Of a stretch of DNA of 64,000 nucleotides, positions 1 to 64,000 are shown piece after piece; position 1 is the stretch's first letter; the number at the start of each line of letters is the position of its first letter. This DNA is from an uncultured Thermotogae bacterium. Its GTDB lineage: Bacteria; Bipolaricaulota; Bipolaricaulia; UBA7950; UBA9294. The stretch is taken from the NCBI GenBank assembly GCA_964570515.1, contig CAZMYM010000003.1, forward strand, positions 24,697 through 88,696. The letters are read 5' to 3'. The translations under genes and the position numbers were made by a program. The notes under the pieces are model-generated. The model did no database searches. It was given only the letters and a program-made list of their open reading frames with translations, and was not told the DNA's origin.

Positions 1-2
1 TC

Positions 3-2525
<2,523 letters not shown>

Positions 2526-2573
2526 TCAGAAAACACGGGCGCGCTTGCCCGTGTGGAAACACAGGAGTGCAAT

Positions 2574-3482
2574 GTGATCGACGGACTGAGCATTGGGAGA
2601 GCACGGGGCGAAGAGACCGAAGATCGCCACAGAGCAGCTCAGGAACTCCTCGCCACATACCGGGCTGTTGAGGTCACGCGCCACGTGATCCCGGCCGGGA
2701 AACCGATCTACTTCGACGAGGCATCGGATTGGTCGGGATTCGAGTTCATCTACGTCCTCAAGGGCTCCCTTGTGCTTGTTCAGGACGAGGAGACCGTCGA
2801 GTTGCAGGTGGGCGACTTCTTCTATCATGCCGGTCTCCCCGAGCGCGCGTTCTTCCGCGTGGAATCTGATACAGAGGTCTTGATGGTCTCGTCGCCGCCG
2901 AGCTACCATCTCATCCAGCACGAAGTTTCTGAGATGCTTGCGCTTGCTCGTTCCGTCGAAGAGAAGGACAAGGCGACGGAAGGACACTGCCATCGCCTGG
3001 AGCGTCTCGCGATCCTGACCGGTGAGCGCCTGGGCCTCTCGGGCCAGAGGTTGATCAACCTCTCGTACGGCGCGTATCTACACGACATCGGCAAGGTCAA
3101 GGTGCCGACCGAGATCCTGGGAAAGGCCAAGCCGCTGAGCGACGAAGAGTGGGACGAGATGCGGCGACACCCCGCACACGGAGAAGAGATGCTTCGCGAG
3201 AAGGACTTCCTTCTGGCTACGTCCACGATCGTGCGCGCGCACCATGAGCGCTACGACGGGACGGGCTACCCTGACGGGCTTCGCGGCGAAGAGATCCCGA
3301 TCGAAGCGCGGGTCATCGCCGTGGTCGACGCATACGATGCGATCACGTCCGAGCGTCCCTATCAGCCCGCGCTCGCTAGGGAGCGGGCGCTCGAGGAGCT
3401 TCGCCTTGGCGCGGGCACACACTTCGATCCCCGTGTAGTCCGAGCGTTCAGCTCAGTGCTCCCCGAGGACGACGATGCGTAG
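2574..3482 (+). CDS. Cupin-domain HD-GYP phosphodiesterase (putative c-di-GMP PDE)
   Basis: N-terminal cupin-like segment (FEFIYVLKGSL...LQVGDFFY). C-terminal HD-GYP with TEGHC, LHDIGK, HHERYDGTGYPDGL, VVDAYDAITSERPY. Likely start is GTG 2574 after AGGAG, not 2394. Confidence 0.88.
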   Translation: MIDGLSIGRARGEETEDRHRAAQELLATYRAVEVTRHVIPAGKPIYFDEASDWSGFEFIYVLKGSLVLVQDEETVELQVGDFFYHAGLPERAFFRVESDTEVLMVSSPPSYHLIQHEVSEMLALARSVEEKDKATEGHCHRLERLAILTGERLGLSGQRLINLSYGAYLHDIGKVKVPTEILGKAKPLSDEEWDEMRRHPAHGEEMLREKDFLLATSTIVRAHHERYDGTGYPDGLRGEEIPIEARVIAVVDAYDAITSERPYQPALARERALEELRLGAGTHFDPRVVRAFSSVLPEDDDA

Positions 3483-3510
3483 ACTGGTCGATTCCCGATG
3501 GCGTCACGCG

Positions 3511-3648
3511 ATGATTCTTGTCCCGCTCGGCGCAGGGATTGGTCTCGTCCTGGGTCTCTTGTGGCGGGATGTGGCATTCGGCGTCGGCGTCGGAGCCGCA
3601 TTCGGCGCCGGCTTCGGCCTGCTGTTCGCCGTTCGGAATCCGCGGTAG
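3511..3648 (+). CDS. Small glycine-zipper membrane protein (45 aa)
   Basis: Manual translation: MILVPLGAGIGLVLGLLWRDVAFGVGVGAAFGAGFGLLFAVRNPR*. Below the ORF-track cutoff; start uncertain. Confidence 0.6.
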   Translation: MILVPLGAGIGLVLGLLWRDVAFGVGVGAAFGAGFGLLFAVRNPR

Positions 3649-3717
3649 CATCCTCTCACCGAGAGCGATGCGTGAGCAAGCCGATCCCCCGTTCTGTCCT
3701 TCCTGTCTCGATCCTGA

Positions 3718-5037
3718 CTACAGGTTGGGGAACTTACGGTCGATGATCGTCTCCAGATTCGGCAGCCCGATCTCTTGAAGCTCGTAGCGAACGCGCGTCG
3801 TCGGCACGTTGAACGTCAGGAGTCTCGCGAGATCGATCGGCGTGCCAATGACGACGGCGTCGCACTCCGTCTGGTTGACGGTCTCCTGAAGGTCCCGAAT
3901 CTGGCTGTCGCCGTAGCCCATAGCGGGAAGGAGCGGACCGATCTTCGGGTATTTGCGGTAGGCGGCGGCGATGGAGCCGACGGCGTTCGGACGTGGATCG
4001 ATGATCTCCGCAGCGCCGAAGCGCTTCGCGGCAATGACGCCGGCGCCGTATTCCATCCCGCCGTGCGTGAGCGTCGGCCCATCTTCGATAACGAGGACGT
4101 TCTTGCCGCGGATGACGGACGGATCGTCAACCTGAATCGGCGATGCGGCCTCAACGATCATCGCGTGGGGGTTCATTGAGGTGACGTTTGAGCGGACAAA
4201 GTGGACGTCGTCGAGAGAAGCGGTGTCGACCTTGTTGATGACGATGACGTCGGCGATGCGAACGTTCACCCCACTCGGGTAGTAGACGAGTTCGTGCCCG
4301 GCGCGGTGCGGGTCTGCGACCACGATCGACAGGTCTGCCTTGTAGAACGAGAAGTCGTTGTTCCCACCGTCCCAGATGACGATGTCGGACTCCTCCTCTG
4401 CCTGGCGAAGGATCTTCTCGTAGTCCACGCCGGCGTAGACGACCGTCCCATTGGCGATGTGCGGCTCGTATTCCTCGCGCTCCTCGATCGTGCAGTCGTG
4501 CGTGTCAAGATCCTCGTACGTTTCGAACCGCTGCACCTCCTGCTTGACGAGATCTCCATAGGGCATCGGGTGGCGAATGACGGCCAGCGTCTTGCCGCGG
4601 CTCTTGAGGATATCGCAGATGCGCCGCGTGGTTTGGCTCTTGCCGGCCCCGGTGCGGACTGCAGTGATCGAGATCAACGGTTTCTTTGGCTCGACCGACG
4701 TCGATCTCGGCCCGAGGAGCATGAAGTCGGCCCCGGCGGCGTTGACGATGGCCGAGCGCTCCATGACGTACTGGTTGGAGACATCGCTGTAGCCGAAGAC
4801 GACGATGTCGGCCTTTGTCTTCTCGATCATCGCCGGGAGGTCCTCCTCCCCGTAGATCGGAATCCCATCGGGATAAAGGCTTCCGGCCAGCTCGGGCGGA
4901 TACGTGCGCCCTTCGATGTCGGGAATCTGAGTCGCGGTGAACGCGACGACTTCGTAGTCCGCTTGGTCGCGGAAATAGACGTTGAAGTTGTGAAAGTCAC
5001 GCCCTGCGGCTCCCATGATGACAACGCGTCTTCTCAT
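3718..5037 (-). CDS. Cyclic 2,3-diphosphoglycerate synthetase-like P-loop ligase; candidate arginine synthetase (ArcE type)
   Basis: GAAGRDFHNFN N-terminus, P-loop AVRTGAGKSQT, WDGGNND and EDGPTLTHGGM motifs; 439 aa. Confidence 0.8.
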   Translation of the reverse strand: MRRRVVIMGAAGRDFHNFNVYFRDQADYEVVAFTATQIPDIEGRTYPPELAGSLYPDGIPIYGEEDLPAMIEKTKADIVVFGYSDVSNQYVMERSAIVNAAGADFMLLGPRSTSVEPKKPLISITAVRTGAGKSQTTRRICDILKSRGKTLAVIRHPMPYGDLVKQEVQRFETYEDLDTHDCTIEEREEYEPHIANGTVVYAGVDYEKILRQAEEESDIVIWDGGNNDFSFYKADLSIVVADPHRAGHELVYYPSGVNVRIADVIVINKVDTASLDDVHFVRSNVTSMNPHAMIVEAASPIQVDDPSVIRGKNVLVIEDGPTLTHGGMEYGAGVIAAKRFGAAEIIDPRPNAVGSIAAAYRKYPKIGPLLPAMGYGDSQIRDLQETVNQTECDAVVIGTPIDLARLLTFNVPTTRVRYELQEIGLPNLETIIDRKFPNL

Positions 5038-5142
5038 GTTCAGGTCCCCCTTTTCGGATGGCGGATGGGATTATACGCGAACGGCGTGCGAGGCATCCAT
5101 GACTCGGTTGTGCACAGGATCACGGCGACTTATGATCGTCGC

Positions 5143-5655
5143 ATGTCCCTCGCCAACGTCATCACCCTCTCGCGGGGACTGATGATCGCGCCGGTTGTGA
5201 TTCTGCTCGCGTTCGGACACCGCTGGGCCGCTTGGTGGCTGTTCGGCGTCGCGTGCGCTACGGATCTCGTTGACGGGTACGTGGCTCGGGCACGCGATGA
5301 AGTGACACGCTTGGGGCAGGTCCTCGATCCGATCGTGGACAAAGCGCTCTACGTTTCCGTCCTGTGCACGCTTTTCGTCGTCGGGGACCTCTCGTCGTGG
5401 GCACTCGGCCTGTTTCTCGCTCCTCAGGTCGCCATCGGCTTGGGCGCGCTGATCCTCCGCGTTCGCAGGAACGCGGTTCAGCAAGCCCGACTGCCGGGCA
5501 AAGCGGCTTCGGCGTTGGCTTTTGGCGCCATCGCGTTCCTGATCGTCGACTGGCCGGGGGGGACCGAACTCTTCTACGCGGCGATCGCACTGACGTTCGT
5601 TGCAGCGGGAGACTACGCAGTCTCGGGGCTCAAGTTGAAACGCAGCTCGCAGTAG
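5143..5655 (+). CDS. pgsA: CDP-alcohol phosphatidyltransferase (PgsA-like)
   Basis: ANVITLSR start and TDLVDGYVARARDEVTRLGQVLDPIVDK (DxxDGxxAR...GxxLDxxxD) motif. Confidence 0.85.
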   Translation: MSLANVITLSRGLMIAPVVILLAFGHRWAAWWLFGVACATDLVDGYVARARDEVTRLGQVLDPIVDKALYVSVLCTLFVVGDLSSWALGLFLAPQVAIGLGALILRVRRNAVQQARLPGKAASALAFGAIAFLIVDWPGGTELFYAAIALTFVAAGDYAVSGLKLKRSSQ

Positions 5656-5761
5656 CAGCAGCGCGGGAGGCAGCGCAATCCCTGCTCCGCTAGGAGCAGG
5701 CACGGATCTACGCGATCTCGGGATTCAAGCTCAAACGCAGCTCATCCTAGCGGCAGCACGG
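5613..5761 (+). repeat. Diverged duplicate of the pgsA 3' end (5613-5666 versus 5708-5761)
   Basis: YAVSGLKLKRSSQ* versus YAISGFKLKRSSS*, with several synonymous changes. Hairpin CCTGCTCC-GCTA-GGAGCAGG lies between the copies. Confidence 0.8.
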
Positions 5762-5937
5762 CAGAGAGATCAGGGATACGGCTGACCAGACCCTCAGTTT
5801 AGCAGGGACTCGATGAGCTCGTCCGCGGCACAGCTGCCGTTCACGGAGTATCGGGGATTGAACGCCACGGCAGATCGCTGTAGGGATAGCGAGGGAACTC
5901 GCTGGGCGGCTCCCCCTCCAAGCGTGTCTTCTCTCTA

Positions 5938-6858
5938 CTAGGCGGTTGGCTCAGGAATCCGTTGCCAGGGGAGTTCTCCGTAGTGGTAGGCGGGAAACGC
6001 GCTTGGAGGGGGAGCCTCGAATCGGAGTGTCTCGCCGGTCTCCGGATGTCTCACGACGAGACGCCACGCGTGCAAGAACATGCGGCGCGCCGGGACGCTC
6101 CCTCCGTAGACGTCGTCTCCCAGCACAGGGTGACCGATGTAACGGAGATGCGTGCGGATTTGATGGGTCCGGCCGGTACGCGGACAAACCCAGAGGAGTG
6201 TCTGGTTTTCCGAGCGATTCAGCACCTGGAACTCTGTTTGCGCGGGTCGTCCGCGTGGGAGGACGGTCATCCGGCTTGGGCGAGTGGGGTCGCGGCCGAC
6301 GGGGGCGTCGATCGTTCCAACGTCTTCGCTGATCGTCCCTTCCACGATGGCGAGGTACGACTTGGCGACCATCCTTTCGGCAAACTGCCGTTTCAGAGAA
6401 TCGAGCGCTTGGTCCGTCTTGGCGACGACCATGACGCCGCTCGTTCCCTTGTCGAGCCGGTGGACGATTCCGGGGCGCGACGGATCGTCGCTCGAGGGCA
6501 GGTTGCGCGTGGCGAGGAGACCCTCGACAAGCGTTGTCTTGCGCGTTCCTGCTCCCGGGTGAACGACGAGATCGGCCGGCTTGTCGAGCGCGAGGAGGGC
6601 GTCGTCCTCGAAGAGGATCGACAGCGGAATCGGCGCTGGCGAGAGGGGGGATGCGTCGGGGAGCGTCCAGGCGATGACCTCTCCGCTACGAAGGCGATGT
6701 GCGGTCCGATGCACAGGGTTCCCTGCGACGTGAACGTTCCCTCCGCGGATCTCCCGTTGGATCAGACTGCGAGAGACGTCTGGGCGGATCGACGCCAAGA
6801 ACCGGTCGAGCCGCTCTCCGTTCGAGCGCTCGTCGACGATCGATTCGATCCGTTCCAT
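5938..6858 (-). CDS. rluD: RluA/RluD family pseudouridine synthase
   Basis: S4-like N-terminus (ERLDRFLA...SRSLIQ), DKPADLVVHPG, HRLDKGTSG and TGRTHQIR motifs. Confidence 0.92.
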   Translation of the reverse strand: MERIESIVDERSNGERLDRFLASIRPDVSRSLIQREIRGGNVHVAGNPVHRTAHRLRSGEVIAWTLPDASPLSPAPIPLSILFEDDALLALDKPADLVVHPGAGTRKTTLVEGLLATRNLPSSDDPSRPGIVHRLDKGTSGVMVVAKTDQALDSLKRQFAERMVAKSYLAIVEGTISEDVGTIDAPVGRDPTRPSRMTVLPRGRPAQTEFQVLNRSENQTLLWVCPRTGRTHQIRTHLRYIGHPVLGDDVYGGSVPARRMFLHAWRLVVRHPETGETLRFEAPPPSAFPAYHYGELPWQRIPEPTA

Positions 6859-6883
6859 CGTCCGTCATCCGCCTTCGCTCCGT

Positions 6884-6912
6884 TTGTCGTATCAGCGGAG
6901 CACACGTATAAT
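6884..6912 (+). promoter_or_regulatory. Sigma70-type promoter for nusA
   Basis: TTGTCG-17 nt-TATAAT. Confidence 0.6.
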
Positions 6913-7064
6913 ACGAAGTTCCCGCAAGGACTGGAAGGGGAAGGACTGGGGGGTCGCCGATTGAGGCGGCCGTCGTTGTTTGATGGGCCAGGAAACGGGA
7001 GGGACAGGTAGTCGGTGGATGCCGACCAGGGCCGCAAAGGTCCTACGCCCGACGGATCGCAATC

Positions 7065-8012
7065 ATGAACATCGAATTCATCGAAGCTCTGGAAGAGATG
7101 GCCAAGGAGAAAGGGATCCCGCGGGAGGATCTCTACGACGCGATCCGGAAGGGTTTGGCCGTAGCCTATCAAAGCGAACACGACACCGAGGAAGACGTCG
7201 AGGTCGAGATCGACGAGCACTCGGGCGATATCTCCATCAACGGCGAACGCATTGAGCTCGCCAGGTTTGGACGGATCGCGACGAAGCTGGCTGAGGAGAC
7301 GATTCGCCAAGAGGTCCTTCAGCGTCGCCGCGAGATCATCTACGAGCTCTACGTGCATCGAGTCGGCGAGATCATCAGCGGATCGATCCATCGCTTCGAG
7401 GGGAAGGATGTCTGGGTGAATCTGGGCGAGGCCGAGGCGATTCTTCCGGAAGCGGGACGAATCCCCGGTGAGCGGTACCATGCCGGGCAGAGGCTTCGGT
7501 CGTTCCTTGTCAGCGTGGAGGAGACACAGGGAGATCCGAGGATCGCCCTGTCGCGTGCAGCACCTGAGTTCGTGAAGCAGCTCCTTCGCCTGGAGGTTCC
7601 CGAGATCGAGGACGGCGTCATCGTTGTCCGCAAGATTGCCCGCGAGGCGGGGCGACGGTCGAAGGTCGCGGTGGAGTCGCTCGATAGAAACGTAGACCCC
7701 GTCGGGACTTGCGTCGGTGCAGGCGGGGCACGGGTCCGCGTCGTCACGAGGGAGCTGTCCGGCGAAAAGATTGACTTGGTCCGGTGGAGCGAAGATATCA
7801 CCCAGCTCCTGAAGAACGGCCTCGAACCTGCGTCGGTGCTGTCGGTCGAGTTCGACGAAGAGGCGCGAATGGCGAAGGTTCTCATTCCGGACGACGAGCT
7901 CTCCCTCGCGATCGGCAAAGGGGGGCAGAACGTCCGTCTGGCAGCGAAGTTGGTCGGGTACGACATCGAGGTGAGCAGCCCTTCCGAGGCCGAAGCCGCG
8001 GCCGCGGCCTAG
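7065..8012 (+). CDS. nusA: Transcription termination/antitermination factor NusA
   Basis: NusA-N, S1 and KH domains: IAREAGRRSKVAV, DPVGTCVG, LSLAIGKGGQNVRLAAKLVG. Confidence 0.95.
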   Translation: MNIEFIEALEEMAKEKGIPREDLYDAIRKGLAVAYQSEHDTEEDVEVEIDEHSGDISINGERIELARFGRIATKLAEETIRQEVLQRRREIIYELYVHRVGEIISGSIHRFEGKDVWVNLGEAEAILPEAGRIPGERYHAGQRLRSFLVSVEETQGDPRIALSRAAPEFVKQLLRLEVPEIEDGVIVVRKIAREAGRRSKVAVESLDRNVDPVGTCVGAGGARVRVVTRELSGEKIDLVRWSEDITQLLKNGLEPASVLSVEFDEEARMAKVLIPDDELSLAIGKGGQNVRLAAKLVGYDIEVSSPSEAEAAAAA

Positions 8013-8031
8013 CGTCTCTCCGCCTCCGAAC

Positions 8032-10854
8032 ATGAAGTCACTGAGAGAGCGGCTCCTAGGTCGTGCGTTCCGAATCGGACGTTACTACGCGTGGTGGGTG
8101 CTGATCGTCTCCCTTCTGCTGACCGGTTTGGGCGTGTACTACGCGCGTGACGTCCCGCTACGCAGCTCCCTGTTCGACCTCCTTCCGACCGACGACCCGG
8201 TCATTGACGAGTATCGCCAGAACGAGCAGTACATGGCGGAAAGCGACGACATAGGTCTGTTGGTAACGCTCGTCGGCGACGTACCGGAGCTCCCGGAAGA
8301 ACGCACGTCTCGTCTCCTCGACGCGGCGAAGCGGATCAAGGAGTCGCTTGAGGCGGATCCAGATGGTGAATTCACGGAAGTGCGGTACCTGCACGAGATC
8401 TCGCCGCAGATCCCGGACCAGTATCTGAATCTGTTCGAGCTCGATGCGGCGGAACTGCTGCGCATCGAGCAGAGCGTCGAGCTGGCGCGTGGTGCGATCT
8501 CGGGCGACGCGGAGTTCACCCAACTGCCGGACGGGACGACCCTCGGAGGAGCGTATCGAGCGATCAGCCAAGCTTTCAGCGAGGCGCTCTACCGCGGCGA
8601 TTTCACGGATGCCATCGGCTCGGGGAACCTGGAGGAGATCAGGACCCAGCTTGGCTTGGTCGGAGAGCTGAACGCCGGGGTGCTGCTGGCAATCGAGGGA
8701 CTTCCAGGGCTGGCGTCGGTAACCGTGGCCGTCGAAGATCTCACCGGGATCTTCGCCCCGACGCCTCGGGAAGGATCTCGCGAGCCGATCCCGTTCCTGT
8801 CGAAAGATCGGTCGAGCCTGCTGATGACCGCGCGCCCTCGGCTTCCATCCAGGGTAGGCGTCAAGTATTCCACGCTTGTGACAGAGAAGGTGGATGCGGC
8901 GATCGCTCGCGCCGACCCTGAGGCACTCGGCGTTCGCGTTGGGGTCACGGGAACGTACCCATTCAACGCGTCCACAAGCAGAGTCGTCAACGCCGACATG
9001 GTGCGCACGACGGTCATTTCCTCGATCGGCGTGTTCGTGATCTTCTTGCTCGCATTCGGGTCGATCCTCTATAGCATCGTGGCGGTGGTCCCGCTCCTGA
9101 TCAGCGTGGTGCTCACGATCGGATGGGCAAAAGCAAGCGTTGGCGGATTCAACCTGGTGACGACGTTTCTGCCGGCTCTCATTCTGGGATTGGGGATCGA
9201 CTACGCGATTCACCTGATCTCACGGTACTCGGAGGAACGCAGCCGGGGCAAGTCGCTCAATCGCGCGCTGTACGCGGCTGTCCTCCACAAAGGGACCGCG
9301 TCCTTCGTTGCCGCGACAACGACGTGCTTCGTCTTCCTCGGTCTGTTGACTGCGAAATCTCGGGCCCTGTTCGAAATGGGCGCCATCACGAGCGTCGGCG
9401 TGATGATCGCGTTTCTCGTTACGCTTCTTCTGCTTCCAGCGATGATCACGCTGGCTCACTACTTGTTCCGCCTTCACCTTCGGGAGACCGTTGCGAACTA
9501 CGCCACCCGGATGACAGGGATCTTCCGCTTCGTCACGGGCCGAGGGCGTGCGATCTTCGTCATCGTGCTCGTGCTGACGTTCTTCGTTGCCTTCCAGGCT
9601 GGGCGTACGTCGTTCATCTTCTCGAGCACCGATCTCGTTCCTCATGTGGAGTCCCAGGACGTGATGGCCGACATTCTGCGCAACTTCGAGGTCAGTCCGA
9701 CCGGAATCGGGAGCTTCTTCACGTTCTACGCGTCGAGCGAAGCAGAGCTGCGAGACATCGTGACGAAACTCTCCGAGCACGAACTCGTCGAAGCCGTCGA
9801 TTCCGCCGTCGGGATCTTGCCAGTCAATCTCACCGAGCAGCAGCGAACGTTGAACAGCCTGGACATCGAGGCATACGTGGACCAACTGCATCTCCTCGAA
9901 GCTTCGTTGGAGGAGCGGGGAACGGTGATCTCGGAGATCCGTGGCCTGCTCGCGCAGTTTGCCCTTCTGCAATATGGAGCGTCGCTGAACGGGCTGACAG
10001 AGATCGCTCTCGCCAGCAACCACAACCTGACTCAGCTTCGCCGGATTCAGCTTCAGCTTAGCGAACTCGACGTCCTACAGGCCGGCGAAAGCGTGGCGTC
10101 ACTGCGGCTGGCTCTCGAGACACTCGACGGAGAACTGGAGGCCGTCCGGGATCTCCCACCGGTCGAGACGCTGCTGCGCGACATTCTCCTTGCCTACCCC
10201 GAGGGGATTCGTGCGAGATACCTTACGCCTGACGGCGATTTCGTGGTTCAGGCTCGAGTGAGTCGTCAGATCTACGATCGCGGGAACCTTAGCGAGTTCG
10301 AGCGTTTCGCGGCGTCATTCTCCGACAACTACTTCGGCATGCCGCTCGTAGCGCAACGGCTCGAGGAGTACATGAAGCGAGATTTCTACCTCTCCACGGC
10401 CCTGGCGTGCGTGCTGATCCTGCTCGTTCTGCGAGGGAGCCTCAGGGGTTGGGTACGTGCTCTCCTCGCCGCGACGCCACTCTTTCTTGGGTACATCTGG
10501 ATGCTTGGCGGGATGCGGCTGCTCTCGATCGACTTCAACTTCCTCTCCATCACCATTTCTCCGCTCCTGATCGGGATCGGCGTCGACAATGGGATTCACA
10601 TCCTGCACCGGACGATCGAGGAGCGCCTCGCGCAGCCCGACGGCGCGATCGAGAGGGGGGCGAGCACAACGGCCGTGGCGGTCGCTGTGACGTCCTTGAC
10701 GACGATGTTGGTCTTCGGAAGCCTCCTCGCTGCGCGGACGCCTGGGCTGAGATTGCTGGGCATCTCCGCGCTTCTCGGGATCGGATTCTCCCTCATCTTC
10801 AGCCTGTTGTTCCTTCCGGCCGCACTCCGTGTCGAGGGAGGTAGAAGGGTATAA
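8032..10854 (+). CDS. MMPL/RND family transporter
   Basis: Two membrane repeats with LGLGIDYAIHL and IGIGVDNGIHIL motifs and large extracytoplasmic loops. Confidence 0.88.
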   Translation: MKSLRERLLGRAFRIGRYYAWWVLIVSLLLTGLGVYYARDVPLRSSLFDLLPTDDPVIDEYRQNEQYMAESDDIGLLVTLVGDVPELPEERTSRLLDAAKRIKESLEADPDGEFTEVRYLHEISPQIPDQYLNLFELDAAELLRIEQSVELARGAISGDAEFTQLPDGTTLGGAYRAISQAFSEALYRGDFTDAIGSGNLEEIRTQLGLVGELNAGVLLAIEGLPGLASVTVAVEDLTGIFAPTPREGSREPIPFLSKDRSSLLMTARPRLPSRVGVKYSTLVTEKVDAAIARADPEALGVRVGVTGTYPFNASTSRVVNADMVRTTVISSIGVFVIFLLAFGSILYSIVAVVPLLISVVLTIGWAKASVGGFNLVTTFLPALILGLGIDYAIHLISRYSEERSRGKSLNRALYAAVLHKGTASFVAATTTCFVFLGLLTAKSRALFEMGAITSVGVMIAFLVTLLLLPAMITLAHYLFRLHLRETVANYATRMTGIFRFVTGRGRAIFVIVLVLTFFVAFQAGRTSFIFSSTDLVPHVESQDVMADILRNFEVSPTGIGSFFTFYASSEAELRDIVTKLSEHELVEAVDSAVGILPVNLTEQQRTLNSLDIEAYVDQLHLLEASLEERGTVISEIRGLLAQFALLQYGASLNGLTEIALASNHNLTQLRRIQLQLSELDVLQAGESVASLRLALETLDGELEAVRDLPPVETLLRDILLAYPEGIRARYLTPDGDFVVQARVSRQIYDRGNLSEFERFAASFSDNYFGMPLVAQRLEEYMKRDFYLSTALACVLILLVLRGSLRGWVRALLAATPLFLGYIWMLGGMRLLSIDFNFLSITISPLLIGIGVDNGIHILHRTIEERLAQPDGAIERGASTTAVAVAVTSLTTMLVFGSLLAARTPGLRLLGISALLGIGFSLIFSLLFLPAALRVEGGRRV

Positions 10855-10895
10855 TGCTGGAACGTAGCCGGGAAGATGAAGGGAAGTGAGCTAGT

Positions 10896-12407
10896 GTGCT
10901 CTTGAACTACGTTGGCTGGGGAATCAGCGCGGTCGCAGCGATAGCGATCGGCTTCCTCCTTGGCAACATCCCAAGAAAGCGCAAAGAGGACAAGATCCTC
11001 TCGTCCGCTCGCGATGAGGCGGAGCAGATGAAGAAGGAGAAGCTGCTGGAGGCCAGGCAGCAGATCCAGGAGCTCCGCGAGGATCTCGAGAAGAGAACGC
11101 AGCGTCGCGAGGAGGAGGTGGGCCGCGCCGAGGAACGGATTCTCGCTCGCGAGGATCGTCTTCGGGACAAGACGACCCAGCTTGAGAAGACGGAGGACGC
11201 CTTACGCGAAGATGAGGACGCGTTGGTCCGGTTGAAGGCCGAAGGAGAGAAGCTCCTCGAGGAGGGGAAGCACCAGCTGGAGCGGGTGGCGAGTTGGACG
11301 GAGGAGCAGGCTCGCGACCACTTGCTGAAAGTCGTCGAAACGGAGTCGCAACGCTTCTTCTCTCGAAAGATCGAGGAGATTGAGCGACGGGCGAAGGACG
11401 AAGGAGAGCAGCGCGCTGCACACGTCATCGCCACCGCCGTGCAGCGCTATGCGGCGGAATATGTTGAGGGGAACGTCGTCAGTTCCGTTCCGCTTCCGTC
11501 GGAGGAGTTCAAGGGACGGATCATCGGCCGCGAAGGACGCAACATCAAGACCTTCGAAGCACTGACCGGAGTCGAGCTTCTCGTCGATGACACCCCGGAG
11601 ATGGTCGTCCTCTCCTGCTTCCACCCACTGCGGAGGGAAGTCGCGCGAATGGCCCTCACGCGGTTGATCGAAGACGGGCGGATCCACCCAGCGCAGATTG
11701 AGGAGAAGGTGCAGCGGGCGAAGGCGCATCTCTCCGAGCGGGTCAAGGAAGAAGGTCGGAAGGCAGCATTCGACCTCGGGATCGAGGTCCATCCTGAGCT
11801 CGCGATGCTCCTCGGGCGTCTGCGCTATCGGACGAGCTACGGGCAGAATCAGTTGACGCACTCACTGGAAGTGAGCACGATCGCCAAGATTCTGGCCGAC
11901 GAGATCGGTATCGACGCCACCAAGGCGAAGAGGGCGGGCCTGTTGCACGACATCGGGAAGGCCGTCGATCACGAGGTCGATGGGCCGCACGCGCTGATCA
12001 GCGCCGACATGGCGAGGCGGTACGGGGAGTCAAAGGAGATCGTTCATGCGATCGCCGCTCACCATGAGGATGTCGAGCTGACCACGCCCTTGGACATCCT
12101 GATCCAGGCGGCGGACACGCTGTCGGCCGCGCGTCCAGGTGCACGCCAAGAGACCTACGAGCGATACGTCCAGCGCCTTCATGACTTGGAGGAGTTGTGC
12201 CGGTCGTTCCCGGCGGTGCACGAAGCGTACGCGCTTCAGGCGGGACGCGAGGTCCGGATCATGGTTTATCCGGATCGCGCGGCGGACGACGTTGCGGCGA
12301 AGCTCGCCTACGATATCGCTCGAGCGATTGAGGAGGAACTGAGCTATCCAGGCGAGATCAAGGTGAACGTCATCCGGCAAACGCAGTTCACCGAGAGCGC
12401 AAAGTAG
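10896..12407 (+). CDS. rny: Ribonuclease Y
   Basis: N-terminal TM, coiled coil, KH (KGRIIGREGRNI), HD (LLHDIGKA), YALQAGREVR. Confidence 0.96.
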   Translation: MLLNYVGWGISAVAAIAIGFLLGNIPRKRKEDKILSSARDEAEQMKKEKLLEARQQIQELREDLEKRTQRREEEVGRAEERILAREDRLRDKTTQLEKTEDALREDEDALVRLKAEGEKLLEEGKHQLERVASWTEEQARDHLLKVVETESQRFFSRKIEEIERRAKDEGEQRAAHVIATAVQRYAAEYVEGNVVSSVPLPSEEFKGRIIGREGRNIKTFEALTGVELLVDDTPEMVVLSCFHPLRREVARMALTRLIEDGRIHPAQIEEKVQRAKAHLSERVKEEGRKAAFDLGIEVHPELAMLLGRLRYRTSYGQNQLTHSLEVSTIAKILADEIGIDATKAKRAGLLHDIGKAVDHEVDGPHALISADMARRYGESKEIVHAIAAHHEDVELTTPLDILIQAADTLSAARPGARQETYERYVQRLHDLEELCRSFPAVHEAYALQAGREVRIMVYPDRAADDVAAKLAYDIARAIEEELSYPGEIKVNVIRQTQFTESAK

Positions 12408-12434
12408 CGGCTCTGAGAGGACGCGAGAAGCACG

Positions 12435-12755
12435 ATGCAGTTACTGAAAGTATTATCCACTTCGGATCCGGCGGCATCCGCGGGGGCAATCGCGAACGGG
12501 ATCCGCGATACGGGTACCGCCGAGATTCAAGTGATCGGGCCCCGCGCCGTGAACCAGACGGTCAAGGCGATCGCCATCGCGCGAGGGTACCTGGCTACGA
12601 GCGGTCTTGACGTCTACTTCGTTCCGAGCTTCGCAAGCATCCAAGTTGGCTTCGACGAGCAAGAGCGGACGGCGATTCAGTTCAGTGTCAGGACGCGCCA
12701 TGGCCTGAACGGCGGAAAGCACTCCGCCCCGAGACCTGACTCGGCGAACTCGTGA
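12435..12755 (+). CDS. spoVS: SpoVS family protein
   Basis: LKVLSTS...AGAIA...IGPRAVNQTVKAIAIARGY...F.PSF; located after rny. Confidence 0.88.
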   Translation: MQLLKVLSTSDPAASAGAIANGIRDTGTAEIQVIGPRAVNQTVKAIAIARGYLATSGLDVYFVPSFASIQVGFDEQERTAIQFSVRTRHGLNGGKHSAPRPDSANS

Positions 12756-12836
12756 ACGGCGTTCTTGCCCAACGTACGGTGACTTTGTACCATTCCGAGC
12801 ACCCGTTGATTCTGACCAAGGGAGTGAGCTATCGCG

Positions 12837-15473
12837 ATGTCTAGGTTCTTCCATCGTCATCAGAAAACGATCATCTGGATCGTCGTCATTGCGTTCTTCA
12901 TCGGTGGTGTCGGGCTGATCGGCCTAAACCAGGCCGGCGTCTTAAGATCGGAGCCAACGGTCGACGACGGAGTGCCCGAATACGCGGCTCGCGTCAATGG
13001 AGTGGAGGTCGACCTGGCCGCGTTGGACGCGATGGTGAACCAGGTCTTCAACCGCTATCAAAATCTGTATCAGCAAATCGGGCAGGACGCCCGCACGCTG
13101 CTTGAGGGAGCAAGCGGCGCCCTGTTCCGCCTCCAATTGCGGGCGGACGCGGCCAACGAAGTAATTCGGCGGGCGTTGTTCAAGCAGGAAGCGGACAAGC
13201 GCGGAATCCGGATCCCGAGAGACGAGGTTGAGGACGCGTTCCTGTCGGAGTACGCGAATGTCTTGCAGGCCAACCAGATCACCGAAGACCAGCTTGTGAG
13301 CTACCTGTCACAACAGGGGAACTCGCTGGAAGCGTTCCAGGCGTCTTTGCGCGCGGAAGCCGAAGTGGCTCTGATCGATGAGGCGGTCCGGGTAGTCGTA
13401 GCAGGACCGATCGAGCCGAGTGACGAGGATCTCTTCAGCTACTTCGAGACAAACATCGTGATCTATGACGTGGAGGAGAGGGTTCACGCGGCGCACATCC
13501 TGGTCGAGGATCTTGAGACTGCTCTCGAAGTCAGATCCCTGTTGGATGAAGGGGCGAATTTCGCCGAGCTTGCGAGCATGTACTCGATCGACACCAACAA
13601 CAAGGAGAGCGGCGGCGATCTGGACTGGTTCGGACGCGGTGTGATGGTCGCTGAGTTCGAGGACGCGGTGTTCTCGATGGAGATCGGGGAACTGAGCAAT
13701 CCGATCCAGACGCAGTTCGGCTATCACATCATCAGCCTGATCGACCGGGAGGAAGCCCACACTCCGAGGCTCAGCGATGTGCGGGACGACGTCCTCGCAG
13801 ACTACACGCGCGACAAGAGAGATGAGCGTGTGTCGGAGTGGTATGACGCTCAGTACGATGCGAGCGAAATCGAGGTCTCCTTCCCCCTCGTCTACGCGTA
13901 CATGCTGCAGCAGCGCGACGAGGATCTCGGGCTCGCCGAGTTTGAACGGTTGCTCGCAGAAGGCGAGACGAGCGACCTGTACCTTCCGTACTTCATTGGG
14001 CGGATCCACGAGACAAAGGCCGCGTCCGCCGCTGAGGAGAGGAGGTTGTTCGAGGAGATCGAGGAGCCGACCGAGGACAACCTGATCCGCATCGAAGAGC
14101 TCAAAGCGGTGGAGGAGGAGCACGAACAGGCTGCGCTCAAGGCTTTCCTGGCCGCTCTGGAGAACGTGGAAGCAGACGAGAACTTCCTGAATCGAATTCT
14201 CCAGCTCAATCCGGACAGCGTCTCGGCAACCTTCCTCCTCGGCAAGCTGTTCCTTGATCGTGGGGATTCCGCGGCGGCCGAGGCCTGGTTCGCCGAAGTG
14301 ATCAGCAAGGACGAGACGTACGTAGCAGCACACATCGCATCCGGCGATCTGGCTGTGCGAGGCGGCAACTATCCGCTGGCGCGAACCCGCTACGAGAACG
14401 CCCTCGCGCTTCGGCCCAATGACTCGAGTGTGATGGTGAAACTGGTCGACGTCCATCTCGCAGAGGGCTCGATCGATGAGGCTCGCGATCTGATCGATCA
14501 GATCCGGGCGATCGATCCCGGGAACGTGAAGGCCGTGATCGCCGAAGGGGATCTTGCCAGAGCGCAGATGTCCGCAGCCGTCGAGGAGCGGGACACGCTA
14601 GAGGCGAAGGACCTACTCACCAGCGAAGACGAAGCCCGACTGACGGACCTGGCGGGAACGATTGCCGCGCTGTACGACGTCGCGATCCAGCGATACGAGC
14701 GAGGACTGCAGAGCGGAGGATCCCTCGAGTTGAACGTCAAGATCGGCGAGGTCTATCTCTTGAGTGGTCGGTTGGATGAGGCGGAAGACGAGTTCGACAG
14801 CGTCATCATCCGCTCGCCATACACCTCGAGCGCCTTCGAGGGACTGGGAAGGGTGATGCTGGCTCGCGGAGAGACGCAAGAGGCGCTGGAGAACCTCTAC
14901 ACGGCGCTTGCTCGGTCGTTCGACCTGGCCGAGAGGGAGAGGATCGCGGAACTCATCGTGGAAGTCGATCCGTCCGACGCGGACATGCGCATGGAGTTGG
15001 CGTCGATCTACGCGGAGCAGTTCAAGTGGAGAGCGGCGATCCGCGAGTATGGGGCCGTCCTCGAGGGCGATCCGGCCTCGTCGGATGCCTCCGTCGGCAT
15101 CGCGGAGGCGTACCGCCGGCGCGGCGAGCACTCAACGGCCCTCGAGTACCTCCATCGTGCGGTCGAGCGGGCGTCGGACGTCTTCATGCTGATCCGACTG
15201 CACGAGGCGATCGTGGAAACGATCGCGGAGCAAGTCGGTGCAGGACAGCTGCTTGGGCCTGAGGGACTGGATGCGTTGATCGAACTCGCCCGGCTGAGAA
15301 TCTCGATCGGAGACACCGACGCGGCGTTGGCCGATCTTGCGCTCGTCAGCGAGGAAGATCCCGAGTATCGAGCGGACGAGGTCGCCGAACTGCGCCTGTT
15401 GGTGAGCGGGCCGCCGTCCCCGCCGGATGACGACACTGCGGAGATTCAGACGGATGCTGAGACGCTGCCGTAG
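12837..15473 (+). CDS. Membrane-anchored SurA-N/parvulin PPIase fused to a long TPR region
   Basis: N-terminal TM, SurA-N-like region, rotamase motifs (VHAAHILV...FAELASMYSID...GGDLDWF...EFEDAVF...TQFGYHII), then TPR-like repeats. Confidence 0.8.
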   Translation: MSRFFHRHQKTIIWIVVIAFFIGGVGLIGLNQAGVLRSEPTVDDGVPEYAARVNGVEVDLAALDAMVNQVFNRYQNLYQQIGQDARTLLEGASGALFRLQLRADAANEVIRRALFKQEADKRGIRIPRDEVEDAFLSEYANVLQANQITEDQLVSYLSQQGNSLEAFQASLRAEAEVALIDEAVRVVVAGPIEPSDEDLFSYFETNIVIYDVEERVHAAHILVEDLETALEVRSLLDEGANFAELASMYSIDTNNKESGGDLDWFGRGVMVAEFEDAVFSMEIGELSNPIQTQFGYHIISLIDREEAHTPRLSDVRDDVLADYTRDKRDERVSEWYDAQYDASEIEVSFPLVYAYMLQQRDEDLGLAEFERLLAEGETSDLYLPYFIGRIHETKAASAAEERRLFEEIEEPTEDNLIRIEELKAVEEEHEQAALKAFLAALENVEADENFLNRILQLNPDSVSATFLLGKLFLDRGDSAAAEAWFAEVISKDETYVAAHIASGDLAVRGGNYPLARTRYENALALRPNDSSVMVKLVDVHLAEGSIDEARDLIDQIRAIDPGNVKAVIAEGDLARAQMSAAVEERDTLEAKDLLTSEDEARLTDLAGTIAALYDVAIQRYERGLQSGGSLELNVKIGEVYLLSGRLDEAEDEFDSVIIRSPYTSSAFEGLGRVMLARGETQEALENLYTALARSFDLAERERIAELIVEVDPSDADMRMELASIYAEQFKWRAAIREYGAVLEGDPASSDASVGIAEAYRRRGEHSTALEYLHRAVERASDVFMLIRLHEAIVETIAEQVGAGQLLGPEGLDALIELARLRISIGDTDAALADLALVSEEDPEYRADEVAELRLLVSGPPSPPDDDTAEIQTDAETLP

Positions 15474-15512
15474 GGCTCCGCGGTTCTGCGGGCTTTCGTC
15501 GCTGAAGGTAGC

Positions 15513-16118
15513 GTGAATCGCTCCTACGAACGGCTCGTGGGCTTGATCGCGAAGCTCCGAGATCCGGCTTCGGGGTGTCCGTGGGATCGCGCGCAGGATC
15601 ACCGTAGCCTGCGCACCTACGTGCTGGAAGAAGCGCAGGAGCTTGTCGAGGCAGTGACTGCCGGCGAGGATGAACTTCTCCTCGAAGAGCTTGGAGACGT
15701 CCTTCTCCAAGTGCTTCTGCACAGCCGCATTGCCACGGAGCGTGGCGCGTTCTCGATCGACGACGTCTGTGAGCATCTGGCTGACAAACTGATTCGGCGT
15801 CACCCCCACGTTTTCGGCGATGCGCCGGGCGATCTGCCCTCGGTCTGTGCCCGGTGGGATCGAATCAAGGCGTCCGAAGGGAAGCCGAAGCATGAGTTCC
15901 GCCACACGGCATTGATCGAGGCGCGGAAGGCCCTGGACCGCCTTCCTGATGGATTCACGTTCGACGCTGTGCAAACAAGAGATGTTGAAGAGCGAGCCGG
16001 TGTTCGCCTTCTCGAGTATATCGCCGAACTCCGCCGAGACAGACTAGATCCGGAGATTGCCATTCGAAGCGGAATCACCGCGTTGCGCCGGGCGATGCAG
16101 GACGGGGCGGGCACATGA
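15513..16118 (+). CDS. mazG: MazG family nucleotide pyrophosphohydrolase
   Basis: GCPWDRAQ...EEAQEL...EELGDVLLQV...KLIRRHPHVFG. Confidence 0.88.
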   Translation: MNRSYERLVGLIAKLRDPASGCPWDRAQDHRSLRTYVLEEAQELVEAVTAGEDELLLEELGDVLLQVLLHSRIATERGAFSIDDVCEHLADKLIRRHPHVFGDAPGDLPSVCARWDRIKASEGKPKHEFRHTALIEARKALDRLPDGFTFDAVQTRDVEERAGVRLLEYIAELRRDRLDPEIAIRSGITALRRAMQDGAGT

Positions 16119-16372
16119 GCGACGCGACCGTCTACTGGCTCGGGACGACCCAGAGCGAGGTGCACTTCATCGACGCAATCGTGAGTGCCTACGACGGCCT
16201 GGCCAACGTCCGCCGCGAGTACCGCATCAAGGAAGGACGCACGGAATTCAAGGTTTTTGTCGGTCCCGGGATGGAGCAGGAGTTCCTCGAACTGGTCGGG
16301 CGGCTCGGCGACATTTCGTCACTTGAGAGAGACGATCACGATGAGCCTCATTCGCCTTCTGAAGCCTTGTGA
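16115..16372 (+). CDS. Small conserved protein, DUF4911-like
   Basis: EVHFIDAIVSAYDGLANVR pattern; translationally coupled to its neighbours. Confidence 0.65.
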   Translation: MSDATVYWLGTTQSEVHFIDAIVSAYDGLANVRREYRIKEGRTEFKVFVGPGMEQEFLELVGRLGDISSLERDDHDEPHSPSEAL

Positions 16373-16790
16373 GGCCGTGGCGACGGTCTTCGACATTGAC
16401 TACGCGCGACTCCGCACGTCGGGGAAGCGGGCCGTCCTATTTGACCTCGATAACACGCTGGAGCGCGGTCGTCCTACTGCGCTTCGCAGCGACACCAAGG
16501 CGTACCTGCATGAGTTGGTGAAGAGTGGCCTTCGCGTCGGGATCATCAGCAACCGTCGGTATCTGTCGGCGGAACAGAAAGAGCGGCTGTGCGTCGAGGG
16601 CGTTCCGATAGCATTCGATGCAGGCAAGCCCCGGCGACGCGCGTTCCGCCACGTGATGAATGTCATGGGGGTGCGGCCGCAAGAGACCGTCTTCATCGGA
16701 GATCGTCGTCTGACCGACATCGCGGGCGCAAACCGGGCGGGTCTGTACTCGATTCTCGTCCGACGACCGGCGTTCGTTCCTGAACCGTAA
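16341..16790 (+). CDS. YqeG family HAD IIIA phosphatase
   Basis: VLFDLDNTL, GIISN, AGKP, FIGDRRLTDIAGANRAG. Start at ATG 16341. Confidence 0.88.
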   Translation: MSLIRLLKPCEAVATVFDIDYARLRTSGKRAVLFDLDNTLERGRPTALRSDTKAYLHELVKSGLRVGIISNRRYLSAEQKERLCVEGVPIAFDAGKPRRRAFRHVMNVMGVRPQETVFIGDRRLTDIAGANRAGLYSILVRRPAFVPEP

Positions 16791-16942
16791 CCGTAGATCG
16801 AAGCGCGTCGGCTCACTCCCCTGCACCCCAAGACGCAGAAGGCCCTCGGGACCCTATGGCGCCGTCCTTGTCCTGCATCTGAGCACCCGGTACCATGCTG
16901 GACGCACCAAGACATCGCGTTATCAAGGAGAGAGCGATCATC

Positions 16943-19246
16943 ATGCTTGAGCTTTTCCGTCGGCATCGGATTGTGGTTGTCAGCGCCGTACTCGTACTCG
17001 TCGCCGTCGTCATTGCGGTAGTGCTTCTTCAGCTGGGCGTTTTTCCGAACCGCGGAGTCGCGAGCGACGGAGCTCCTTCCTTCGTCGCCACAGTGAACGG
17101 CACCGAGATCAGTCGGGACGCACTCGATCGAGCCGCCGCAGATCTCACGTCGTACTACCGACAGGCTACCGGTGGGGAGAGCAGCTACTTCGTTGGAGCG
17201 AGCGGCGCCCACGTTCGGCTCAGGATCTTCTACGAGGCCCTGATCGAGCTGGTTCGCCGGACGCTGATTCGACAAGAGGCGGGTGCGCGAGGCCTCGCTA
17301 TGAGTGACGACACCGTCGACGAACGCGCGAATCTCCAGTACCAGACTCTCCTCGGGCAGTACGGGATCGCGGAAACGCAACACGCGGCCTTCCTGGTGGA
17401 GTCAGGGAGTTCGCTGGAGGCGTACAAGCGGAACTTGCGGGACGAAGTTGAGCTCCAATGGGTGACCGAGTCGGTTCAGCAGGCGATGATCGAATCGACG
17501 GAGCCGGACGAAGAGGCGCTCGCTTCGTACTACGAGGAGAACGGGAGTCGATACGCCACCGACGACGGCCAGTCGCCTCCGCTGGAGCAGGTCAGGGATG
17601 ATGTTCGCTCCGACTACCTGGACGAGCACAGAGATCAGATCATCGGGGAGTGGTACCAGTCTCTCCTTGCTTCAGCCGGTATCGAGATCGCGATTCCTCT
17701 GCTGCGAGCCTACGATCTGCAGATGAAAGATCCGGAACTCGGTCTCGCAGAGTACGAAAGGCTGCAACGAGAAGGTGGGCTGGCGGATGCCCACTTGCTG
17801 TACTACATGGGGCGACTCGTCGAGGGAGAGGCGGCCGTTGTGACCGGAGAGCGTGTGGCGCTCGAGAGCCTCAGCGAGCTTACCGAAGCGCAGGCGGCCG
17901 AGATCGCCTCCCTCCGTGAGAAGCAGACGGCGCTCGAATCCCGGGCGATAGCCTTGTACATCGAGGCTCTGCAGCAGGTCGAACCGGACGAAGTGCTCGT
18001 GAGTCGGATCATGCAGCTAAGTCCAGACGGGAAGACGAAGTCGTTCTTGAGTGGGGTTCAGCTTGCCCTTCGCGGAGACCAGGGAGGGGCGGAGGAGCTG
18101 TTTGATGCCGTGCTGGAGGACGACCCGTCGTTCCTTCCAGCCTACGTCGCATCGGGCGATCTGGCTCTTCGGATGGGCGATGACGCTCGCGCGATGATGC
18201 GGTACGAAGGTGCGCTGGAACGCGAACCGGAGAACGTCATCGTCCTCCTACGAATGGCGCAGCTTCGGATGGCGATGAACGATCTGCCGGAGGCACAGAG
18301 CGTGCTGTCGAGCGTGCGGAACCTCGAGCCGAACTCGCCGTGGCTCCGTATCGCCGAGGGAGACCTTGCCGCGATCCGGTTGGCGGCGGCGGTGCTGGAA
18401 CTCGAGACCGGTGCGTCCGAGGAGCGTCTGGTCGAGCTTGGCGCGCAGATTGCGGAGCTGTCCAGGTTGGCCGTCGACGCGTACAGGGACGTTCTCGAAC
18501 GATCGGGGGATCTCGGGATCAATCTGAAGCTCGGACGCGTGCAGTGGCTGGTTGGTAATCTGGACGCGGCGGAGAGTGAGTATGAGTACGTGATTCGCTA
18601 CAGCCCATACACGGCGGACGCCTATGAGGGCCGCGGCAGGGTTCTCGCTTCGCGTGGGAACGTCGATGAGGCCGTCTCTGCGTTCCGCACGGCGCTCCTT
18701 CTCGCGCTCGGCGTCGAGAACCACATCCGCTTGCTAGAGCAAATCGTTACGCTGTTGCCGTTGGAGGTCGTAGACCGGCTGGAACTGGCGGATATCTATG
18801 CGGAGCAGGACCAGTGGTCCGATGCTGTCCGCGTGTACAGTGACGTCATCGACATCGACCCGACGCTGACCGATGTCTACTTCCTTCTTGGCGAAGCGCA
18901 CCGCCGAGCCGGAGCGCATGACCTAGCCCTTCACGCACTTCAGCAAGGCCTGGACGTGGCGAGCTTCGAGACACAGCGGGTGCATCTTCTAGAGGCGATC
19001 GTTGCGACGTCGCGAGAGCAAGTCGGGGACGATCACGATCAATCGCTGCCCGTCAGTGGGTTGGACGCGCAGCTGACGCTTGCGGATCTGGAGATTGTCG
19101 CCGGAGAGGTCGAGAGCGCGCTTGCCAGGATCCGATCGGTTTTCGACGCCGATCCGACGTATCGCGCGTCGGACCTTCGTGAACTCCTCCGACGGATCGA
19201 GGAGACGCATCCCGGCCTCTTGACGGACCAGGAACGAACGCCCTAG
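16943..19246 (+). CDS. SurA-N/TPR protein, paralog of 12837-15473 lacking the parvulin domain
   Basis: Same N-terminal TM, ATVNGTEI, ALIELVRRTLIRQEA...RGL and TPR region as the upstream paralog, but no rotamase motifs. Start ATG 16943 after AAGGAG. Confidence 0.78.
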   Translation: MLELFRRHRIVVVSAVLVLVAVVIAVVLLQLGVFPNRGVASDGAPSFVATVNGTEISRDALDRAAADLTSYYRQATGGESSYFVGASGAHVRLRIFYEALIELVRRTLIRQEAGARGLAMSDDTVDERANLQYQTLLGQYGIAETQHAAFLVESGSSLEAYKRNLRDEVELQWVTESVQQAMIESTEPDEEALASYYEENGSRYATDDGQSPPLEQVRDDVRSDYLDEHRDQIIGEWYQSLLASAGIEIAIPLLRAYDLQMKDPELGLAEYERLQREGGLADAHLLYYMGRLVEGEAAVVTGERVALESLSELTEAQAAEIASLREKQTALESRAIALYIEALQQVEPDEVLVSRIMQLSPDGKTKSFLSGVQLALRGDQGGAEELFDAVLEDDPSFLPAYVASGDLALRMGDDARAMMRYEGALEREPENVIVLLRMAQLRMAMNDLPEAQSVLSSVRNLEPNSPWLRIAEGDLAAIRLAAAVLELETGASEERLVELGAQIAELSRLAVDAYRDVLERSGDLGINLKLGRVQWLVGNLDAAESEYEYVIRYSPYTADAYEGRGRVLASRGNVDEAVSAFRTALLLALGVENHIRLLEQIVTLLPLEVVDRLELADIYAEQDQWSDAVRVYSDVIDIDPTLTDVYFLLGEAHRRAGAHDLALHALQQGLDVASFETQRVHLLEAIVATSREQVGDDHDQSLPVSGLDAQLTLADLEIVAGEVESALARIRSVFDADPTYRASDLRELLRRIEETHPGLLTDQERTP

Positions 19247-19343
19247 AGAAGCTGCGGCTGAAAGAAACGAACGGACAACAAGCGACGACGCCGGCCTGAA
19301 AGGTGACGTCGTCTCCCGGTGCGCTCTATACGAACACGTCCGC

Positions 19344-19550
19344 TCACTTCTTCGACCTCGGTCGGAGGTAGGTGAACAGGCCGAACAGCCCAATGACAAA
19401 TCCTCCGAGGGAGGCGGCCATCGCCAGGAAGTTCAGCGGAAAGGTCGATGGGACCCACTCCATTACCATCGCGAATGGCGCCGCTGCTCCGAAGAGGAGC
19501 AGGACGAATCCGATGAGCATGAGCTGGAGCGAGCTCAGGCTACCCAGCAT
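19344..19550 (-). CDS. Small two-TM hypothetical membrane protein
   Basis: 68 aa with two hydrophobic helices, directly downstream of the ABC operon. Confidence 0.6.
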   Translation of the reverse strand: MLGSLSSLQLMLIGFVLLLFGAAAPFAMVMEWVPSTFPLNFLAMAASLGGFVIGLFGLFTYLRPRSKK

Positions 19551-19556
19551 CTCAGC

Positions 19557-20558
19557 CTACTTGTAGAGCCAACACTCGACCGTGTGCCCCGGGAGCGGCT
19601 CGAACTCCGGTGGCTCGTCAACTTCACACAGACCATCGATCGACTGCGGACAGCGAGGGTGGAATCGGCATCCGCTGGGAGGGTTCACCAGACTCGGTGG
19701 TTCGCCCGGCGGGATGTCTCGGAACCTTTTCGCGTTCTCCGGATCCGGATCAGGGATCGCAGCAAGGAGGGCCTGCGTGTAGGGATGGAAATGGTGCTCG
19801 AGCAACGATTCGACCGGCGCCTTTTCGACCGTCTTCGCCGCGTACATGATGAAGATGCGTTCCGAGAAATAGCGAACGGTCGACAGATCGTGCGTGATGT
19901 AGATCACGGCGAGGTTGTGCTCCTCTTGGATCCGCCGGAGGAGCCTCAGGATCTCGACGCGAACCGAGGCATCGAGCATTGACACCGGCTCGTCGGCAGC
20001 GATCAACTTCGGCCGCAGGATCATCGCGCGTGCGATAACAACGCGCTGCTGCTGACCTCCACTCAGCATGTGCGGGAACTTCGTGATGTAGTTGTCGACC
20101 GGAGTGAGTTTGACCTCCTCGAAAACCTCACGGATCCGCCTGTCCTGCTCCGCTTTGTCGCGAATCCCGTTGATCTTCATCGGTTCGGTGAGGATGCCGC
20201 GCAAGGACATGAACGGTGGGAGTGCGCCGTAGGGATCCTGTTGTACGTACCCGAGGTTGGAGCGGTACTCGCGCATCTTCCGGTGCTTGAGCTTACTGAG
20301 GCTCAAGCCCTCGAAGATCACGTCGCCCGCTGTCGGCTTGTATAACCCCAGGATCGTTCGAGCGAGGGTCGTTTTTCCCGAGCCGGACTCCCCGACGAGA
20401 GCGAGAGCCTCGCCGCGTGGGAGCCTGAAGGAGACGCCGTCGACGGCCCGAACATACCCTGCTCGCGCGAAAACGAACTTGCGCAACTCAAACCACTGTC
20501 TGAGGTCGTTGACTTCCAGTATCGGTTGGTTCTGTGTGTCCAGTGTCTGTGTCTGCAT
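19557..20558 (-). CDS. oppF: Oligopeptide/dipeptide ABC ATPase (OppF/DppF type)
   Basis: GESGSGKTT, LSGGQQQR, DEP, C-terminal PSGCRFHPRC...CWLY. Confidence 0.92.
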   Translation of the reverse strand: MQTQTLDTQNQPILEVNDLRQWFELRKFVFARAGYVRAVDGVSFRLPRGEALALVGESGSGKTTLARTILGLYKPTAGDVIFEGLSLSKLKHRKMREYRSNLGYVQQDPYGALPPFMSLRGILTEPMKINGIRDKAEQDRRIREVFEEVKLTPVDNYITKFPHMLSGGQQQRVVIARAMILRPKLIAADEPVSMLDASVRVEILRLLRRIQEEHNLAVIYITHDLSTVRYFSERIFIMYAAKTVEKAPVESLLEHHFHPYTQALLAAIPDPDPENAKRFRDIPPGEPPSLVNPPSGCRFHPRCPQSIDGLCEVDEPPEFEPLPGHTVECWLYK

Positions 20559-20567
20559 AGGAGTCCT

Positions 20568-21524
20568 CTACTTGTAGAGCCAGCACTTGACCTGGCGGCC
20601 GTCTTCGAGGGCGAACATGGGTGGCTCCTGTTCGCACATATCGAAGCGTCGGTGGCAACGCTCAGCGAAGCGGCACCCCGTCGGTGGGTTGAGAAGACTG
20701 GGAGGTTGCCCGGGGATGAACTCGAGCTCCTTTCTGACCTTCAGCGTTGGAACACTCGCCATGAGCTTCTGCGAGTACGGATGGAACGGATTCAAGTAGA
20801 ACTGCTCCGCGCTGGAGATCTCGACGATGTGCCCCGCATACATCACAACGCCTCGATCCGAGAGTTCACTTGTAGTGGCGACGTCGTGCGTGATGAAGAT
20901 GAAGCTCTGCTGGAGGTCCCGTTTGATCCCCTTCAGGACGTTCATGATGTTCGCCTGGGTGAGCATGTCGAGCGCCGACGTCGGCTCGTCGAGAATGACC
21001 AGCTCGGGCTTGGTAATCAGTGCCATGGCGATGATGGCCCGTTGGCGCATCCCGCCTGAGAGTTCGAACGCATACCGGCTGAGAAAGTCGGTCGAGACGC
21101 CGACCAAGCGGAAGACCTCCGCGGCCTGGGCGAGCGCGTCCCTCTTGCTGAGGCCCTGGTGAACGACGAGCGGTTCGGAGACCTGATCCCCGACCCGAAT
21201 GACGGGGTTGAGTGCGTTCATCGCCGCTTGCGAGACCAGCGACATCCGTCGCCACCGGACGTTCGTTCGGAAGCGCTCCTCCGAGAGCTTCATGACGTCG
21301 GTGTCGAGGAGAACGACGCTCCCTTTGTACGTGTGAACGTTGCGAGGGAGGAGCCGTAGAATGGCGCGAATCAGAGACGTCTTGCCACAGCCGGATTCAC
21401 CGATCACGGCGAGCGCGTCGTCGCGGGCCATCTCGAAGTTGATCCCATCGACGGCCTGGACGGCTCCCTGGGAGGTCCTAAAATACAAGTACAGGTCTTT
21501 CACCTGCAGGAGTTTCTCCTCCAT
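20568..21524 (-). CDS. oppD: Oligopeptide/dipeptide ABC ATPase (OppD/DppD type)
   Basis: GESGCGKTS, LSGGMRQR, DEPTSALD, PPTGCRFAERC. Confidence 0.92.
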   Translation of the reverse strand: MEEKLLQVKDLYLYFRTSQGAVQAVDGINFEMARDDALAVIGESGCGKTSLIRAILRLLPRNVHTYKGSVVLLDTDVMKLSEERFRTNVRWRRMSLVSQAAMNALNPVIRVGDQVSEPLVVHQGLSKRDALAQAAEVFRLVGVSTDFLSRYAFELSGGMRQRAIIAMALITKPELVILDEPTSALDMLTQANIMNVLKGIKRDLQQSFIFITHDVATTSELSDRGVVMYAGHIVEISSAEQFYLNPFHPYSQKLMASVPTLKVRKELEFIPGQPPSLLNPPTGCRFAERCHRRFDMCEQEPPMFALEDGRQVKCWLYK

Positions 21525-21526
21525 GA

Positions 21527-22879
21527 TCAGATTCCTCTCAATCGTGGGTTAAAGACGCGGTCGAGGGCGAACCCGAGCATCGCGAAGGCCAATCCGGTGG
21601 CCATCAGCAGGACCGCCGGCTCTAGAACCCAGTAGTAGTAGCCGCGGTAGAGGGCTCCACCCTGGTAGGCGTCGCTCAAGACCTTGCCCCACGTTGGCAG
21701 GATCGGGTCTCCGAGGCCGATCACGGCCAGTGACGCTTCGAGGAACACGAACGCCGGGATGCCGATGACGAAGGTCGGAACCAGGACCGGCACAAGCTTG
21801 GGGATCATGTAGCGGAAGATGATCCTCATGTTGCTGGCCCCGTATGCGCGAGCCGCTTCGATGTACGCTGAATTCTTCACCTGCAGGAACATCGCGCGGT
21901 ATCCCTTGATCGCGGCAGTGAAGATTCCCAGAACGATGATCACCACCAGCATCAGCCAGATGCTCCGGCTGTAGAACGTACCGACCATGATCAGGATCGG
22001 CAAGAACGGCAACATCAGGTTCACTTCGGTGATCCGCTGGATTGCGGCGTCGAGCCACCCGCCATACCAGGTTCCAATCGCCGCGATGATGAACGTGAGG
22101 ATGCTTGTGCCGATCGTGGCGAACAGGCCGAAGAGGAGCGCGATTGGTGTTCCCCACAGCAAAGCCACCATCAAGTCGCGTCTCCGATGGTCGGTCCCTG
22201 CCATTCCGTAGACGTCGCCGTACACAGTGAATCGGCTCTGGACCGTCGATCCCTCATCGAACGTGAGTGTCCGGATTCGGAGGGTGTACTCGCCGGGTAG
22301 AACTTCCGGCTCCGCGGCAGCGTCCTTGAGGCTCGCCGGATCTGCCAGCAGAACGACGTGCGGCAGCTGGTCGGGCGCGTGCGTCGTCAACGACGTGTCC
22401 TGAGAGATCGGATATCGATGCGACGATCGGATCCCCCCGCGGAACATCGAGACCTCTCGGCCGTCCGGTGTCAGCCACGCGATCATGATGTACGGCTGAC
22501 GCTTGTCGAACTGTGCGTCGAAGAAGACGTTCATCTCCCGTGGGAACGTCTTGTAGTCGTAGGTGAAGGTGAACTCCGTGATCGTCTCCGTCGAGTTCTC
22601 GCCGACGGTCGTCACGCTGTTCTCGCTGTCGGAGTAGAGCGTGAACGTCAACGGAAGCTTGTCTCTTCGGAAGAGGTTCGTCCACTCCGGCGCTGCGTAG
22701 CGTGGCGTATCGATCCAGATCTCCTCCGCACCACGCCACAAGGAGACCGCCTTGTCGTACGGGATCGCTACGACCGCGTAAATCGACAGCGCGACGAGCC
22801 CGAGGATGATTACGCTCGATGCGATGATCGTCGGGTAGAGCTTGAGTGTGCCGAAAAGGGAGCTGAGCAGTTTCGTCAT
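21527..22879 (-). CDS. oppC: Peptide ABC permease (OppC type) with a large extracytoplasmic insert
   Basis: GTDHRRRDL, EAARAYGAS, WGKVL; multiple TM segments. Confidence 0.88.
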   Translation of the reverse strand: MTKLLSSLFGTLKLYPTIIASSVIILGLVALSIYAVVAIPYDKAVSLWRGAEEIWIDTPRYAAPEWTNLFRRDKLPLTFTLYSDSENSVTTVGENSTETITEFTFTYDYKTFPREMNVFFDAQFDKRQPYIMIAWLTPDGREVSMFRGGIRSSHRYPISQDTSLTTHAPDQLPHVVLLADPASLKDAAAEPEVLPGEYTLRIRTLTFDEGSTVQSRFTVYGDVYGMAGTDHRRRDLMVALLWGTPIALLFGLFATIGTSILTFIIAAIGTWYGGWLDAAIQRITEVNLMLPFLPILIMVGTFYSRSIWLMLVVIIVLGIFTAAIKGYRAMFLQVKNSAYIEAARAYGASNMRIIFRYMIPKLVPVLVPTFVIGIPAFVFLEASLAVIGLGDPILPTWGKVLSDAYQGGALYRGYYYWVLEPAVLLMATGLAFAMLGFALDRVFNPRLRGI

Positions 22880-24015
22880 TGCGATCCCTCCGCTCCCAGT
22901 TTCACGCGCGGGTCGATCAGCGCGTAGATGATATCAAGCAGGAAGACGCTGATCGCCAGTAAGTACGCGAAAATAACCACGGATCCGATGATCACAGGCG
23001 TTTCGAACATCCCGATCGCCTGGAACAACAACCGTCCGAGTCCCGGCCAACTGAAGACCGTCTCCGTGATGATCGCTCCCTGCCACGCGTAGATGAGGGT
23101 GAATGCAAACTGGGTGACGATGGTGGGAAGCGTTGGACGGAGCACGTAGCGTCGTTCGATCGTTCGGGAGCGCAGACCCTTCGCCTTGGCAAGCTCCACA
23201 TAGTCCTCAGAGGAGTAGACCAAGAAGAACGTTCTGCGCGTGTAGACGCCGATCGCCAGTGTTGACATCAGCCATGCCATCAACGGAAGGATCATGTGCT
23301 TGAGCATACTGAGCGCTCGCCCGAGTCCGGTCAGCGGCACGGGGGCGTCGAGCATGCCGCCGTACGGAAGCACGCCGAGTATGGATGCGAAAATCAGAAT
23401 GAGGAAGATCCCGTAGAACCACGGGGGAGCCGCCGACGTCGGAGCCACCGCAACCGACAGACGATCCAGGACGCTCCCGTAACGTCTCGATAGGAACAGC
23501 GCAATGAACACGCCAAGGAAGAACGTGAGCAGGTTTGCCGTACCGAACAAGACCAGCGTCACCGGCAACCGTTCGAGCAAGATGTTCTTCACGTCCTTCG
23601 ATCCCGTGTTGCTGGACATCCGTTCCGAGCGACCGAGGGAGAGTGTGAGCGCGTCCAACAGATAGTTGAAGCTTCGTCCGATGAAGGGCTTGTCGAGGCC
23701 GAGACGCGCGACTTGGCGCTCAATCTCGTCGTCCATCAGCCGCTGTTTATCGCTCGGGGCCATGTCTTGATAGAGTGAATTCCCGCGGAACGACAGACCG
23801 ACCCCTTCCGTGATCTGCGACCTACGGATGTTGTCCACGTACCCACCCATGTTCGCGATCCAAACGGAGATGTACACGCCAATGCAGACGGTGACAAGCA
23901 AGGCCACTCCGCGCATGGCTGTGTAGCGGGCGAATTTCAAGAGAGCAGGCGAGATCACTCTTCGCCTCGGTTGCGCGCGATCCGCCGCACCAGGCGTCGC
24001 TGCTTCTTTTGCCAT
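22876..24015 (-). CDS. oppB: Peptide ABC permease (OppB type)
   Basis: ERLPVTL, DYVELAKAKGL, ETVFSWPGLG. Confidence 0.9.
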   Translation of the reverse strand: MAKEAATPGAADRAQPRRRVISPALLKFARYTAMRGVALLVTVCIGVYISVWIANMGGYVDNIRRSQITEGVGLSFRGNSLYQDMAPSDKQRLMDDEIERQVARLGLDKPFIGRSFNYLLDALTLSLGRSERMSSNTGSKDVKNILLERLPVTLVLFGTANLLTFFLGVFIALFLSRRYGSVLDRLSVAVAPTSAAPPWFYGIFLILIFASILGVLPYGGMLDAPVPLTGLGRALSMLKHMILPLMAWLMSTLAIGVYTRRTFFLVYSSEDYVELAKAKGLRSRTIERRYVLRPTLPTIVTQFAFTLIYAWQGAIITETVFSWPGLGRLLFQAIGMFETPVIIGSVVIFAYLLAISVFLLDIIYALIDPRVKLGAEGSQ

Positions 24016-24039
24016 GATTCACCTTTCGAGTCGTACCGA

Positions 24040-24093
24040 CAAAGGGGGGTCGTCGGAGAGAGCAAGCTCCCTCCCCCGACCCCCCGACTTTTA
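24040..24093 (-). terminator. Hairpin between the substrate-binding and permease genes (terminator or stabiliser)
   Basis: GGGGGGTCG...CGACCCCCC outer stem with an inner GAGAG...CTCCCTC stem; A/T runs on both sides. Confidence 0.5.
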
Positions 24094-24137
24094 TTGCACT
24101 GTTACTGCCTGCCTAGACCTCGTTTCCGTTCTCTCTC

Positions 24138-26609
24138 TTAGTTGACGAGGAACGAAATCGAGCCGAATCCAGGTTTGGCAACCGGCTTGACGACGACGAT
24201 GACCTCGAGCTTCGCCGAACCAGCGCTGAGCTTGTTCGTGTCCGCAGCGGTCAGCGTGACCGTCCCCGCACCGTCGCCCGTGATGACGCCGGCGCCGGAG
24301 AACGCGAGGGCACCCAATGCGTCGAAGGCGAGGTACTTGATCTCGACCATGTCGGCCGCAGGATACGCCTCGCCGCCTTCGGTAATCGCGATGGCGAACG
24401 TCGCCGTTTCGCCGATGGCTACATCGGCAGGACCGGTGACCGCGATGTCGGCCATCCGCGGCGCGGCGAACGCGAGGAACTTGGCCATGTCATGGCGATA
24501 GTCCTCGAAACGCATACCGGTGATGATCTTGGCGATCGGGTCAACCGCTTCGATCATCATCGGACCGTTGCCGATCCACATGTGATCGTACTTGGCGCGG
24601 AACGCGGCAAGGTTCGCGTAGCGGGTTTGTGCCTCAGTCGTCGTGATGTATCCACCGAGTGTCGCCACGTATGGAACGTAGCTTGTGGCCACGGCGATTT
24701 CGAGCTGATCGTCCAACAGGACCAACTGCTCGCCGGCGATCCAGTTCTGGCGGTCGACGCCGAGCAAGTCGGCTTTGTCTTCCGAGAACGTGGTCGTTTC
24801 GGCTTCTTCGGCCAACAGTCCGACGGCCATCGTGTGCCACGGCGCCATCCCCTGGCTGTAGTTCGGCCAGATCAGGGACAGGCGGTTGAACACCTGAACT
24901 TCGGCGTCGAGGTAGAACCGGTCGTCGTAGATCTCGACTCTCAACGGAGTCACCGACAGCACCTTGAAGCCCTTGTGCACCGTCAGGAACTGGGCGAGCG
25001 AGGGAGCCTGGGCTTCGTCGTAGTACGGGCTGTCAGGCTTACCCAGGTCCATGCCGATGATGTAGGTCAGCAGCATGTCAGCGAACGAGAAGACCGAACC
25101 GTCATGCCACTTGTTCTCAAACAGGTCCGCGACGTAAGTAGCCGTCGTCTTGGTCTTCGCGTTCACGCCGTCCGGGTACTTCTCCCCGACGGTGATGAAG
25201 CGCTGGTTGACCGCATCCCAGTCGCAGTACGCGTCGGCCGGAACGTTGATGACCGGTACCTCCTCGACGGTGACGTAGTCGAGGGTCGATCCCATCGGGA
25301 CGCCCGCTTCGATTGTCACAACAGCGCTCTCGACGAGGTGCGGCTGCCCGAGTCCGGTGAACGGATCCGGGAAGATGTACCAGTCTTCGGTGGCGCGCTG
25401 GATCATCGCGTCATACAGCCAGTTTGAACCCGCGACCGGGTTCCACGGCTGGGTCATCATGCTCGGCGAAGCCATGCGCATCGTGCCACCGACGACCGGA
25501 GCGCCGTCGGCGTCGACGTAGCGGGCGGTGTGAGCCCAGATGTAGGCGCCCGAGACACCGGCTGCGACGTCAACGAGGACGCTCACGTCAGAGGCCGTCG
25601 CCCACGGGGAAGCGGCGCTCAATATCCACTGGTTCCACGCACAATCGGCGGCGCCACGCTCGGCGATGCCGAGAAGCTCGACGCGCTCTGCCACCGTCGC
25701 GTAGTCGCGGCGGGCGAGCTTGTCGAACGCTGCGTCAGCTTCGGGGAACAGTTGCATCGGGTAGCCCTGGTTCAACGGGACCGCCCAACCGCGAGGCGTG
25801 TACATGAAGTCGAAGTCTGTGCCCTGGTCGCGGTCGATGAGGTTAGAGATCCATCCGCCGGTGTAGTAGCTCCACTGACCCTCAGTCGGATCGCTGAGTA
25901 GCCAGATCGGCGACGCTTCGCCCGACGTGAGCTTCCTGCGCTCGACGGTGAAGTTCTGCGACTCGAGCACGTCGGCGAAGTAGTCCCCGATCTCTAGACG
26001 CTCGTCTTCGATGCGGATGATGCCGATCAGTTCGACCGGCTCACCATCGTACTTCCACACGCCATCCAGAACTGCGCCGGCGCCCTCCATCCCCGACTTG
26101 ATCAGGGCGGCGGCGGCATCGGCATCGGCCTGGTACTTCAGCTCGAGGGAACGCGCCGATTCGATCGCCTGAGCATACGGCGGGAAGTTCGGGTCGAGCA
26201 TCGTCCAACGGGCGACGCCCAGACCGAGGAGGATCTCCTCGATGAGGTAGTTACGGTCGATCAAGTAATACATCGCCTCGCGGACGGCTTGAATACCGAA
26301 CGCGTTTAAGCGACCGTCCTGGAAGAACGGGGCGTCGTCTGCGTCCACGCCCGGGTTCAGCAGGAGCGTGTTGAAGCTACCGTAGCTGAATGTGACCGGT
26401 AGACCGTAATCGAGAATGTCTTGGTACAGCGTCGCCGTGAAGGCGTTGCCGTACAGCTGCGTGTCGCCGTCCACCATTTGCGCGAGGACCTTGGATTGGT
26501 CGACCTCTTCGAAGAAGACGATCCGATCCGGAGCAAGGCCCGTATACGCAAATGCGGACACGACAGGGAGAACTGCCAATAGGACCACTACTAGAATGAG
26601 CTTGCGCAC
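24138..26609 (-). CDS. oppA: Large family-5 (peptide/oligosaccharide) ABC substrate-binding protein
   Basis: GTG 26609 after GGGAGG. Signal peptide MRKLILVVVLLAVLPVVSAFA, VREAMYYLIDR, PWNPVAG, WHDGSVFSFAD; extra C-terminal beta-rich domain. Confidence 0.85.
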   Translation of the reverse strand: MRKLILVVVLLAVLPVVSAFAYTGLAPDRIVFFEEVDQSKVLAQMVDGDTQLYGNAFTATLYQDILDYGLPVTFSYGSFNTLLLNPGVDADDAPFFQDGRLNAFGIQAVREAMYYLIDRNYLIEEILLGLGVARWTMLDPNFPPYAQAIESARSLELKYQADADAAAALIKSGMEGAGAVLDGVWKYDGEPVELIGIIRIEDERLEIGDYFADVLESQNFTVERRKLTSGEASPIWLLSDPTEGQWSYYTGGWISNLIDRDQGTDFDFMYTPRGWAVPLNQGYPMQLFPEADAAFDKLARRDYATVAERVELLGIAERGAADCAWNQWILSAASPWATASDVSVLVDVAAGVSGAYIWAHTARYVDADGAPVVGGTMRMASPSMMTQPWNPVAGSNWLYDAMIQRATEDWYIFPDPFTGLGQPHLVESAVVTIEAGVPMGSTLDYVTVEEVPVINVPADAYCDWDAVNQRFITVGEKYPDGVNAKTKTTATYVADLFENKWHDGSVFSFADMLLTYIIGMDLGKPDSPYYDEAQAPSLAQFLTVHKGFKVLSVTPLRVEIYDDRFYLDAEVQVFNRLSLIWPNYSQGMAPWHTMAVGLLAEEAETTTFSEDKADLLGVDRQNWIAGEQLVLLDDQLEIAVATSYVPYVATLGGYITTTEAQTRYANLAAFRAKYDHMWIGNGPMMIEAVDPIAKIITGMRFEDYRHDMAKFLAFAAPRMADIAVTGPADVAIGETATFAIAITEGGEAYPAADMVEIKYLAFDALGALAFSGAGVITGDGAGTVTLTAADTNKLSAGSAKLEVIVVVKPVAKPGFGSISFLVN

Positions 26610-27187
26610 GTCTTGAGTCCCTCCCTTGTGTATTGGACGCCAACTACTGGTGATGGTTGGCGTCAGTCCCTGTGCTTCGCCAGTATGGCACCTGTTGCAT
26701 GTCCTGGCATCTGCGCTCTTAGAGAACGCACTCACCGGTCCCATGCTTCGTGCATCACGGAACACTCCCTTGAAGGGAAGACTGCACGTGTTCTACGGTC
26801 TGACAAAGCGGACTGCTACTGCACTTCGACCCACGGCGTCGATTGAAGCCCGTTGGTCGCCCTGTTTCGCGTGGAGAGGCATCCACAAACAGTCAAATCA
26901 GTATAGGTAGGTTGAGGGCCCAAAGCGGGGCCGACGGGGAATCTCCATCATCTTCCCACAACTTCTTCACATTCGGACGACGAATCCTCACAATTCGAGC
27001 ACGCCACGCGCTCGATTCACGCCGGGCGCCGTCGTTGCCCCTTCGGTCTCAGTGCAGGAGGTCGCCGGACTTCCCACAGAGTAGGCGGCCGGTGAAGGAT
27101 GCGCTATCATCGCCGGGCCGCCGCTGATCTCCGCGCGACGCGGTGCCGCGTCGCCGTCGAAGCAGGCGCGAAAAGGGGGCTTCGAGT

Positions 27188-28099
27188 ATGCAGCAGCGAA
27201 ACGTGGTGTCCCTGGCCGGTCTCTCGGCCGAAGAGATCTGGGAGATCCTCGAGACCGCGCAACACTTGAAGCGAGACCTTCGCGCCGGCCTTCCGCATCC
27301 CCTTCTGGCCGGGAAGACGCTGGCGATGATCTTCCAGAAGCCATCTCTGCGTACGCGCGTATCTTTCGAGACGGGCATGTGGCAATTGGGGGGACACGCG
27401 ATCTACCTCGGTCCCGAAGACATCAAGTTGGGGAAACGGGAGACAACCGAGGATATCGCGCTCAATCTGTCTCGCTACGTCGACGGAATCATGGCCCGCG
27501 TCTTCGAGCATCAGGCGATCGCCGAACTCGCCGAACACGCCACCGTTCCAGTGATCAACGGTCTCTGCGACACGTACCATCCGTGTCAGGCCTTGGCGGA
27601 CTTCCTGACCGTGCTGGAGAAGAAGCGACGACTCGAGGGGTTGACCCTCACGTTCATCGGCGACGGCAACAACGTCGCGCATTCCCTGATCAACGGGTGT
27701 GCCAAGCTCGGGATGGCGTTTCGCATCGCGTGTCCTGCGGGTTACGAGCCCGATGCACAGATCGTCGCGGCTGCGCGGGCCCTCGGCGCGTCGATCGACA
27801 TCCTCCACGACCCTCGCGAAGCGGCGTCGGGGGCCGACGTGCTCTACACCGACGTGTGGGTGAGCATGGGACAGGAGACGGACGGCGCCGCGAAGGTGAA
27901 CGCGTTCGAAGGGTTCACGATCGACCGCGATCTTCTCGGAGTTGCGAAGGCGGATGCGATCGTCTTGCACTGTCTCCCAGCGCACTACGGCGAGGAGATC
28001 GAGTATGAGGCTTCGCGTAGCGCGGGAAGCGCGATCTTCGATCAAGCCGAGAACCGGATGCACGCGCAGAAGGCCGTCATGGCCCTGTTGATGTCGTAG
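27188..28099 (+). CDS. argF: Ornithine carbamoyltransferase
   Basis: FQKPSLRTRVSFE, HPCQALAD, GDGNNV, DVWVSMGQE, HCLP, QAENR. Confidence 0.93.
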   Translation: MQQRNVVSLAGLSAEEIWEILETAQHLKRDLRAGLPHPLLAGKTLAMIFQKPSLRTRVSFETGMWQLGGHAIYLGPEDIKLGKRETTEDIALNLSRYVDGIMARVFEHQAIAELAEHATVPVINGLCDTYHPCQALADFLTVLEKKRRLEGLTLTFIGDGNNVAHSLINGCAKLGMAFRIACPAGYEPDAQIVAAARALGASIDILHDPREAASGADVLYTDVWVSMGQETDGAAKVNAFEGFTIDRDLLGVAKADAIVLHCLPAHYGEEIEYEASRSAGSAIFDQAENRMHAQKAVMALLMS

Positions 28100-28118
28100 C
28101 CGGGAAGGAGACCTGGCG

Positions 28119-29297
28119 ATGAGTGCGGAAGGAACCGCAGGCTCGGGAGAGAAAGGCGATTGCATCGTTGTCGCGCAGCCGTCTTCAGAACGGGCGATTG
28201 CGGTTGAGACGAAGAGCGTGGAACTGCTGGGACGAGGAATCGATGCGGTGGTGGCGGGCACACTCGATCTGCTCGAGTCGGAACCGGTGGCGATTCGGAT
28301 CACCGATCAAGGCGCGCTCGACTACGTGATCCAAGCCCGGGTCGAAGCGGCGGTGCTCGGGCTGTTCCCGGAGACTCGCGGGGTTGTCGAAGCGACCGTC
28401 GACAGGCCGGCCAGCGGGCGGGATCGCCCGCGGCGAAGTCGCCTGTACGCGCCGGGAAACCACCCGCGGCTCCTCGCCGGAATTGACGTGCATGGCGCGG
28501 ACTGCGTGGTGCTCGACCTGGAGGATTCGGTCCCACCTGCGGAGAAGCAGTCGGCACGCATCCTGGTCAAGCAGCTTCTCGCATCGGTCCCGTTTCCCGA
28601 CGACGTCTGGGTGCGGATCAATTCACTGGACACCTGCGGGTTGGATGATCTGGGCGAGATCCTGTCCGGGAGGCCGCACGGGATCTGTCTCCCGAAGACG
28701 GAATCCGCCGACGATGTGGCGAGGCTGGCTGAGGCCCTTGACAGCCGCGAGAGCGAACTCGGACTCGCCGGCGGTTCGACGTGGATCATGCCGATCATCG
28801 AGACGGCAAAGGGCGTGCTCCATGCCGAGGAGATCCTGGGGGCGCACGAGCGGATCGTGATCGTCGCCTTCGGGGCCGAGGACTTCACGCGAGACATCGG
28901 GGCGCTCCGGACGCAAGACTCTCTTCTGTTCGCACGATCGCAGATCGTTGCTGCGGCCGCGGTGGCGGGCGTGCAGGCATCGGACACGGTCTTCGCGGAC
29001 CTCGCCGATTCCGACGGCCTGCGCGAAGAGGCGGAACTGGCCCGGGAACTCGGATTCGACGGAAAGGGTGCGATCAATCCGAGGCAGCTCGGACCGATTC
29101 ACCGCGCGTTCTCGCCGACCGACGAGGAGATCGAGCGGGCGCAAGCGATCGTTGACGCGGCGCGCGAGGCCGAGGCACAGGGGCGCGGGGCGATCGCCCT
29201 CGAAGGGAAGATGATCGATAAGCCCGTGCTTGCACGGGCCCAGCGCTTGATCCGGTTCGCCGAGCGACTGACGAGAGGGGGCGAGCGAAGTGCGTAA
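28119..29297 (+). CDS. citE: Citrate-lyase gamma (CitD-like) / beta (CitE) fusion protein
   Basis: N-terminal ~80 aa CitD-like (AGSGEKGD...DQGALDYVIQARVEAA). C-terminal CitE: RRSRLYAPG, LDLEDSV, VRIN, LPKTE, IET, FGAEDF, FDGKGAINPRQ. Confidence 0.85.
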   Translation: MSAEGTAGSGEKGDCIVVAQPSSERAIAVETKSVELLGRGIDAVVAGTLDLLESEPVAIRITDQGALDYVIQARVEAAVLGLFPETRGVVEATVDRPASGRDRPRRSRLYAPGNHPRLLAGIDVHGADCVVLDLEDSVPPAEKQSARILVKQLLASVPFPDDVWVRINSLDTCGLDDLGEILSGRPHGICLPKTESADDVARLAEALDSRESELGLAGGSTWIMPIIETAKGVLHAEEILGAHERIVIVAFGAEDFTRDIGALRTQDSLLFARSQIVAAAAVAGVQASDTVFADLADSDGLREEAELARELGFDGKGAINPRQLGPIHRAFSPTDEEIERAQAIVDAAREAEAQGRGAIALEGKMIDKPVLARAQRLIRFAERLTRGGERSA

Positions 29298-30840
29298 CGC
29301 CGTCGATCGAGAGATTCCGAAGCGCATCGGCTCGCGCGACGTTCAGCCTTTCCGGGGCGCATTCGCGACGTCACGGGACGGGCGGAAGGCGGCGCGATAC
29401 CAAAAGACGGCCGCGCGCGAGGAGAACAAGGTTGTCGCGTCCCTCGACGAGGCGATTCGTGCGGTCGGGCTTTCCGATGGGATGACGATCTCGTTCCATC
29501 ATTCGTTCCGCGACGGCGACCATGTTGTGAATCGCGTGCTCGACGCGTGTGCGCGGGCCGGAATCAAGGATCTTCGCCTGTTCCCGACGGCCCTGTTCCC
29601 GGTCCATGAGCCGGTGATCGAGCACGTTCGCAACGGCGTCGTCTCGCGAATCGAGGGGTCGATGAACGGCCCCGTCGGGGCCTTCGTCTCCCAAGGCGGC
29701 CGGCTCGCGGAGCCGGCGGTTCTGCGCTCTCACAGTGGGCGCTGGCGGGCGGTCGAGGCAGGCGACGTCGAGATCGACGTCGCATTTGTCGCCGCGTCTC
29801 AGGCCGATCCGCATGGGAACGCGACCGGGATTCGCGGGGTGACGCCGTGCGGACCGATCAGCTTCTCCACGGTCGACGCGCAGTACGCGCGCAAGACCGT
29901 CATCGTGACCAACGATCTGCAGCCGTACCCAGTTCATCCGTTCGAGATTCAGGCCTGCTGGACGGACGTGGTCGTGAAGGTCGATGAGATCGGCGACCCG
30001 GAGAGCATCGTGAGCGGGACCCTGCAACTCACCAAGTCGCCGACCAGGCTTCGGATCGCGCGGCTGACCGCTGAGGCGGTGGTGGCGTCGGGAGCGTTCG
30101 TCGACGGGTTCGGTTTCCAGGGAGGCGCCGGGGGCATCTCGCTCGCGGTGACCCGTTCGCTCGGAGACGAGATGGAGAAGGCAGGAATCCGTGCGGGCTT
30201 CGCGATCGGCGGGGGGACGAAGACGCTGGTCGATCTGCTTCACCGCGGACTGGTCGGGACGATTCTTGAGGGACAGGCGTTCGATCTCGATGCGATCGAA
30301 TCTCTGCGGGAGGATGAAGGCCACGTGATCATGGATCCGGGGATGTACGGGAACGTCGATTCAAGGTCCTGTGCGACCCACCAGCTCGATGCCGCATTCC
30401 TCGGGGCGACCGAAGTCGATCTCGCGTTCAACGTGAACGTCAACACGCATTCGGACGGGCAGTTGCTGCACGGGATCGGTGGGCACCAAGAGGTCGCCGC
30501 AGGGGCGGCGATGACGCTGATCACCGTCCCGACGTTGCGTGGCCGGATTCCGACGATCGTCGATCGCGTCACGACGGTCACGACGCCTGGCGAGGTCATC
30601 GACGTCATCGTCACCGAGCGAGGAATCGCCGTGAACCCGAATCGCGACGACCTGAAGGAACGCTTCACAAGCGCCGGACTGCCGGTCCGACCGCTTGAGG
30701 AGATCAAGGCAGAGGCGGACCGGATGATTCAACCGCTTCGACGGCCTGTGTTCGGAGACGAGGTGGTCGCCGCCATCGAGTGGCGCGACGGGACCGTGAT
30801 CGATGTGGTGCGGAAAGTGGAGGGATGGGAATGCAAATAG
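29290..30840 (+). CDS. citF: Citrate lyase alpha subunit / citrate CoA-transferase
   Basis: GLSDGMTISFHHSFRDGD, FQGGAGG, ATEVDLAFNVNV, PGEVIDVIVTERGIAVNP, IEWRDGTVIDVV. Confidence 0.92.
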   Translation: MRNAVDREIPKRIGSRDVQPFRGAFATSRDGRKAARYQKTAAREENKVVASLDEAIRAVGLSDGMTISFHHSFRDGDHVVNRVLDACARAGIKDLRLFPTALFPVHEPVIEHVRNGVVSRIEGSMNGPVGAFVSQGGRLAEPAVLRSHSGRWRAVEAGDVEIDVAFVAASQADPHGNATGIRGVTPCGPISFSTVDAQYARKTVIVTNDLQPYPVHPFEIQACWTDVVVKVDEIGDPESIVSGTLQLTKSPTRLRIARLTAEAVVASGAFVDGFGFQGGAGGISLAVTRSLGDEMEKAGIRAGFAIGGGTKTLVDLLHRGLVGTILEGQAFDLDAIESLREDEGHVIMDPGMYGNVDSRSCATHQLDAAFLGATEVDLAFNVNVNTHSDGQLLHGIGGHQEVAAGAAMTLITVPTLRGRIPTIVDRVTTVTTPGEVIDVIVTERGIAVNPNRDDLKERFTSAGLPVRPLEEIKAEADRMIQPLRRPVFGDEVVAAIEWRDGTVIDVVRKVEGWECK

Positions 30841-31376
30841 CAGTGAAAGACCGGTTGCTGGAGATCTTGCCGGAGATCAAGTGGATCGAGGACGCCGACC
30901 TGCGCGAGAAGGTGATCGCAACGTGGATCGACGGCCTCGAACGAGGCGGATGGACACCCGACGACGTCGATCGGATGCCGTTCACCTTGGCGAAGAAGGT
31001 CACGTCCAGCTTCGCCAAGCACGTGCGGAGCGTGACGCGCATCTGTGCGTTCGTCGCCGACACGTTCGACGAGATCTACGGCGGGGTCGACCTGAAGCTG
31101 AAGAAGGATCTCCTGCTCGCCGGCGCGCTCCTCCACGATGTCGGCAAGCTGCTCGAGATGGAAGAAGCTGACGGTGTGTTCAGGAAGAGCGCGGACGGGA
31201 AGCTCGTCCGTCACGCCTTTTCCGGCGTCGCTCTCGCCGACGCCCACGGCCTGCCCGCCGAGGTGCAGCACATGATCGGCACCCACTCCAAGGAGGGCGA
31301 TCCGTTCAAGCGAACGCCGGAGTCGGTCGTCCTTCACCTCGCCGATTTCATGAACTTCGACCCGATCGAGGGCTAG
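30831..31376 (+). CDS. HD-domain hydrolase
   Basis: HVRSV, LLAGALLHDVGKLLE, RHAFSG, H.IGTH, LHLADF. Confidence 0.85.
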   Translation: MQIAVKDRLLEILPEIKWIEDADLREKVIATWIDGLERGGWTPDDVDRMPFTLAKKVTSSFAKHVRSVTRICAFVADTFDEIYGGVDLKLKKDLLLAGALLHDVGKLLEMEEADGVFRKSADGKLVRHAFSGVALADAHGLPAEVQHMIGTHSKEGDPFKRTPESVVLHLADFMNFDPIEG

Positions 31377-31387
31377 CGCGAGGTGAC

Positions 31388-32650
31388 ATGATGGCGATGA
31401 CGTTCGCGCAGAAGATCCTCGCGAAGAAAGCTGGACTGGAGACGGTTGACGTCGGTCAGATCGTCGAGATCGAGCCGGATGTTTGCCTGTCGCACGACAA
31501 CACGGCCGCGATCGCCAAGATCTTTGCCAAGATCGGCGTCGAGCGGGTGGAGGATCCGGACAAGTTCGTCATCGTGCTCGATCACACCGTCCCCGCGTCG
31601 CAGGAGAAGTATGCGATCGGACACAAGGAGATCCGAGAGTTCGTCGCCTTCCACGGGATCGAGCGCTTCTACGATGTCGGCGTCGGAATCTGCCACCAGG
31701 TCCTGCCGGAGAAGGGGTTCGCGCTCCCCGGGCGACTGATCCTCGGCTCGGACTCGCACACCACGACCTACGGCGCGTTCGGCGCGTTTGCCGCCGGGAT
31801 CGGGCGCTCGGAGATGGCCGTGCTCTACGCGACGTCGAAGATCTGGCTCAAGACGCCGGCGAGCTTCAGAATCGTCGTCCACGGGACGCTGGCCGATCCG
31901 GTGACGGCGAAGGATCTGATCCTTCACATCATCGGGTCAATCGGCGCCGACGGCGCGCTCTACAAGTCGGTCGAGTACGCCGGCGAGGCCGTCGACGCGA
32001 TGAGTCTCGCCTCGCGGATGGTCCTGTCGAACATGGCGATCGAGATGGGCGCCAAGAACGGCTACTGCACGCCCGATGACAAGGTCTACCGATTCCTCGA
32101 GTCGCGGGCCGAGACGCAGTACACGCCCGTCTTCGCCGATGCCGACGCGGAGTACGAGCGGGTGCTCGAGTTCGACGCCACGTCGCTCCAGCCGCAGGTC
32201 GCCAAACCGCACACCGTCGATAATGTGTCGCCGGTCGGCGACGTCGCCGGCACGCCGATTCACCAAGGCCTCCTCGGCACGTGCACCAACGGTCGGATCG
32301 AAGACTTGCGCTTGGCCGCTAAGATCCTCGCGGGTCGGACGATCGCCAAGGGCGTTCGGCTCCTCGTCCTGCCCGCGTCGCAGGAGATTCTGATCGAGGC
32401 GCTCCGCGAGGGCCTGATCGACACGTTCGTCAAGGCCGGCGCGCTGCTGCTCAACCCCGGCTGCGGCCCGTGCCTCGGAGCGCATCAGGGCGTCATGGCG
32501 CCGGGTGAGACGTGTATCTCGACCGCCAACCGGAACTTCAAGGGACGAATGGGATCGGCGGAGGCGGAGATCTACCTCGCGTCGCCGGCGACCGTCGCCG
32601 CGTCGGTTGTAACCGGCGTGATCACCGATCCGCGCGAGTTCTTCAAGTAG
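31388..32650 (+). CDS. leuC: Aconitase-family hydratase large subunit (LeuC/homoaconitase type)
   Basis: GSDSHT, GTCTNGR and PGCGPCLG (three Fe-S cysteines), STANRNFKGRMG. Substrate uncertain. Confidence 0.88.
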   Translation: MMAMTFAQKILAKKAGLETVDVGQIVEIEPDVCLSHDNTAAIAKIFAKIGVERVEDPDKFVIVLDHTVPASQEKYAIGHKEIREFVAFHGIERFYDVGVGICHQVLPEKGFALPGRLILGSDSHTTTYGAFGAFAAGIGRSEMAVLYATSKIWLKTPASFRIVVHGTLADPVTAKDLILHIIGSIGADGALYKSVEYAGEAVDAMSLASRMVLSNMAIEMGAKNGYCTPDDKVYRFLESRAETQYTPVFADADAEYERVLEFDATSLQPQVAKPHTVDNVSPVGDVAGTPIHQGLLGTCTNGRIEDLRLAAKILAGRTIAKGVRLLVLPASQEILIEALREGLIDTFVKAGALLLNPGCGPCLGAHQGVMAPGETCISTANRNFKGRMGSAEAEIYLASPATVAASVVTGVITDPREFFK

Positions 32651-32659
32651 AGAAGCAGC

Positions 32660-32845
32660 CTCGCGCAGAGACGCAGAGGCGCGGAGAAGGCAAGAACGAG
32701 GCATGAGGGTCGCGGAGGGAAACGAAGAGAGACGGCAAAGCAAGGTGCTAGAGGTCCGTGGCGTTCCGTCTTCTCACCTTGAGGTCTTGCAGAGAGTGGT
32801 TTCCCGATTCTGGCTTCCTTGGCGTTCTCTGCGCCTCTGCGCGAG
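32660..32845. repeat. Single REP-doublet-like element between leuC and leuD
   Basis: CTCGCGCAGAGACGCAGAGGCGCGGAGAAGG at 32660 and an inverted copy CCTTGGCGTTCTCTGCGCCTCTGCGCGAG at 32817-32845. Confidence 0.85.
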
Positions 32846-32917
32846 GAAAGGTGTGGGTGTTGGAGTGTGCTTCTCCTCTGGCCTTTGGGATAGCCAGGTT
32901 CTAGTGAAGGAGTCTCG

Positions 32918-33406
32918 ATGAACAAGGGAAAGGTCTGGAAGTACGGCGACGACGTCAACACCGACGTCATCTTCCCGGGCAAGTACACCTACCAGCCGAT
33001 GGAGCCGGCCGAGATGGCGCAGCACGCGATGGAGGACCTCGACCCCGAATTCGCGAAGAGCGTGAAGAAGGGTGACATCATCGTCGCTGGCAAGAACTTC
33101 GGCTGCGGTTCGTCGCGTGAACAGGCGGCAACCTGCCTCAAGGCGGCCGGCGTCGCTGCGATCATCGCGCCTTCCTTCTCGAGGATCTTCTTCCGTAACG
33201 CGATCAACAGCGGCCTGCCGGTGATCGAGCTGGCCGAAGGGACGGACGCGATCGAGCAAGGCGACGAGATCGGCATCGACTTCGCCGCCGGCGTCGTCGA
33301 GCACGCCGGGAAGACCTACTCCTTCCCGCCGCTCCCGCCCGAGGTCCTCGCGATCCTCGAGGACGGCGGCCTGATCCCGCATGTGGTGAAGGTGCTGAGC
33401 CGGTGA
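32918..33406 (+). CDS. leuD: Aconitase-family hydratase small subunit (LeuD type)
   Basis: YGDDVNTDVIFPGKYTY, AGKNFGCGSSREQA, SFSRIFFRNAINSG. Confidence 0.88.
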   Translation: MNKGKVWKYGDDVNTDVIFPGKYTYQPMEPAEMAQHAMEDLDPEFAKSVKKGDIIVAGKNFGCGSSREQAATCLKAAGVAAIIAPSFSRIFFRNAINSGLPVIELAEGTDAIEQGDEIGIDFAAGVVEHAGKTYSFPPLPPEVLAILEDGGLIPHVVKVLSR

Positions 33407-33879
33407 TCGAATTCGAGCCGATCGGCGTCATCCACACGCCGTTCTCGAAACCTGAAGGCATGCCGATTCAGCCGGCCGGCGCGGTCGGCGTGAAGGGTAA
33501 AGTCGAGGTCTTCGAGGCGTACCGCGACGGTCTGGCCGACCTCGACGGGTTTTCGCACGTAATCCTTCTCTATCACCTGCACTTGAGTGAGGGGCACAAG
33601 CTGCGTGTCGTGCCGTTCATGGACACGGTGCCGCGTGGCGTCTTCTCGACGCGTGCCCCCAGGCGTCCGAATCCGATCGGCCTCTCGGTCGTACAGCTCG
33701 ATCGAATCGAGGACGGTGTGCTGTACGTGCAGAACGTCGACATGGTCGACGGCACGCCGCTGCTCGACATCAAGCCGTACATCCCGGAATTCGACCACCA
33801 GCCCGACATCCGTACCGGCTGGCTCGAGAAGGCCCGCAAGAACTTGTCCAACCGCCGATCGGACGATCGATTCGCATGA
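33403..33879 (+). CDS. trmO: TrmO/TsaA family tRNA methyltransferase
   Basis: PIGVIHTPF, GLADLDGFSHVILLYHLH, GVFSTRAPRRPNPIGLSVV, DGTPLLDIKPY. Confidence 0.9.
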   Translation: MIEFEPIGVIHTPFSKPEGMPIQPAGAVGVKGKVEVFEAYRDGLADLDGFSHVILLYHLHLSEGHKLRVVPFMDTVPRGVFSTRAPRRPNPIGLSVVQLDRIEDGVLYVQNVDMVDGTPLLDIKPYIPEFDHQPDIRTGWLEKARKNLSNRRSDDRFA

Positions 33880-33943
33880 GGCCCTCGCGATTCTCGAAGA
33901 CGGCGGCCTGATCCCGCATGTCCAGAAGGTGCTGGCTGGATAG
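33878..33943 (+). pseudogene. Orphan diverged copy of the leuD 3' end
   Basis: EALAILEDGGLIPHVQKVLAG* versus the leuD end EVLAILEDGGLIPHVVKVLSR* (33341-33406); both are 66 nt. Confidence 0.85.
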
Positions 33944-33952
33944 GACGCGGCC

Positions 33953-34069
33953 ATGAGTCACGAGCGGTTCGATGTCCAGATCACCAAGGGCGACGAGGTC
34001 CAGTACCTCCTCCAACGCGTCACCGGCAACTTCAAGCGCGGCAACGAACGACCCGTGGCAGGCTCATGA
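33953..34069 (+). CDS. Short ORF or gene fragment (38 aa)
   Basis: MSHERFDVQITKGDEVQYLLQRVTGNFKRGNERPVAGS* with host-like codon use; function unknown. Confidence 0.3.
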   Translation: MSHERFDVQITKGDEVQYLLQRVTGNFKRGNERPVAGS

Positions 34070-34264
34070 CCGGGTGCAGCGATTCCGAACCGCTTTGCCC
34101 GAATTCGGAGTTTCGCATTCTCACAGCCATGATTGGTTCCCTGTAAGCGGCGGGATCTCGCGCAGATTCAACATTGAATGTTCGATCTGCAAGCGCAAGA
34201 ACCGCTCGATTCACCACCCGAAGAAGTCCTGCGCCTCACAGGAACTCTTCTAGAGAACAGCCGT

Positions 34265-34790
34265 CTCGCGCCAAGACGCAGAGGCGCAGAGAAGGGCAAG
34301 AACGATGCGAGTGGCGGGAATGGGGTGGGTGGAATTTTCCACCCTTGCAGAGCATCCCCTTCCGTACGAACTGCAGTAGATCTGTTCCCTCTGCGTCTCA
34401 GCGCCTCTGCGGGAGAAAAGGGGTTCGGGCATTCCTTGAAAGGACAAGAGTCGACTCGCGCAGAGACGCGGAGGCGCAGAGAAGGGCAAAAACCGGAGAG
34501 ACGACAAGAATGAGTTGGGAAGCGCTCTCCTCAGCTCGCTGTTTCCGTGTGAGCTGTAGTGAAGTGGTCCCCCTCTGCGTCCCTGCGACTCTGCGGGAGA
34601 GAAGGTTCTGAGGTTCGAGGGCTTCCTTGAAGCAACAAGACCAGACTCGCGCAGAGCCGCAGAGGCGCAGAGAAGGGCTAAGGACGGTGCGAGCGACAAG
34701 AACGGATCGGCTACTACGCCAGTGGAACTCGCTTCTTCTCTATGGAACGCTTTAGTCGCCCCCCTCGGCGCCCCTGCGACTCTGCGCGAG
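34265..34790. repeat. Tandem array of three REP-doublet units, 190-191 bp period
   Basis: Forward copies at 34265, 34455 and 34646; inverted copies at 34387, 34571 and 34762. Interiors are unrelated (about 76-83 bp); linkers are related (TTCCTTGAA..ACAAGA). Confidence 0.9.
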
Positions 34791-35076
34791 AAAGGGGTCT
34801 GACGGTTCAGCTCCTGGTCGTCTCTGAGTACGCGCCCTGCAATGGTGAAAGCGAAGGAACCTCGCGATCCACCGCGCACGGGATTCCTCTGTCCGCGGGG
34901 AGTCATGCTTGATCAGACATGCTTCATGAACTTGCCCCACCAGCTTCATGGCAGTAGGATGGCGCGAGGATACCAATGTCAATATATGGGAATAGGAGAG
35001 GCGTCAGGGCTGATGAGGTCCCGGAAGACGCGAAAGGGGAAGTCGCGATGCTAGTGTGCAGGGCTGCACACTAATC

Positions 35077-35874
35077 ATGGTTCGAGCCAAGAATATGAGC
35101 ACATCACGCAACATCCTGAACCTGATGCGGGAGCATGAAAAGGCGTTCTCGAAGCGTTTCGCGTTCTACCTCGACGCCGCCGATGAGTTCATTTCGCTTC
35201 AGGGCCAGATGGGACTTGGAGTCCCTGCGATGGAACAACTCCCCGAGCACGACCAAAGCATTATCAAGACATATGTCTTTTTGGCGGAATCCAGCAACAC
35301 AACATGGGCTGCCGCATTACGCCTTCTGTCATCCGCGTTCGTTGCCTCCGCACACGGATTGGTCCGTGTTCTCTACGAGACGGCAGCGTTGCTGCATTAC
35401 GGCAATTCGTCTCCGCCTGACACACGAACTGAGCTGCACCGTTCGATGTTCCAATCGGGTCTGCCGGAGCAGGAACACCGAAAAGCGGAGTGGCGCTTCA
35501 CCCGAAAAGCCATGGCTTTGCTTGAGAAACAACATCCCGACCTTGTGTCAGTTCACCAAGAACTGAACAACTTCGGCGGCCACATCTCCCGCGCAAGAGT
35601 CGTGTTGAGTAACATCACAGCCATGGGGAACTCGTCGGCTTCGCGGGTATTCTTCCCAAACTGGTCAGACAATCGCTATCTCGCCGGAATGGATATGCTC
35701 CTGCACGTAAGCACGTTGATCCTCGAAGAGTACGCTGTGTTGCACGAAGCGTACGGCGGTGTCACGCCCGAGGTGCGCGCCAAGGTCAAAGCACTTGCAG
35801 GGACTTACTCGACAACTGTGCGGCCACGACTTCAAGCAATGATCAAGACATCGGCGGCTCGAACAAAACCCTGA
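35077..35874 (+). CDS. Hypothetical helical protein (possibly DUF5677-like); probable gene cassette
   Basis: Long ORF with more A/T-ending codons than its neighbours; LVRVLYE motif; stop codon lies inside an attC-like site. Start uncertain (35077 or 35095). Confidence 0.7.
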   Translation: MVRAKNMSTSRNILNLMREHEKAFSKRFAFYLDAADEFISLQGQMGLGVPAMEQLPEHDQSIIKTYVFLAESSNTTWAAALRLLSSAFVASAHGLVRVLYETAALLHYGNSSPPDTRTELHRSMFQSGLPEQEHRKAEWRFTRKAMALLEKQHPDLVSVHQELNNFGGHISRARVVLSNITAMGNSSASRVFFPNWSDNRYLAGMDMLLHVSTLILEEYAVLHEAYGGVTPEVRAKVKALAGTYSTTVRPRLQAMIKTSAARTKP

Positions 35875-35925
35875 ACCGTACCGTTGACAGCCGCGCAGAC
35901 GCGTCTGCCAGCGTCCGGTTAGGGC
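35869..35925 (+). mobile_element. Short attC-like site 1 (57 bp)
   Basis: CCCTGAAC...GTTAGGGC ends; imperfect hairpin CGTTGACAG / CTGCCAGCG with a central CGCG-CAGA-CGCG stem. Confidence 0.5.
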
Positions 35926-35949
35926 GGGCGTCCTCGGGCAGCTTGCGCC

Positions 35950-36034
35950 CTCGAACTAGCGGAACCAGCGGACAGTCGCCCACGCGAGCAAGCTCGCGCG
36001 TCCGCCTGCCACTGATCCGCAGCCACGTTAGACC
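35950..36034 (+). mobile_element. attC site 2
   Basis: R'' CTCGAAC, L'' GCGGAACCAGCGG pairing with L' CCACTGATCCGC (one extra base), central ACGCGAGC-AA-GCTCGCGCGT stem, R' GTTAGAC. Confidence 0.72.
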
Positions 36035-36079
36035 GCGCGCATCTCTGGGACAGGCAAGTTACAGGAGAAGGAGGCAAGC

Positions 36080-37390
36080 GTGCCCAAGGTGAATCCGTTC
36101 AAGCCCTTCTCGCCAGTTCCTCACGGGCTGTTCGTTGGCCGCATCCGAGAGATTGACTGTCTAGAGGCACATCTAGCCCAGACGAAGGCGGGACACCCTT
36201 CCAGCTTCATGGTCACTGGAGAGCGGGGCATTGGAAAGTCCTCCCTGCTTCTGTTCGTGAGGTTTGTCGCTCAGGGTGGAATGGACGTCGACGGAGGTAA
36301 GCTCAACTACCTCGTCATCGATACTGATATCGATGCCAGGACGACTCAGTTCGGTCTTGTCCGCAAGATTGAATTCGGTCTCCGTTCGGCCCTGGCCAAG
36401 TCGGAGCCGGCTCGAGAGTTTCTGAAGAAGACGTGGGAGTTCCTCCAGCGGATCCAGGTCCAGGGCACCGGGTTCAAGTCGGACGCAGGCCAGAAGTCCG
36501 ATGAACTCATGCTTGAGGAGTTCTCCTATTCGCTAGCACAGACCTGCGATAGAGTCTGCGGAGTCACGGAAGACGGTGCCGACTTCGGATCAACACACGA
36601 CGGAGTCCTCATCCTGATCGATGAAGCAGACAACGCGTCGAAGGACCTCCAATTGGGCTCCTTCCTGAAGCTCCTGAATGAGCGACTCCAGAGAAGGGGG
36701 TGTGACCGCGTGATGTTCGGACTTGCCGGCCTCAGCGGTCTGAGAGATGTTCTCAGGACGAGTCACCCGTCGTCGCTGCGGATGTTCGAGGAACTCCCAC
36801 TTGATCGCCTGTCCAATACGGAAGTCGGGCGCGTCGTCGAACTATGTCTGAAGCGCGCGAACGAGACAGCCGATCCACAGATTGAGATTACCTCGGAGGC
36901 AGAAGAGATACTCGTGCTGCTAGCAGAAGGGTATCCCCATTTCATCCAGCAGTTCGGATACTCGGCGTTCGCTGTAGACTCTGACGATATCATCGACGGG
37001 GATGATGTGCGAGGTGGAGCACTCGGCAAGGGCGGCGCACTCGAGCGGATCGGCGACCGCTACTACCGTGACGATTTCTACAACAGAATTCAGAAGGACA
37101 ACTATCGTCAAGTGCTTCGGATCATGGCAGACAGCCTTGATGACTGGGTTACCAAGCAGGCTATACGCGACAGGTTCAAGGGGAAGCAGAGTGCCCTGGA
37201 CAACGCGATATACGCTCTCCGTGATCGCCACATAATCCAGTCCAAGGAGGGAGTCCGGGGGGTCTACCGGCTTCGGCACAAGGGGTTCGCTCTCTGGATC
37301 AAGTACTACACGACCGACCCTGATGATGTGCAGCAGACCTTGAATGGAGACGGCGATGGGGTGGCCGAGGGCGGGACGGATACCGAGTGA
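36080..37390 (+). CDS. Stand-alone AAA/STAND-like ATPase carried as a gene cassette
   Basis: NPF..FVGR N-terminus, Walker A GERGIGKS, Walker B LILIDEAD, GYPHFIQ, probable C-terminal winged helix. Confidence 0.85.
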   Translation: MPKVNPFKPFSPVPHGLFVGRIREIDCLEAHLAQTKAGHPSSFMVTGERGIGKSSLLLFVRFVAQGGMDVDGGKLNYLVIDTDIDARTTQFGLVRKIEFGLRSALAKSEPAREFLKKTWEFLQRIQVQGTGFKSDAGQKSDELMLEEFSYSLAQTCDRVCGVTEDGADFGSTHDGVLILIDEADNASKDLQLGSFLKLLNERLQRRGCDRVMFGLAGLSGLRDVLRTSHPSSLRMFEELPLDRLSNTEVGRVVELCLKRANETADPQIEITSEAEEILVLLAEGYPHFIQQFGYSAFAVDSDDIIDGDDVRGGALGKGGALERIGDRYYRDDFYNRIQKDNYRQVLRIMADSLDDWVTKQAIRDRFKGKQSALDNAIYALRDRHIIQSKEGVRGVYRLRHKGFALWIKYYTTDPDDVQQTLNGDGDGVAEGGTDTE

Positions 37391-37398
37391 TGGCACGC

Positions 37399-37501
37399 GG
37401 TCTAACTAGCGTATGCACCCGGCGAGCTTGGCTGTCACGCCGGCCGCATTCGCACCCGTCGCGCTAGCCTGGCGCTCGCGGGTGATACGCGTTCATTAGG
37501 C
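37399..37501 (+). mobile_element. attC site 3
   Basis: R'' GGTCTAAC is the exact complement of GTTAGACC at the cassette start (36027). L'' CGTAT[G]CACCCG pairs with L' CGGGTGATACG leaving an extrahelical G. R' is ATTAGGC. Confidence 0.82.
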
Positions 37502-37527
37502 CCATCAAGCGAGGCTGGGGAGGCGTG

Positions 37528-37593
37528 ATGAACGGAGCGGTTTGGGGCTTCATCGGCACGCTCGCGGGAGCCGTCGTCGCGCGAGGCTAGGGT
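37528..37593 (+). pseudogene. Truncated ORF immediately after attC 3
   Basis: GGAGG RBS, then MMNGAVWGFIGTLAGAVVARG*; looks like a membrane-protein N-terminus with an early stop. Confidence 0.35.
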
Positions 37594-37666
37594 CAGGTCC
37601 TGCAATGCAGCACTAGGTTCTAGCAGATCGCTGCTCGCGTGATTAAAGCGGGAAGAGGGCAGAGAA

Positions 37667-37765
37667 GTGAGGCTCGACGAGCAGGACCACAAGACCCTGG
37701 TGCTCTGGGTCGCTGACTGCGCTGATCCTGGGAACTCGCGGAAAGACCTGCGAGTTCCCAGGATC
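37667..37765 (+). pseudogene. N-terminal fragment resembling Imm5-like/putative immunity proteins, interrupted by a 16-bp perfect inverted repeat
   Basis: MRLDEQDHKTLVLWVADCA, then GATCCTGGGAACTCGC-10 nt-GCGAGTTCCCAGGATC (37724-37765). Confidence 0.45.
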
Positions 37766-37939
37766 CGTAATGAGACTTGTCCAGGTCTGAGAAGCAGCAT
37801 CCACTGCGCATGCTGTCGCCACGGAACGCGACTGGCAAGTCCGAAGCCTTCCCGAGCATCTTCGATCCTTCGCGTGACCGTCCGGTGATTCGTTCTACTC
37901 CAGCCCCCGCTGTGTCACGCAAGTCCGTGTTTCGCTTGG

Positions 37940-37980
37940 TTGACGCGCCGGGAGTCTCGTTGTATCTTCAATGTGTATAC
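37940..37980 (+). promoter_or_regulatory. mazEF promoter with overlapping imperfect palindrome (likely autoregulatory operator)
   Basis: TTGACG-17 nt-TATCTT; GTATCTTCAATGTGTATAC overlaps the -10. Confidence 0.6.
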
Positions 37981-37992
37981 GGGAGGTGTCGC

Positions 37993-38235
37993 ATGAAAGT
38001 TCAAGTTCGGAAATGGGGCAACAGCCTGGCAGTGAGAATCCCGAAGACGTTTGCCGCAGATCTTGGAGTCGCTCAGGACTCGTCGGTGGAGCTGAGCGTC
38101 GAAGACGGCTGCCTACTCATTCGACCATCGGTTGCCCCGAGGTACGAGCTTGCGGCACTGCTGGCTTCCGTGACTCCCAAGAACGTGCACACCGAAATCG
38201 ACCTTGGCTCGGCGATGGGGAAAGAGACGTGGTAG
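37993..38235 (+). CDS. mazE: AbrB/MazE antitoxin
   Basis: MKVQVRKWGNSLAVRIPK...YELAALLASVT...GKETW. Confidence 0.92.
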   Translation: MKVQVRKWGNSLAVRIPKTFAADLGVAQDSSVELSVEDGCLLIRPSVAPRYELAALLASVTPKNVHTEIDLGSAMGKETW

Positions 38236-38570
38236 CGCAGGATGCCGCGCCGGACCGAGGTGACATCGTCTGGATCAGCCTCAACCCCCAGGCAGGTCAT
38301 GAACAGGCAGGCAGGCGGCCGGTCTTGATCCTTTCTCCCGAGGCGTACAACCGGAAGGTTGGGCTCGCCCTCTGTTGTCCGATCACCGGCCAGCGAAAGG
38401 GCTATCCGTTTGAGGTCGATCTGCCAGCCGAAGGGGCAGTGTCTGGGGTGATCCTGGCCGACCAAGTGAAGTGCCTGGACTGGCGAGCGCGACAAGCCGA
38501 CATCCATGGATCAGCTCCGATCGATGTTGTGAACGAGGCTCTAGGCAAACTGGCGTCGCTCCTGCAATAG
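38229..38570 (+). CDS. mazF: MazF/PemK endoribonuclease toxin
   Basis: PDRGDIVWISLNPQAGHEQAGRRPVLILSP..YN, CPIT, YPFEV, LADQVKCLDW. Confidence 0.93.
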   Translation: MVAQDAAPDRGDIVWISLNPQAGHEQAGRRPVLILSPEAYNRKVGLALCCPITGQRKGYPFEVDLPAEGAVSGVILADQVKCLDWRARQADIHGSAPIDVVNEALGKLASLLQ

Positions 38571-38888
38571 GGATGAGAACGGGAACTCGAGTGACGGCCT
38601 CGGGTTCCGTGGAGAATCGGGATTGACACCCGATTCCCTCGCTGGATCCGAATTGACACGTGCGCCGGGTGCGCTCAACGAGGCGCCCCGCTGCCGTGCG
38701 CCAGACGGCTACGCTGCCACCGCAGCCAGCGACGCCGCCACGGAACGAGTAGCAGGTTCGGCATCTTGCGAACCACCTTCGGTCCGTGGAGTGATCGCCA
38801 CTCGGAAGAAGCCTTATCATGTCGCAGAAATCCGGCACTTGGCTGCATCGCGAGAGCGCGGACCGGAAGTAAGGATGAGGAGGCAGAG

Positions 38889-39365
38889 ATGAGGGATTCG
38901 CTGCGCACGGGCGTTTCGTTCGGGCTCACGTCGGCCGTAATTACCACGCTCGGACTGATGGTCGGCCTGCACTCCGGCACGGGATCGAAGCTGGTCGTTC
39001 TGGGAGGCGTGCTCACGATCGCCATCGCCGATGCCTTCTCCGATGCGCTTGGCATTCACGTTTCGGAGGAATCGGAGAACGTTCACACGACGCGGCAAAT
39101 CTGGAGCGCCACCATCGCGACGTTCTTGGCGAAATTCGTCTTCGCGTTGACCTTCATCGTGCCGGTCCTTCTTCTGTCGCTCTCGACGGCGGTTGTGGTC
39201 AGTGTCGTGTGGGGATTGTCGATTCTTGCGATTCTGAGCTACTTCATGGCTCGGACCCAGGGCGAGCGTCCGTGGAAGATCATCGGAGAGCATGTCCTGA
39301 TTGCCGTTGTAGTCATTGCCATCACCTACTGGGTCGGGCAGTGGGTGTCTACACTCGCAGCATGA
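38889..39365 (+). CDS. VIT1/CCC1-like membrane protein
   Basis: SFGLTSAVITTLGL...IAIADAFSDALGIHVSEES; about five TM segments. Confidence 0.78.
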   Translation: MRDSLRTGVSFGLTSAVITTLGLMVGLHSGTGSKLVVLGGVLTIAIADAFSDALGIHVSEESENVHTTRQIWSATIATFLAKFVFALTFIVPVLLLSLSTAVVVSVVWGLSILAILSYFMARTQGERPWKIIGEHVLIAVVVIAITYWVGQWVSTLAA

Positions 39366-39402
39366 AGCCGAAGCGATGGACAGGAATGAAGGAGGAAGCA
39401 TC

Positions 39403-39840
39403 ATGAAAGTACCGCAGGCGATCAGCGTTGACGAGGTTCGGAGGGTGTGCGAAGAACTGGGGATACAGGACTGGGCTCTGCTTGCGGAGGCCAGCGTTTC
39501 GATCGCAGAGGCGGAGAGGATTCTTGCCGTAGTGAACGTGAGCGGGATGCCGATCAAGGCCGAGACTTTTCGTCAAGGGCTCGAAGTCGAGCTCGAACAC
39601 GGCACTCGGTTTGCCGACGCCAATGTCACGAACAACCATCCACTCCTGACCGGAATGATCGTACTGGCGCATCTGAAGGAATCGCTCGACTACTACCTCC
39701 GGCTCGATGTGGCCGAGATCGAGGGGGACGTCCTGAAGGCCATCATCGCCAAGGACCCGGAGAGACTGCGAACCAAGTACAACAAACTCACCGCCGCGCG
39801 ATGCGCGCTGGCCGAAGCCGAGGCCGAAGCGCTTCGATGA
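39403..39840 (+). CDS. DUF5661-like protein
   Basis: FRQGLEVELEHG..NVTNN..LLTGMIVLAHLKE..DYY.RL. Confidence 0.72.
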   Translation: MKVPQAISVDEVRRVCEELGIQDWALLAEASVSIAEAERILAVVNVSGMPIKAETFRQGLEVELEHGTRFADANVTNNHPLLTGMIVLAHLKESLDYYLRLDVAEIEGDVLKAIIAKDPERLRTKYNKLTAARCALAEAEAEALR

Positions 39841-39910
39841 TGTGACATCCGCGCGATGCGGATTTCGAACTCGCGGGGTCCATGGCGCCAAATACGGCAA
39901 GGAGAACGCG

Positions 39911-40285
39911 ATGCGCGAGTACGAGATCGAGCTCGAGATCTTCGAGGGCAAGGGCGGGCGGAGCACGGACGTGACGTACCCGAACTTCGTGAAGGAAGGG
40001 ATCTGCGTCTGGATGTTCGACGACGAAGAAGAGCCTGAGAAGAAGGTCGGCGACACCTTCCAATATCCCGATGACGTGGGCAAGCTCTGTCCCTGGCTCG
40101 TCGACAGCCTGACGGGCTTCCTCCGCGCGCTCGAGAACGGCGGGACGCTTCCGTGGCGGTATCGCGGCACGCCGTACGAGAAGGCGATCGATCCCGACGG
40201 CGTGACAACAGAGTTCGTCCGATGCCCCGATCCGACCGCGTGCGGAATCGTCATGAAGATCATGAGGTCCGCGCTGCCGGAGTGA
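39911..40285 (+). CDS. TIGR04076-like cysteine-containing small protein
   Basis: GDTF.YP...LCPW...RCPDP...IVMKI pattern. Confidence 0.6.
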   Translation: MREYEIELEIFEGKGGRSTDVTYPNFVKEGICVWMFDDEEEPEKKVGDTFQYPDDVGKLCPWLVDSLTGFLRALENGGTLPWRYRGTPYEKAIDPDGVTTEFVRCPDPTACGIVMKIMRSALPE

Positions 40286-40393
40286 CAGCACTTGGCGTCT
40301 CGCATGGGCAGGCGGCTCTCGTGTTGGGAAGCGAGCTGCCTATTCCATCGCCTATCGAGAGAGGACCGCGCGCGGCTGCCTCGCGGCCCGAGG

Positions 40394-40801
40394 TCAGCGG
40401 CGTATCGGCTTCACCGCGCACGAAGTGCAGGGCTCTGCGGTCCAGGCGGTGAGGAGCCCGTCCTCGAAGCGCATGATCTCCTCGCCGTAGCGAGACGAGC
40501 GATAGGTCCACTCCTCGTACGTCGAGTCGTCGCCGCTCGATCTCTTGACGCTGCTCGGCTCGCCCAGACTGGCGAGGATCATCTCTTGCGTCATGCCGAC
40601 CCAGATCTCTTCTCGGACGACCCGCTCGCAGTCGAGGCGAGCCCAGTTCGGATGGCCTTCCTGGCACGCATCGACTTGACGTTCGAATGCAGCGTTCAGC
40701 GCGCCCCAGGGGGACGGGGCATCCGGGTCGAGTCCCGTGAGTGCCAAGATGCCCAGCAGGGCGATCGCGAGAACGATCAACAGCGGTTTCAGACTGGCCA
40801 T
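40394..40801 (-). CDS. Exported hypothetical protein with a SmpA/OmlA-like segment and terminal CxxC
   Basis: N-terminal hydrophobic helix, IWVGMTQEMILASLGEP..EEWTY..F.DG, ends PCTSCAVKPIRR. Confidence 0.65.
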   Translation of the reverse strand: MASLKPLLIVLAIALLGILALTGLDPDAPSPWGALNAAFERQVDACQEGHPNWARLDCERVVREEIWVGMTQEMILASLGEPSSVKRSSGDDSTYEEWTYRSSRYGEEIMRFEDGLLTAWTAEPCTSCAVKPIRR

Positions 40802-40986
40802 CGTCGTGACACTCCCTTCCGTGCGGTCGCTGATTCTACCAGCCTCTGTGGTGACCGCCAGCCGGGAAACGGAGGCTGGCGGCTTCCAAGGCAAAGACGT
40901 CATACGAATTCGCTTCGTGCTGCCTCCCGGGATGAGCGTTGCGCCTCCGAAATCCGTATCATCAGATGCTAAAAGGAGTCAATGGA

Positions 40987-41196
40987 ATGGAACAGAAGCC
41001 GAGCGGCCAAAGGCCCAAGGCGGTCATTGCACACTACCTGTGGCTCCTCTCACTCAGCTGCGGAATCGCCATCGGTGCCGGTATTGGTGCAGCCACCGAT
41101 AGCATCGGTGCAGGGATAGCCATCGGCACGGGGGCCGGCGTCGCGATTGGACTGCTGCTCTACCGACGGTTCAAGGACAGCCCCGACACGAGTTAG
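40987..41196 (+). CDS. Small glycine-zipper membrane protein
   Basis: GIAIGAGIGAATDSIGAGIAIGTGAGVAIG; RBS AAGGAG upstream. Confidence 0.7.
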   Translation: MEQKPSGQRPKAVIAHYLWLLSLSCGIAIGAGIGAATDSIGAGIAIGTGAGVAIGLLLYRRFKDSPDTS

Positions 41197-41483
41197 GATC
41201 CCGGCCCAACGGTCGCGGGCGGCAGCCTCTACTGCTGAATCGCGTGAGGAGCACGTCTCGGCACCTCGGTTTCCTGAGAGGTCCGCCGACGCAAGCTCGC
41301 AAGGGGCTCAACGCAAAGGGATTGCGGGCCGCATGGCCGCATGGCCGCCCGGTAAGATCGCGTCCGTCGACGTCCAAACTCTCGAGCGCAGTGTTCACCG
41401 TGCTCGGCATTGTTTCCCTTTCAGTTGATTGATGGCTTCTCCCGACCCGCCCACATGGTTTTCGTGCGCGATGGAGGTACCCA

Positions 41484-42419
41484 ATGGAGAGCGAGATCCG
41501 TTCCGAAGGTCTTGCGATCAGCGATAGCCCGACGAAGGAAGAGTGCGCGTTCATCCAGGCTCGACTGCGGGAGTTCAACCTGGAGGAGACGGACGGCAAG
41601 TTCGACTACCCGGGCGAGGAAGATCCGGGGCTCGCGTTCGATCTTGCCGTGAAGGACCCGAACGGAGACCTCGTAGGCGGGATCAACGTCAGTTCGATTC
41701 TCGGTGTGATGTGGTTGGAGGTGCTCTGGGTTGCGGATGCGCACCGGGGCCGCGGGCTTGCCAGCTGGCTCGTCCTCGAGGCGGAGCGGATCGCGTACGA
41801 GAAGGGCTGCGTCGGCGCCGGCACATGGACGTTCGACTGGCAGGGGGCCGACTTCTATCCGAGGATCGGCTTCGTCCTGAACGGGATCTACGAAGGGTAT
41901 CCGCTGGGGATGACGGAACACGTCCTCTCGAAGCGATTGCCGAGCCCAAAGGAGGTCCGGCGGAAGACCAGCCAGCGCGTGACACGCAGCAAACAAGACG
42001 GGTACAGACTCGTCGAGGAACCGACGAAAGACCAGATGCGGATCGTCGGCAACGGCCTTGAAGCGTACTGCGTCGCTCATGCTGGAGACGAGCGTGGAGA
42101 TCCTGGGATTCGCGTACAGCTGGTGGTCCGCGGCGGGGATGGAAGCGCGGTCGGCGGCCTGTTGGCCACCACGACGATTCGGATCATGGCGCTCGAAGAG
42201 CTTTGGATCGACGCCCGATATCGCGGGCAGGGCTACGGGAGAGAACTCATCGAGGAGGCCGAGCGAATCGCGCGAGCACATGGCTGCATCGCTGTGCAGG
42301 GGAACTGCCTGTCCTTCCAGGCGCCCGGGTTCTTCCATAGGCTCGGATACGCGTCATTCGGCGTCGTTGACGTCTACATGGACGACTACTCGGAGGACTT
42401 ACTGATCAAGAGGTTCTAG
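41484..42419 (+). CDS. Tandem GNAT N-acetyltransferase
   Basis: Two repeats: LWVADAHRGRGLA...WQGADFY and LWIDARYRGQGYG...FQAPGFFHRLGY. Confidence 0.88.
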   Translation: MESEIRSEGLAISDSPTKEECAFIQARLREFNLEETDGKFDYPGEEDPGLAFDLAVKDPNGDLVGGINVSSILGVMWLEVLWVADAHRGRGLASWLVLEAERIAYEKGCVGAGTWTFDWQGADFYPRIGFVLNGIYEGYPLGMTEHVLSKRLPSPKEVRRKTSQRVTRSKQDGYRLVEEPTKDQMRIVGNGLEAYCVAHAGDERGDPGIRVQLVVRGGDGSAVGGLLATTTIRIMALEELWIDARYRGQGYGRELIEEAERIARAHGCIAVQGNCLSFQAPGFFHRLGYASFGVVDVYMDDYSEDLLIKRF

Positions 42420-42508
42420 GTACCGGCGTTCCCGCGATTCGTAGCGGAACGCTCGGATGCTGCCCGCCGATGCCGACCTACGGATCGGGATTGGCTTCGC
42501 TACTGCGA

Positions 42509-42994
42509 TTACGGCTGCAGCCTCTCCCGTAACGCGGCTTCCACCGAGCTGGGCACGAACGTCGACACGTCGCCGCCGTAGGTACAGACCTCCTTGACGA
42601 TCGACGAGGAGAGGAAGCTGTACTTGCCGGCGGTCATGAAGAAGACCGACTCGAATTCCGGGGCGAGATCCCGGTTGGTGAGCGCCATTTGGAACTCATA
42701 CTCGAAGTCGGAATTGACCCGTAGCCCACGGACGATCGCGTCCGCGTCGTGCTTCCGCGCGCAGTTGACGAGGAGTCCGTCGTAGCTGATGACTTCGATC
42801 CCGTTGATCCCCGCCTCGGCCAGAGCGGCTTTCGTGATCTCCACGCGCTCGTCAAGCGTGAACAGCGGTTGCTTGTGCGGATTGGCGACGACGGCGACGT
42901 ACAGCTTTGGGAAGAGCCCACGTGCTCTCCGAACGATGTCGATGTGCCCGAAGGTGATCGGATCGAAAGTTCCCGGATAGATCGCGACAGCCAT
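42509..42994 (-). CDS. coaD: Phosphopantetheine adenylyltransferase
   Basis: YPGTFDPITFGHIDI, VRGLR, DFEYE, LSSSIVKE. Confidence 0.96.
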   Translation of the reverse strand: MAVAIYPGTFDPITFGHIDIVRRARGLFPKLYVAVVANPHKQPLFTLDERVEITKAALAEAGINGIEVISYDGLLVNCARKHDADAIVRGLRVNSDFEYEFQMALTNRDLAPEFESVFFMTAGKYSFLSSSIVKEVCTYGGDVSTFVPSSVEAALRERLQP

Positions 42995-43057
42995 GGCCCG
43001 TCATCGTACCCAAGACGGATCGGGCGGCACAAGATTGGCGTTGGTGATGTGACGATG

Positions 43058-44311
43058 CTACGTGCTCGGTCCGACGGTCGTGACGTGGAGCTTCTCCAGA
43101 CAGAGGAACCGCTCGATGACCGTTGCGATGTCGGCCGCGCTGACGGCGTCGAGCTTCAGAAGGACCTCTTCGGGCGAGAGGATCTCACGACCTGCGACCG
43201 CGGCCGTGCCCAGGCGCATCGCCCGATTGGCGTTCGCCTCCATCCCGAGGATGAACAGACCGCGCAGCCGCGCCTTGGCGAGGGCGATCTCGTCTCCGTC
43301 CGGCGGCTCTTCGCGCAGGCGCGAGATCTCGCCTTCGAGAAGACCCTGTACTTCGGGTGTGTGATTCGGCGCGGTGCCGGCGTAGAACATCCACAGTCCG
43401 GCGTCGGTGTAACGCAGGAAAGTGGAGCCGACGGAGTACGCGAGGCCGCGATCTTCGCGGATCGCTCGGAACAGACGCGAACTCGTACCGTCTCCGAGAA
43501 TCACGTTGAGCAATTCGAGCGCGTATCGATCGGGATCGTCTGCCGGAGGGCCGGGAAGCGCGATGTAGATGTGCGACTGGCCCGCCGCGCACTCGTTGTG
43601 GTGTCGTCCGTCGCGGAAGCGCGGCGGGATCCTGGCAACTTCCGTTTCTCTTGGTGTGTCCGAGAGTCCGAAACGGCGTGCGACATCGTCGATGAAGGAA
43701 TGGACCTCGATCGCTCCCGACGCCGCGAGCACCATCTCTTCCGGGTGATAGTGACGATCGTGGTGAGCAGCGACCTCATCGTGGCTGGCGGCTTCGATCG
43801 CCTCTCGGGTTCCCAGGACGGAGCGAGAGAGCGCATGGCCGTCATCCCACACGGCGGCGATGAAGCGGTCGAAAGCGGTCGCCTCAGGGTCGTCTTCGTG
43901 CCCGCGGATCTCATCGAGGACGACCGTTCGTTCGAGATTGACCTTCTCTGGAGCGAATGCGGGGTTGCGGACGAGGTCGACCACCAGGTCGAGCGCGGTG
44001 TCGATGCCATAGGCGGGGACGTCGGCATAGAAGACGGTCGACTCTCGCCCGGTCGCGGCGTTCAGATTCCCCCCGACCGAATCGATTTCGCGCGAGATCT
44101 GGGCCGCGTCCCGAGTTGTCGTCCCCTTGAAGGCGAGATGCTCGATGAAGTGGGCGAGTCCGGGGCTCGAATCCGGGTCGTCGCGGCTGCCGACGTTGAT
44201 CCACGTGCCGACACTGACAGAGCGTGACTGCGGATCCTCTTCGGCGAAGATCCGCAGTCCGTTATCGATCCGTGTCGTGTATGCCCGCTCGTAGAGGCGT
44301 TCGGCTACCAA
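43058..44311 (-). CDS. M16 family zinc peptidase
   Basis: GSRDD..GLAHFIEHLAFKG (HxxEH), RLFRAIREDRGLAYSV. Confidence 0.92.
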   Translation of the reverse strand: MVAERLYERAYTTRIDNGLRIFAEEDPQSRSVSVGTWINVGSRDDPDSSPGLAHFIEHLAFKGTTTRDAAQISREIDSVGGNLNAATGRESTVFYADVPAYGIDTALDLVVDLVRNPAFAPEKVNLERTVVLDEIRGHEDDPEATAFDRFIAAVWDDGHALSRSVLGTREAIEAASHDEVAAHHDRHYHPEEMVLAASGAIEVHSFIDDVARRFGLSDTPRETEVARIPPRFRDGRHHNECAAGQSHIYIALPGPPADDPDRYALELLNVILGDGTSSRLFRAIREDRGLAYSVGSTFLRYTDAGLWMFYAGTAPNHTPEVQGLLEGEISRLREEPPDGDEIALAKARLRGLFILGMEANANRAMRLGTAAVAGREILSPEEVLLKLDAVSAADIATVIERFLCLEKLHVTTVGPST

Positions 44312-46986
44312 CGATCCTCGAGTTCAGGTTGCGCCGGGTCGTCCTCTTGCTGTTCGTCAGCCGTCGGCTCTTCGGCATCCACCGACGCTGGTTGGTCGTC
44401 CGGCTCCGGCGGGCTGTCCTCCTCCGGCTGACTCTCCTGCTCCGGCTGACTCTCCTTCTCCGGCTGACTCTCCTGCTCCGGTTGACTCTCCTGCTCGTGT
44501 TCCTCGAAATCCAGCTTGGCTTCCGGGACTTCCACGTCCTCTGTCTTGGGCTTCTGCCCCTCGCCTTCCGGCAGGATCCTGCGAAGCTTGTAGCGTCCTC
44601 GTTCGTCGACGTTCATCACTTCGACGGTGACGGAGTCCCCTGTGCGAACGACGTCGGTTACCCGCCGGACGTACTCATCCGAGAGGGCCGAGATGTGGAT
44701 CAACCCGGTGACATCGGGAGCGAGATCGACGAACGCGCCGTACTCGGTCGTGTTGCTCACCGTTCCCTCGATGATGTCGCCTGCCTTGATCTGCGACGCG
44801 GGGGCTGCAGATCTCGCAGGTTCTCGCCGCCGGCCTGACGAACGATCGCTTCGTCCTCTTCGCTCGTCTCGATCTCCACCTTCGGGTTCACCCGGCTCGA
44901 TTCGCTTGAGGTCGGGCCGCCCCATCTTGTCTTCGCCGATGACCTTGATCGTGATCTCGTCGCCGACCGAGACGTGGTCCGTGACCTTGTCGACGAACCC
45001 GGAGGCGAGGTTGGAGACGTGAACAAGACCCTCGCCGCCACCCTTCAACTCGACGAACGCGCCAAAGTCGACGATTCGCGTCACCTTCGTGGTGAAGACG
45101 GTGCCTACTTCGAGTTCCGCAGTCAGATCCTCGATGATCTGGCGTGCAGCGGCGGCCGATGTGTCGTCCGGACTGGCGATCTTCACCGTGCCGTCGTCGG
45201 AAATGTCGATCTCCGCGCCGGTGTTCTCGACGATCTGACGGATCGTCTTTCCTCCGGGGCCGATGACGAGGCCGATCTTGTCGACCGGGATCGTGATCGT
45301 AATCAGCCTCGGCGCGTACGTGGAGAGCTCCGTTCTCGGCGCACGGATCGCTTTCTCCATCTCGGAGAGAATCGTAAGCCTTGCCTGTCGCGCTTGGGTG
45401 AGTGCCTCCTGCAGCGTGGCGCTGTCGATCCCGCCGACCTTGACGTCGAGCTGGAATCCCGTGACTCCATCCTTCGTCCCGACGACCTTGAAGTCCATGT
45501 CGCCGTGGTGATCTTCGGCGCCCTGGATGTCCGTGAGGACGACGCGGCGTCCCGTCGCCGGATCTTCGATCATCCCCATCGCGATCCCGGCGACCGCCTT
45601 CTTGATCGTGACGCCGGCGTCCATCATCGCCAGCGACGCGCTGCAGACCGTCGCCATCGAAGAAGAGCCGTTCGACTCCAGGATCTCCGAGACGATACGG
45701 ACGACGTACGGGAAGTCTTCCACGTCGGGCATGACGCTCTGCAAGGAGTTCTCAGCCAGATACCCGTGGCCGATCGATCGTCGGCTCGGGCTGCCGATTC
45801 GGCCGACTTCTCCGACCGAGAACGGCGGGAAGTTGTAGTGAAGCATGAAGCGTTTCCGGCCGTCGAACATCATCTGATCGATGATCTGCTCGGCGTGGCG
45901 TGTGGCTCCAAGGGTGACGATCCCAAGGCTCTGCGTCTCGCCGCGAGTGAACAGGGCCGACCCGTGTGTGCGGGGGAGAACGGAGACGCGGCAGGAGATC
46001 GGCCGAACTTCGTCGGGACGGCGGCCGTCGAGGCGAATCCCTTGCTCCAGCACTTGCTGTCGCATGTACTTCTCAAGGAGCGACTCCACGGCACCCTCGA
46101 CCGCCTTCTTGCCCGAAGCGGCCTCCTCTTCGGGGGTCTCTTCCGGGACGAGACGGGCGACCGCGTGTTTCTTCAGCTCTGCAACGAAGTCATCGCGCCC
46201 GCGCTTTGAGTCGAGCGTGTTCATGGACGGGAACTCACTCCAAACGAGCTCCTTCACGCGGCCGATCAGGTCGTGATCCTCAATCGGGGTTTCGACGACC
46301 GTCTTCTTGATCGAACCCATCCGGTCGACGAACCGTTCCTGCAGAGCGATCAGCTCCCGCACGGCTTGATGGCCGACTTCGATCGCCTCGACGACCTCGT
46401 CTTCGGAGAGTTCGTCCATCATCCCCTCGACCATCGTGACAGCCTCTTTCGTCCCGGCGACGGTGATGTGGACGCAACTCTCCTCGCGCGTCTCCGCATC
46501 CGGATTCACGATGAAGCGCCCGTCCTTTCGCCCGACGCTGACGCCGGCGATCGGCCCTTGGAACGGAGCCCGAGAGATCATCAACGCAGCGGACGCACTC
46601 AGGATCGCAAGCGAACTCGGCGGGCAGTCCGGCTCTGCGGAGAGGACGGTCGCCACGATCTGGACCTCGTCGTTGTAGCCCTTCGGGAAGAGAGGACGAA
46701 TCGGGCGGTCGATCATCCGGCCCGTCAGGACCGCGACGTCGCTCGGTCGCCCCTCGCGCTTGAAAAAGCCTCCCGGGATCTTACCGGCCGCGTAGAATCG
46801 CTCCTCGTAGTCGACGCGAAGCGGGAAGTAGTCGATGTCGCTACGCGGGTCCGCGGTCACAACGGTGACCAGCACGTGGGTGTCGCCGTACGTCGCCAGC
46901 ACGGCGCCGTCTGCTTGTCGGGCGATCTGCCCGGTCTCTAGCGCAAGCTCCTTGCCATTGAACTGGATGCTTTCACGGATGTACAT
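44305..46986 (-). CDS. pnp: Polyribonucleotide nucleotidyltransferase with a second S1 domain and an acidic repeat tail
   Basis: DYFPLRVDYEER..AGKIPGGF, RTHGSALFTRGETQ, ESNGSSSMA, GDMDFKV, KH, two S1 domains. Confidence 0.96.
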   Translation of the reverse strand: MYIRESIQFNGKELALETGQIARQADGAVLATYGDTHVLVTVVTADPRSDIDYFPLRVDYEERFYAAGKIPGGFFKREGRPSDVAVLTGRMIDRPIRPLFPKGYNDEVQIVATVLSAEPDCPPSSLAILSASAALMISRAPFQGPIAGVSVGRKDGRFIVNPDAETREESCVHITVAGTKEAVTMVEGMMDELSEDEVVEAIEVGHQAVRELIALQERFVDRMGSIKKTVVETPIEDHDLIGRVKELVWSEFPSMNTLDSKRGRDDFVAELKKHAVARLVPEETPEEEAASGKKAVEGAVESLLEKYMRQQVLEQGIRLDGRRPDEVRPISCRVSVLPRTHGSALFTRGETQSLGIVTLGATRHAEQIIDQMMFDGRKRFMLHYNFPPFSVGEVGRIGSPSRRSIGHGYLAENSLQSVMPDVEDFPYVVRIVSEILESNGSSSMATVCSASLAMMDAGVTIKKAVAGIAMGMIEDPATGRRVVLTDIQGAEDHHGDMDFKVVGTKDGVTGFQLDVKVGGIDSATLQEALTQARQARLTILSEMEKAIRAPRTELSTYAPRLITITIPVDKIGLVIGPGGKTIRQIVENTGAEIDISDDGTVKIASPDDTSAAAARQIIEDLTAELEVGTVFTTKVTRIVDFGAFVELKGGGEGLVHVSNLASGFVDKVTDHVSVGDEITIKVIGEDKMGRPDLKRIEPGEPEGGDRDERRGRSDRSSGRRREPARSAAPASQIKAGDIIEGTVSNTTEYGAFVDLAPDVTGLIHISALSDEYVRRVTDVVRTGDSVTVEVMNVDERGRYKLRRILPEGEGQKPKTEDVEVPEAKLDFEEHEQESQPEQESQPEKESQPEQESQPEEDSPPEPDDQPASVDAEEPTADEQQEDDPAQPELEDRW
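44404..44493 (-). repeat. 18-bp coding tandem repeat (QESQPE-type, four units plus one degenerate) in the pnp tail
   Basis: CTCCGGCTGACTCTCCTG units at 44422, 44440, 44458 and 44476. Confidence 0.9.
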
Positions 46987-46993
46987 GGAATGT

Positions 46994-47266
46994 CTAGACT
47001 CCTCTGATCTCCAATCTCGCGATCAATTCCCGGTAGCCTACGAGATCTTGACGTTTGACGTACTTCAGCAAGCGTCGACGTTGGCCGACCATCTTTCGTA
47101 GGCCTCGCTGCGAGCTGAAGTCTTTCTTGTGGGTTCCCAGATGCTCTGTCAGTTCTCGGATCCGCGCGGTGAGCAAAGCGATCTGAACGACCGCGGATCC
47201 GGTGTCCTTTTCGTTCTGGGCGAATTCCTGAATGATCTCCGACTTCTTCTCTACCTTCAGTCCCAT
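46994..47266 (-). CDS. rpsO: 30S ribosomal protein S15
   Basis: [39 protein letters not shown]. Confidence 0.96.
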
Positions 47267-47326
47267 TCTCTCTCCTCTCCCTCGTCCGAGAAGGGGCATT
47301 GTCCACCCTCCCAGGCGGGGTAGCAG

Positions 47327-48601
47327 CTAGATTCCAAGCCTGCGAAGCAGGCGCTCGACCTCCGATTGTACCCGCTCCTCGTCGATGGTGAGGAGCTCTC
47401 CGTTCTTCAGGAGGATCTGCCCGTCAACGATCACGTCCGTCACGTCAGCTGAACTCGCCGCGTACGCCAGCATCGGGATCGGATCGTGCGGTGGCCACGT
47501 GTGACTGCGACTCGGATCGAGCAGAACGACGTCCGCGACAGCGCCCACACTCAGGCCTTCCGCGGAAATCCCGAGGGCTCTCCGCCCCACATCTGTGGCC
47601 ATTCGGAACGCATCGTGACCCGATAGGCTCTCCGGGTCCTCGTTGTGTCCGCGTTGAAGAATCCACGCGGCGCGCATCTCCTCGACCATGTCGAGTCGGT
47701 TGTTCGATGCTGCGCCATCGGTTCCGAGAGCGACGGCGATCCCGGCTTGGCGCATGGCTGCCACCGGAGCGACGCCGCTTCCCAGTTTCGCGTTGCTCTT
47801 TGGGCAGTGAGCGACGCGGACGTCTCGGTCCGCCAAGATGGCGATGTCCCGCTCATCGACGTGAACGCAGTGCGCCGCCACCGTCGGGACATCGAACGCG
47901 CCCATCCGTTCGAGGTAGGCCACCGGACTCAGGCCCGTCTGCGCCTTCCATGTCTCGACCTCGCTCCTCGTCTCCGCCAAGTGCGTGTGAACGGGAACGC
48001 CGAGATCACGAGCCATCTCGATCGCTTCCCGCCACACGTCCTCGCCGCACGTGTAGACGGCATGAGGACTCACCGCGATGCCGATTCGTCCTTCGCAAGC
48101 ACCGTTCCACCGCTCGATGAGCTTTCGAGTCGTCCCCAGTTCGCTCCGACCGCGGTCGTCGAGGGATTTGGCGACCATGCCATACGACAGAAGAGCGCGG
48201 AGACCGCTCTCTTCCACGGCACGAGCGGCCTCGTTCGTGTGGAAGTACATGTCGGCGACGCAAGTCGTCCCGCCGCGGATTGCTTCGGCAAGAGCAAGCA
48301 GCGTGCACCAATAGACGTCCTCAGGCTGCAGTTTGCGCTCGATGGGCCAGATGTAGTCTTCGAGCCACACACGCAACGACACCCCGTCAGCAAGCCCTCG
48401 AAAGAGCACCATCGCCAGGTGCGTGTGTGTGTTGGCAAATCCCGAAAACGCGAGCTTCCGGTTCGCGTCGATGTCCACGTCCCCCGGCTTGGGGAGCATC
48501 TCCTCTTCTGTCAGACCAACGAAGACGTTCCCCTCGAACCGCAAGGACAACAGCCGATCCGATCCTATGACCGGCCGGATGTTTCTCAGAACCGTTCCCA
48601 T
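47327..48601 (-). CDS. mtaD: Amidohydrolase, MTA/SAH deaminase-like
   Basis: NTHTH, SPHAVYT, HTHLAET, AAHCVH, HCPKSNAKL, LGTDGAASNN. Confidence 0.82.
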   Translation of the reverse strand: MGTVLRNIRPVIGSDRLLSLRFEGNVFVGLTEEEMLPKPGDVDIDANRKLAFSGFANTHTHLAMVLFRGLADGVSLRVWLEDYIWPIERKLQPEDVYWCTLLALAEAIRGGTTCVADMYFHTNEAARAVEESGLRALLSYGMVAKSLDDRGRSELGTTRKLIERWNGACEGRIGIAVSPHAVYTCGEDVWREAIEMARDLGVPVHTHLAETRSEVETWKAQTGLSPVAYLERMGAFDVPTVAAHCVHVDERDIAILADRDVRVAHCPKSNAKLGSGVAPVAAMRQAGIAVALGTDGAASNNRLDMVEEMRAAWILQRGHNEDPESLSGHDAFRMATDVGRRALGISAEGLSVGAVADVVLLDPSRSHTWPPHDPIPMLAYAASSADVTDVIVDGQILLKNGELLTIDEERVQSEVERLLRRLGI

Positions 48602-48728
48602 TCAATCCTCTCACACGAAACGTGCAAGCCGCATTGTATCTTTGCCTCGAGAGGACCGCAATCGATCAACGCGACCGTCTCCTGGGTTGCATCGCGTCTT
48701 GAAAGGCAATATAAGAGGAGACAAAACC

Positions 48729-49067
48729 ATGTCTCTTTCGGGGGCGGAAGCAGAGGAGAGAGCCTGTCTCCTTCTCAAGGAGCTGGGATACATGATCGTA
48801 GCGCGCAACTGGCGCTCCCGATACGGGGAGATCGACATCATTGCACGCGATGGCTCGACCATCGTTTTCGTCGAAGTGAAGGCCCGCTCGAGTCGAGGGT
48901 TCGGAGGCCCCGATGCCGCAGTCGATATTGGCAAGCAACGCCGGATCGCCTCCACAGCCGGTCAGTTCCTTCAACAAACGAGGTGCGAGCTGCAGGCGAG
49001 GTTCGATGTGGTGACGTTCTCCGGAGAGCGTCCAAGCGTGTACCGAGACGCGTTCAGGATTCGGTGA
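48729..49067 (+). CDS. yraN: YraN family (UPF0102) protein
   Basis: G..AEE.A..LL...GY.I..RNWR..YGEIDII...IVFVEVKAR. Confidence 0.92.
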   Translation: MSLSGAEAEERACLLLKELGYMIVARNWRSRYGEIDIIARDGSTIVFVEVKARSSRGFGGPDAAVDIGKQRRIASTAGQFLQQTRCELQARFDVVTFSGERPSVYRDAFRIR

Positions 49068-49071
49068 GGAC

Positions 49072-50610
49072 ATGTTCGCACGACTGACCAGCGGAGCGGT
49101 CGTTGGCATCGATGCCCGCCTCATCGAAGTGCAATGCGACATCGCGGGCGGTCTGCCGACGTTCCAGATTGTCGGCCTTCCGGAGAAAGAGGTCTCCGAA
49201 AGCCGGGAACGCATTCGCAGCGCCATCAAGAATTCCGGTTTCTCATTCCCGGCCGGCCGCATCACGGCGAACCTCGCTCCGGCGGACGTGCGAAAAGCAG
49301 GAGTCGGCTACGATTTGCCCATTGCACTGGCCATCTTGATCGCGTCAGAGCAGCTGCCCGGGGTCTCAGAGCAGCGCCCCATCGTTGGCGAACTCGCTCT
49401 GAACGGCGACGTCAGGGGGATCTCCGGTGTCCTTCCACTAGCGCTCGAAGCGCTTGATCGGGGATTGAGTGGGGTCATTGTTCCTGTCGAGAACGCAGCC
49501 GAGGCGGCGCTGATTGATGGCGTGAAAGCCTATCCGATCAAGACGCTGTCCGATGCCGCGGCCTTTCTTGGAGGGGACATCGAGATCGAAGCGCAGCCGT
49601 GCGACGTCGCCCACTTGCTCGCTGGCACGGCGGAAGCGATCCGGCACGACCTCGCCGACATCCGTGGCCAAGCTCAGGCAAAGCGGGCGCTCGAGATCGC
49701 GGCGGCGGGCGGCCACAACCTGCTACTTACCGGCCCACCGGGAGCAGGGAAGAGCCTTCTGGCACGTTCTCTGCCCGAGCTTCTTCCGCCGCTGTCGTTC
49801 GAGGAGGCGCTCGAGGTTACGCGGGTCTACAGCATCGCGGGCCTCCTCGAGCGAGGTGGCTCGCTCGTTGTTCGTAGACCGTTTCGTGCTCCGCACCACA
49901 CCATTTCGTACGCCGGAATGGTGGGGGGAGGCCACGGGATTCCGGGACCTGGGGAGATCAGCCTCTCGCATCACGGCGTCCTGTTCCTCGACGAACTGCC
50001 GGAGTACGATCGGCGCGTTCTTGAGACGTTGCGACAACCGCTCGAGGATCGGACGATCCTTCTCTCACGTGCCGGGATTTCCGTTCGATACCCTGCCTCC
50101 TTCACTCTCGTTGCAGCGATGAATCCTTGCCCCTGTGGGTTTCTTGGAGACACCATCAAGCCGTGCACATGCTCGATGCACGATGTTCGCCGCTACCGCA
50201 AGCGGTTGTCCGGCCCGTTCCTTGATCGAATCGACCTGTTTGTCGAGGTGCCTCGCCTTCCGGTTGAGGATCTATTCGGAAGGCGGAGGAGTGCCAACTC
50301 CGACACGGTTCGCGACGCGGTGGAGGCGGCACGGCGTGTTCAGTGGGAGCGCATGAGAGAGGACGACGGACGCTTCTCGAACGCGGAACTCGATTCGGAA
50401 GGAGTTCGCGCTCACTGCGCCCTGGGAGAGGAAGGGGCCACGCTGCTCAAGCGGGCGGTCGCCCGCTTCGGCCTGAGCGCGCGCGGGCACGTGCGTGTTC
50501 TTCGCGTTGCCCGGACGATTGCCGATCTCGACCGCGCCGAGCATATCGAGGCTGCTCACGTCGCTGAAGCGCTACGATATCGCGGGGACCGAAGCGCTCC
50601 AGGAGGATGA
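49072..50610 (+). CDS. comM: YifB/ComM Mg-chelatase-like AAA ATPase
   Basis: FQIVGLP, NLAPADVRKAG..YDLP, GPPGAGKS, GEISLSHHGVLFLDE, MNPCPCG, LSGPFLDRID. Confidence 0.92.
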   Translation: MFARLTSGAVVGIDARLIEVQCDIAGGLPTFQIVGLPEKEVSESRERIRSAIKNSGFSFPAGRITANLAPADVRKAGVGYDLPIALAILIASEQLPGVSEQRPIVGELALNGDVRGISGVLPLALEALDRGLSGVIVPVENAAEAALIDGVKAYPIKTLSDAAAFLGGDIEIEAQPCDVAHLLAGTAEAIRHDLADIRGQAQAKRALEIAAAGGHNLLLTGPPGAGKSLLARSLPELLPPLSFEEALEVTRVYSIAGLLERGGSLVVRRPFRAPHHTISYAGMVGGGHGIPGPGEISLSHHGVLFLDELPEYDRRVLETLRQPLEDRTILLSRAGISVRYPASFTLVAAMNPCPCGFLGDTIKPCTCSMHDVRRYRKRLSGPFLDRIDLFVEVPRLPVEDLFGRRRSANSDTVRDAVEAARRVQWERMREDDGRFSNAELDSEGVRAHCALGEEGATLLKRAVARFGLSARGHVRVLRVARTIADLDRAEHIEAAHVAEALRYRGDRSAPGG

Positions 50611-50731
50611 CCGCTTGCGCTGACCCGTTCATGAAAACTCCACATCGCGCGGGTAAAGTCTGACCTCACGCAAGGTCAAGACCGTTTGCACCGAGGTGTC
50701 TTGGTGCCGGATCTGCTTGAGGAGGACGTGC

Positions 50732-52906
50732 ATGAGGAGACGGTTCGGGATCGGGGTGTTCTTTGCATTCTCGATCATGGCGTTGCTTCCCGTTGTGGCG
50801 GCGGCTTTCCCGGTGACAGTCCATGATATCGCGTTCGAGGGTCTGGTCGAAATCCGCGAGAGAGACGTCCTTGAGGTCGTCGGATTCGCTGTCGAAGACG
50901 AGGTTCGTGAGTCCGACCTCAAGAGCGCTTCGCAGGCAATATACGATCTTGGCTGGTTCCGTGAGGTGCTGCCTGAGGTTGTCAGCGATGGAGAGGTTGT
51001 CTTCCACGTCGCTGAGTATCCCGTGATCGAGGAGATCGAAATCACGGGAAACGTGAACACGCGCTCCTACGGTCTTCTTGGCGTCGAACTCTTCCGCTTC
51101 CCGATCATGTCAACGACGAGGATCAAGGTGATCCTGCGCCGCTTCGACATCAAGAAACGCAAGGTTCTCAACCGCGCGTCGCTCGATGAAGGGCTGAAAG
51201 AGATTCTCGCCGAATACAACAAGCGCGGCTACGTGCTCGTCGGCGTCGGGGAGACCACCTTGAGCGGGCACCTGTCGATCGAATTCGTGGAGGGGCAAGT
51301 CGTTGGGAATCGCATCAGCGGATTGAGAACGGTTCCCGCCGAAATCGCCAAAGAGATGGTCGATCTGCCCGTGGGCGAGTTCCTCTTGCAGATGGACCTT
51401 CAACGTGCGGTGCGCCGGGCGGGGACATCCGTTCTCTTCTCCGACGTCGAGGTCGTGCCGGAGCCGGGCGGTGCAGCAGACGAAGTCATCCTTCACTGGA
51501 CGTTGACGGAGCGTCGCTTGATCGACGAGCCGGCCGACATCGACAAGATTGAGCTTGAAGGCGTCAACCAGTTTCCTGCGGAGACTGCACATGGCTTGCT
51601 GGGCGACATTCCGGCCGGTCCGGTCGACAACTACGAGCTACTGCGGATCGTCGAGGAGCTGTACAATCGCTACCAGGATGCCGGCTACGTGATGGTTCGA
51701 CTCTCCTCTGCAGGAGTTGAGAACGGGCTGCTACGCCTACGCGTGGATGAAGGCGAAGTCTCTGAAGTCCTCCTCTCGGGGAACACGAAGACGCGAGACC
51801 ATGTCGTTCTCCGAAACCTCAAGATCGAAGCCGGCGACGTCCTCACGCGCAGATTGCTGCAGACAGCGTACCAGCGACTGTCCTCGTTCGGGTACTTCAG
51901 CACCATCGAGCTGCTGCCGGAGTGGGCGGATGACGGCGTTCGCCTCGCGGTGATCGTCACGGAGAAGCGCGATCTAGGAGGGATGAGCGGGACGCTCGCA
52001 GTCGAGCCAAGCTCGGGTGGGATCGTGGGGGAGCTGTCGATCGATCAGAAGAACCTGCTGGGGACCGGGCAAAACCTGTCGCTCAGCTACAGCCGCGGGT
52101 TCTCGAGCGAAGTGGAGCCGATGACGAGTTCATGGACATTGGGCTACAGCTCCGTCGCGTCGTTTCCTGGGTTCGATCGAGTCGGCGTCGACCTGTACCG
52201 GTCGATCCGCGAAGTCGAGGCGGGAGAGGTCGACGAGGAGTACGTCACCGTCGGAGGCGAGGTTTCGTTCGATTATCCTGTCGCTGACTACACGGACGCC
52301 TCGATATCGTATAAGCACGAGGACGAGAGACAGGCTGGAAACGAAGACTGGACGTCGATCGACTCCGTCGGACTGGCTCTCATGTACAGCAATGTCGACG
52401 ATCCGTATTTCCCGACGAGTGGGTACAGACGCAACGTCTCTATTGAGAAGGCGGGAGGATTCGCTGCGGGGGCGGACTACACCAAGCTCGGGCTGCTGTG
52501 GATCCGGTTCACACCTGCTCACAGCGCTCTCTTCGGCGACCTCGATCAGACGGTAGCGGTGCGCCTCAAGGCTGGATGGGGGAACGCCGACCTACCGTCC
52601 ACACAAGCGTTTCTTCTGGGCGGTCCAACGACCGTTCGGGGAACGGAAGCGAAGAACGTGTCCCGAATGTTCGTGACCAATCTCGAGTATCGGCTAGAGC
52701 TCACGGAGGGGTTGGTGTTCACGACGTTCTTCGATGCGGCCCTTGACGTGGACTCGGTTCGTATTGCCGACGCCCTGGCATCGACGGGGTTTGAGTTTGG
52801 GATCAACGCGGCCGGGATCTACGTACGTCTCGAGTTTGTGTGGGTCATCAGAGAGGACATGGATTGGTACCCCGTGTTCGATTTCGCGTTCGGCCCGATG
52901 TTCTAG
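50732..52906 (+). CDS. bamA: BamA/Omp85 family outer-membrane protein with POTRA domains
   Basis: Signal peptide, several POTRA-like repeats (SGNTKTRDHVVLR), NLLGTGQ, GGPTTVRG, C-terminal F.FG..F. Confidence 0.85.
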   Translation: MRRRFGIGVFFAFSIMALLPVVAAAFPVTVHDIAFEGLVEIRERDVLEVVGFAVEDEVRESDLKSASQAIYDLGWFREVLPEVVSDGEVVFHVAEYPVIEEIEITGNVNTRSYGLLGVELFRFPIMSTTRIKVILRRFDIKKRKVLNRASLDEGLKEILAEYNKRGYVLVGVGETTLSGHLSIEFVEGQVVGNRISGLRTVPAEIAKEMVDLPVGEFLLQMDLQRAVRRAGTSVLFSDVEVVPEPGGAADEVILHWTLTERRLIDEPADIDKIELEGVNQFPAETAHGLLGDIPAGPVDNYELLRIVEELYNRYQDAGYVMVRLSSAGVENGLLRLRVDEGEVSEVLLSGNTKTRDHVVLRNLKIEAGDVLTRRLLQTAYQRLSSFGYFSTIELLPEWADDGVRLAVIVTEKRDLGGMSGTLAVEPSSGGIVGELSIDQKNLLGTGQNLSLSYSRGFSSEVEPMTSSWTLGYSSVASFPGFDRVGVDLYRSIREVEAGEVDEEYVTVGGEVSFDYPVADYTDASISYKHEDERQAGNEDWTSIDSVGLALMYSNVDDPYFPTSGYRRNVSIEKAGGFAAGADYTKLGLLWIRFTPAHSALFGDLDQTVAVRLKAGWGNADLPSTQAFLLGGPTTVRGTEAKNVSRMFVTNLEYRLELTEGLVFTTFFDAALDVDSVRIADALASTGFEFGINAAGIYVRLEFVWVIREDMDWYPVFDFAFGPMF

Positions 52907-52911
52907 GATAC

Positions 52912-52940
52912 GTGACGCGACCAGCGGGGACCCCTATAAT
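52912..52940 (+). promoter_or_regulatory. Internal sigma70-type promoter upstream of the ompH-like gene
   Basis: GTGACG-17 nt-TATAAT. Confidence 0.5.
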
Positions 52941-52980
52941 CTCACGAAGTGCCAACGGACGATGAACAAGGAGGAATAGC

Positions 52981-53724
52981 ATGTCGCGAAGTGTGTTGTA
53001 CGTAGCTGGGCTCGCGTTGATCCTCGCTGTCGGAGCGTTGATCCTGCAGTTTGCTCTTCCGTCAGCTGGAGGCGGAGACGACGGGCGACTCGCGACGCTC
53101 GAGCAACGCGTCAATGCCCTTAGCCAGCAGGGCGCCGGAGCGGAATTCAGGATCGCGTATCTGGATGCGGAAGCAGCCTTCACGGTCTTCCTCGAAGTGA
53201 CCGCCGATTTGAGGGAGCGCGCAAACGACAAGGCCCTTGAGATCAGCGATCTTCAGAACGAGTACGCAGCGAGCACGATCTCCAGAGACGAGTATCAGCA
53301 GCGCGCGAACGAGTTGCAGGCCGAGTTGCTTGACGCCCAACTGACGATCGACATCAACGCTCTGGATCGGATGATCGCCTCGGATGACTTCGCCGATATT
53401 CGCCCGAAGCTCGAGGAATGGAAGGAGACCGCGCAGCTTCTCGCCAACGAGGTCAAGAACATCGTGTCGATGGCGAAAATGGGCGTTGCGGATCCCCTTG
53501 AGTATCAGAGTCGATACACGACGGCCAAGAACGCTTTCACGCAGTTCGACCAGGGTCTGACGCAAGCAGCGACGCTGAAAATCGTGCAAGTCGCTCAAAG
53601 GATCGCGGTCGAGCAAGGCTTCGACATGGTCCTGCGGGTGAAGAACGTCCTCGTCTATCGGAACCCGCTTTCGCTGGTCGACATCACCGATGAGGTGAAG
53701 TCCGTGATCTCGAGTTACCTGTAG
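52981..53724 (+). CDS. OmpH/Skp-like periplasmic chaperone
   Basis: RIAYLD, long coiled coil, IAVEQGFDMVL, VDITDEV; follows bamA. Confidence 0.78.
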   Translation: MSRSVLYVAGLALILAVGALILQFALPSAGGGDDGRLATLEQRVNALSQQGAGAEFRIAYLDAEAAFTVFLEVTADLRERANDKALEISDLQNEYAASTISRDEYQQRANELQAELLDAQLTIDINALDRMIASDDFADIRPKLEEWKETAQLLANEVKNIVSMAKMGVADPLEYQSRYTTAKNAFTQFDQGLTQAATLKIVQVAQRIAVEQGFDMVLRVKNVLVYRNPLSLVDITDEVKSVISSYL

Positions 53725-53736
53725 GTAGGTCGAAGC

Positions 53737-54180
53737 GTGCCTGCCTGCGACCTCGAAGGGATTCGCGCGCGGATACCGCTTCGATATCCGTACTTGATGA
53801 TCGATCGGATCATCGAGGAAGAGGAAGACCGCGTCGTCGCGTTGAAGAATGTCACGGTCAACGAGCCGTTCTTCCAGGGGCATTTCCCGGAGCCCCTGGA
53901 AGCGGTGATGCCAGGGACTCTTATCTTAGAGGCGATGGCGCAGACGACCGCCTTCCTCGCGGTGCAGGGGAGCGAGGGAGGTACGGAGGAGACGATGGGA
54001 TACCTTGTCGGCATCGAGAGGGCCCGTTTCCGCCGCAAGGTGATCCCCGGGGACCAGCTTCGCCTCGAAGCGCGCCTCGTCCGCCGAAGACGAGGCCTGT
54101 TGCAGGCGGACGTGGAAGCATCCGTGGACGGCGAAGCGGCGGCCACAGCGACGGTCTCTCTCCTTGTTGGGAGCGAGTGA
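53737..54180 (+). CDS. fabZ: 3-hydroxyacyl-ACP dehydratase
   Basis: RYPYLMIDRI, KNVTVNEPFFQGHFP, MPGTLILEAMAQ, VIPGDQL. Confidence 0.93.
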   Translation: MPACDLEGIRARIPLRYPYLMIDRIIEEEEDRVVALKNVTVNEPFFQGHFPEPLEAVMPGTLILEAMAQTTAFLAVQGSEGGTEETMGYLVGIERARFRRKVIPGDQLRLEARLVRRRRGLLQADVEASVDGEAAATATVSLLVGSE

Positions 54181-54186
54181 CCGTCT

Positions 54187-55074
54187 GTGATCGAGTGCGT
54201 CCCCAATCTGAGTGAAGGGCGCAACCTCGACACGGTCGAGCGGATTGCCGACGTCGTTCGGAACGAAGGCTGTCACGTTCTCGACATTCACGTCGACGCA
54301 GATCACAACCGCTCTGTCCTGACGATTGTTGGAGCGCACGAAGACGTCGTTCGCGGGATCGTCTCGATGGTCGAAGCCGCAATCCCGCTCATCGACATGC
54401 GACGTCACGAAGGCGTGCACCCACGGATCGGTGCGGTCGACGTCGTGCCGTTCGTCCCACTCCAATCCTCTTCCCTCGTGCAATGCGCCGCTGCGGCCAA
54501 GGAGGCGGGCGCCGCGATCGGCGAGACCTTGGAGATCCCCGTCTACCTCTATGAGGCGGCCGCGACACGTGCTGAGTTCCGCAATCTGGCTGACGTGCGG
54601 CGAGGTGGTCTTCGCGGGCTGACCGAGCGAATCGAATCCGGCGCCGGGCTTCCGGACTTCGGACCGGCGCACGCCCATCCGACCGCGGGGGCGGTCGCGG
54701 TCGGGGCGAGAGACTTCCTTGTCGCCTACAACGTCAACTTGGAGACCGACGATCTTAGCGTCGCACGTGCTATCGCATCGGCGATTCGCGCGGCAAGCGA
54801 CGGTCTCCCGGGCGTGAAGGCTCTGGGGATTCCGCTTCGCAGCCGCGGACTGGTCCAAGTGTCGATGAATCTGACCGACGTCGAAGCCACATCGGTCGCG
54901 GAGGCGTTCGGACGGGTGGCCGAGCTGGCTGATTGGCACGGCGTCCGGATCCTGGAGAGCGAGATCGTCGGGCTTGCCCCGCGCGTCGCACTCCGAGAAG
55001 CCACCACCGAGGAGCTCCTGCTGACACGAGATCTTGCCGACCTCGTTCTTGAGGAGCGAATCGAGGCACGATGA
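54187..55074 (+). CDS. ftcD: Glutamate formimidoyltransferase
   Basis: IECVPNLSEGR, DADHNRSV, H.GVHPRIGAVDVVPFVP, ARDFLVAYNVNL, VQVSMNL. Confidence 0.92.
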   Translation: MIECVPNLSEGRNLDTVERIADVVRNEGCHVLDIHVDADHNRSVLTIVGAHEDVVRGIVSMVEAAIPLIDMRRHEGVHPRIGAVDVVPFVPLQSSSLVQCAAAAKEAGAAIGETLEIPVYLYEAAATRAEFRNLADVRRGGLRGLTERIESGAGLPDFGPAHAHPTAGAVAVGARDFLVAYNVNLETDDLSVARAIASAIRAASDGLPGVKALGIPLRSRGLVQVSMNLTDVEATSVAEAFGRVAELADWHGVRILESEIVGLAPRVALREATTEELLLTRDLADLVLEERIEAR

Positions 55075-56405
55075 GTCTCGACGTCGGTGGTCTGCGAATC
55101 CGCCGGCCTCTCGTGCTCGGCTTCGGCGTCACAGGGAGAGCGGTCGTCGAGTTTTGCCTTCGTCGCGAGCTTCCTGCGTTGGTGAGCGAAGCGCGCCGGC
55201 TGACCGACGACGAGCGAGCGTGGCTGACCGACCATGGGATCGCATTCGAAGAGAACGGCCACACGGAGAGGCTCCTCTCCAACGCAGACGTCGTTGTGCT
55301 GAGTCCAGGCGTACCGGCCGGCCATCCCGTCCCGTCCGCGGCGCGGGACGCTGGAATCCTCGTTCTCTCGGAACTGGATTTCGCTTCGTCGCAGGCCTTC
55401 GGGGTCCCGATCGTCGCCGTCACAGGCACCAACGGAAAGGGAACGACCGTCACCTTGATCGACGCCATCCTGCGACGCACAGGATGGCGCACGCGTTTGG
55501 GCGGTAACATCGGGACGCCGTTCATCTCGCTCGTCGAAGGGATCGAAGACTGCGACGCCGTGGTTCTCGAAGCGAGTAGCTTCCAGCTCGAACAGAGCGA
55601 GCTGCTCCGGCCACGCGTGGGCGCGCTGCTCAATCTGACCCCCGATCACCTGGACCGGCACGCAACCATGGCTGCCTACGCGGAAGCCAAAGGAAGGCTC
55701 TTCCGCCTGCAAGACCACGAAGACGTTGCGGTCGTGCCCTCCGGCCTCCGAGACCGGGACGTCTTCCGGCAGGGGAAGGGGCGAAGGATCTTGTTCGACG
55801 CGCCGCCTCTGGCGCTTCCAGTGGGGACTGAGCTGCTGAGTCCTCACAATCGCGAGAACCTCGCTGCGGCCGTCTCCTGTGTTTCTTCCCTCGACCCGAC
55901 CTTCGATGGACGGGCGCTCGCCATCGACTCGCTTCAAGATGCATTCTCGCTTCCGCACAGGATGGAGGAGATCGGCGCCGTCAACGGTGTGCGCGTGATC
56001 AATGACTCCAAGTCGACAAACGCGAACTCGACCGTCGCTGCACTGCGGGCAATCGATGCACGCACGACTTCGCTCCTCGGGGGTCGCCACAAGGGAGCGG
56101 GCTACACCGCGCTCGCGCGGGAGATTCTCTCACGCGACGTCCAACAGGTCGTCGTTTTCGGCGAGGCCGCCTCGTACTTCGAAGATCTGTTCGAGAACGA
56201 GGGCATCACGACGATGCGGGCATCATCCATGGAGGAGGCCGTCGCGCTCGGGCTTGCCGGAGCGCGGTCGGGGGACGTACTCCTCTTCTCGCCTGCGTGC
56301 TCCAGTTTCGATGCGTTCAGGAACTACGCCGAAAGGGGAGAGGCTTTCGTCCGCGCCGTCCGCGCCTGCTCGGGATTCGTCGAGCGAACGGGCAAGGACG
56401 CCTAG
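55071..56405 (+). CDS. murD: UDP-MurNAc-L-Ala--D-Glu ligase
   Basis: VLSPGVP, AVTGTNGKGT, GGNIG, EASSFQL, LNLTPDHLDRH, NDSKSTN, LFSPACSSFD.F.NY.ERG. Confidence 0.93.
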   Translation: MSLDVGGLRIRRPLVLGFGVTGRAVVEFCLRRELPALVSEARRLTDDERAWLTDHGIAFEENGHTERLLSNADVVVLSPGVPAGHPVPSAARDAGILVLSELDFASSQAFGVPIVAVTGTNGKGTTVTLIDAILRRTGWRTRLGGNIGTPFISLVEGIEDCDAVVLEASSFQLEQSELLRPRVGALLNLTPDHLDRHATMAAYAEAKGRLFRLQDHEDVAVVPSGLRDRDVFRQGKGRRILFDAPPLALPVGTELLSPHNRENLAAAVSCVSSLDPTFDGRALAIDSLQDAFSLPHRMEEIGAVNGVRVINDSKSTNANSTVAALRAIDARTTSLLGGRHKGAGYTALAREILSRDVQQVVVFGEAASYFEDLFENEGITTMRASSMEEAVALGLAGARSGDVLLFSPACSSFDAFRNYAERGEAFVRAVRACSGFVERTGKDA

Positions 56406-56521
56406 CCCGCTCCGAAGAGACACGTGTCATTCACCTAGACCCCCAACCGTCGGCAACGCTGAAACCCTATTCCTTTCGCTGCCGGGAGATCTGCCGTATC
56501 GAATAAGACGCGTGGGTTCAC

Positions 56522-57634
56522 ATGATCAACGTACGACGGAGCGTGGGCGTGAGCGGACGGGTCGATCGCAAGGCAGCGCTGATCACGGCACTGCTCCTTC
56601 TCATTGGGCTGGTGATCCTCTACAGCGCGAGCGCGCCCTTCTCTCTCAAGCACTACGGCAGCGATACATACATGCTTTTCAAGCAATTCCTGGCGGCAAT
56701 TGCTGGAATCGCCCTGCTGCTGTTCTTCTCTTGGTTCGATTATCATCGGCTTGCCGCGATCAATGACGTCCTGTTCCTCGGCGCCATCGGATTGACGCTC
56801 CTCACGATACTTCCGCTCGGCATCGGCGAAGGCCGATGGCTCTGGGTCGGGCCGTTCGCCCTCCAGCCAACGGAGCTGCTCAAATTTGCACTGATCATCT
56901 ACCTCGCAGCAGCGATCTCACGAAAGCGAGAGTCGATTCGGTCGTTTCGACTCGGCGTTCTTCCATTCATCGCTGTGCTCGCGCTCCTCGGAGGCATCGT
57001 CTTGAACCAACCCGATCTCGGGATGCTCCTCGTCTACGGAGCGCTGACGATAGCGATGCTGTTCCTCGGCGGCGCGAATGCATGGCATCTGGCTTCGATC
57101 GGAGGTGCGAGTCTTCCACTCGTGGCCCTTGCCATTTGGTTCGCACCGTACCGATTCGCGCGGATTCTCTCTTTCCTCGACCCTCAGGCGTACAGCACAT
57201 CATCCGGATACCAGACGATCCAATCCCTCATCGCCGTGGGGTCGGGCGGCGTTCTCGGCAGAGGCCTCGGCGCATCGCGCGCGAAGCTGTTCTATCTTCC
57301 GCAGGCACACAACGACTTTATCCTGTCCGTTGTGGCCGAGGAGGCGGGGCTCTTGGGCACGCTCGCCGTCCTAGGCCTGATCGGCCTCCTTGTGTGGCGC
57401 GCGTTCGTCGTCTCGGAGCAAGCTTCGGACCGATTGGGACAGCTCCTTGCACTCGGGATTGGCTTCGTCATCGGCTTCCAGGCATTGCTCAACGCTGGCG
57501 TGGTGCTCGGACTCCTCCCCGTAACGGGGCTCACGTTGCCGTTCTTCAGCAACGGGGGATCCTCGTTGTTGGTGACGCTCGCAATGGTCGGTGTCCTGCT
57601 CAATGTATCGAGGCGGGGAACGGTGACGGGATGA
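56522..57634 (+). CDS. ftsW: SEDS protein FtsW
   Basis: QPTELLK, QPDLG, GYQ..QS..A.GSGG..G, LPQAHNDFI, GLTLPFFSNGGSS. Confidence 0.92.
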   Translation: MINVRRSVGVSGRVDRKAALITALLLLIGLVILYSASAPFSLKHYGSDTYMLFKQFLAAIAGIALLLFFSWFDYHRLAAINDVLFLGAIGLTLLTILPLGIGEGRWLWVGPFALQPTELLKFALIIYLAAAISRKRESIRSFRLGVLPFIAVLALLGGIVLNQPDLGMLLVYGALTIAMLFLGGANAWHLASIGGASLPLVALAIWFAPYRFARILSFLDPQAYSTSSGYQTIQSLIAVGSGGVLGRGLGASRAKLFYLPQAHNDFILSVVAEEAGLLGTLAVLGLIGLLVWRAFVVSEQASDRLGQLLALGIGFVIGFQALLNAGVVLGLLPVTGLTLPFFSNGGSSLLVTLAMVGVLLNVSRRGTVTG

Positions 57635-58758
57635 GGGTCCTCTTCGCGGGTGGAGGCACAGGAGGACACGTGTATCCGGCGCTGGCAATGATCGATGAGC
57701 TGCGGCGATGGGATCCTGATGTCAAAGTCGGATACGTCGGAACGCGTCGCGGACTTGAGGCACGGATCTTGCCGGGGCGGCAAGACGTTCGCTTCTTCCC
57801 GATCCACGTTCGCGGCCACTCGCGTGGTCGTTTCCTGTCAGCCGTTCGGACGCTGATGCGCCTTGCCATCGCCATGATCGAGACGATCGGTGTGCTCATT
57901 TGGTTTCGTCCGCAGGTTGTCGTCGGCGTCGGCGGGTATAGCTCCTTTCCTCCGGTCTTGCTTGCTTCGTTGCTGGGCCGGATTCTGCCGATCCGAACGA
58001 TGATTCACGAGCAGAACGTCGTCGGCGGACTGGCAAATCGTTTGCTCTCCCGCTTTGTCGACCTCGTGATGACCTCGTTTGATGAGACGGAAGCGTCGTT
58101 TCCCAACGCGAGAAGGCTTGTCGTGACGGGGAATCCGATTCGCGAAGAACTGCTCCATGTGAAACGCACCGACACCTCCTACGCCTTGTTCGGCCTCGAC
58201 CCCGCAAAGCGCACCATCCTCGTCTACGGAGGATCGAAGGGGTCGGCGGAGATCACCGAGCAAATCCGGATCGGGAAACACAGCATCGGGGCGAGTCGCG
58301 AACTGCAGATCCTTCTCATCACCGGCGACGCCCGCCGAACGGCGGCGCTTCGTGGAGAGATGCGCGCGGCCGGGATCGGGAACGTCGTGATCGAGACGTA
58401 CGTCGATCGCATGGGCGACGCGTTCGCGGTCGCCGACCTCGTTGTTTGTCGAGCCGGCGCGACGTCCCTTGCGGAGATTACCGCGTGCGGGAAGGCATCG
58501 ATTCTCGTGCCCTGGCGCGATGCGGCCGACGATCACCAGTGGGCGAATGCGCTGGCATTTCGGGACGAAGGGGCTTGTACGGTTGCGGGGCAGGACGTTA
58601 TCGTTCGGCACGGGTTGGTGAGACTTATTCAACAGTTAGCAGACGACGAGGCGGCACTTGCTCGCATGGCGGACAGTGCACGCCGAAACGGACGGCGAGA
58701 CGCGAGGACCGCAGTATTGGGTGAGATGCGAACGCTGATGAGGGGGGTACGCGTTTGA
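57631..58758 (+). CDS. murG: Lipid I N-acetylglucosamine transferase
   Basis: GGGTGGHVYP, GGYSS, HEQN, VTGNPIR, RAGA, DHQWANA. True start is ATG 57631. Confidence 0.94.
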   Translation: MRVLFAGGGTGGHVYPALAMIDELRRWDPDVKVGYVGTRRGLEARILPGRQDVRFFPIHVRGHSRGRFLSAVRTLMRLAIAMIETIGVLIWFRPQVVVGVGGYSSFPPVLLASLLGRILPIRTMIHEQNVVGGLANRLLSRFVDLVMTSFDETEASFPNARRLVVTGNPIREELLHVKRTDTSYALFGLDPAKRTILVYGGSKGSAEITEQIRIGKHSIGASRELQILLITGDARRTAALRGEMRAAGIGNVVIETYVDRMGDAFAVADLVVCRAGATSLAEITACGKASILVPWRDAADDHQWANALAFRDEGACTVAGQDVIVRHGLVRLIQQLADDEAALARMADSARRNGRRDARTAVLGEMRTLMRGVRV

Positions 58759-60155
58759 TCGAATCGGAGAAGCGCTACCACTTCGTTGGGATCGGCGGGG
58801 TCGGAATGAGTGGTCTTGCGTCGGTCCTGCTGGCAGACGGGGCCGCGGTCTCCGGCTCCGATCTCAGGGAGTGCCAAGAGATCAAGACGCTTCGACAGGC
58901 GGGGGCGGCGATCGAACTGGGACACCATCCGCGCCACGTCGATCGGCCACTCGACGGCGTCATCGTCTCCTCGGCGGTTGCCACAGACAACGTGGAAGTC
59001 ATCGCGGCAAAGAAGCGTGATGTCCCCATCGTCTTCCGCCTCCATGCGCTGGCGTCCTTGCTGGAGCGATATCGAAGCGTCGGCATTGCAGGCACACATG
59101 GGAAATCCACTACGTCAGCCATGACGGCGACGATTTTCCGCGAGACGCGGCGCGATCCGAGCTTCCTGATCGGTGCTCAGTGCCCCGCGCTCGGTGGGAA
59201 CGCACATCTCGGAACAGGAGACTGGTTCGTCGCCGAGATCGACGAGAGTGACGGTCTGTTCGTCGCGGTTCGTCCGACGATCGCCGTGGTCACGAACATC
59301 GGGAAGGATCACCTCCAAACCTATCGAGGACTCGAAGAGATCGAACGGGCGTTCGGACACTTCGTGGCGCAAGCGGAGCGACCGGTACTCGCCGTGGATG
59401 ATCCGCACGTGGCCAAGCTCGCGCGAACCGTGCCGCGAGCGATGACAGTCGGACTGAACGATTCGGCGCGACTGCGGGCGGTGAACGTCCGCCACCTGCA
59501 GTTCACGATGACCTTCGACCTTGTCCTCGATGAGCGACATGTGACGTCCGTCCGTCTTCGCGCACCCGGAGAGCACAATGTACGGAACGCGCTCTGTGCC
59601 CTTGGGGCTGCCCACGTGGCGGGCATCGACCTTCGAGAGGCGTCCCACGCTCTGGAATCTTTCGCACTTCCGCATCGGCGGTTCGAGTTGCTCGAGGAGA
59701 ACGGCGTTACTGTGATCGACGACTACGCGCATTTGCCCGAGGAAGTGGAAGCGACGCTGAGCGCCATCCGAGCCGGCTGGCCGAATCGTCGCGTTGTCGC
59801 CGTCTTCCAACCTCACCGGTACTCGCGGACACGTGACTCGGGAGACGATTTCGGCTCCGCATTCTCGCAGGCTGACGTAGCAATCGTGACGGAGATCTAC
59901 CCGGCGCGCGAGTCTCCCCTTCCCGGCGTCACATCGCAACTCGTCGTCGACGCGATTCGGTCGATGACGAGCGCTCAAGTCCATTCGATTCCTGACAAGG
60001 AAAGCGTCGTCGCGTTCCTCGAGGCGAGCATCAGACCTGGCGATTTCATTGTCAGTTTCGGTGCTGGTGACATCTGGACAGTCACGGAGGAGCTGGCGAC
60101 GTTCTTGACCGAGGGCCGATTCCTGGAATCGCAAAGACAGACTCCTTCGGAATAG
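58755..60155 (+). CDS. murC: UDP-MurNAc--L-alanine ligase
   Basis: HFVGIGGVGMSGLA, GTHGKSTTS, EIDESDG, DDYAHLP.E, FQPHRYSRT, GAGDI. Confidence 0.95.
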   Translation: MIESEKRYHFVGIGGVGMSGLASVLLADGAAVSGSDLRECQEIKTLRQAGAAIELGHHPRHVDRPLDGVIVSSAVATDNVEVIAAKKRDVPIVFRLHALASLLERYRSVGIAGTHGKSTTSAMTATIFRETRRDPSFLIGAQCPALGGNAHLGTGDWFVAEIDESDGLFVAVRPTIAVVTNIGKDHLQTYRGLEEIERAFGHFVAQAERPVLAVDDPHVAKLARTVPRAMTVGLNDSARLRAVNVRHLQFTMTFDLVLDERHVTSVRLRAPGEHNVRNALCALGAAHVAGIDLREASHALESFALPHRRFELLEENGVTVIDDYAHLPEEVEATLSAIRAGWPNRRVVAVFQPHRYSRTRDSGDDFGSAFSQADVAIVTEIYPARESPLPGVTSQLVVDAIRSMTSAQVHSIPDKESVVAFLEASIRPGDFIVSFGAGDIWTVTEELATFLTEGRFLESQRQTPSE

Positions 60156-60382
60156 CACAATCTCCAGTCCTAGTCTCGCGTTGACGTGCCTTGAGGCCGC
60201 ATCCGAAGCAAACCTCACGTATGCTCAGTATGCTCCTTCATCCCCCGATCTCGCATCGCGGGTGAAATGCCGCAGTAGGTCGGCGGTCGGCCTTCCGATG
60301 GAAACAGCTACGAACCCGCAGGATCTTGCCTAATTCATCGTTCCGAAACGCGGAGCGAAGAGCGCTGAGATCTGCAAGACAA

Positions 60383-60411
60383 TTGACATTGCGGCACAAA
60401 AGCTGTATAAA
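60383..60411 (+). promoter_or_regulatory. Near-consensus sigma70 promoter for ftsQAZ
   Basis: TTGACA-17 nt-TATAAA. Confidence 0.75.
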
Positions 60412-60452
60412 GATCGGACGTTTCGCTCGTTCCAGAGTGAGGTCAGTGACGG

Positions 60453-61181
60453 GTGAAGGAGGGGAAGGACAGGCGGAGAGCTGTTTTTTGCACTGTCGTC
60501 GTAGGGGGGGTTCTGATTTCTGCTGCCGCCATCACTCTATATGCGCCGTGGCTAGGCTTCTTTGGCCTTCGTCAGATCAGCGTCTCTGGGAACCAGCATG
60601 TCTCGGCTGAGGCAATCGGGCGGGCGGCCGGAGTGCAGCATGGTCTTCCGTTGTTGACGATCTCGCTTTCCAAGGTTTCAGCTCGAGTAGCTTCTTTCCC
60701 TTGGGTTCAACATGTTTCAGTGAGTCGGTCGTTTCCGCACGGATTGCGTATTCGAGTTGAGGAACGATCCCCGATCGCTTGGATTCGTCTTCCCGACGAT
60801 GGAGCATGCCTCACCGTGGGTGAGGGAGGCGTGATCGTGGCCTCGGAGTGCGTGAGCCGAGCCTCGACCGTTGAGCTGCAAGGGGCGGCCCTATCAGGCA
60901 TTACGCCGGGGGAACGCCTGGCCGACGAGCGGATCGTCGACCTCATTGAGGCTCTGCGCGCGACGAATCTATCCGACATGAACATCCAGCGGATCGACGT
61001 TACCGATCCGTCTTCGATTGTCCTGGATACGGAGCCGGGCCTTCGGGTCCTGCTGGGGACGATCGATTCGCATGCACGGCGAGTCGATGCACTCGCTGCA
61101 TTGAGTCGTACGATCGACCTCGGCGAGTACCGAGTCATCGATCTGCGGCTCGAGGGGGAAGCTACACTTGTGACCTGGTAA
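60453..61181 (+). CDS. ftsQ: Cell division protein FtsQ/DivIB
   Basis: N-terminal TM, POTRA (ISVSGNQHV..PWV..VSVSRSFPHGLRIRVEER), IDLR; lies before ftsA. Confidence 0.85.
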   Translation: MKEGKDRRRAVFCTVVVGGVLISAAAITLYAPWLGFFGLRQISVSGNQHVSAEAIGRAAGVQHGLPLLTISLSKVSARVASFPWVQHVSVSRSFPHGLRIRVEERSPIAWIRLPDDGACLTVGEGGVIVASECVSRASTVELQGAALSGITPGERLADERIVDLIEALRATNLSDMNIQRIDVTDPSSIVLDTEPGLRVLLGTIDSHARRVDALAALSRTIDLGEYRVIDLRLEGEATLVTW

Positions 61182-61193
61182 GGCGGTGAAGAG

Positions 61194-62429
61194 ATGAGAA
61201 AAGAACGGATCGTCGTCGGACTCGACGTAGGCACGACCAAGGTGGTCGCCCTCGTTGGGAACGTTGTCGATGGGGTCATCGAGATCATCGGAATGGGGCG
61301 GGCGGACTCTCACGGTCTGGAGAAGGGCGTCGTCGTCGACATCGGACGGACGATTTCATCGATTCGGAAAGCCGTCGAGGAAGCGGAGAACATGGCGGAT
61401 GTTCGAGTTGACGCCGTCTACGTCGGGATCGCCGGAAAGCACATCACGTCGATCAACAACAGCGGGACGGTCTCGATCAACCGGCCGGACCGCATCATCG
61501 CAGACGACGATGTACGACGCGTCGTGGAGACGGCCCAAGCGATTCAGATCCCACCGGAAAGCGAGATGATTCACGTCATCCCGCGGCAGTACATCGTCGA
61601 TGGCCAGGATGGGATCACCGATCCGGTAGGCATGACGGGGACGCGCCTCGAGGTCGACGTCCACATTGTGACCGGCGCCATCACCGCCGTGCACAACCTG
61701 GTCCGATGCGTGGAGAACCTTGGGATCGGCATCCGGCAGATCGTCCTCGAGCCGATCGCGTCGTCGCTCGCCGTCCTCTCCTCTGCGGAGAAGGAGCTCG
61801 GGGTCATCCTGATGGACATCGGCGGGGGCACGACCGACATCAGCGTCTTTCGCGGCGGTGACATCTGGTTCTCGAAGGTCGTACCGATCGCCGGCGAGCA
61901 CATCACCAACGACATCACGGTCGGTCTGCAGACGCCGATTGAAGAGGCCGAGCTGGTCAAGAAACAGCACGGCAGCGCGTTGGTCGACAGCGTCGGTGAG
62001 GACGACAAGATTGAAGTTGCCACGATCGGAGGCGATGAGAAGAAGCTCGTCTCGAAGAAGAAGCTCGCCAAGATCATCGAGCCGCGCGTCGAGGAGTTGC
62101 TCGACCTCAGCATGCAGGAAGTCGAGGACGCCGGCTATCGCGACCTCGTACCGGCAGGGCTCGTCCTGACGGGAGGGACGTCGTTGCTCGACGGACTCGC
62201 CGAGTTCGCTACGCAGCGCTACGACATCGCGGTCCGCCGAGGCAAGATTCCACAAGGGATCCACGGTTTACGGGACATCGTCGAGTCCCCGATCTATGCC
62301 ACGTCAATCGGGCTCCTTCGCTATGCGGTGGAGACGAGAGACTTCAAGAAACCGGAATTCAGCGAGTCCAGGCGATCTTCGGTCATCAGCAAGCTGTTCG
62401 CGTGGTTCAACCGATTCTTCCGGGGGTAG
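61194..62429 (+). CDS. ftsA: Cell division protein FtsA
   Basis: GLDVGTTK, PVGMTGTRLE, DIGGGTTD, VLTGGTS. Confidence 0.96.
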   Translation: MRKERIVVGLDVGTTKVVALVGNVVDGVIEIIGMGRADSHGLEKGVVVDIGRTISSIRKAVEEAENMADVRVDAVYVGIAGKHITSINNSGTVSINRPDRIIADDDVRRVVETAQAIQIPPESEMIHVIPRQYIVDGQDGITDPVGMTGTRLEVDVHIVTGAITAVHNLVRCVENLGIGIRQIVLEPIASSLAVLSSAEKELGVILMDIGGGTTDISVFRGGDIWFSKVVPIAGEHITNDITVGLQTPIEEAELVKKQHGSALVDSVGEDDKIEVATIGGDEKKLVSKKKLAKIIEPRVEELLDLSMQEVEDAGYRDLVPAGLVLTGGTSLLDGLAEFATQRYDIAVRRGKIPQGIHGLRDIVESPIYATSIGLLRYAVETRDFKKPEFSESRRSSVISKLFAWFNRFFRG

Positions 62430-62432
62430 TCG

Positions 62433-63590
62433 ATGGCTGAGCAGCTGAACTTCATGTCCCCAGCGCGCTTGATGGTCGTCGGTGTGGGCGGCGGCGGCGG
62501 CAACGCGGTCGATCGCATGTTCGACACGTCGGTGAACGGCGTTGAGCTTGTCGCCGTGAACACGGACGCGCAAGTGCTCGATGTCGTTCGATCGCACCGA
62601 ACGCTTCAGATCGGACGGAAGTTGACGAACGGGCTCGGAGCCGGCGGGAACCCGGAAATCGGGCGCCTCGCTGCGGAGGAGAGTCGGGAAGCCATCGCTG
62701 ACTTGCTCAGCGGCGTGGACATGGTCTTCATCACCGCGGGGATGGGCGGCGGAACGGGAACCGGTGCCGCGCCGGTCTTCGCTGCGCTGGCCAGGGAAGC
62801 CGGTATCCTGACGACGGCCATCGTGACCCGCCCGTTCTCGTTCGAAGGGGTCGCGCGAGCGGAGAAGGCCGAATCCGGCATTGCGAGGCTTGCGCAAGGC
62901 GTCGATGCGCTCATCTGCATTTCCAACGACAAGCTCCTCAAGGTTGCGCCGGCGGAGACGCCGATCATGCAAGCCTTCGAGATTGCAGATGAGATCCTGC
63001 GACAGGGGGTCGAAGGCATCTCTGATTTGATCACCGTCCCCGGGATGATCAACCTCGACTTCGCCGACATCGAGAGCGTGATGCGCGGAGCGGGCACGGC
63101 GATGATGGGAATCGGGGAAGGCCATGGCGCGGGCAAGACCAAGGAAGCGGCGCGGAATGCCATTTCGTCGCCTCTGCTCGACGGATCGATCCGTGGCGCC
63201 CGGAAGGTGATCATGAACATCACCGGCGGATCGGATCTCACCCTCGAAGAGGTCACTGAAGCAGCATCGCTGATCCGCGAGGCCGTCTCCGACCGTGCCG
63301 ACATCATCTTCGGAACGGCGATTCGCGATGGGACTGATTCCGTGCGCTTGACGGTCATCGCCACCGGCTTTTCTGTCGCCTACGGCGTCGACGAAGAAGA
63401 GGGATCCGCGCTATCGAACGAGTCCATGCTGGCACGTCTCGAGCAGGAGAGCCGGGGCGGCGTAGACGACTTCGACATTCCGACGTTCCTCCGGCGCGGG
63501 CGAAGGACGCGCGATGAGCCTCCGAGGCCGCCGTGGGGAGAGCCGCGCGAGCGCGAACCGGACAACGCTGCTCGAGTAGCGAACGCGTAG
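62433..63590 (+). CDS. ftsZ: Cell division protein FtsZ
   Basis: GVGGGGGNAV, NTDAQ, GMGGGTGTG, NLDFAD, C-terminal core DIPTFLR. Confidence 0.97.
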   Translation: MAEQLNFMSPARLMVVGVGGGGGNAVDRMFDTSVNGVELVAVNTDAQVLDVVRSHRTLQIGRKLTNGLGAGGNPEIGRLAAEESREAIADLLSGVDMVFITAGMGGGTGTGAAPVFAALAREAGILTTAIVTRPFSFEGVARAEKAESGIARLAQGVDALICISNDKLLKVAPAETPIMQAFEIADEILRQGVEGISDLITVPGMINLDFADIESVMRGAGTAMMGIGEGHGAGKTKEAARNAISSPLLDGSIRGARKVIMNITGGSDLTLEEVTEAASLIREAVSDRADIIFGTAIRDGTDSVRLTVIATGFSVAYGVDEEEGSALSNESMLARLEQESRGGVDDFDIPTFLRRGRRTRDEPPRPPWGEPREREPDNAARVANA

Positions 63591-63622
63591 AGTCACCGCA
63601 CACTCACGCTGGTCACAAGTAC

Positions 63623-63648
63623 GAAGCCCCCGAACTCGGGGGCTTTCT
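63623..63648. terminator. Bidirectional terminator between ftsZ and tRNA-Leu
   Basis: GAAGCCCCCGA-AC-TCGGGGGCTTTC hairpin. Confidence 0.75.
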
Positions 63649-63650
63649 AC

Positions 63651-63735
63651 TGCCAGAGGTGGGGGTCGAACCCACACGACCCAAAGGGCCACGGGATTTT
63701 GAGTCCCGCGCGTCTGCCAATTCCGCCACTCTGGC
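63651..63735 (-). tRNA. tRNA-Leu(CAA)
   Basis: GCCAGAGTGGCGGAATTGGCAGACGCGCGGGACTCAAAATCCCG...GGTTCGACCCCCACCTCTGGCA; anticodon CAA, long variable arm, CCA not encoded. Confidence 0.95.
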
Positions 63736-64000
63736 GATCTGCGCCATCTTACACAGGGTCGCGGCCGGGGTCCATCGCTTTCCCGACACGTGACGAGCCA
63801 GCTCCAAGGGTGATATTCGTTACCGACGCATACTGCTGGTTTCTCGTATGATGGTTCCAACCGGAAACGGAGCCGAAGCGCAAGATGAAACAGGGGAACC
63901 GTCGACTGGAGAACCTCTGGAACGCTCATCGGTCGACAGGCATGGTCGTTGTGAAGCAGACGTTCGTCCCCGATGGTGGCTGCGAATCGTCCGCCATGAG

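Follow-up and report, generated by a model that had tools for sequence, protein, structure and literature searches.

Clusters of attC sites that lack an integron integrase are termed CALINs (Cury et al. 2016, PMC4889954), and CALIN cassettes are mobilisable in trans (PMC9668308). The screen for intI pseudogenes in PMC4889954 employed C-terminal profiles only (intI_Cterm, PF00589), so that an N-terminal stub would escape it. Small chromosomal arrays, SALINs and small CALINs, are also known to result from insertion at genomic attG sites with the consensus 5'-GWT-3', and two-cassette CALINs are the commonest class (1362 of 2961; Loot et al., 10.1101/2022.09.11.507474). In the class 1 platform (intI1-attI1-cassettes), the integrase gene is divergent to the cassettes and 136 nt separate its start codon from the first crossover (L017). 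Sedentary chromosomal integrons of Xanthomonas reportedly occupy one fixed locus by ilvD and have an inactivated integrase. A literature search returned no paper tying the little-known candidate phylum Bipolaricaulota (older name Acetothermia) to integrons.

The window analysed here is the whole stretch of 64,000 nucleotides from a Bipolaricaulota genome of salt-lake metagenomes. Beside leuCD it possesses a chromosomal element that very probably is a decayed integron, the fossil of a complete one, consisting of an integrase stub (delta-intI) and two cassettes. For detection tools it would operationally be a CALIN. The element is real and of an ordinary type, but its host is unusual. The features are as follows.

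34836..34949, minus strand: delta-intI stub, 38 N-terminal codons from the ATG at 34949 (MKLVGQVHEACLIKHDSPRTEESRARWIARFLRFHHCR)
34950..35080, plus strand: candidate attI between the stub and cassette 1, crossover G35080/T35081 (G|TT); position and 131-nt spacing fit
35081..35930, plus strand: cassette 1, starting with TTCGAGCC and carrying ORF1; 9/9 boundary complement
35095-35874, plus strand: ORF1, 259 aa, all-helical, function unknown, weakly DUF5677-like
35858-35938, plus strand: attC A, overlapping the end of ORF1; R'' CTCGAAC (35858-64), spacer AAAAC
35950..36033, plus strand: attC-like element B, no ORF; R'' CTCGAAC (35950-56), then TAGCG, then an imperfect hairpin
36028..37495, plus strand: cassette 2, starting with TTAGACC and carrying the ATPase gene; 8/8 boundary complement
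36080-37390, plus strand: ATPase gene, encoding a 436-aa Orc1/Cdc6-like AAA+ ATPase with a C-terminal winged helix (Pfam AAA_16)
37400-37501, plus strand: attC C, just 3' of the ATPase stop codon; R'' GTCTAAC (37400-06), spacer TAGCG

With CALINs the element shares two to three candidate sites of attC type, spaced by less than 4 kb on a single strand and behind co-oriented promoterless ORFs, as well as cassette genes of unknown function and the absence of a functional intI nearby. It differs from them in the N-terminal intI stub that adjoins the array, and from typical CALINs in its much weaker attC scores and two degenerate R' boxes. The class 1 platform is resembled in the divergent intI, in the distance to the G|TT (131 nt here), in the R'/R'' rule and in the order of boxes (R''-5 nt-L'' with bulge...L'-spacer-R'). 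Unlike the class 1 platform, the candidate attI is without sequence similarity to its counterpart, the right spacers are 6-9 nt long, the bulge on the bottom strand is a C in A and C (the commoner base is G), and a search for a Pc-like sigma-70 promoter at the locus found none. As in the Xanthomonas integrons, an amino-acid biosynthesis gene is adjacent (leuCD), the integrase is decayed and the array is inherited with the chromosome; the differences are that only two ORF-bearing cassettes are present, that the integrase is cut to 38 codons and that the host is a member of Bipolaricaulota.

The contig also carries the core genes leuCD, pnp and rpsO, and mis-binning is therefore no issue. GC content falls to 0.574 at the element, against ~0.63. 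In the closest relatives examined (L014-L016, LeuC identity 87-92%) the leuD-coaD interval contains other genes; ORF1, the ATPase gene and mazEF are lacking at this locus, which has no integron. The same arrangement occurs in 10 contigs from several metagenomes. Excision or empty-site variants were not seen in the salt-lake metagenome contigs (depth about 3x), where the only joints lie within a cluster of REP-like repeats.

The three attC-like elements, all on the plus strand, are 81, 84 and 102 nt long (A, B, C). Compared with the attC architecture (R'' RYYYAAC, paired L'' and L' boxes with one or more extrahelical bases, R' GTTRRRY, ~57-141 nt), R'' boxes and bulged L boxes are present, and R' is canonical in B only. 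Site A possesses L'' CCT(G)AACCG (35870-78) with the ORF1 stop codon inside, L' CGGTTAGG (35916-23) followed by the spacer GCGGGC, and a degenerate R' GTCCTCGGG (35930-38; GTCCTCG, with GTC at the cleavage triplet). By position and sequence it is a homologue of the canonical attC of L107, ATCGAAT-AAATC-CCTGAACGG...CCCGTTAGGG-GTGGC-GTTAGCC (23.4 bits). Element B has a canonical R', GTTAGAC (36027-33), which gives cassette 2 its left boundary, and has AACTAGCG in common with C, the window containing just these two exact copies. According to fold prediction the bottom strand of B forms a hairpin of its own beside A. A composite attC of 35858-36033 was rejected, the bottom strand giving two separate hairpins, and so was the assignment of B to cassette 1 as its attC, A being better in R'' complement (9/9 vs 7/7), in score and in its homology to the L107 attC.

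In site C, L'' TAT(G)CACCCG (37412-21) pairs with L' CGGGTGATA (37479-87), and the spacer CGCGTTC is followed by R' ATTAGGC (37495-501), with A where the canonical site has G. Its bottom-strand fold has z = -2.98, with 0/200 shuffles equally stable. The L-box pairing that the sequence-only reading had described for C is present, with one bulged base; the extrahelical G of that reading sits on the top strand, and on the bottom strand, the one that recombines, the bulged base is a C; the attC sites of blaVIM and blaIMP-1 share this arrangement. The three attC-like hairpins of that reading are present; A and C stand at ORF ends, and B has no ORF. Terminator-like sites are absent at A, B and C, their hairpins lacking subsequent T-tracts, and a model search found no more attCs behind mazEF, VIT1 or DUF5661.

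Rfam is without an attC family, and an Rfam search of the window gave no relevant match. Two covariance models were used, R1 from 16 class 1 attCs and the broader R2 from 40, all of them real, independent sites foreign to the window. In the whole window (128 kb of strand) the best R2 match is A (19.3 bits, E 0.014) and the second-best is C (14.8 bits, E 0.21, aligned full length), the next reaching 10.9 bits. Both are on the plus strand, 1.5 kb apart, at the ends of consecutive ORFs. Element B aligns end to end with 7.9 bits, barely above noise. With R1, A obtains 10.6 and C 9.9 bits, at E-values of just 2.8 and 4.2. Around the ATPase homologues R1 has 19 matches with E <=1, every one on the gene strand. 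On 0.88 Mb of untrained loci, a specificity check yielded only one likely false match of at least 17 bits. The attC-model matches of the window are weak, A and C scoring low against true sites (17-85 bits), and over a whole genome their significance would be borderline or lost, since E-values would be ~50-fold higher there and C, perhaps also A, would no longer be significant. The region was picked beforehand on the same features that the attC model scores.

Independently of score, the cassette boundaries are marked by complementary sequences. The exact complement around the ATPase cassette, already recorded in the sequence-only reading, was recovered: GTTAGACC at 36027-36034 matches GGTCTAAC at 37399-37406 in 8/8 positions, and the pair brackets the ATPase gene. 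A further pair, absent from that reading, lies around ORF1, where GTTCGAGCC (35080-35088) and GGCTCGAAC (35856-35864) are complementary in 9/9 positions. The empirical chance, counted in the window, is 0.14% for the 9/9 pair of cassette 1 and 0.7% for the 8-mer pair of cassette 2; taken jointly, the two have a chance of ~1e-5. A downstream complement of TTAGGCC was searched for and not found. The complementarity of the first cassette bases to the own R'' is present in both window cassettes and likewise in L029 and L117, which served as positive controls; in L029, an ATPase homologue between attCs follows the same rule with GTTAGGT vs ACCTAAC. When homologous cassettes are compared, a change in the six initial bases is accompanied by a matching change in R'' (window TTCGAG/CTCGAA, L117 TTAAAT/ATTTAA). 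The pairing of the six to eight initial bases of each cassette with the R'' of its own attC would be the scar of circularisation.

The window had been described as devoid of intI, which holds for an intact gene; the 38-codon stub at 34949-34836 on the minus strand was found by tblastn of IntI1 residues 13-51. Its remaining residues are the equivalents of IntI1 14-51, with 37% identity and 58% positives over 38 aa, ungapped (BLASTP). Pfam PF13495 is matched with E 2.4e-5 at profile positions 3-36 of 85 (25.1 bits, short of the gathering cut-off, 27), and the NCBIfam matches are the integron-integrase models NF011946 and TIGR02249, with no others. All 38 residues fall within the N-terminal SAM-like domain, which is common to other tyrosine recombinases; nothing remains of the C-terminal domain specific to IntI. 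A tblastn search of the 64 kb (E up to 10) detected neither a catalytic nor an IntI-specific domain. After the 38 codons the reading frame passes into repeat-derived sequence, where the stub adjoins the REP-like cluster; this local repeat family (CGCAGAGGCGCAGAGAAGG) is restricted to 32637-32854 and 34240-34802, and the attC-like elements lie outside it.

The start codon of the stub is separated from the first crossover by 131 nt, the stub is divergent to the cassettes, and the interval 34950-35080 would have served as attI. A small hairpin, TAGTGTGCA/TGCACACTA, is found in the 31 nt that precede the crossover (35050-35080); these 31 nt are identical in 22/31 and 20/31 positions upstream of the ORF1 homologues of L117 and L104, respectively, while the ORF1 proteins of the three loci have an identity of only 43-69%. 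No intI was found upstream of the homologues in L104 and L117, and the conservation of the 31 nt in these intI-less loci sits awkwardly with a cassette boundary at 35080. The heptamer TTCGAGC is conserved 5-17 nt 5' of the ATG in L104 and L107; the reading frame differs in L104. An 18-nt pre-crossover motif has 7 matches in viral contigs, which were judged to be at chance level.

Homologues of both ORF1 and the ATPase, sought in other taxa, have strong attC sites at their flanks in other phyla. The ORF1 protein of the window belongs to no Pfam, NCBIfam or PADLOC family and has no significant PDB fold match. Its homologues form attC-flanked cassettes in L107, L108, L110 and L116-118, with attCs of 23-40 bits before or after them. 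The ATPase has its best Foldseek match in archaeal ORC2/Cdc6 (E 1.8e-10); its PADLOC and NCBIfam matches span the P-loop alone. More than 900 homologues, with identities up to 72%, occur in many phyla. They are attC-flanked in L029, L038, L045, L076, L007, L039 and L041, and in L076 the homologue is preceded by a truncated intI with an IntI-specific motif. A model-supported attC is lacking at the closest homologues (L011, L012) and also at L006 and L009.

An ordinary islet with defence-like genes, whose GC-rich intergenic palindromes merely look like attCs, is a highly improbable explanation. The genome is GC-rich, further palindromic repeats are nearby, the E-values of R1 in the window are high and many ATPase homologues reside outside arrays (after polA in L006, in a serine-recombinase element in L007, in a SIR2/methylase island in L011); such an islet would nevertheless have to accommodate the low joint chance of the boundary complements, the two best R2 matches at the ends of consecutive ORFs and on the same strand, the homology of A to the canonical attC that follows an ORF1 homologue, the R'/R'' co-variation across homologous cassettes and the presence of an integrase stub. 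Decidedly unlikely is an origin as a small CALIN by direct cassette insertion at a genomic attG, with an integrase acting in trans from elsewhere or from a transient element, no resident integron and an unrelated stub. The joined outer flanks read ...CATGG|TTAGGCC... and contain GTT, which fits the attG consensus, the element resembles attG insertions in being a small chromosomal array whose outer junctions rebuild GTT, two-cassette arrays are the most frequent CALINs, and the 64 kb contain no intact intI. However, the exclusive NCBIfam matches of the stub to integron integrases and its divergent placement at 131 nt would then be coincidence, and the conservation of the 31 nt in other ORF1 loci suggests a specific site and not a random GWT; stub and conserved pre-crossover sequence both point to a resident attI.

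It is also unlikely that the array is still functional, with cassettes moved by an integron integrase from elsewhere in the genome or from an incoming mobile element. Mobilisation in trans is possible for CALIN cassettes, and intact boxes remain, namely R'', the bulged L boxes and, in B, R' (GTTAGAC), but the cleavage triplets are GTC in the R' of A and ATT in that of C, and the identical arrangement of the 10 contigs shows boundaries without joints. With two of three R' boxes partly degenerate in this manner, the array is probably frozen; most likely it is no longer mobile and is inherited as ordinary chromosomal DNA. Conservation of the 31 nt ahead of the crossover in three ORF1 loci, combined with co-variation of the six bases after it with the attC of the respective cassette, leads to a tentative and rather doubtful suggestion: halophilic or sediment candidate phyla, Bipolaricaulota among them, might have an undescribed integron lineage with an attI of its own, in which the ORF1 family is fixed, either as the first cassette or as a component of the platform.

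The decayed chromosomal integron remains the preferred reading, and we infer its past activity, the function of its attI, the order of events and its present immobility from the arrangement described. The intI would once have occupied the minus strand to the left of 34949, facing an attI with the crossover G35080|TT, and its integrase would have taken up circular cassettes via attI x attC recombination. Capture may have left ORF1 with attC A, the ORF-less element B and the ATPase gene with attC C, all oriented away from intI. Later, intI would have been destroyed, with 38 N-terminal codons left beside the REP-like repeats, and two of the three R' boxes would have drifted from GTT, one to GTC and one to ATT.

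The sequence-only reading had left the choice between a remnant and a satellite array. The former very probably applies, as the remnant of a complete integron, rather than the latter, since the intI stub survives at canonical position and orientation. Its core interpretation, an integron-type cassette cluster, is supported by four independent lines: model matches at the predicted places and strand, both boundaries, attC-flanked homologues in foreign genomes and absence from the locus of relatives. Neither ORF is a syntenic core gene in relatives, and our own attC model gives matches, weak as they are. The observation itself is confirmed in part.

The finding places integron activity, at least in the past, in Bipolaricaulota and provides a worked example of the passage from a complete integron to a CALIN, with an N-terminal stub as the sole trace of intI. 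The published figure of 95% of CALINs without a nearby intI pseudogene may be an overestimate, because standard screens with C-terminal profiles cannot see N-terminal stubs. The widespread Orc1/Cdc6-like ATPase is a recurrent integron cassette and a candidate for an anti-phage or other accessory function. If the undescribed lineage were real, it would, together with the stub, be the first evidence of active Bipolaricaulota integrons swapping cassettes with Verrucomicrobia, Aminicenantes and Gammaproteobacteria.

The array of integron-type cassettes lies behind leuD, where the G+C content, about 62% across the window, falls to 57% (34-38 kb). By LeuC, the closest named relatives are Candidatus Bipolaricaulota, and the locus is present in salt-lake metagenomes. 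Genes and repeats of the region, in order:

31388-32650, leuC
32918-33406, leuD
33403-33879, trmO-like gene
34240-34802, cluster of REP-like palindromic repeats
35095-35874, ORF1, of no family
36080-37390, AAA_16 ATPase
37993-38570, mazE/mazF (PemK) toxin-antitoxin pair
3' of mazE/mazF, VIT1-like gene and DUF5661 gene

In all three relatives compared at this locus (L014, L015 and L016, LeuC identity 87-92%), the interval after leuD holds other small genes, a different set in each, and lacks trmO, ORF1, the ATPase and mazEF; ORF1 and the ATPase are therefore not syntenic core genes. In L016 the interval is closed by coaD-M16 peptidase-pnp-rpsO. Among related Bipolaricaulota, gene-content variation has a hotspot in this interval (window 33407-41400), and the sole ORF in common with L016 is MREYEIE... 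(39842 onward). A 62-nt direct repeat (33336-33397 and 33873-33934) is 87% identical between its copies. The 3' end of leuD (…ILEDGGLIPHV(V/Q)KVL…) is duplicated just past the trmO-like gene, which thus looks inserted between the new and the old leuD end. The mazE/mazF pair adjoins the array directly on the downstream side and has a promoter-like site of its own (TTGACG-17-TATCTT, 37940-37968); no attC was found behind it. In the non-coding DNA between the last attC-like element (C) and mazE, two 16-bp arms (GATCCTGGGAACTCGC/GCGAGTTCCCAGGATC, 37724-37765; fold z = -6.0) form a perfect inverted repeat around a 10-nt spacer. An 18-nt unit (TCCGGCTGACTCTCCTGC-like) occurs five times in tandem (44381-44496) near the 3' end of a minus-strand 893-aa ORF (44305-46986); synteny with L016 makes this ORF probably pnp, and the units would encode an acidic repeat extension.

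As Rfam possesses no attC family, a covariance model (R1; 7-bp R box, 9-bp L box with one bulge) was built from an alignment of 16 real attC sites, taken from class 1 integron arrays that eight plasmids carry. R1 matched the window weakly at 35858-35938 (10.6 bits) and 37400-37501 (9.9 bits), with E about 3-4. At 79 genome loci with ATPase homologues, used for validation, it yielded 19 matches with E <=1, every one on the gene's strand. These matches and the original sites, 40 sequences in all and none of them from the window, formed a second model, R2. With all filters off, R2 ranked A (35858-35938, + strand, 19.3 bits, E 0.014) and C (37400-37501, + strand, 14.8 bits, E 0.21) highest in the window, followed by a match of 10.9 bits; 0.88 Mb of non-training loci gave one probable false match of >=17 bits. 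The third hairpin of the sequence-only reading, B (35950-36033), aligns end to end with just 7.9 bits. No T-run follows A, B or C. Behind the ATPase, TAT(G)CACCCG of C pairs with CGGGTGATA, and the bottom strand folds more stably than 200 of 200 shuffles (z = -2.98). The L-box pairing proposed earlier is present, with the correction that the extrahelical G belongs to the top strand: the recombining bottom strand bulges a C, as in the attCs of blaVIM and blaIMP-1. The R' boxes read GTCCTCG (A) and ATTAGGC (C), and the cleavage triplet is no longer GTT in these two of the three elements.

Once a cassette is integrated, the bases that immediately follow the G|TT crossover must complement R'' of its own attC. 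The strings quoted earlier for the ATPase cassette (cassette 2) are present (GTTAGACC, 36027-36034; GGTCTAAC, 37399-37406): TTAGACC after G36027 faces GGTCTAA(C) at 37399 (8/8). A second boundary, previously missed, belongs to the ORF1 cassette (cassette 1), with GTTCGAGCC (35080-35088) against GGCTCGAAC (35856-35864; 9/9). When all ...AAC k-mers of the window were counted against upstream intervals of equal size, such matches occurred at 0.7% (cassette 2) and 0.14% (cassette 1), the real ones included. This complementarity lies outside the covariance-model scoring and is therefore independent of it. Between homologous cassettes, changes in R'' are matched by changes in the first six bases (TTCGAG/CTCGAA in the window, TTAAAT/ATTTAA in metagenome locus L117).

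The sequence-only reading saw no intI in the window. A tblastn search with IntI1 returned a single weak match on the minus strand (34952-34836), whose frame from ATG 34949 reads MKLVGQVHEACLIKHDSPRTEESRARWIARFLRFHHCR; aligned gap-free with IntI1 residues 14-51, it shows 37% identity and 58% similarity. An integrase catalytic domain is indeed absent from the entire 64 kb. In Pfam the stub falls into PF13495 (phage-type integrase, N-terminal SAM-like domain) with E 2.4e-5, covering positions 3-36 of the 85 in the profile; its 25.1 bits do not reach the gathering score of 27. Of 18,950 NCBIfam models it matches just two, both for integron integrases. It points away from the cassettes with its start codon 131 nt from the crossover, compared with 136 nt between intI1 and attI1 in a class 1 integron (L017). 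This putative integrase remnant is short and its domain also occurs in other tyrosine recombinases; the match carries weight because the integron model predicted its position and orientation before the search. Past codon 38 the frame continues in DNA that stems from the REP-like cluster. REP-like repeats (core CGCAGAGGCGCAGAGAAGG, alternating orientation, ~190-nt spacing) are found in six copies in two clusters (32637-32854 and 34240-34802), the second abutting the truncated intI, and nowhere else in the window. Word depth over this stretch is 17-25x in salt-lake metagenome contigs, compared with ~3x in its surroundings, and loose ends are numerous; it is therefore a high-copy element.

The 31 nt ahead of the crossover (35050-35080) are conserved 5' of ORF1 homologues, with 22/31 identical in L117 (3946-3976) and 20/31 in L104 (~2545-2575); in L107 homology begins only at TTCGAGC. 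They could be an attI common to one integron lineage in which ORF1 became frozen as the first cassette; alternatively, they could act in the regulation of ORF1 or form its leader. No intI lies upstream of the homologues in L104 and L117. A simple N-terminal extension of ORF1 is argued against by the differing reading frame in L104.

The ORF1 family is small (47 proteins). In metagenome loci L107, L108, L110 and L116-118 its members have attCs scoring 23-40 bits at their flanks, and the attC of L107 overlaps the ORF end exactly as A does. Aligned, ATCGAAT-AAATC-CCTGAACGG...CCCGTTAGGG-GTGGC-GTTAGCC (L107) and CTCGAAC-AAAAC-CCTGAACCG...CCGGTTAGGG-CGGGC-GTCCTCG (A) are visibly homologous. ORF1 is predicted all-helical (pLDDT 82) with no significant structural match; some family members match DUF5677 weakly.

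ATPase homologues number at least 924, with up to 72% identity, from Anaerolineae, Acidobacteriota, Verrucomicrobia, Nitrospira, Gammaproteobacteria, CPR and others. Several genomes carry the homologue as a textbook cassette, and genes of both cassettes recur attC-flanked in other taxa. In L029 (Verrucomicrobia) an attC ending GTTAGGT lies 20 nt 5' of it and one starting ACCTAAC 3' of it; an attC lies directly 3' in L038, L045 and L076, and directly 5' in L007, L039 and L041. In L076 (Aminicenantes chromosome, 5303-7289) a truncated intI retaining the IntI-specific ALDRKYPNA...WQWVFP segment precedes the gene. This truncated intI, an ORF of 170 aa co-oriented with the ATPase homologue, represents an integron integrase by its C-terminal half (55% identity to IntI1 residues 179-330); the end of the ATPase homologue overlaps one attC, and two more follow downstream. 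Other homologues occupy different surroundings, and the gene therefore also spreads by other routes. In a Terriglobales genome (L009, 9821-9895 and 11374-11448; also L010) it is bracketed by ~75-nt direct repeats (GGCGGGTGGGCCACTTTAACG...ATAACTGGGGGTGCG) without a match to the attC models, which points to another mode of packaging. The confident model of the protein (pLDDT 81) is that of an AAA+ ATPase of the Orc1/Cdc6 type that includes lid and winged-helix domains; the best PDB matches are archaeal ORC2/Cdc6 (E 1.8e-10). Phage-defence systems are known among the products of integron cassettes (10.1101/2024.07.02.601719); a defence role of the ATPase is only a hypothesis, because its PADLOC and NCBIfam matches are confined to the P-loop.

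The most economical reading of the array is a decayed chromosomal integron, which would comprise, in order, the integrase stub (delta-intI), a candidate attI, cassette 1 (ORF1 and A), the ORF-less B, and cassette 2 (ATPase and C). Chance resemblance is very unlikely given independent lines of attC matches, boundary complementarity, homologous cassettes and the stub. Insertion of the cassettes at a genomic attG site would agree with the G|TT formed by joining the outer flanks, which fits the GWT consensus, and with the frequency of two-cassette CALINs, i.e. attC clusters without an integron integrase (10.1101/2022.09.11.507474); it would make the position of the stub a coincidence, and we consider it improbable.

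Continued mobility in trans may exist, but the degenerate R' boxes speak against it. The non-GTT cleavage triplets of A and C suggest that the array is probably frozen; ten of ten metagenome contigs have the identical arrangement, with no excision joints seen at ~3x depth.

Integrons and Bipolaricaulota (or Acetothermia) are nowhere linked in a relevant way in the literature searched. Both CALINs and chromosomal integrons that have been inactivated are familiar elements with a wide taxonomic spread (PMC4889954; PMC9668308), and the putative integron remnant of the window is a further case of this type. In screening for intI pseudogenes, Cury et al. relied on C-terminal profiles alone (PMC4889954), and for this reason a stub like the N-terminal one of the window would escape detection.
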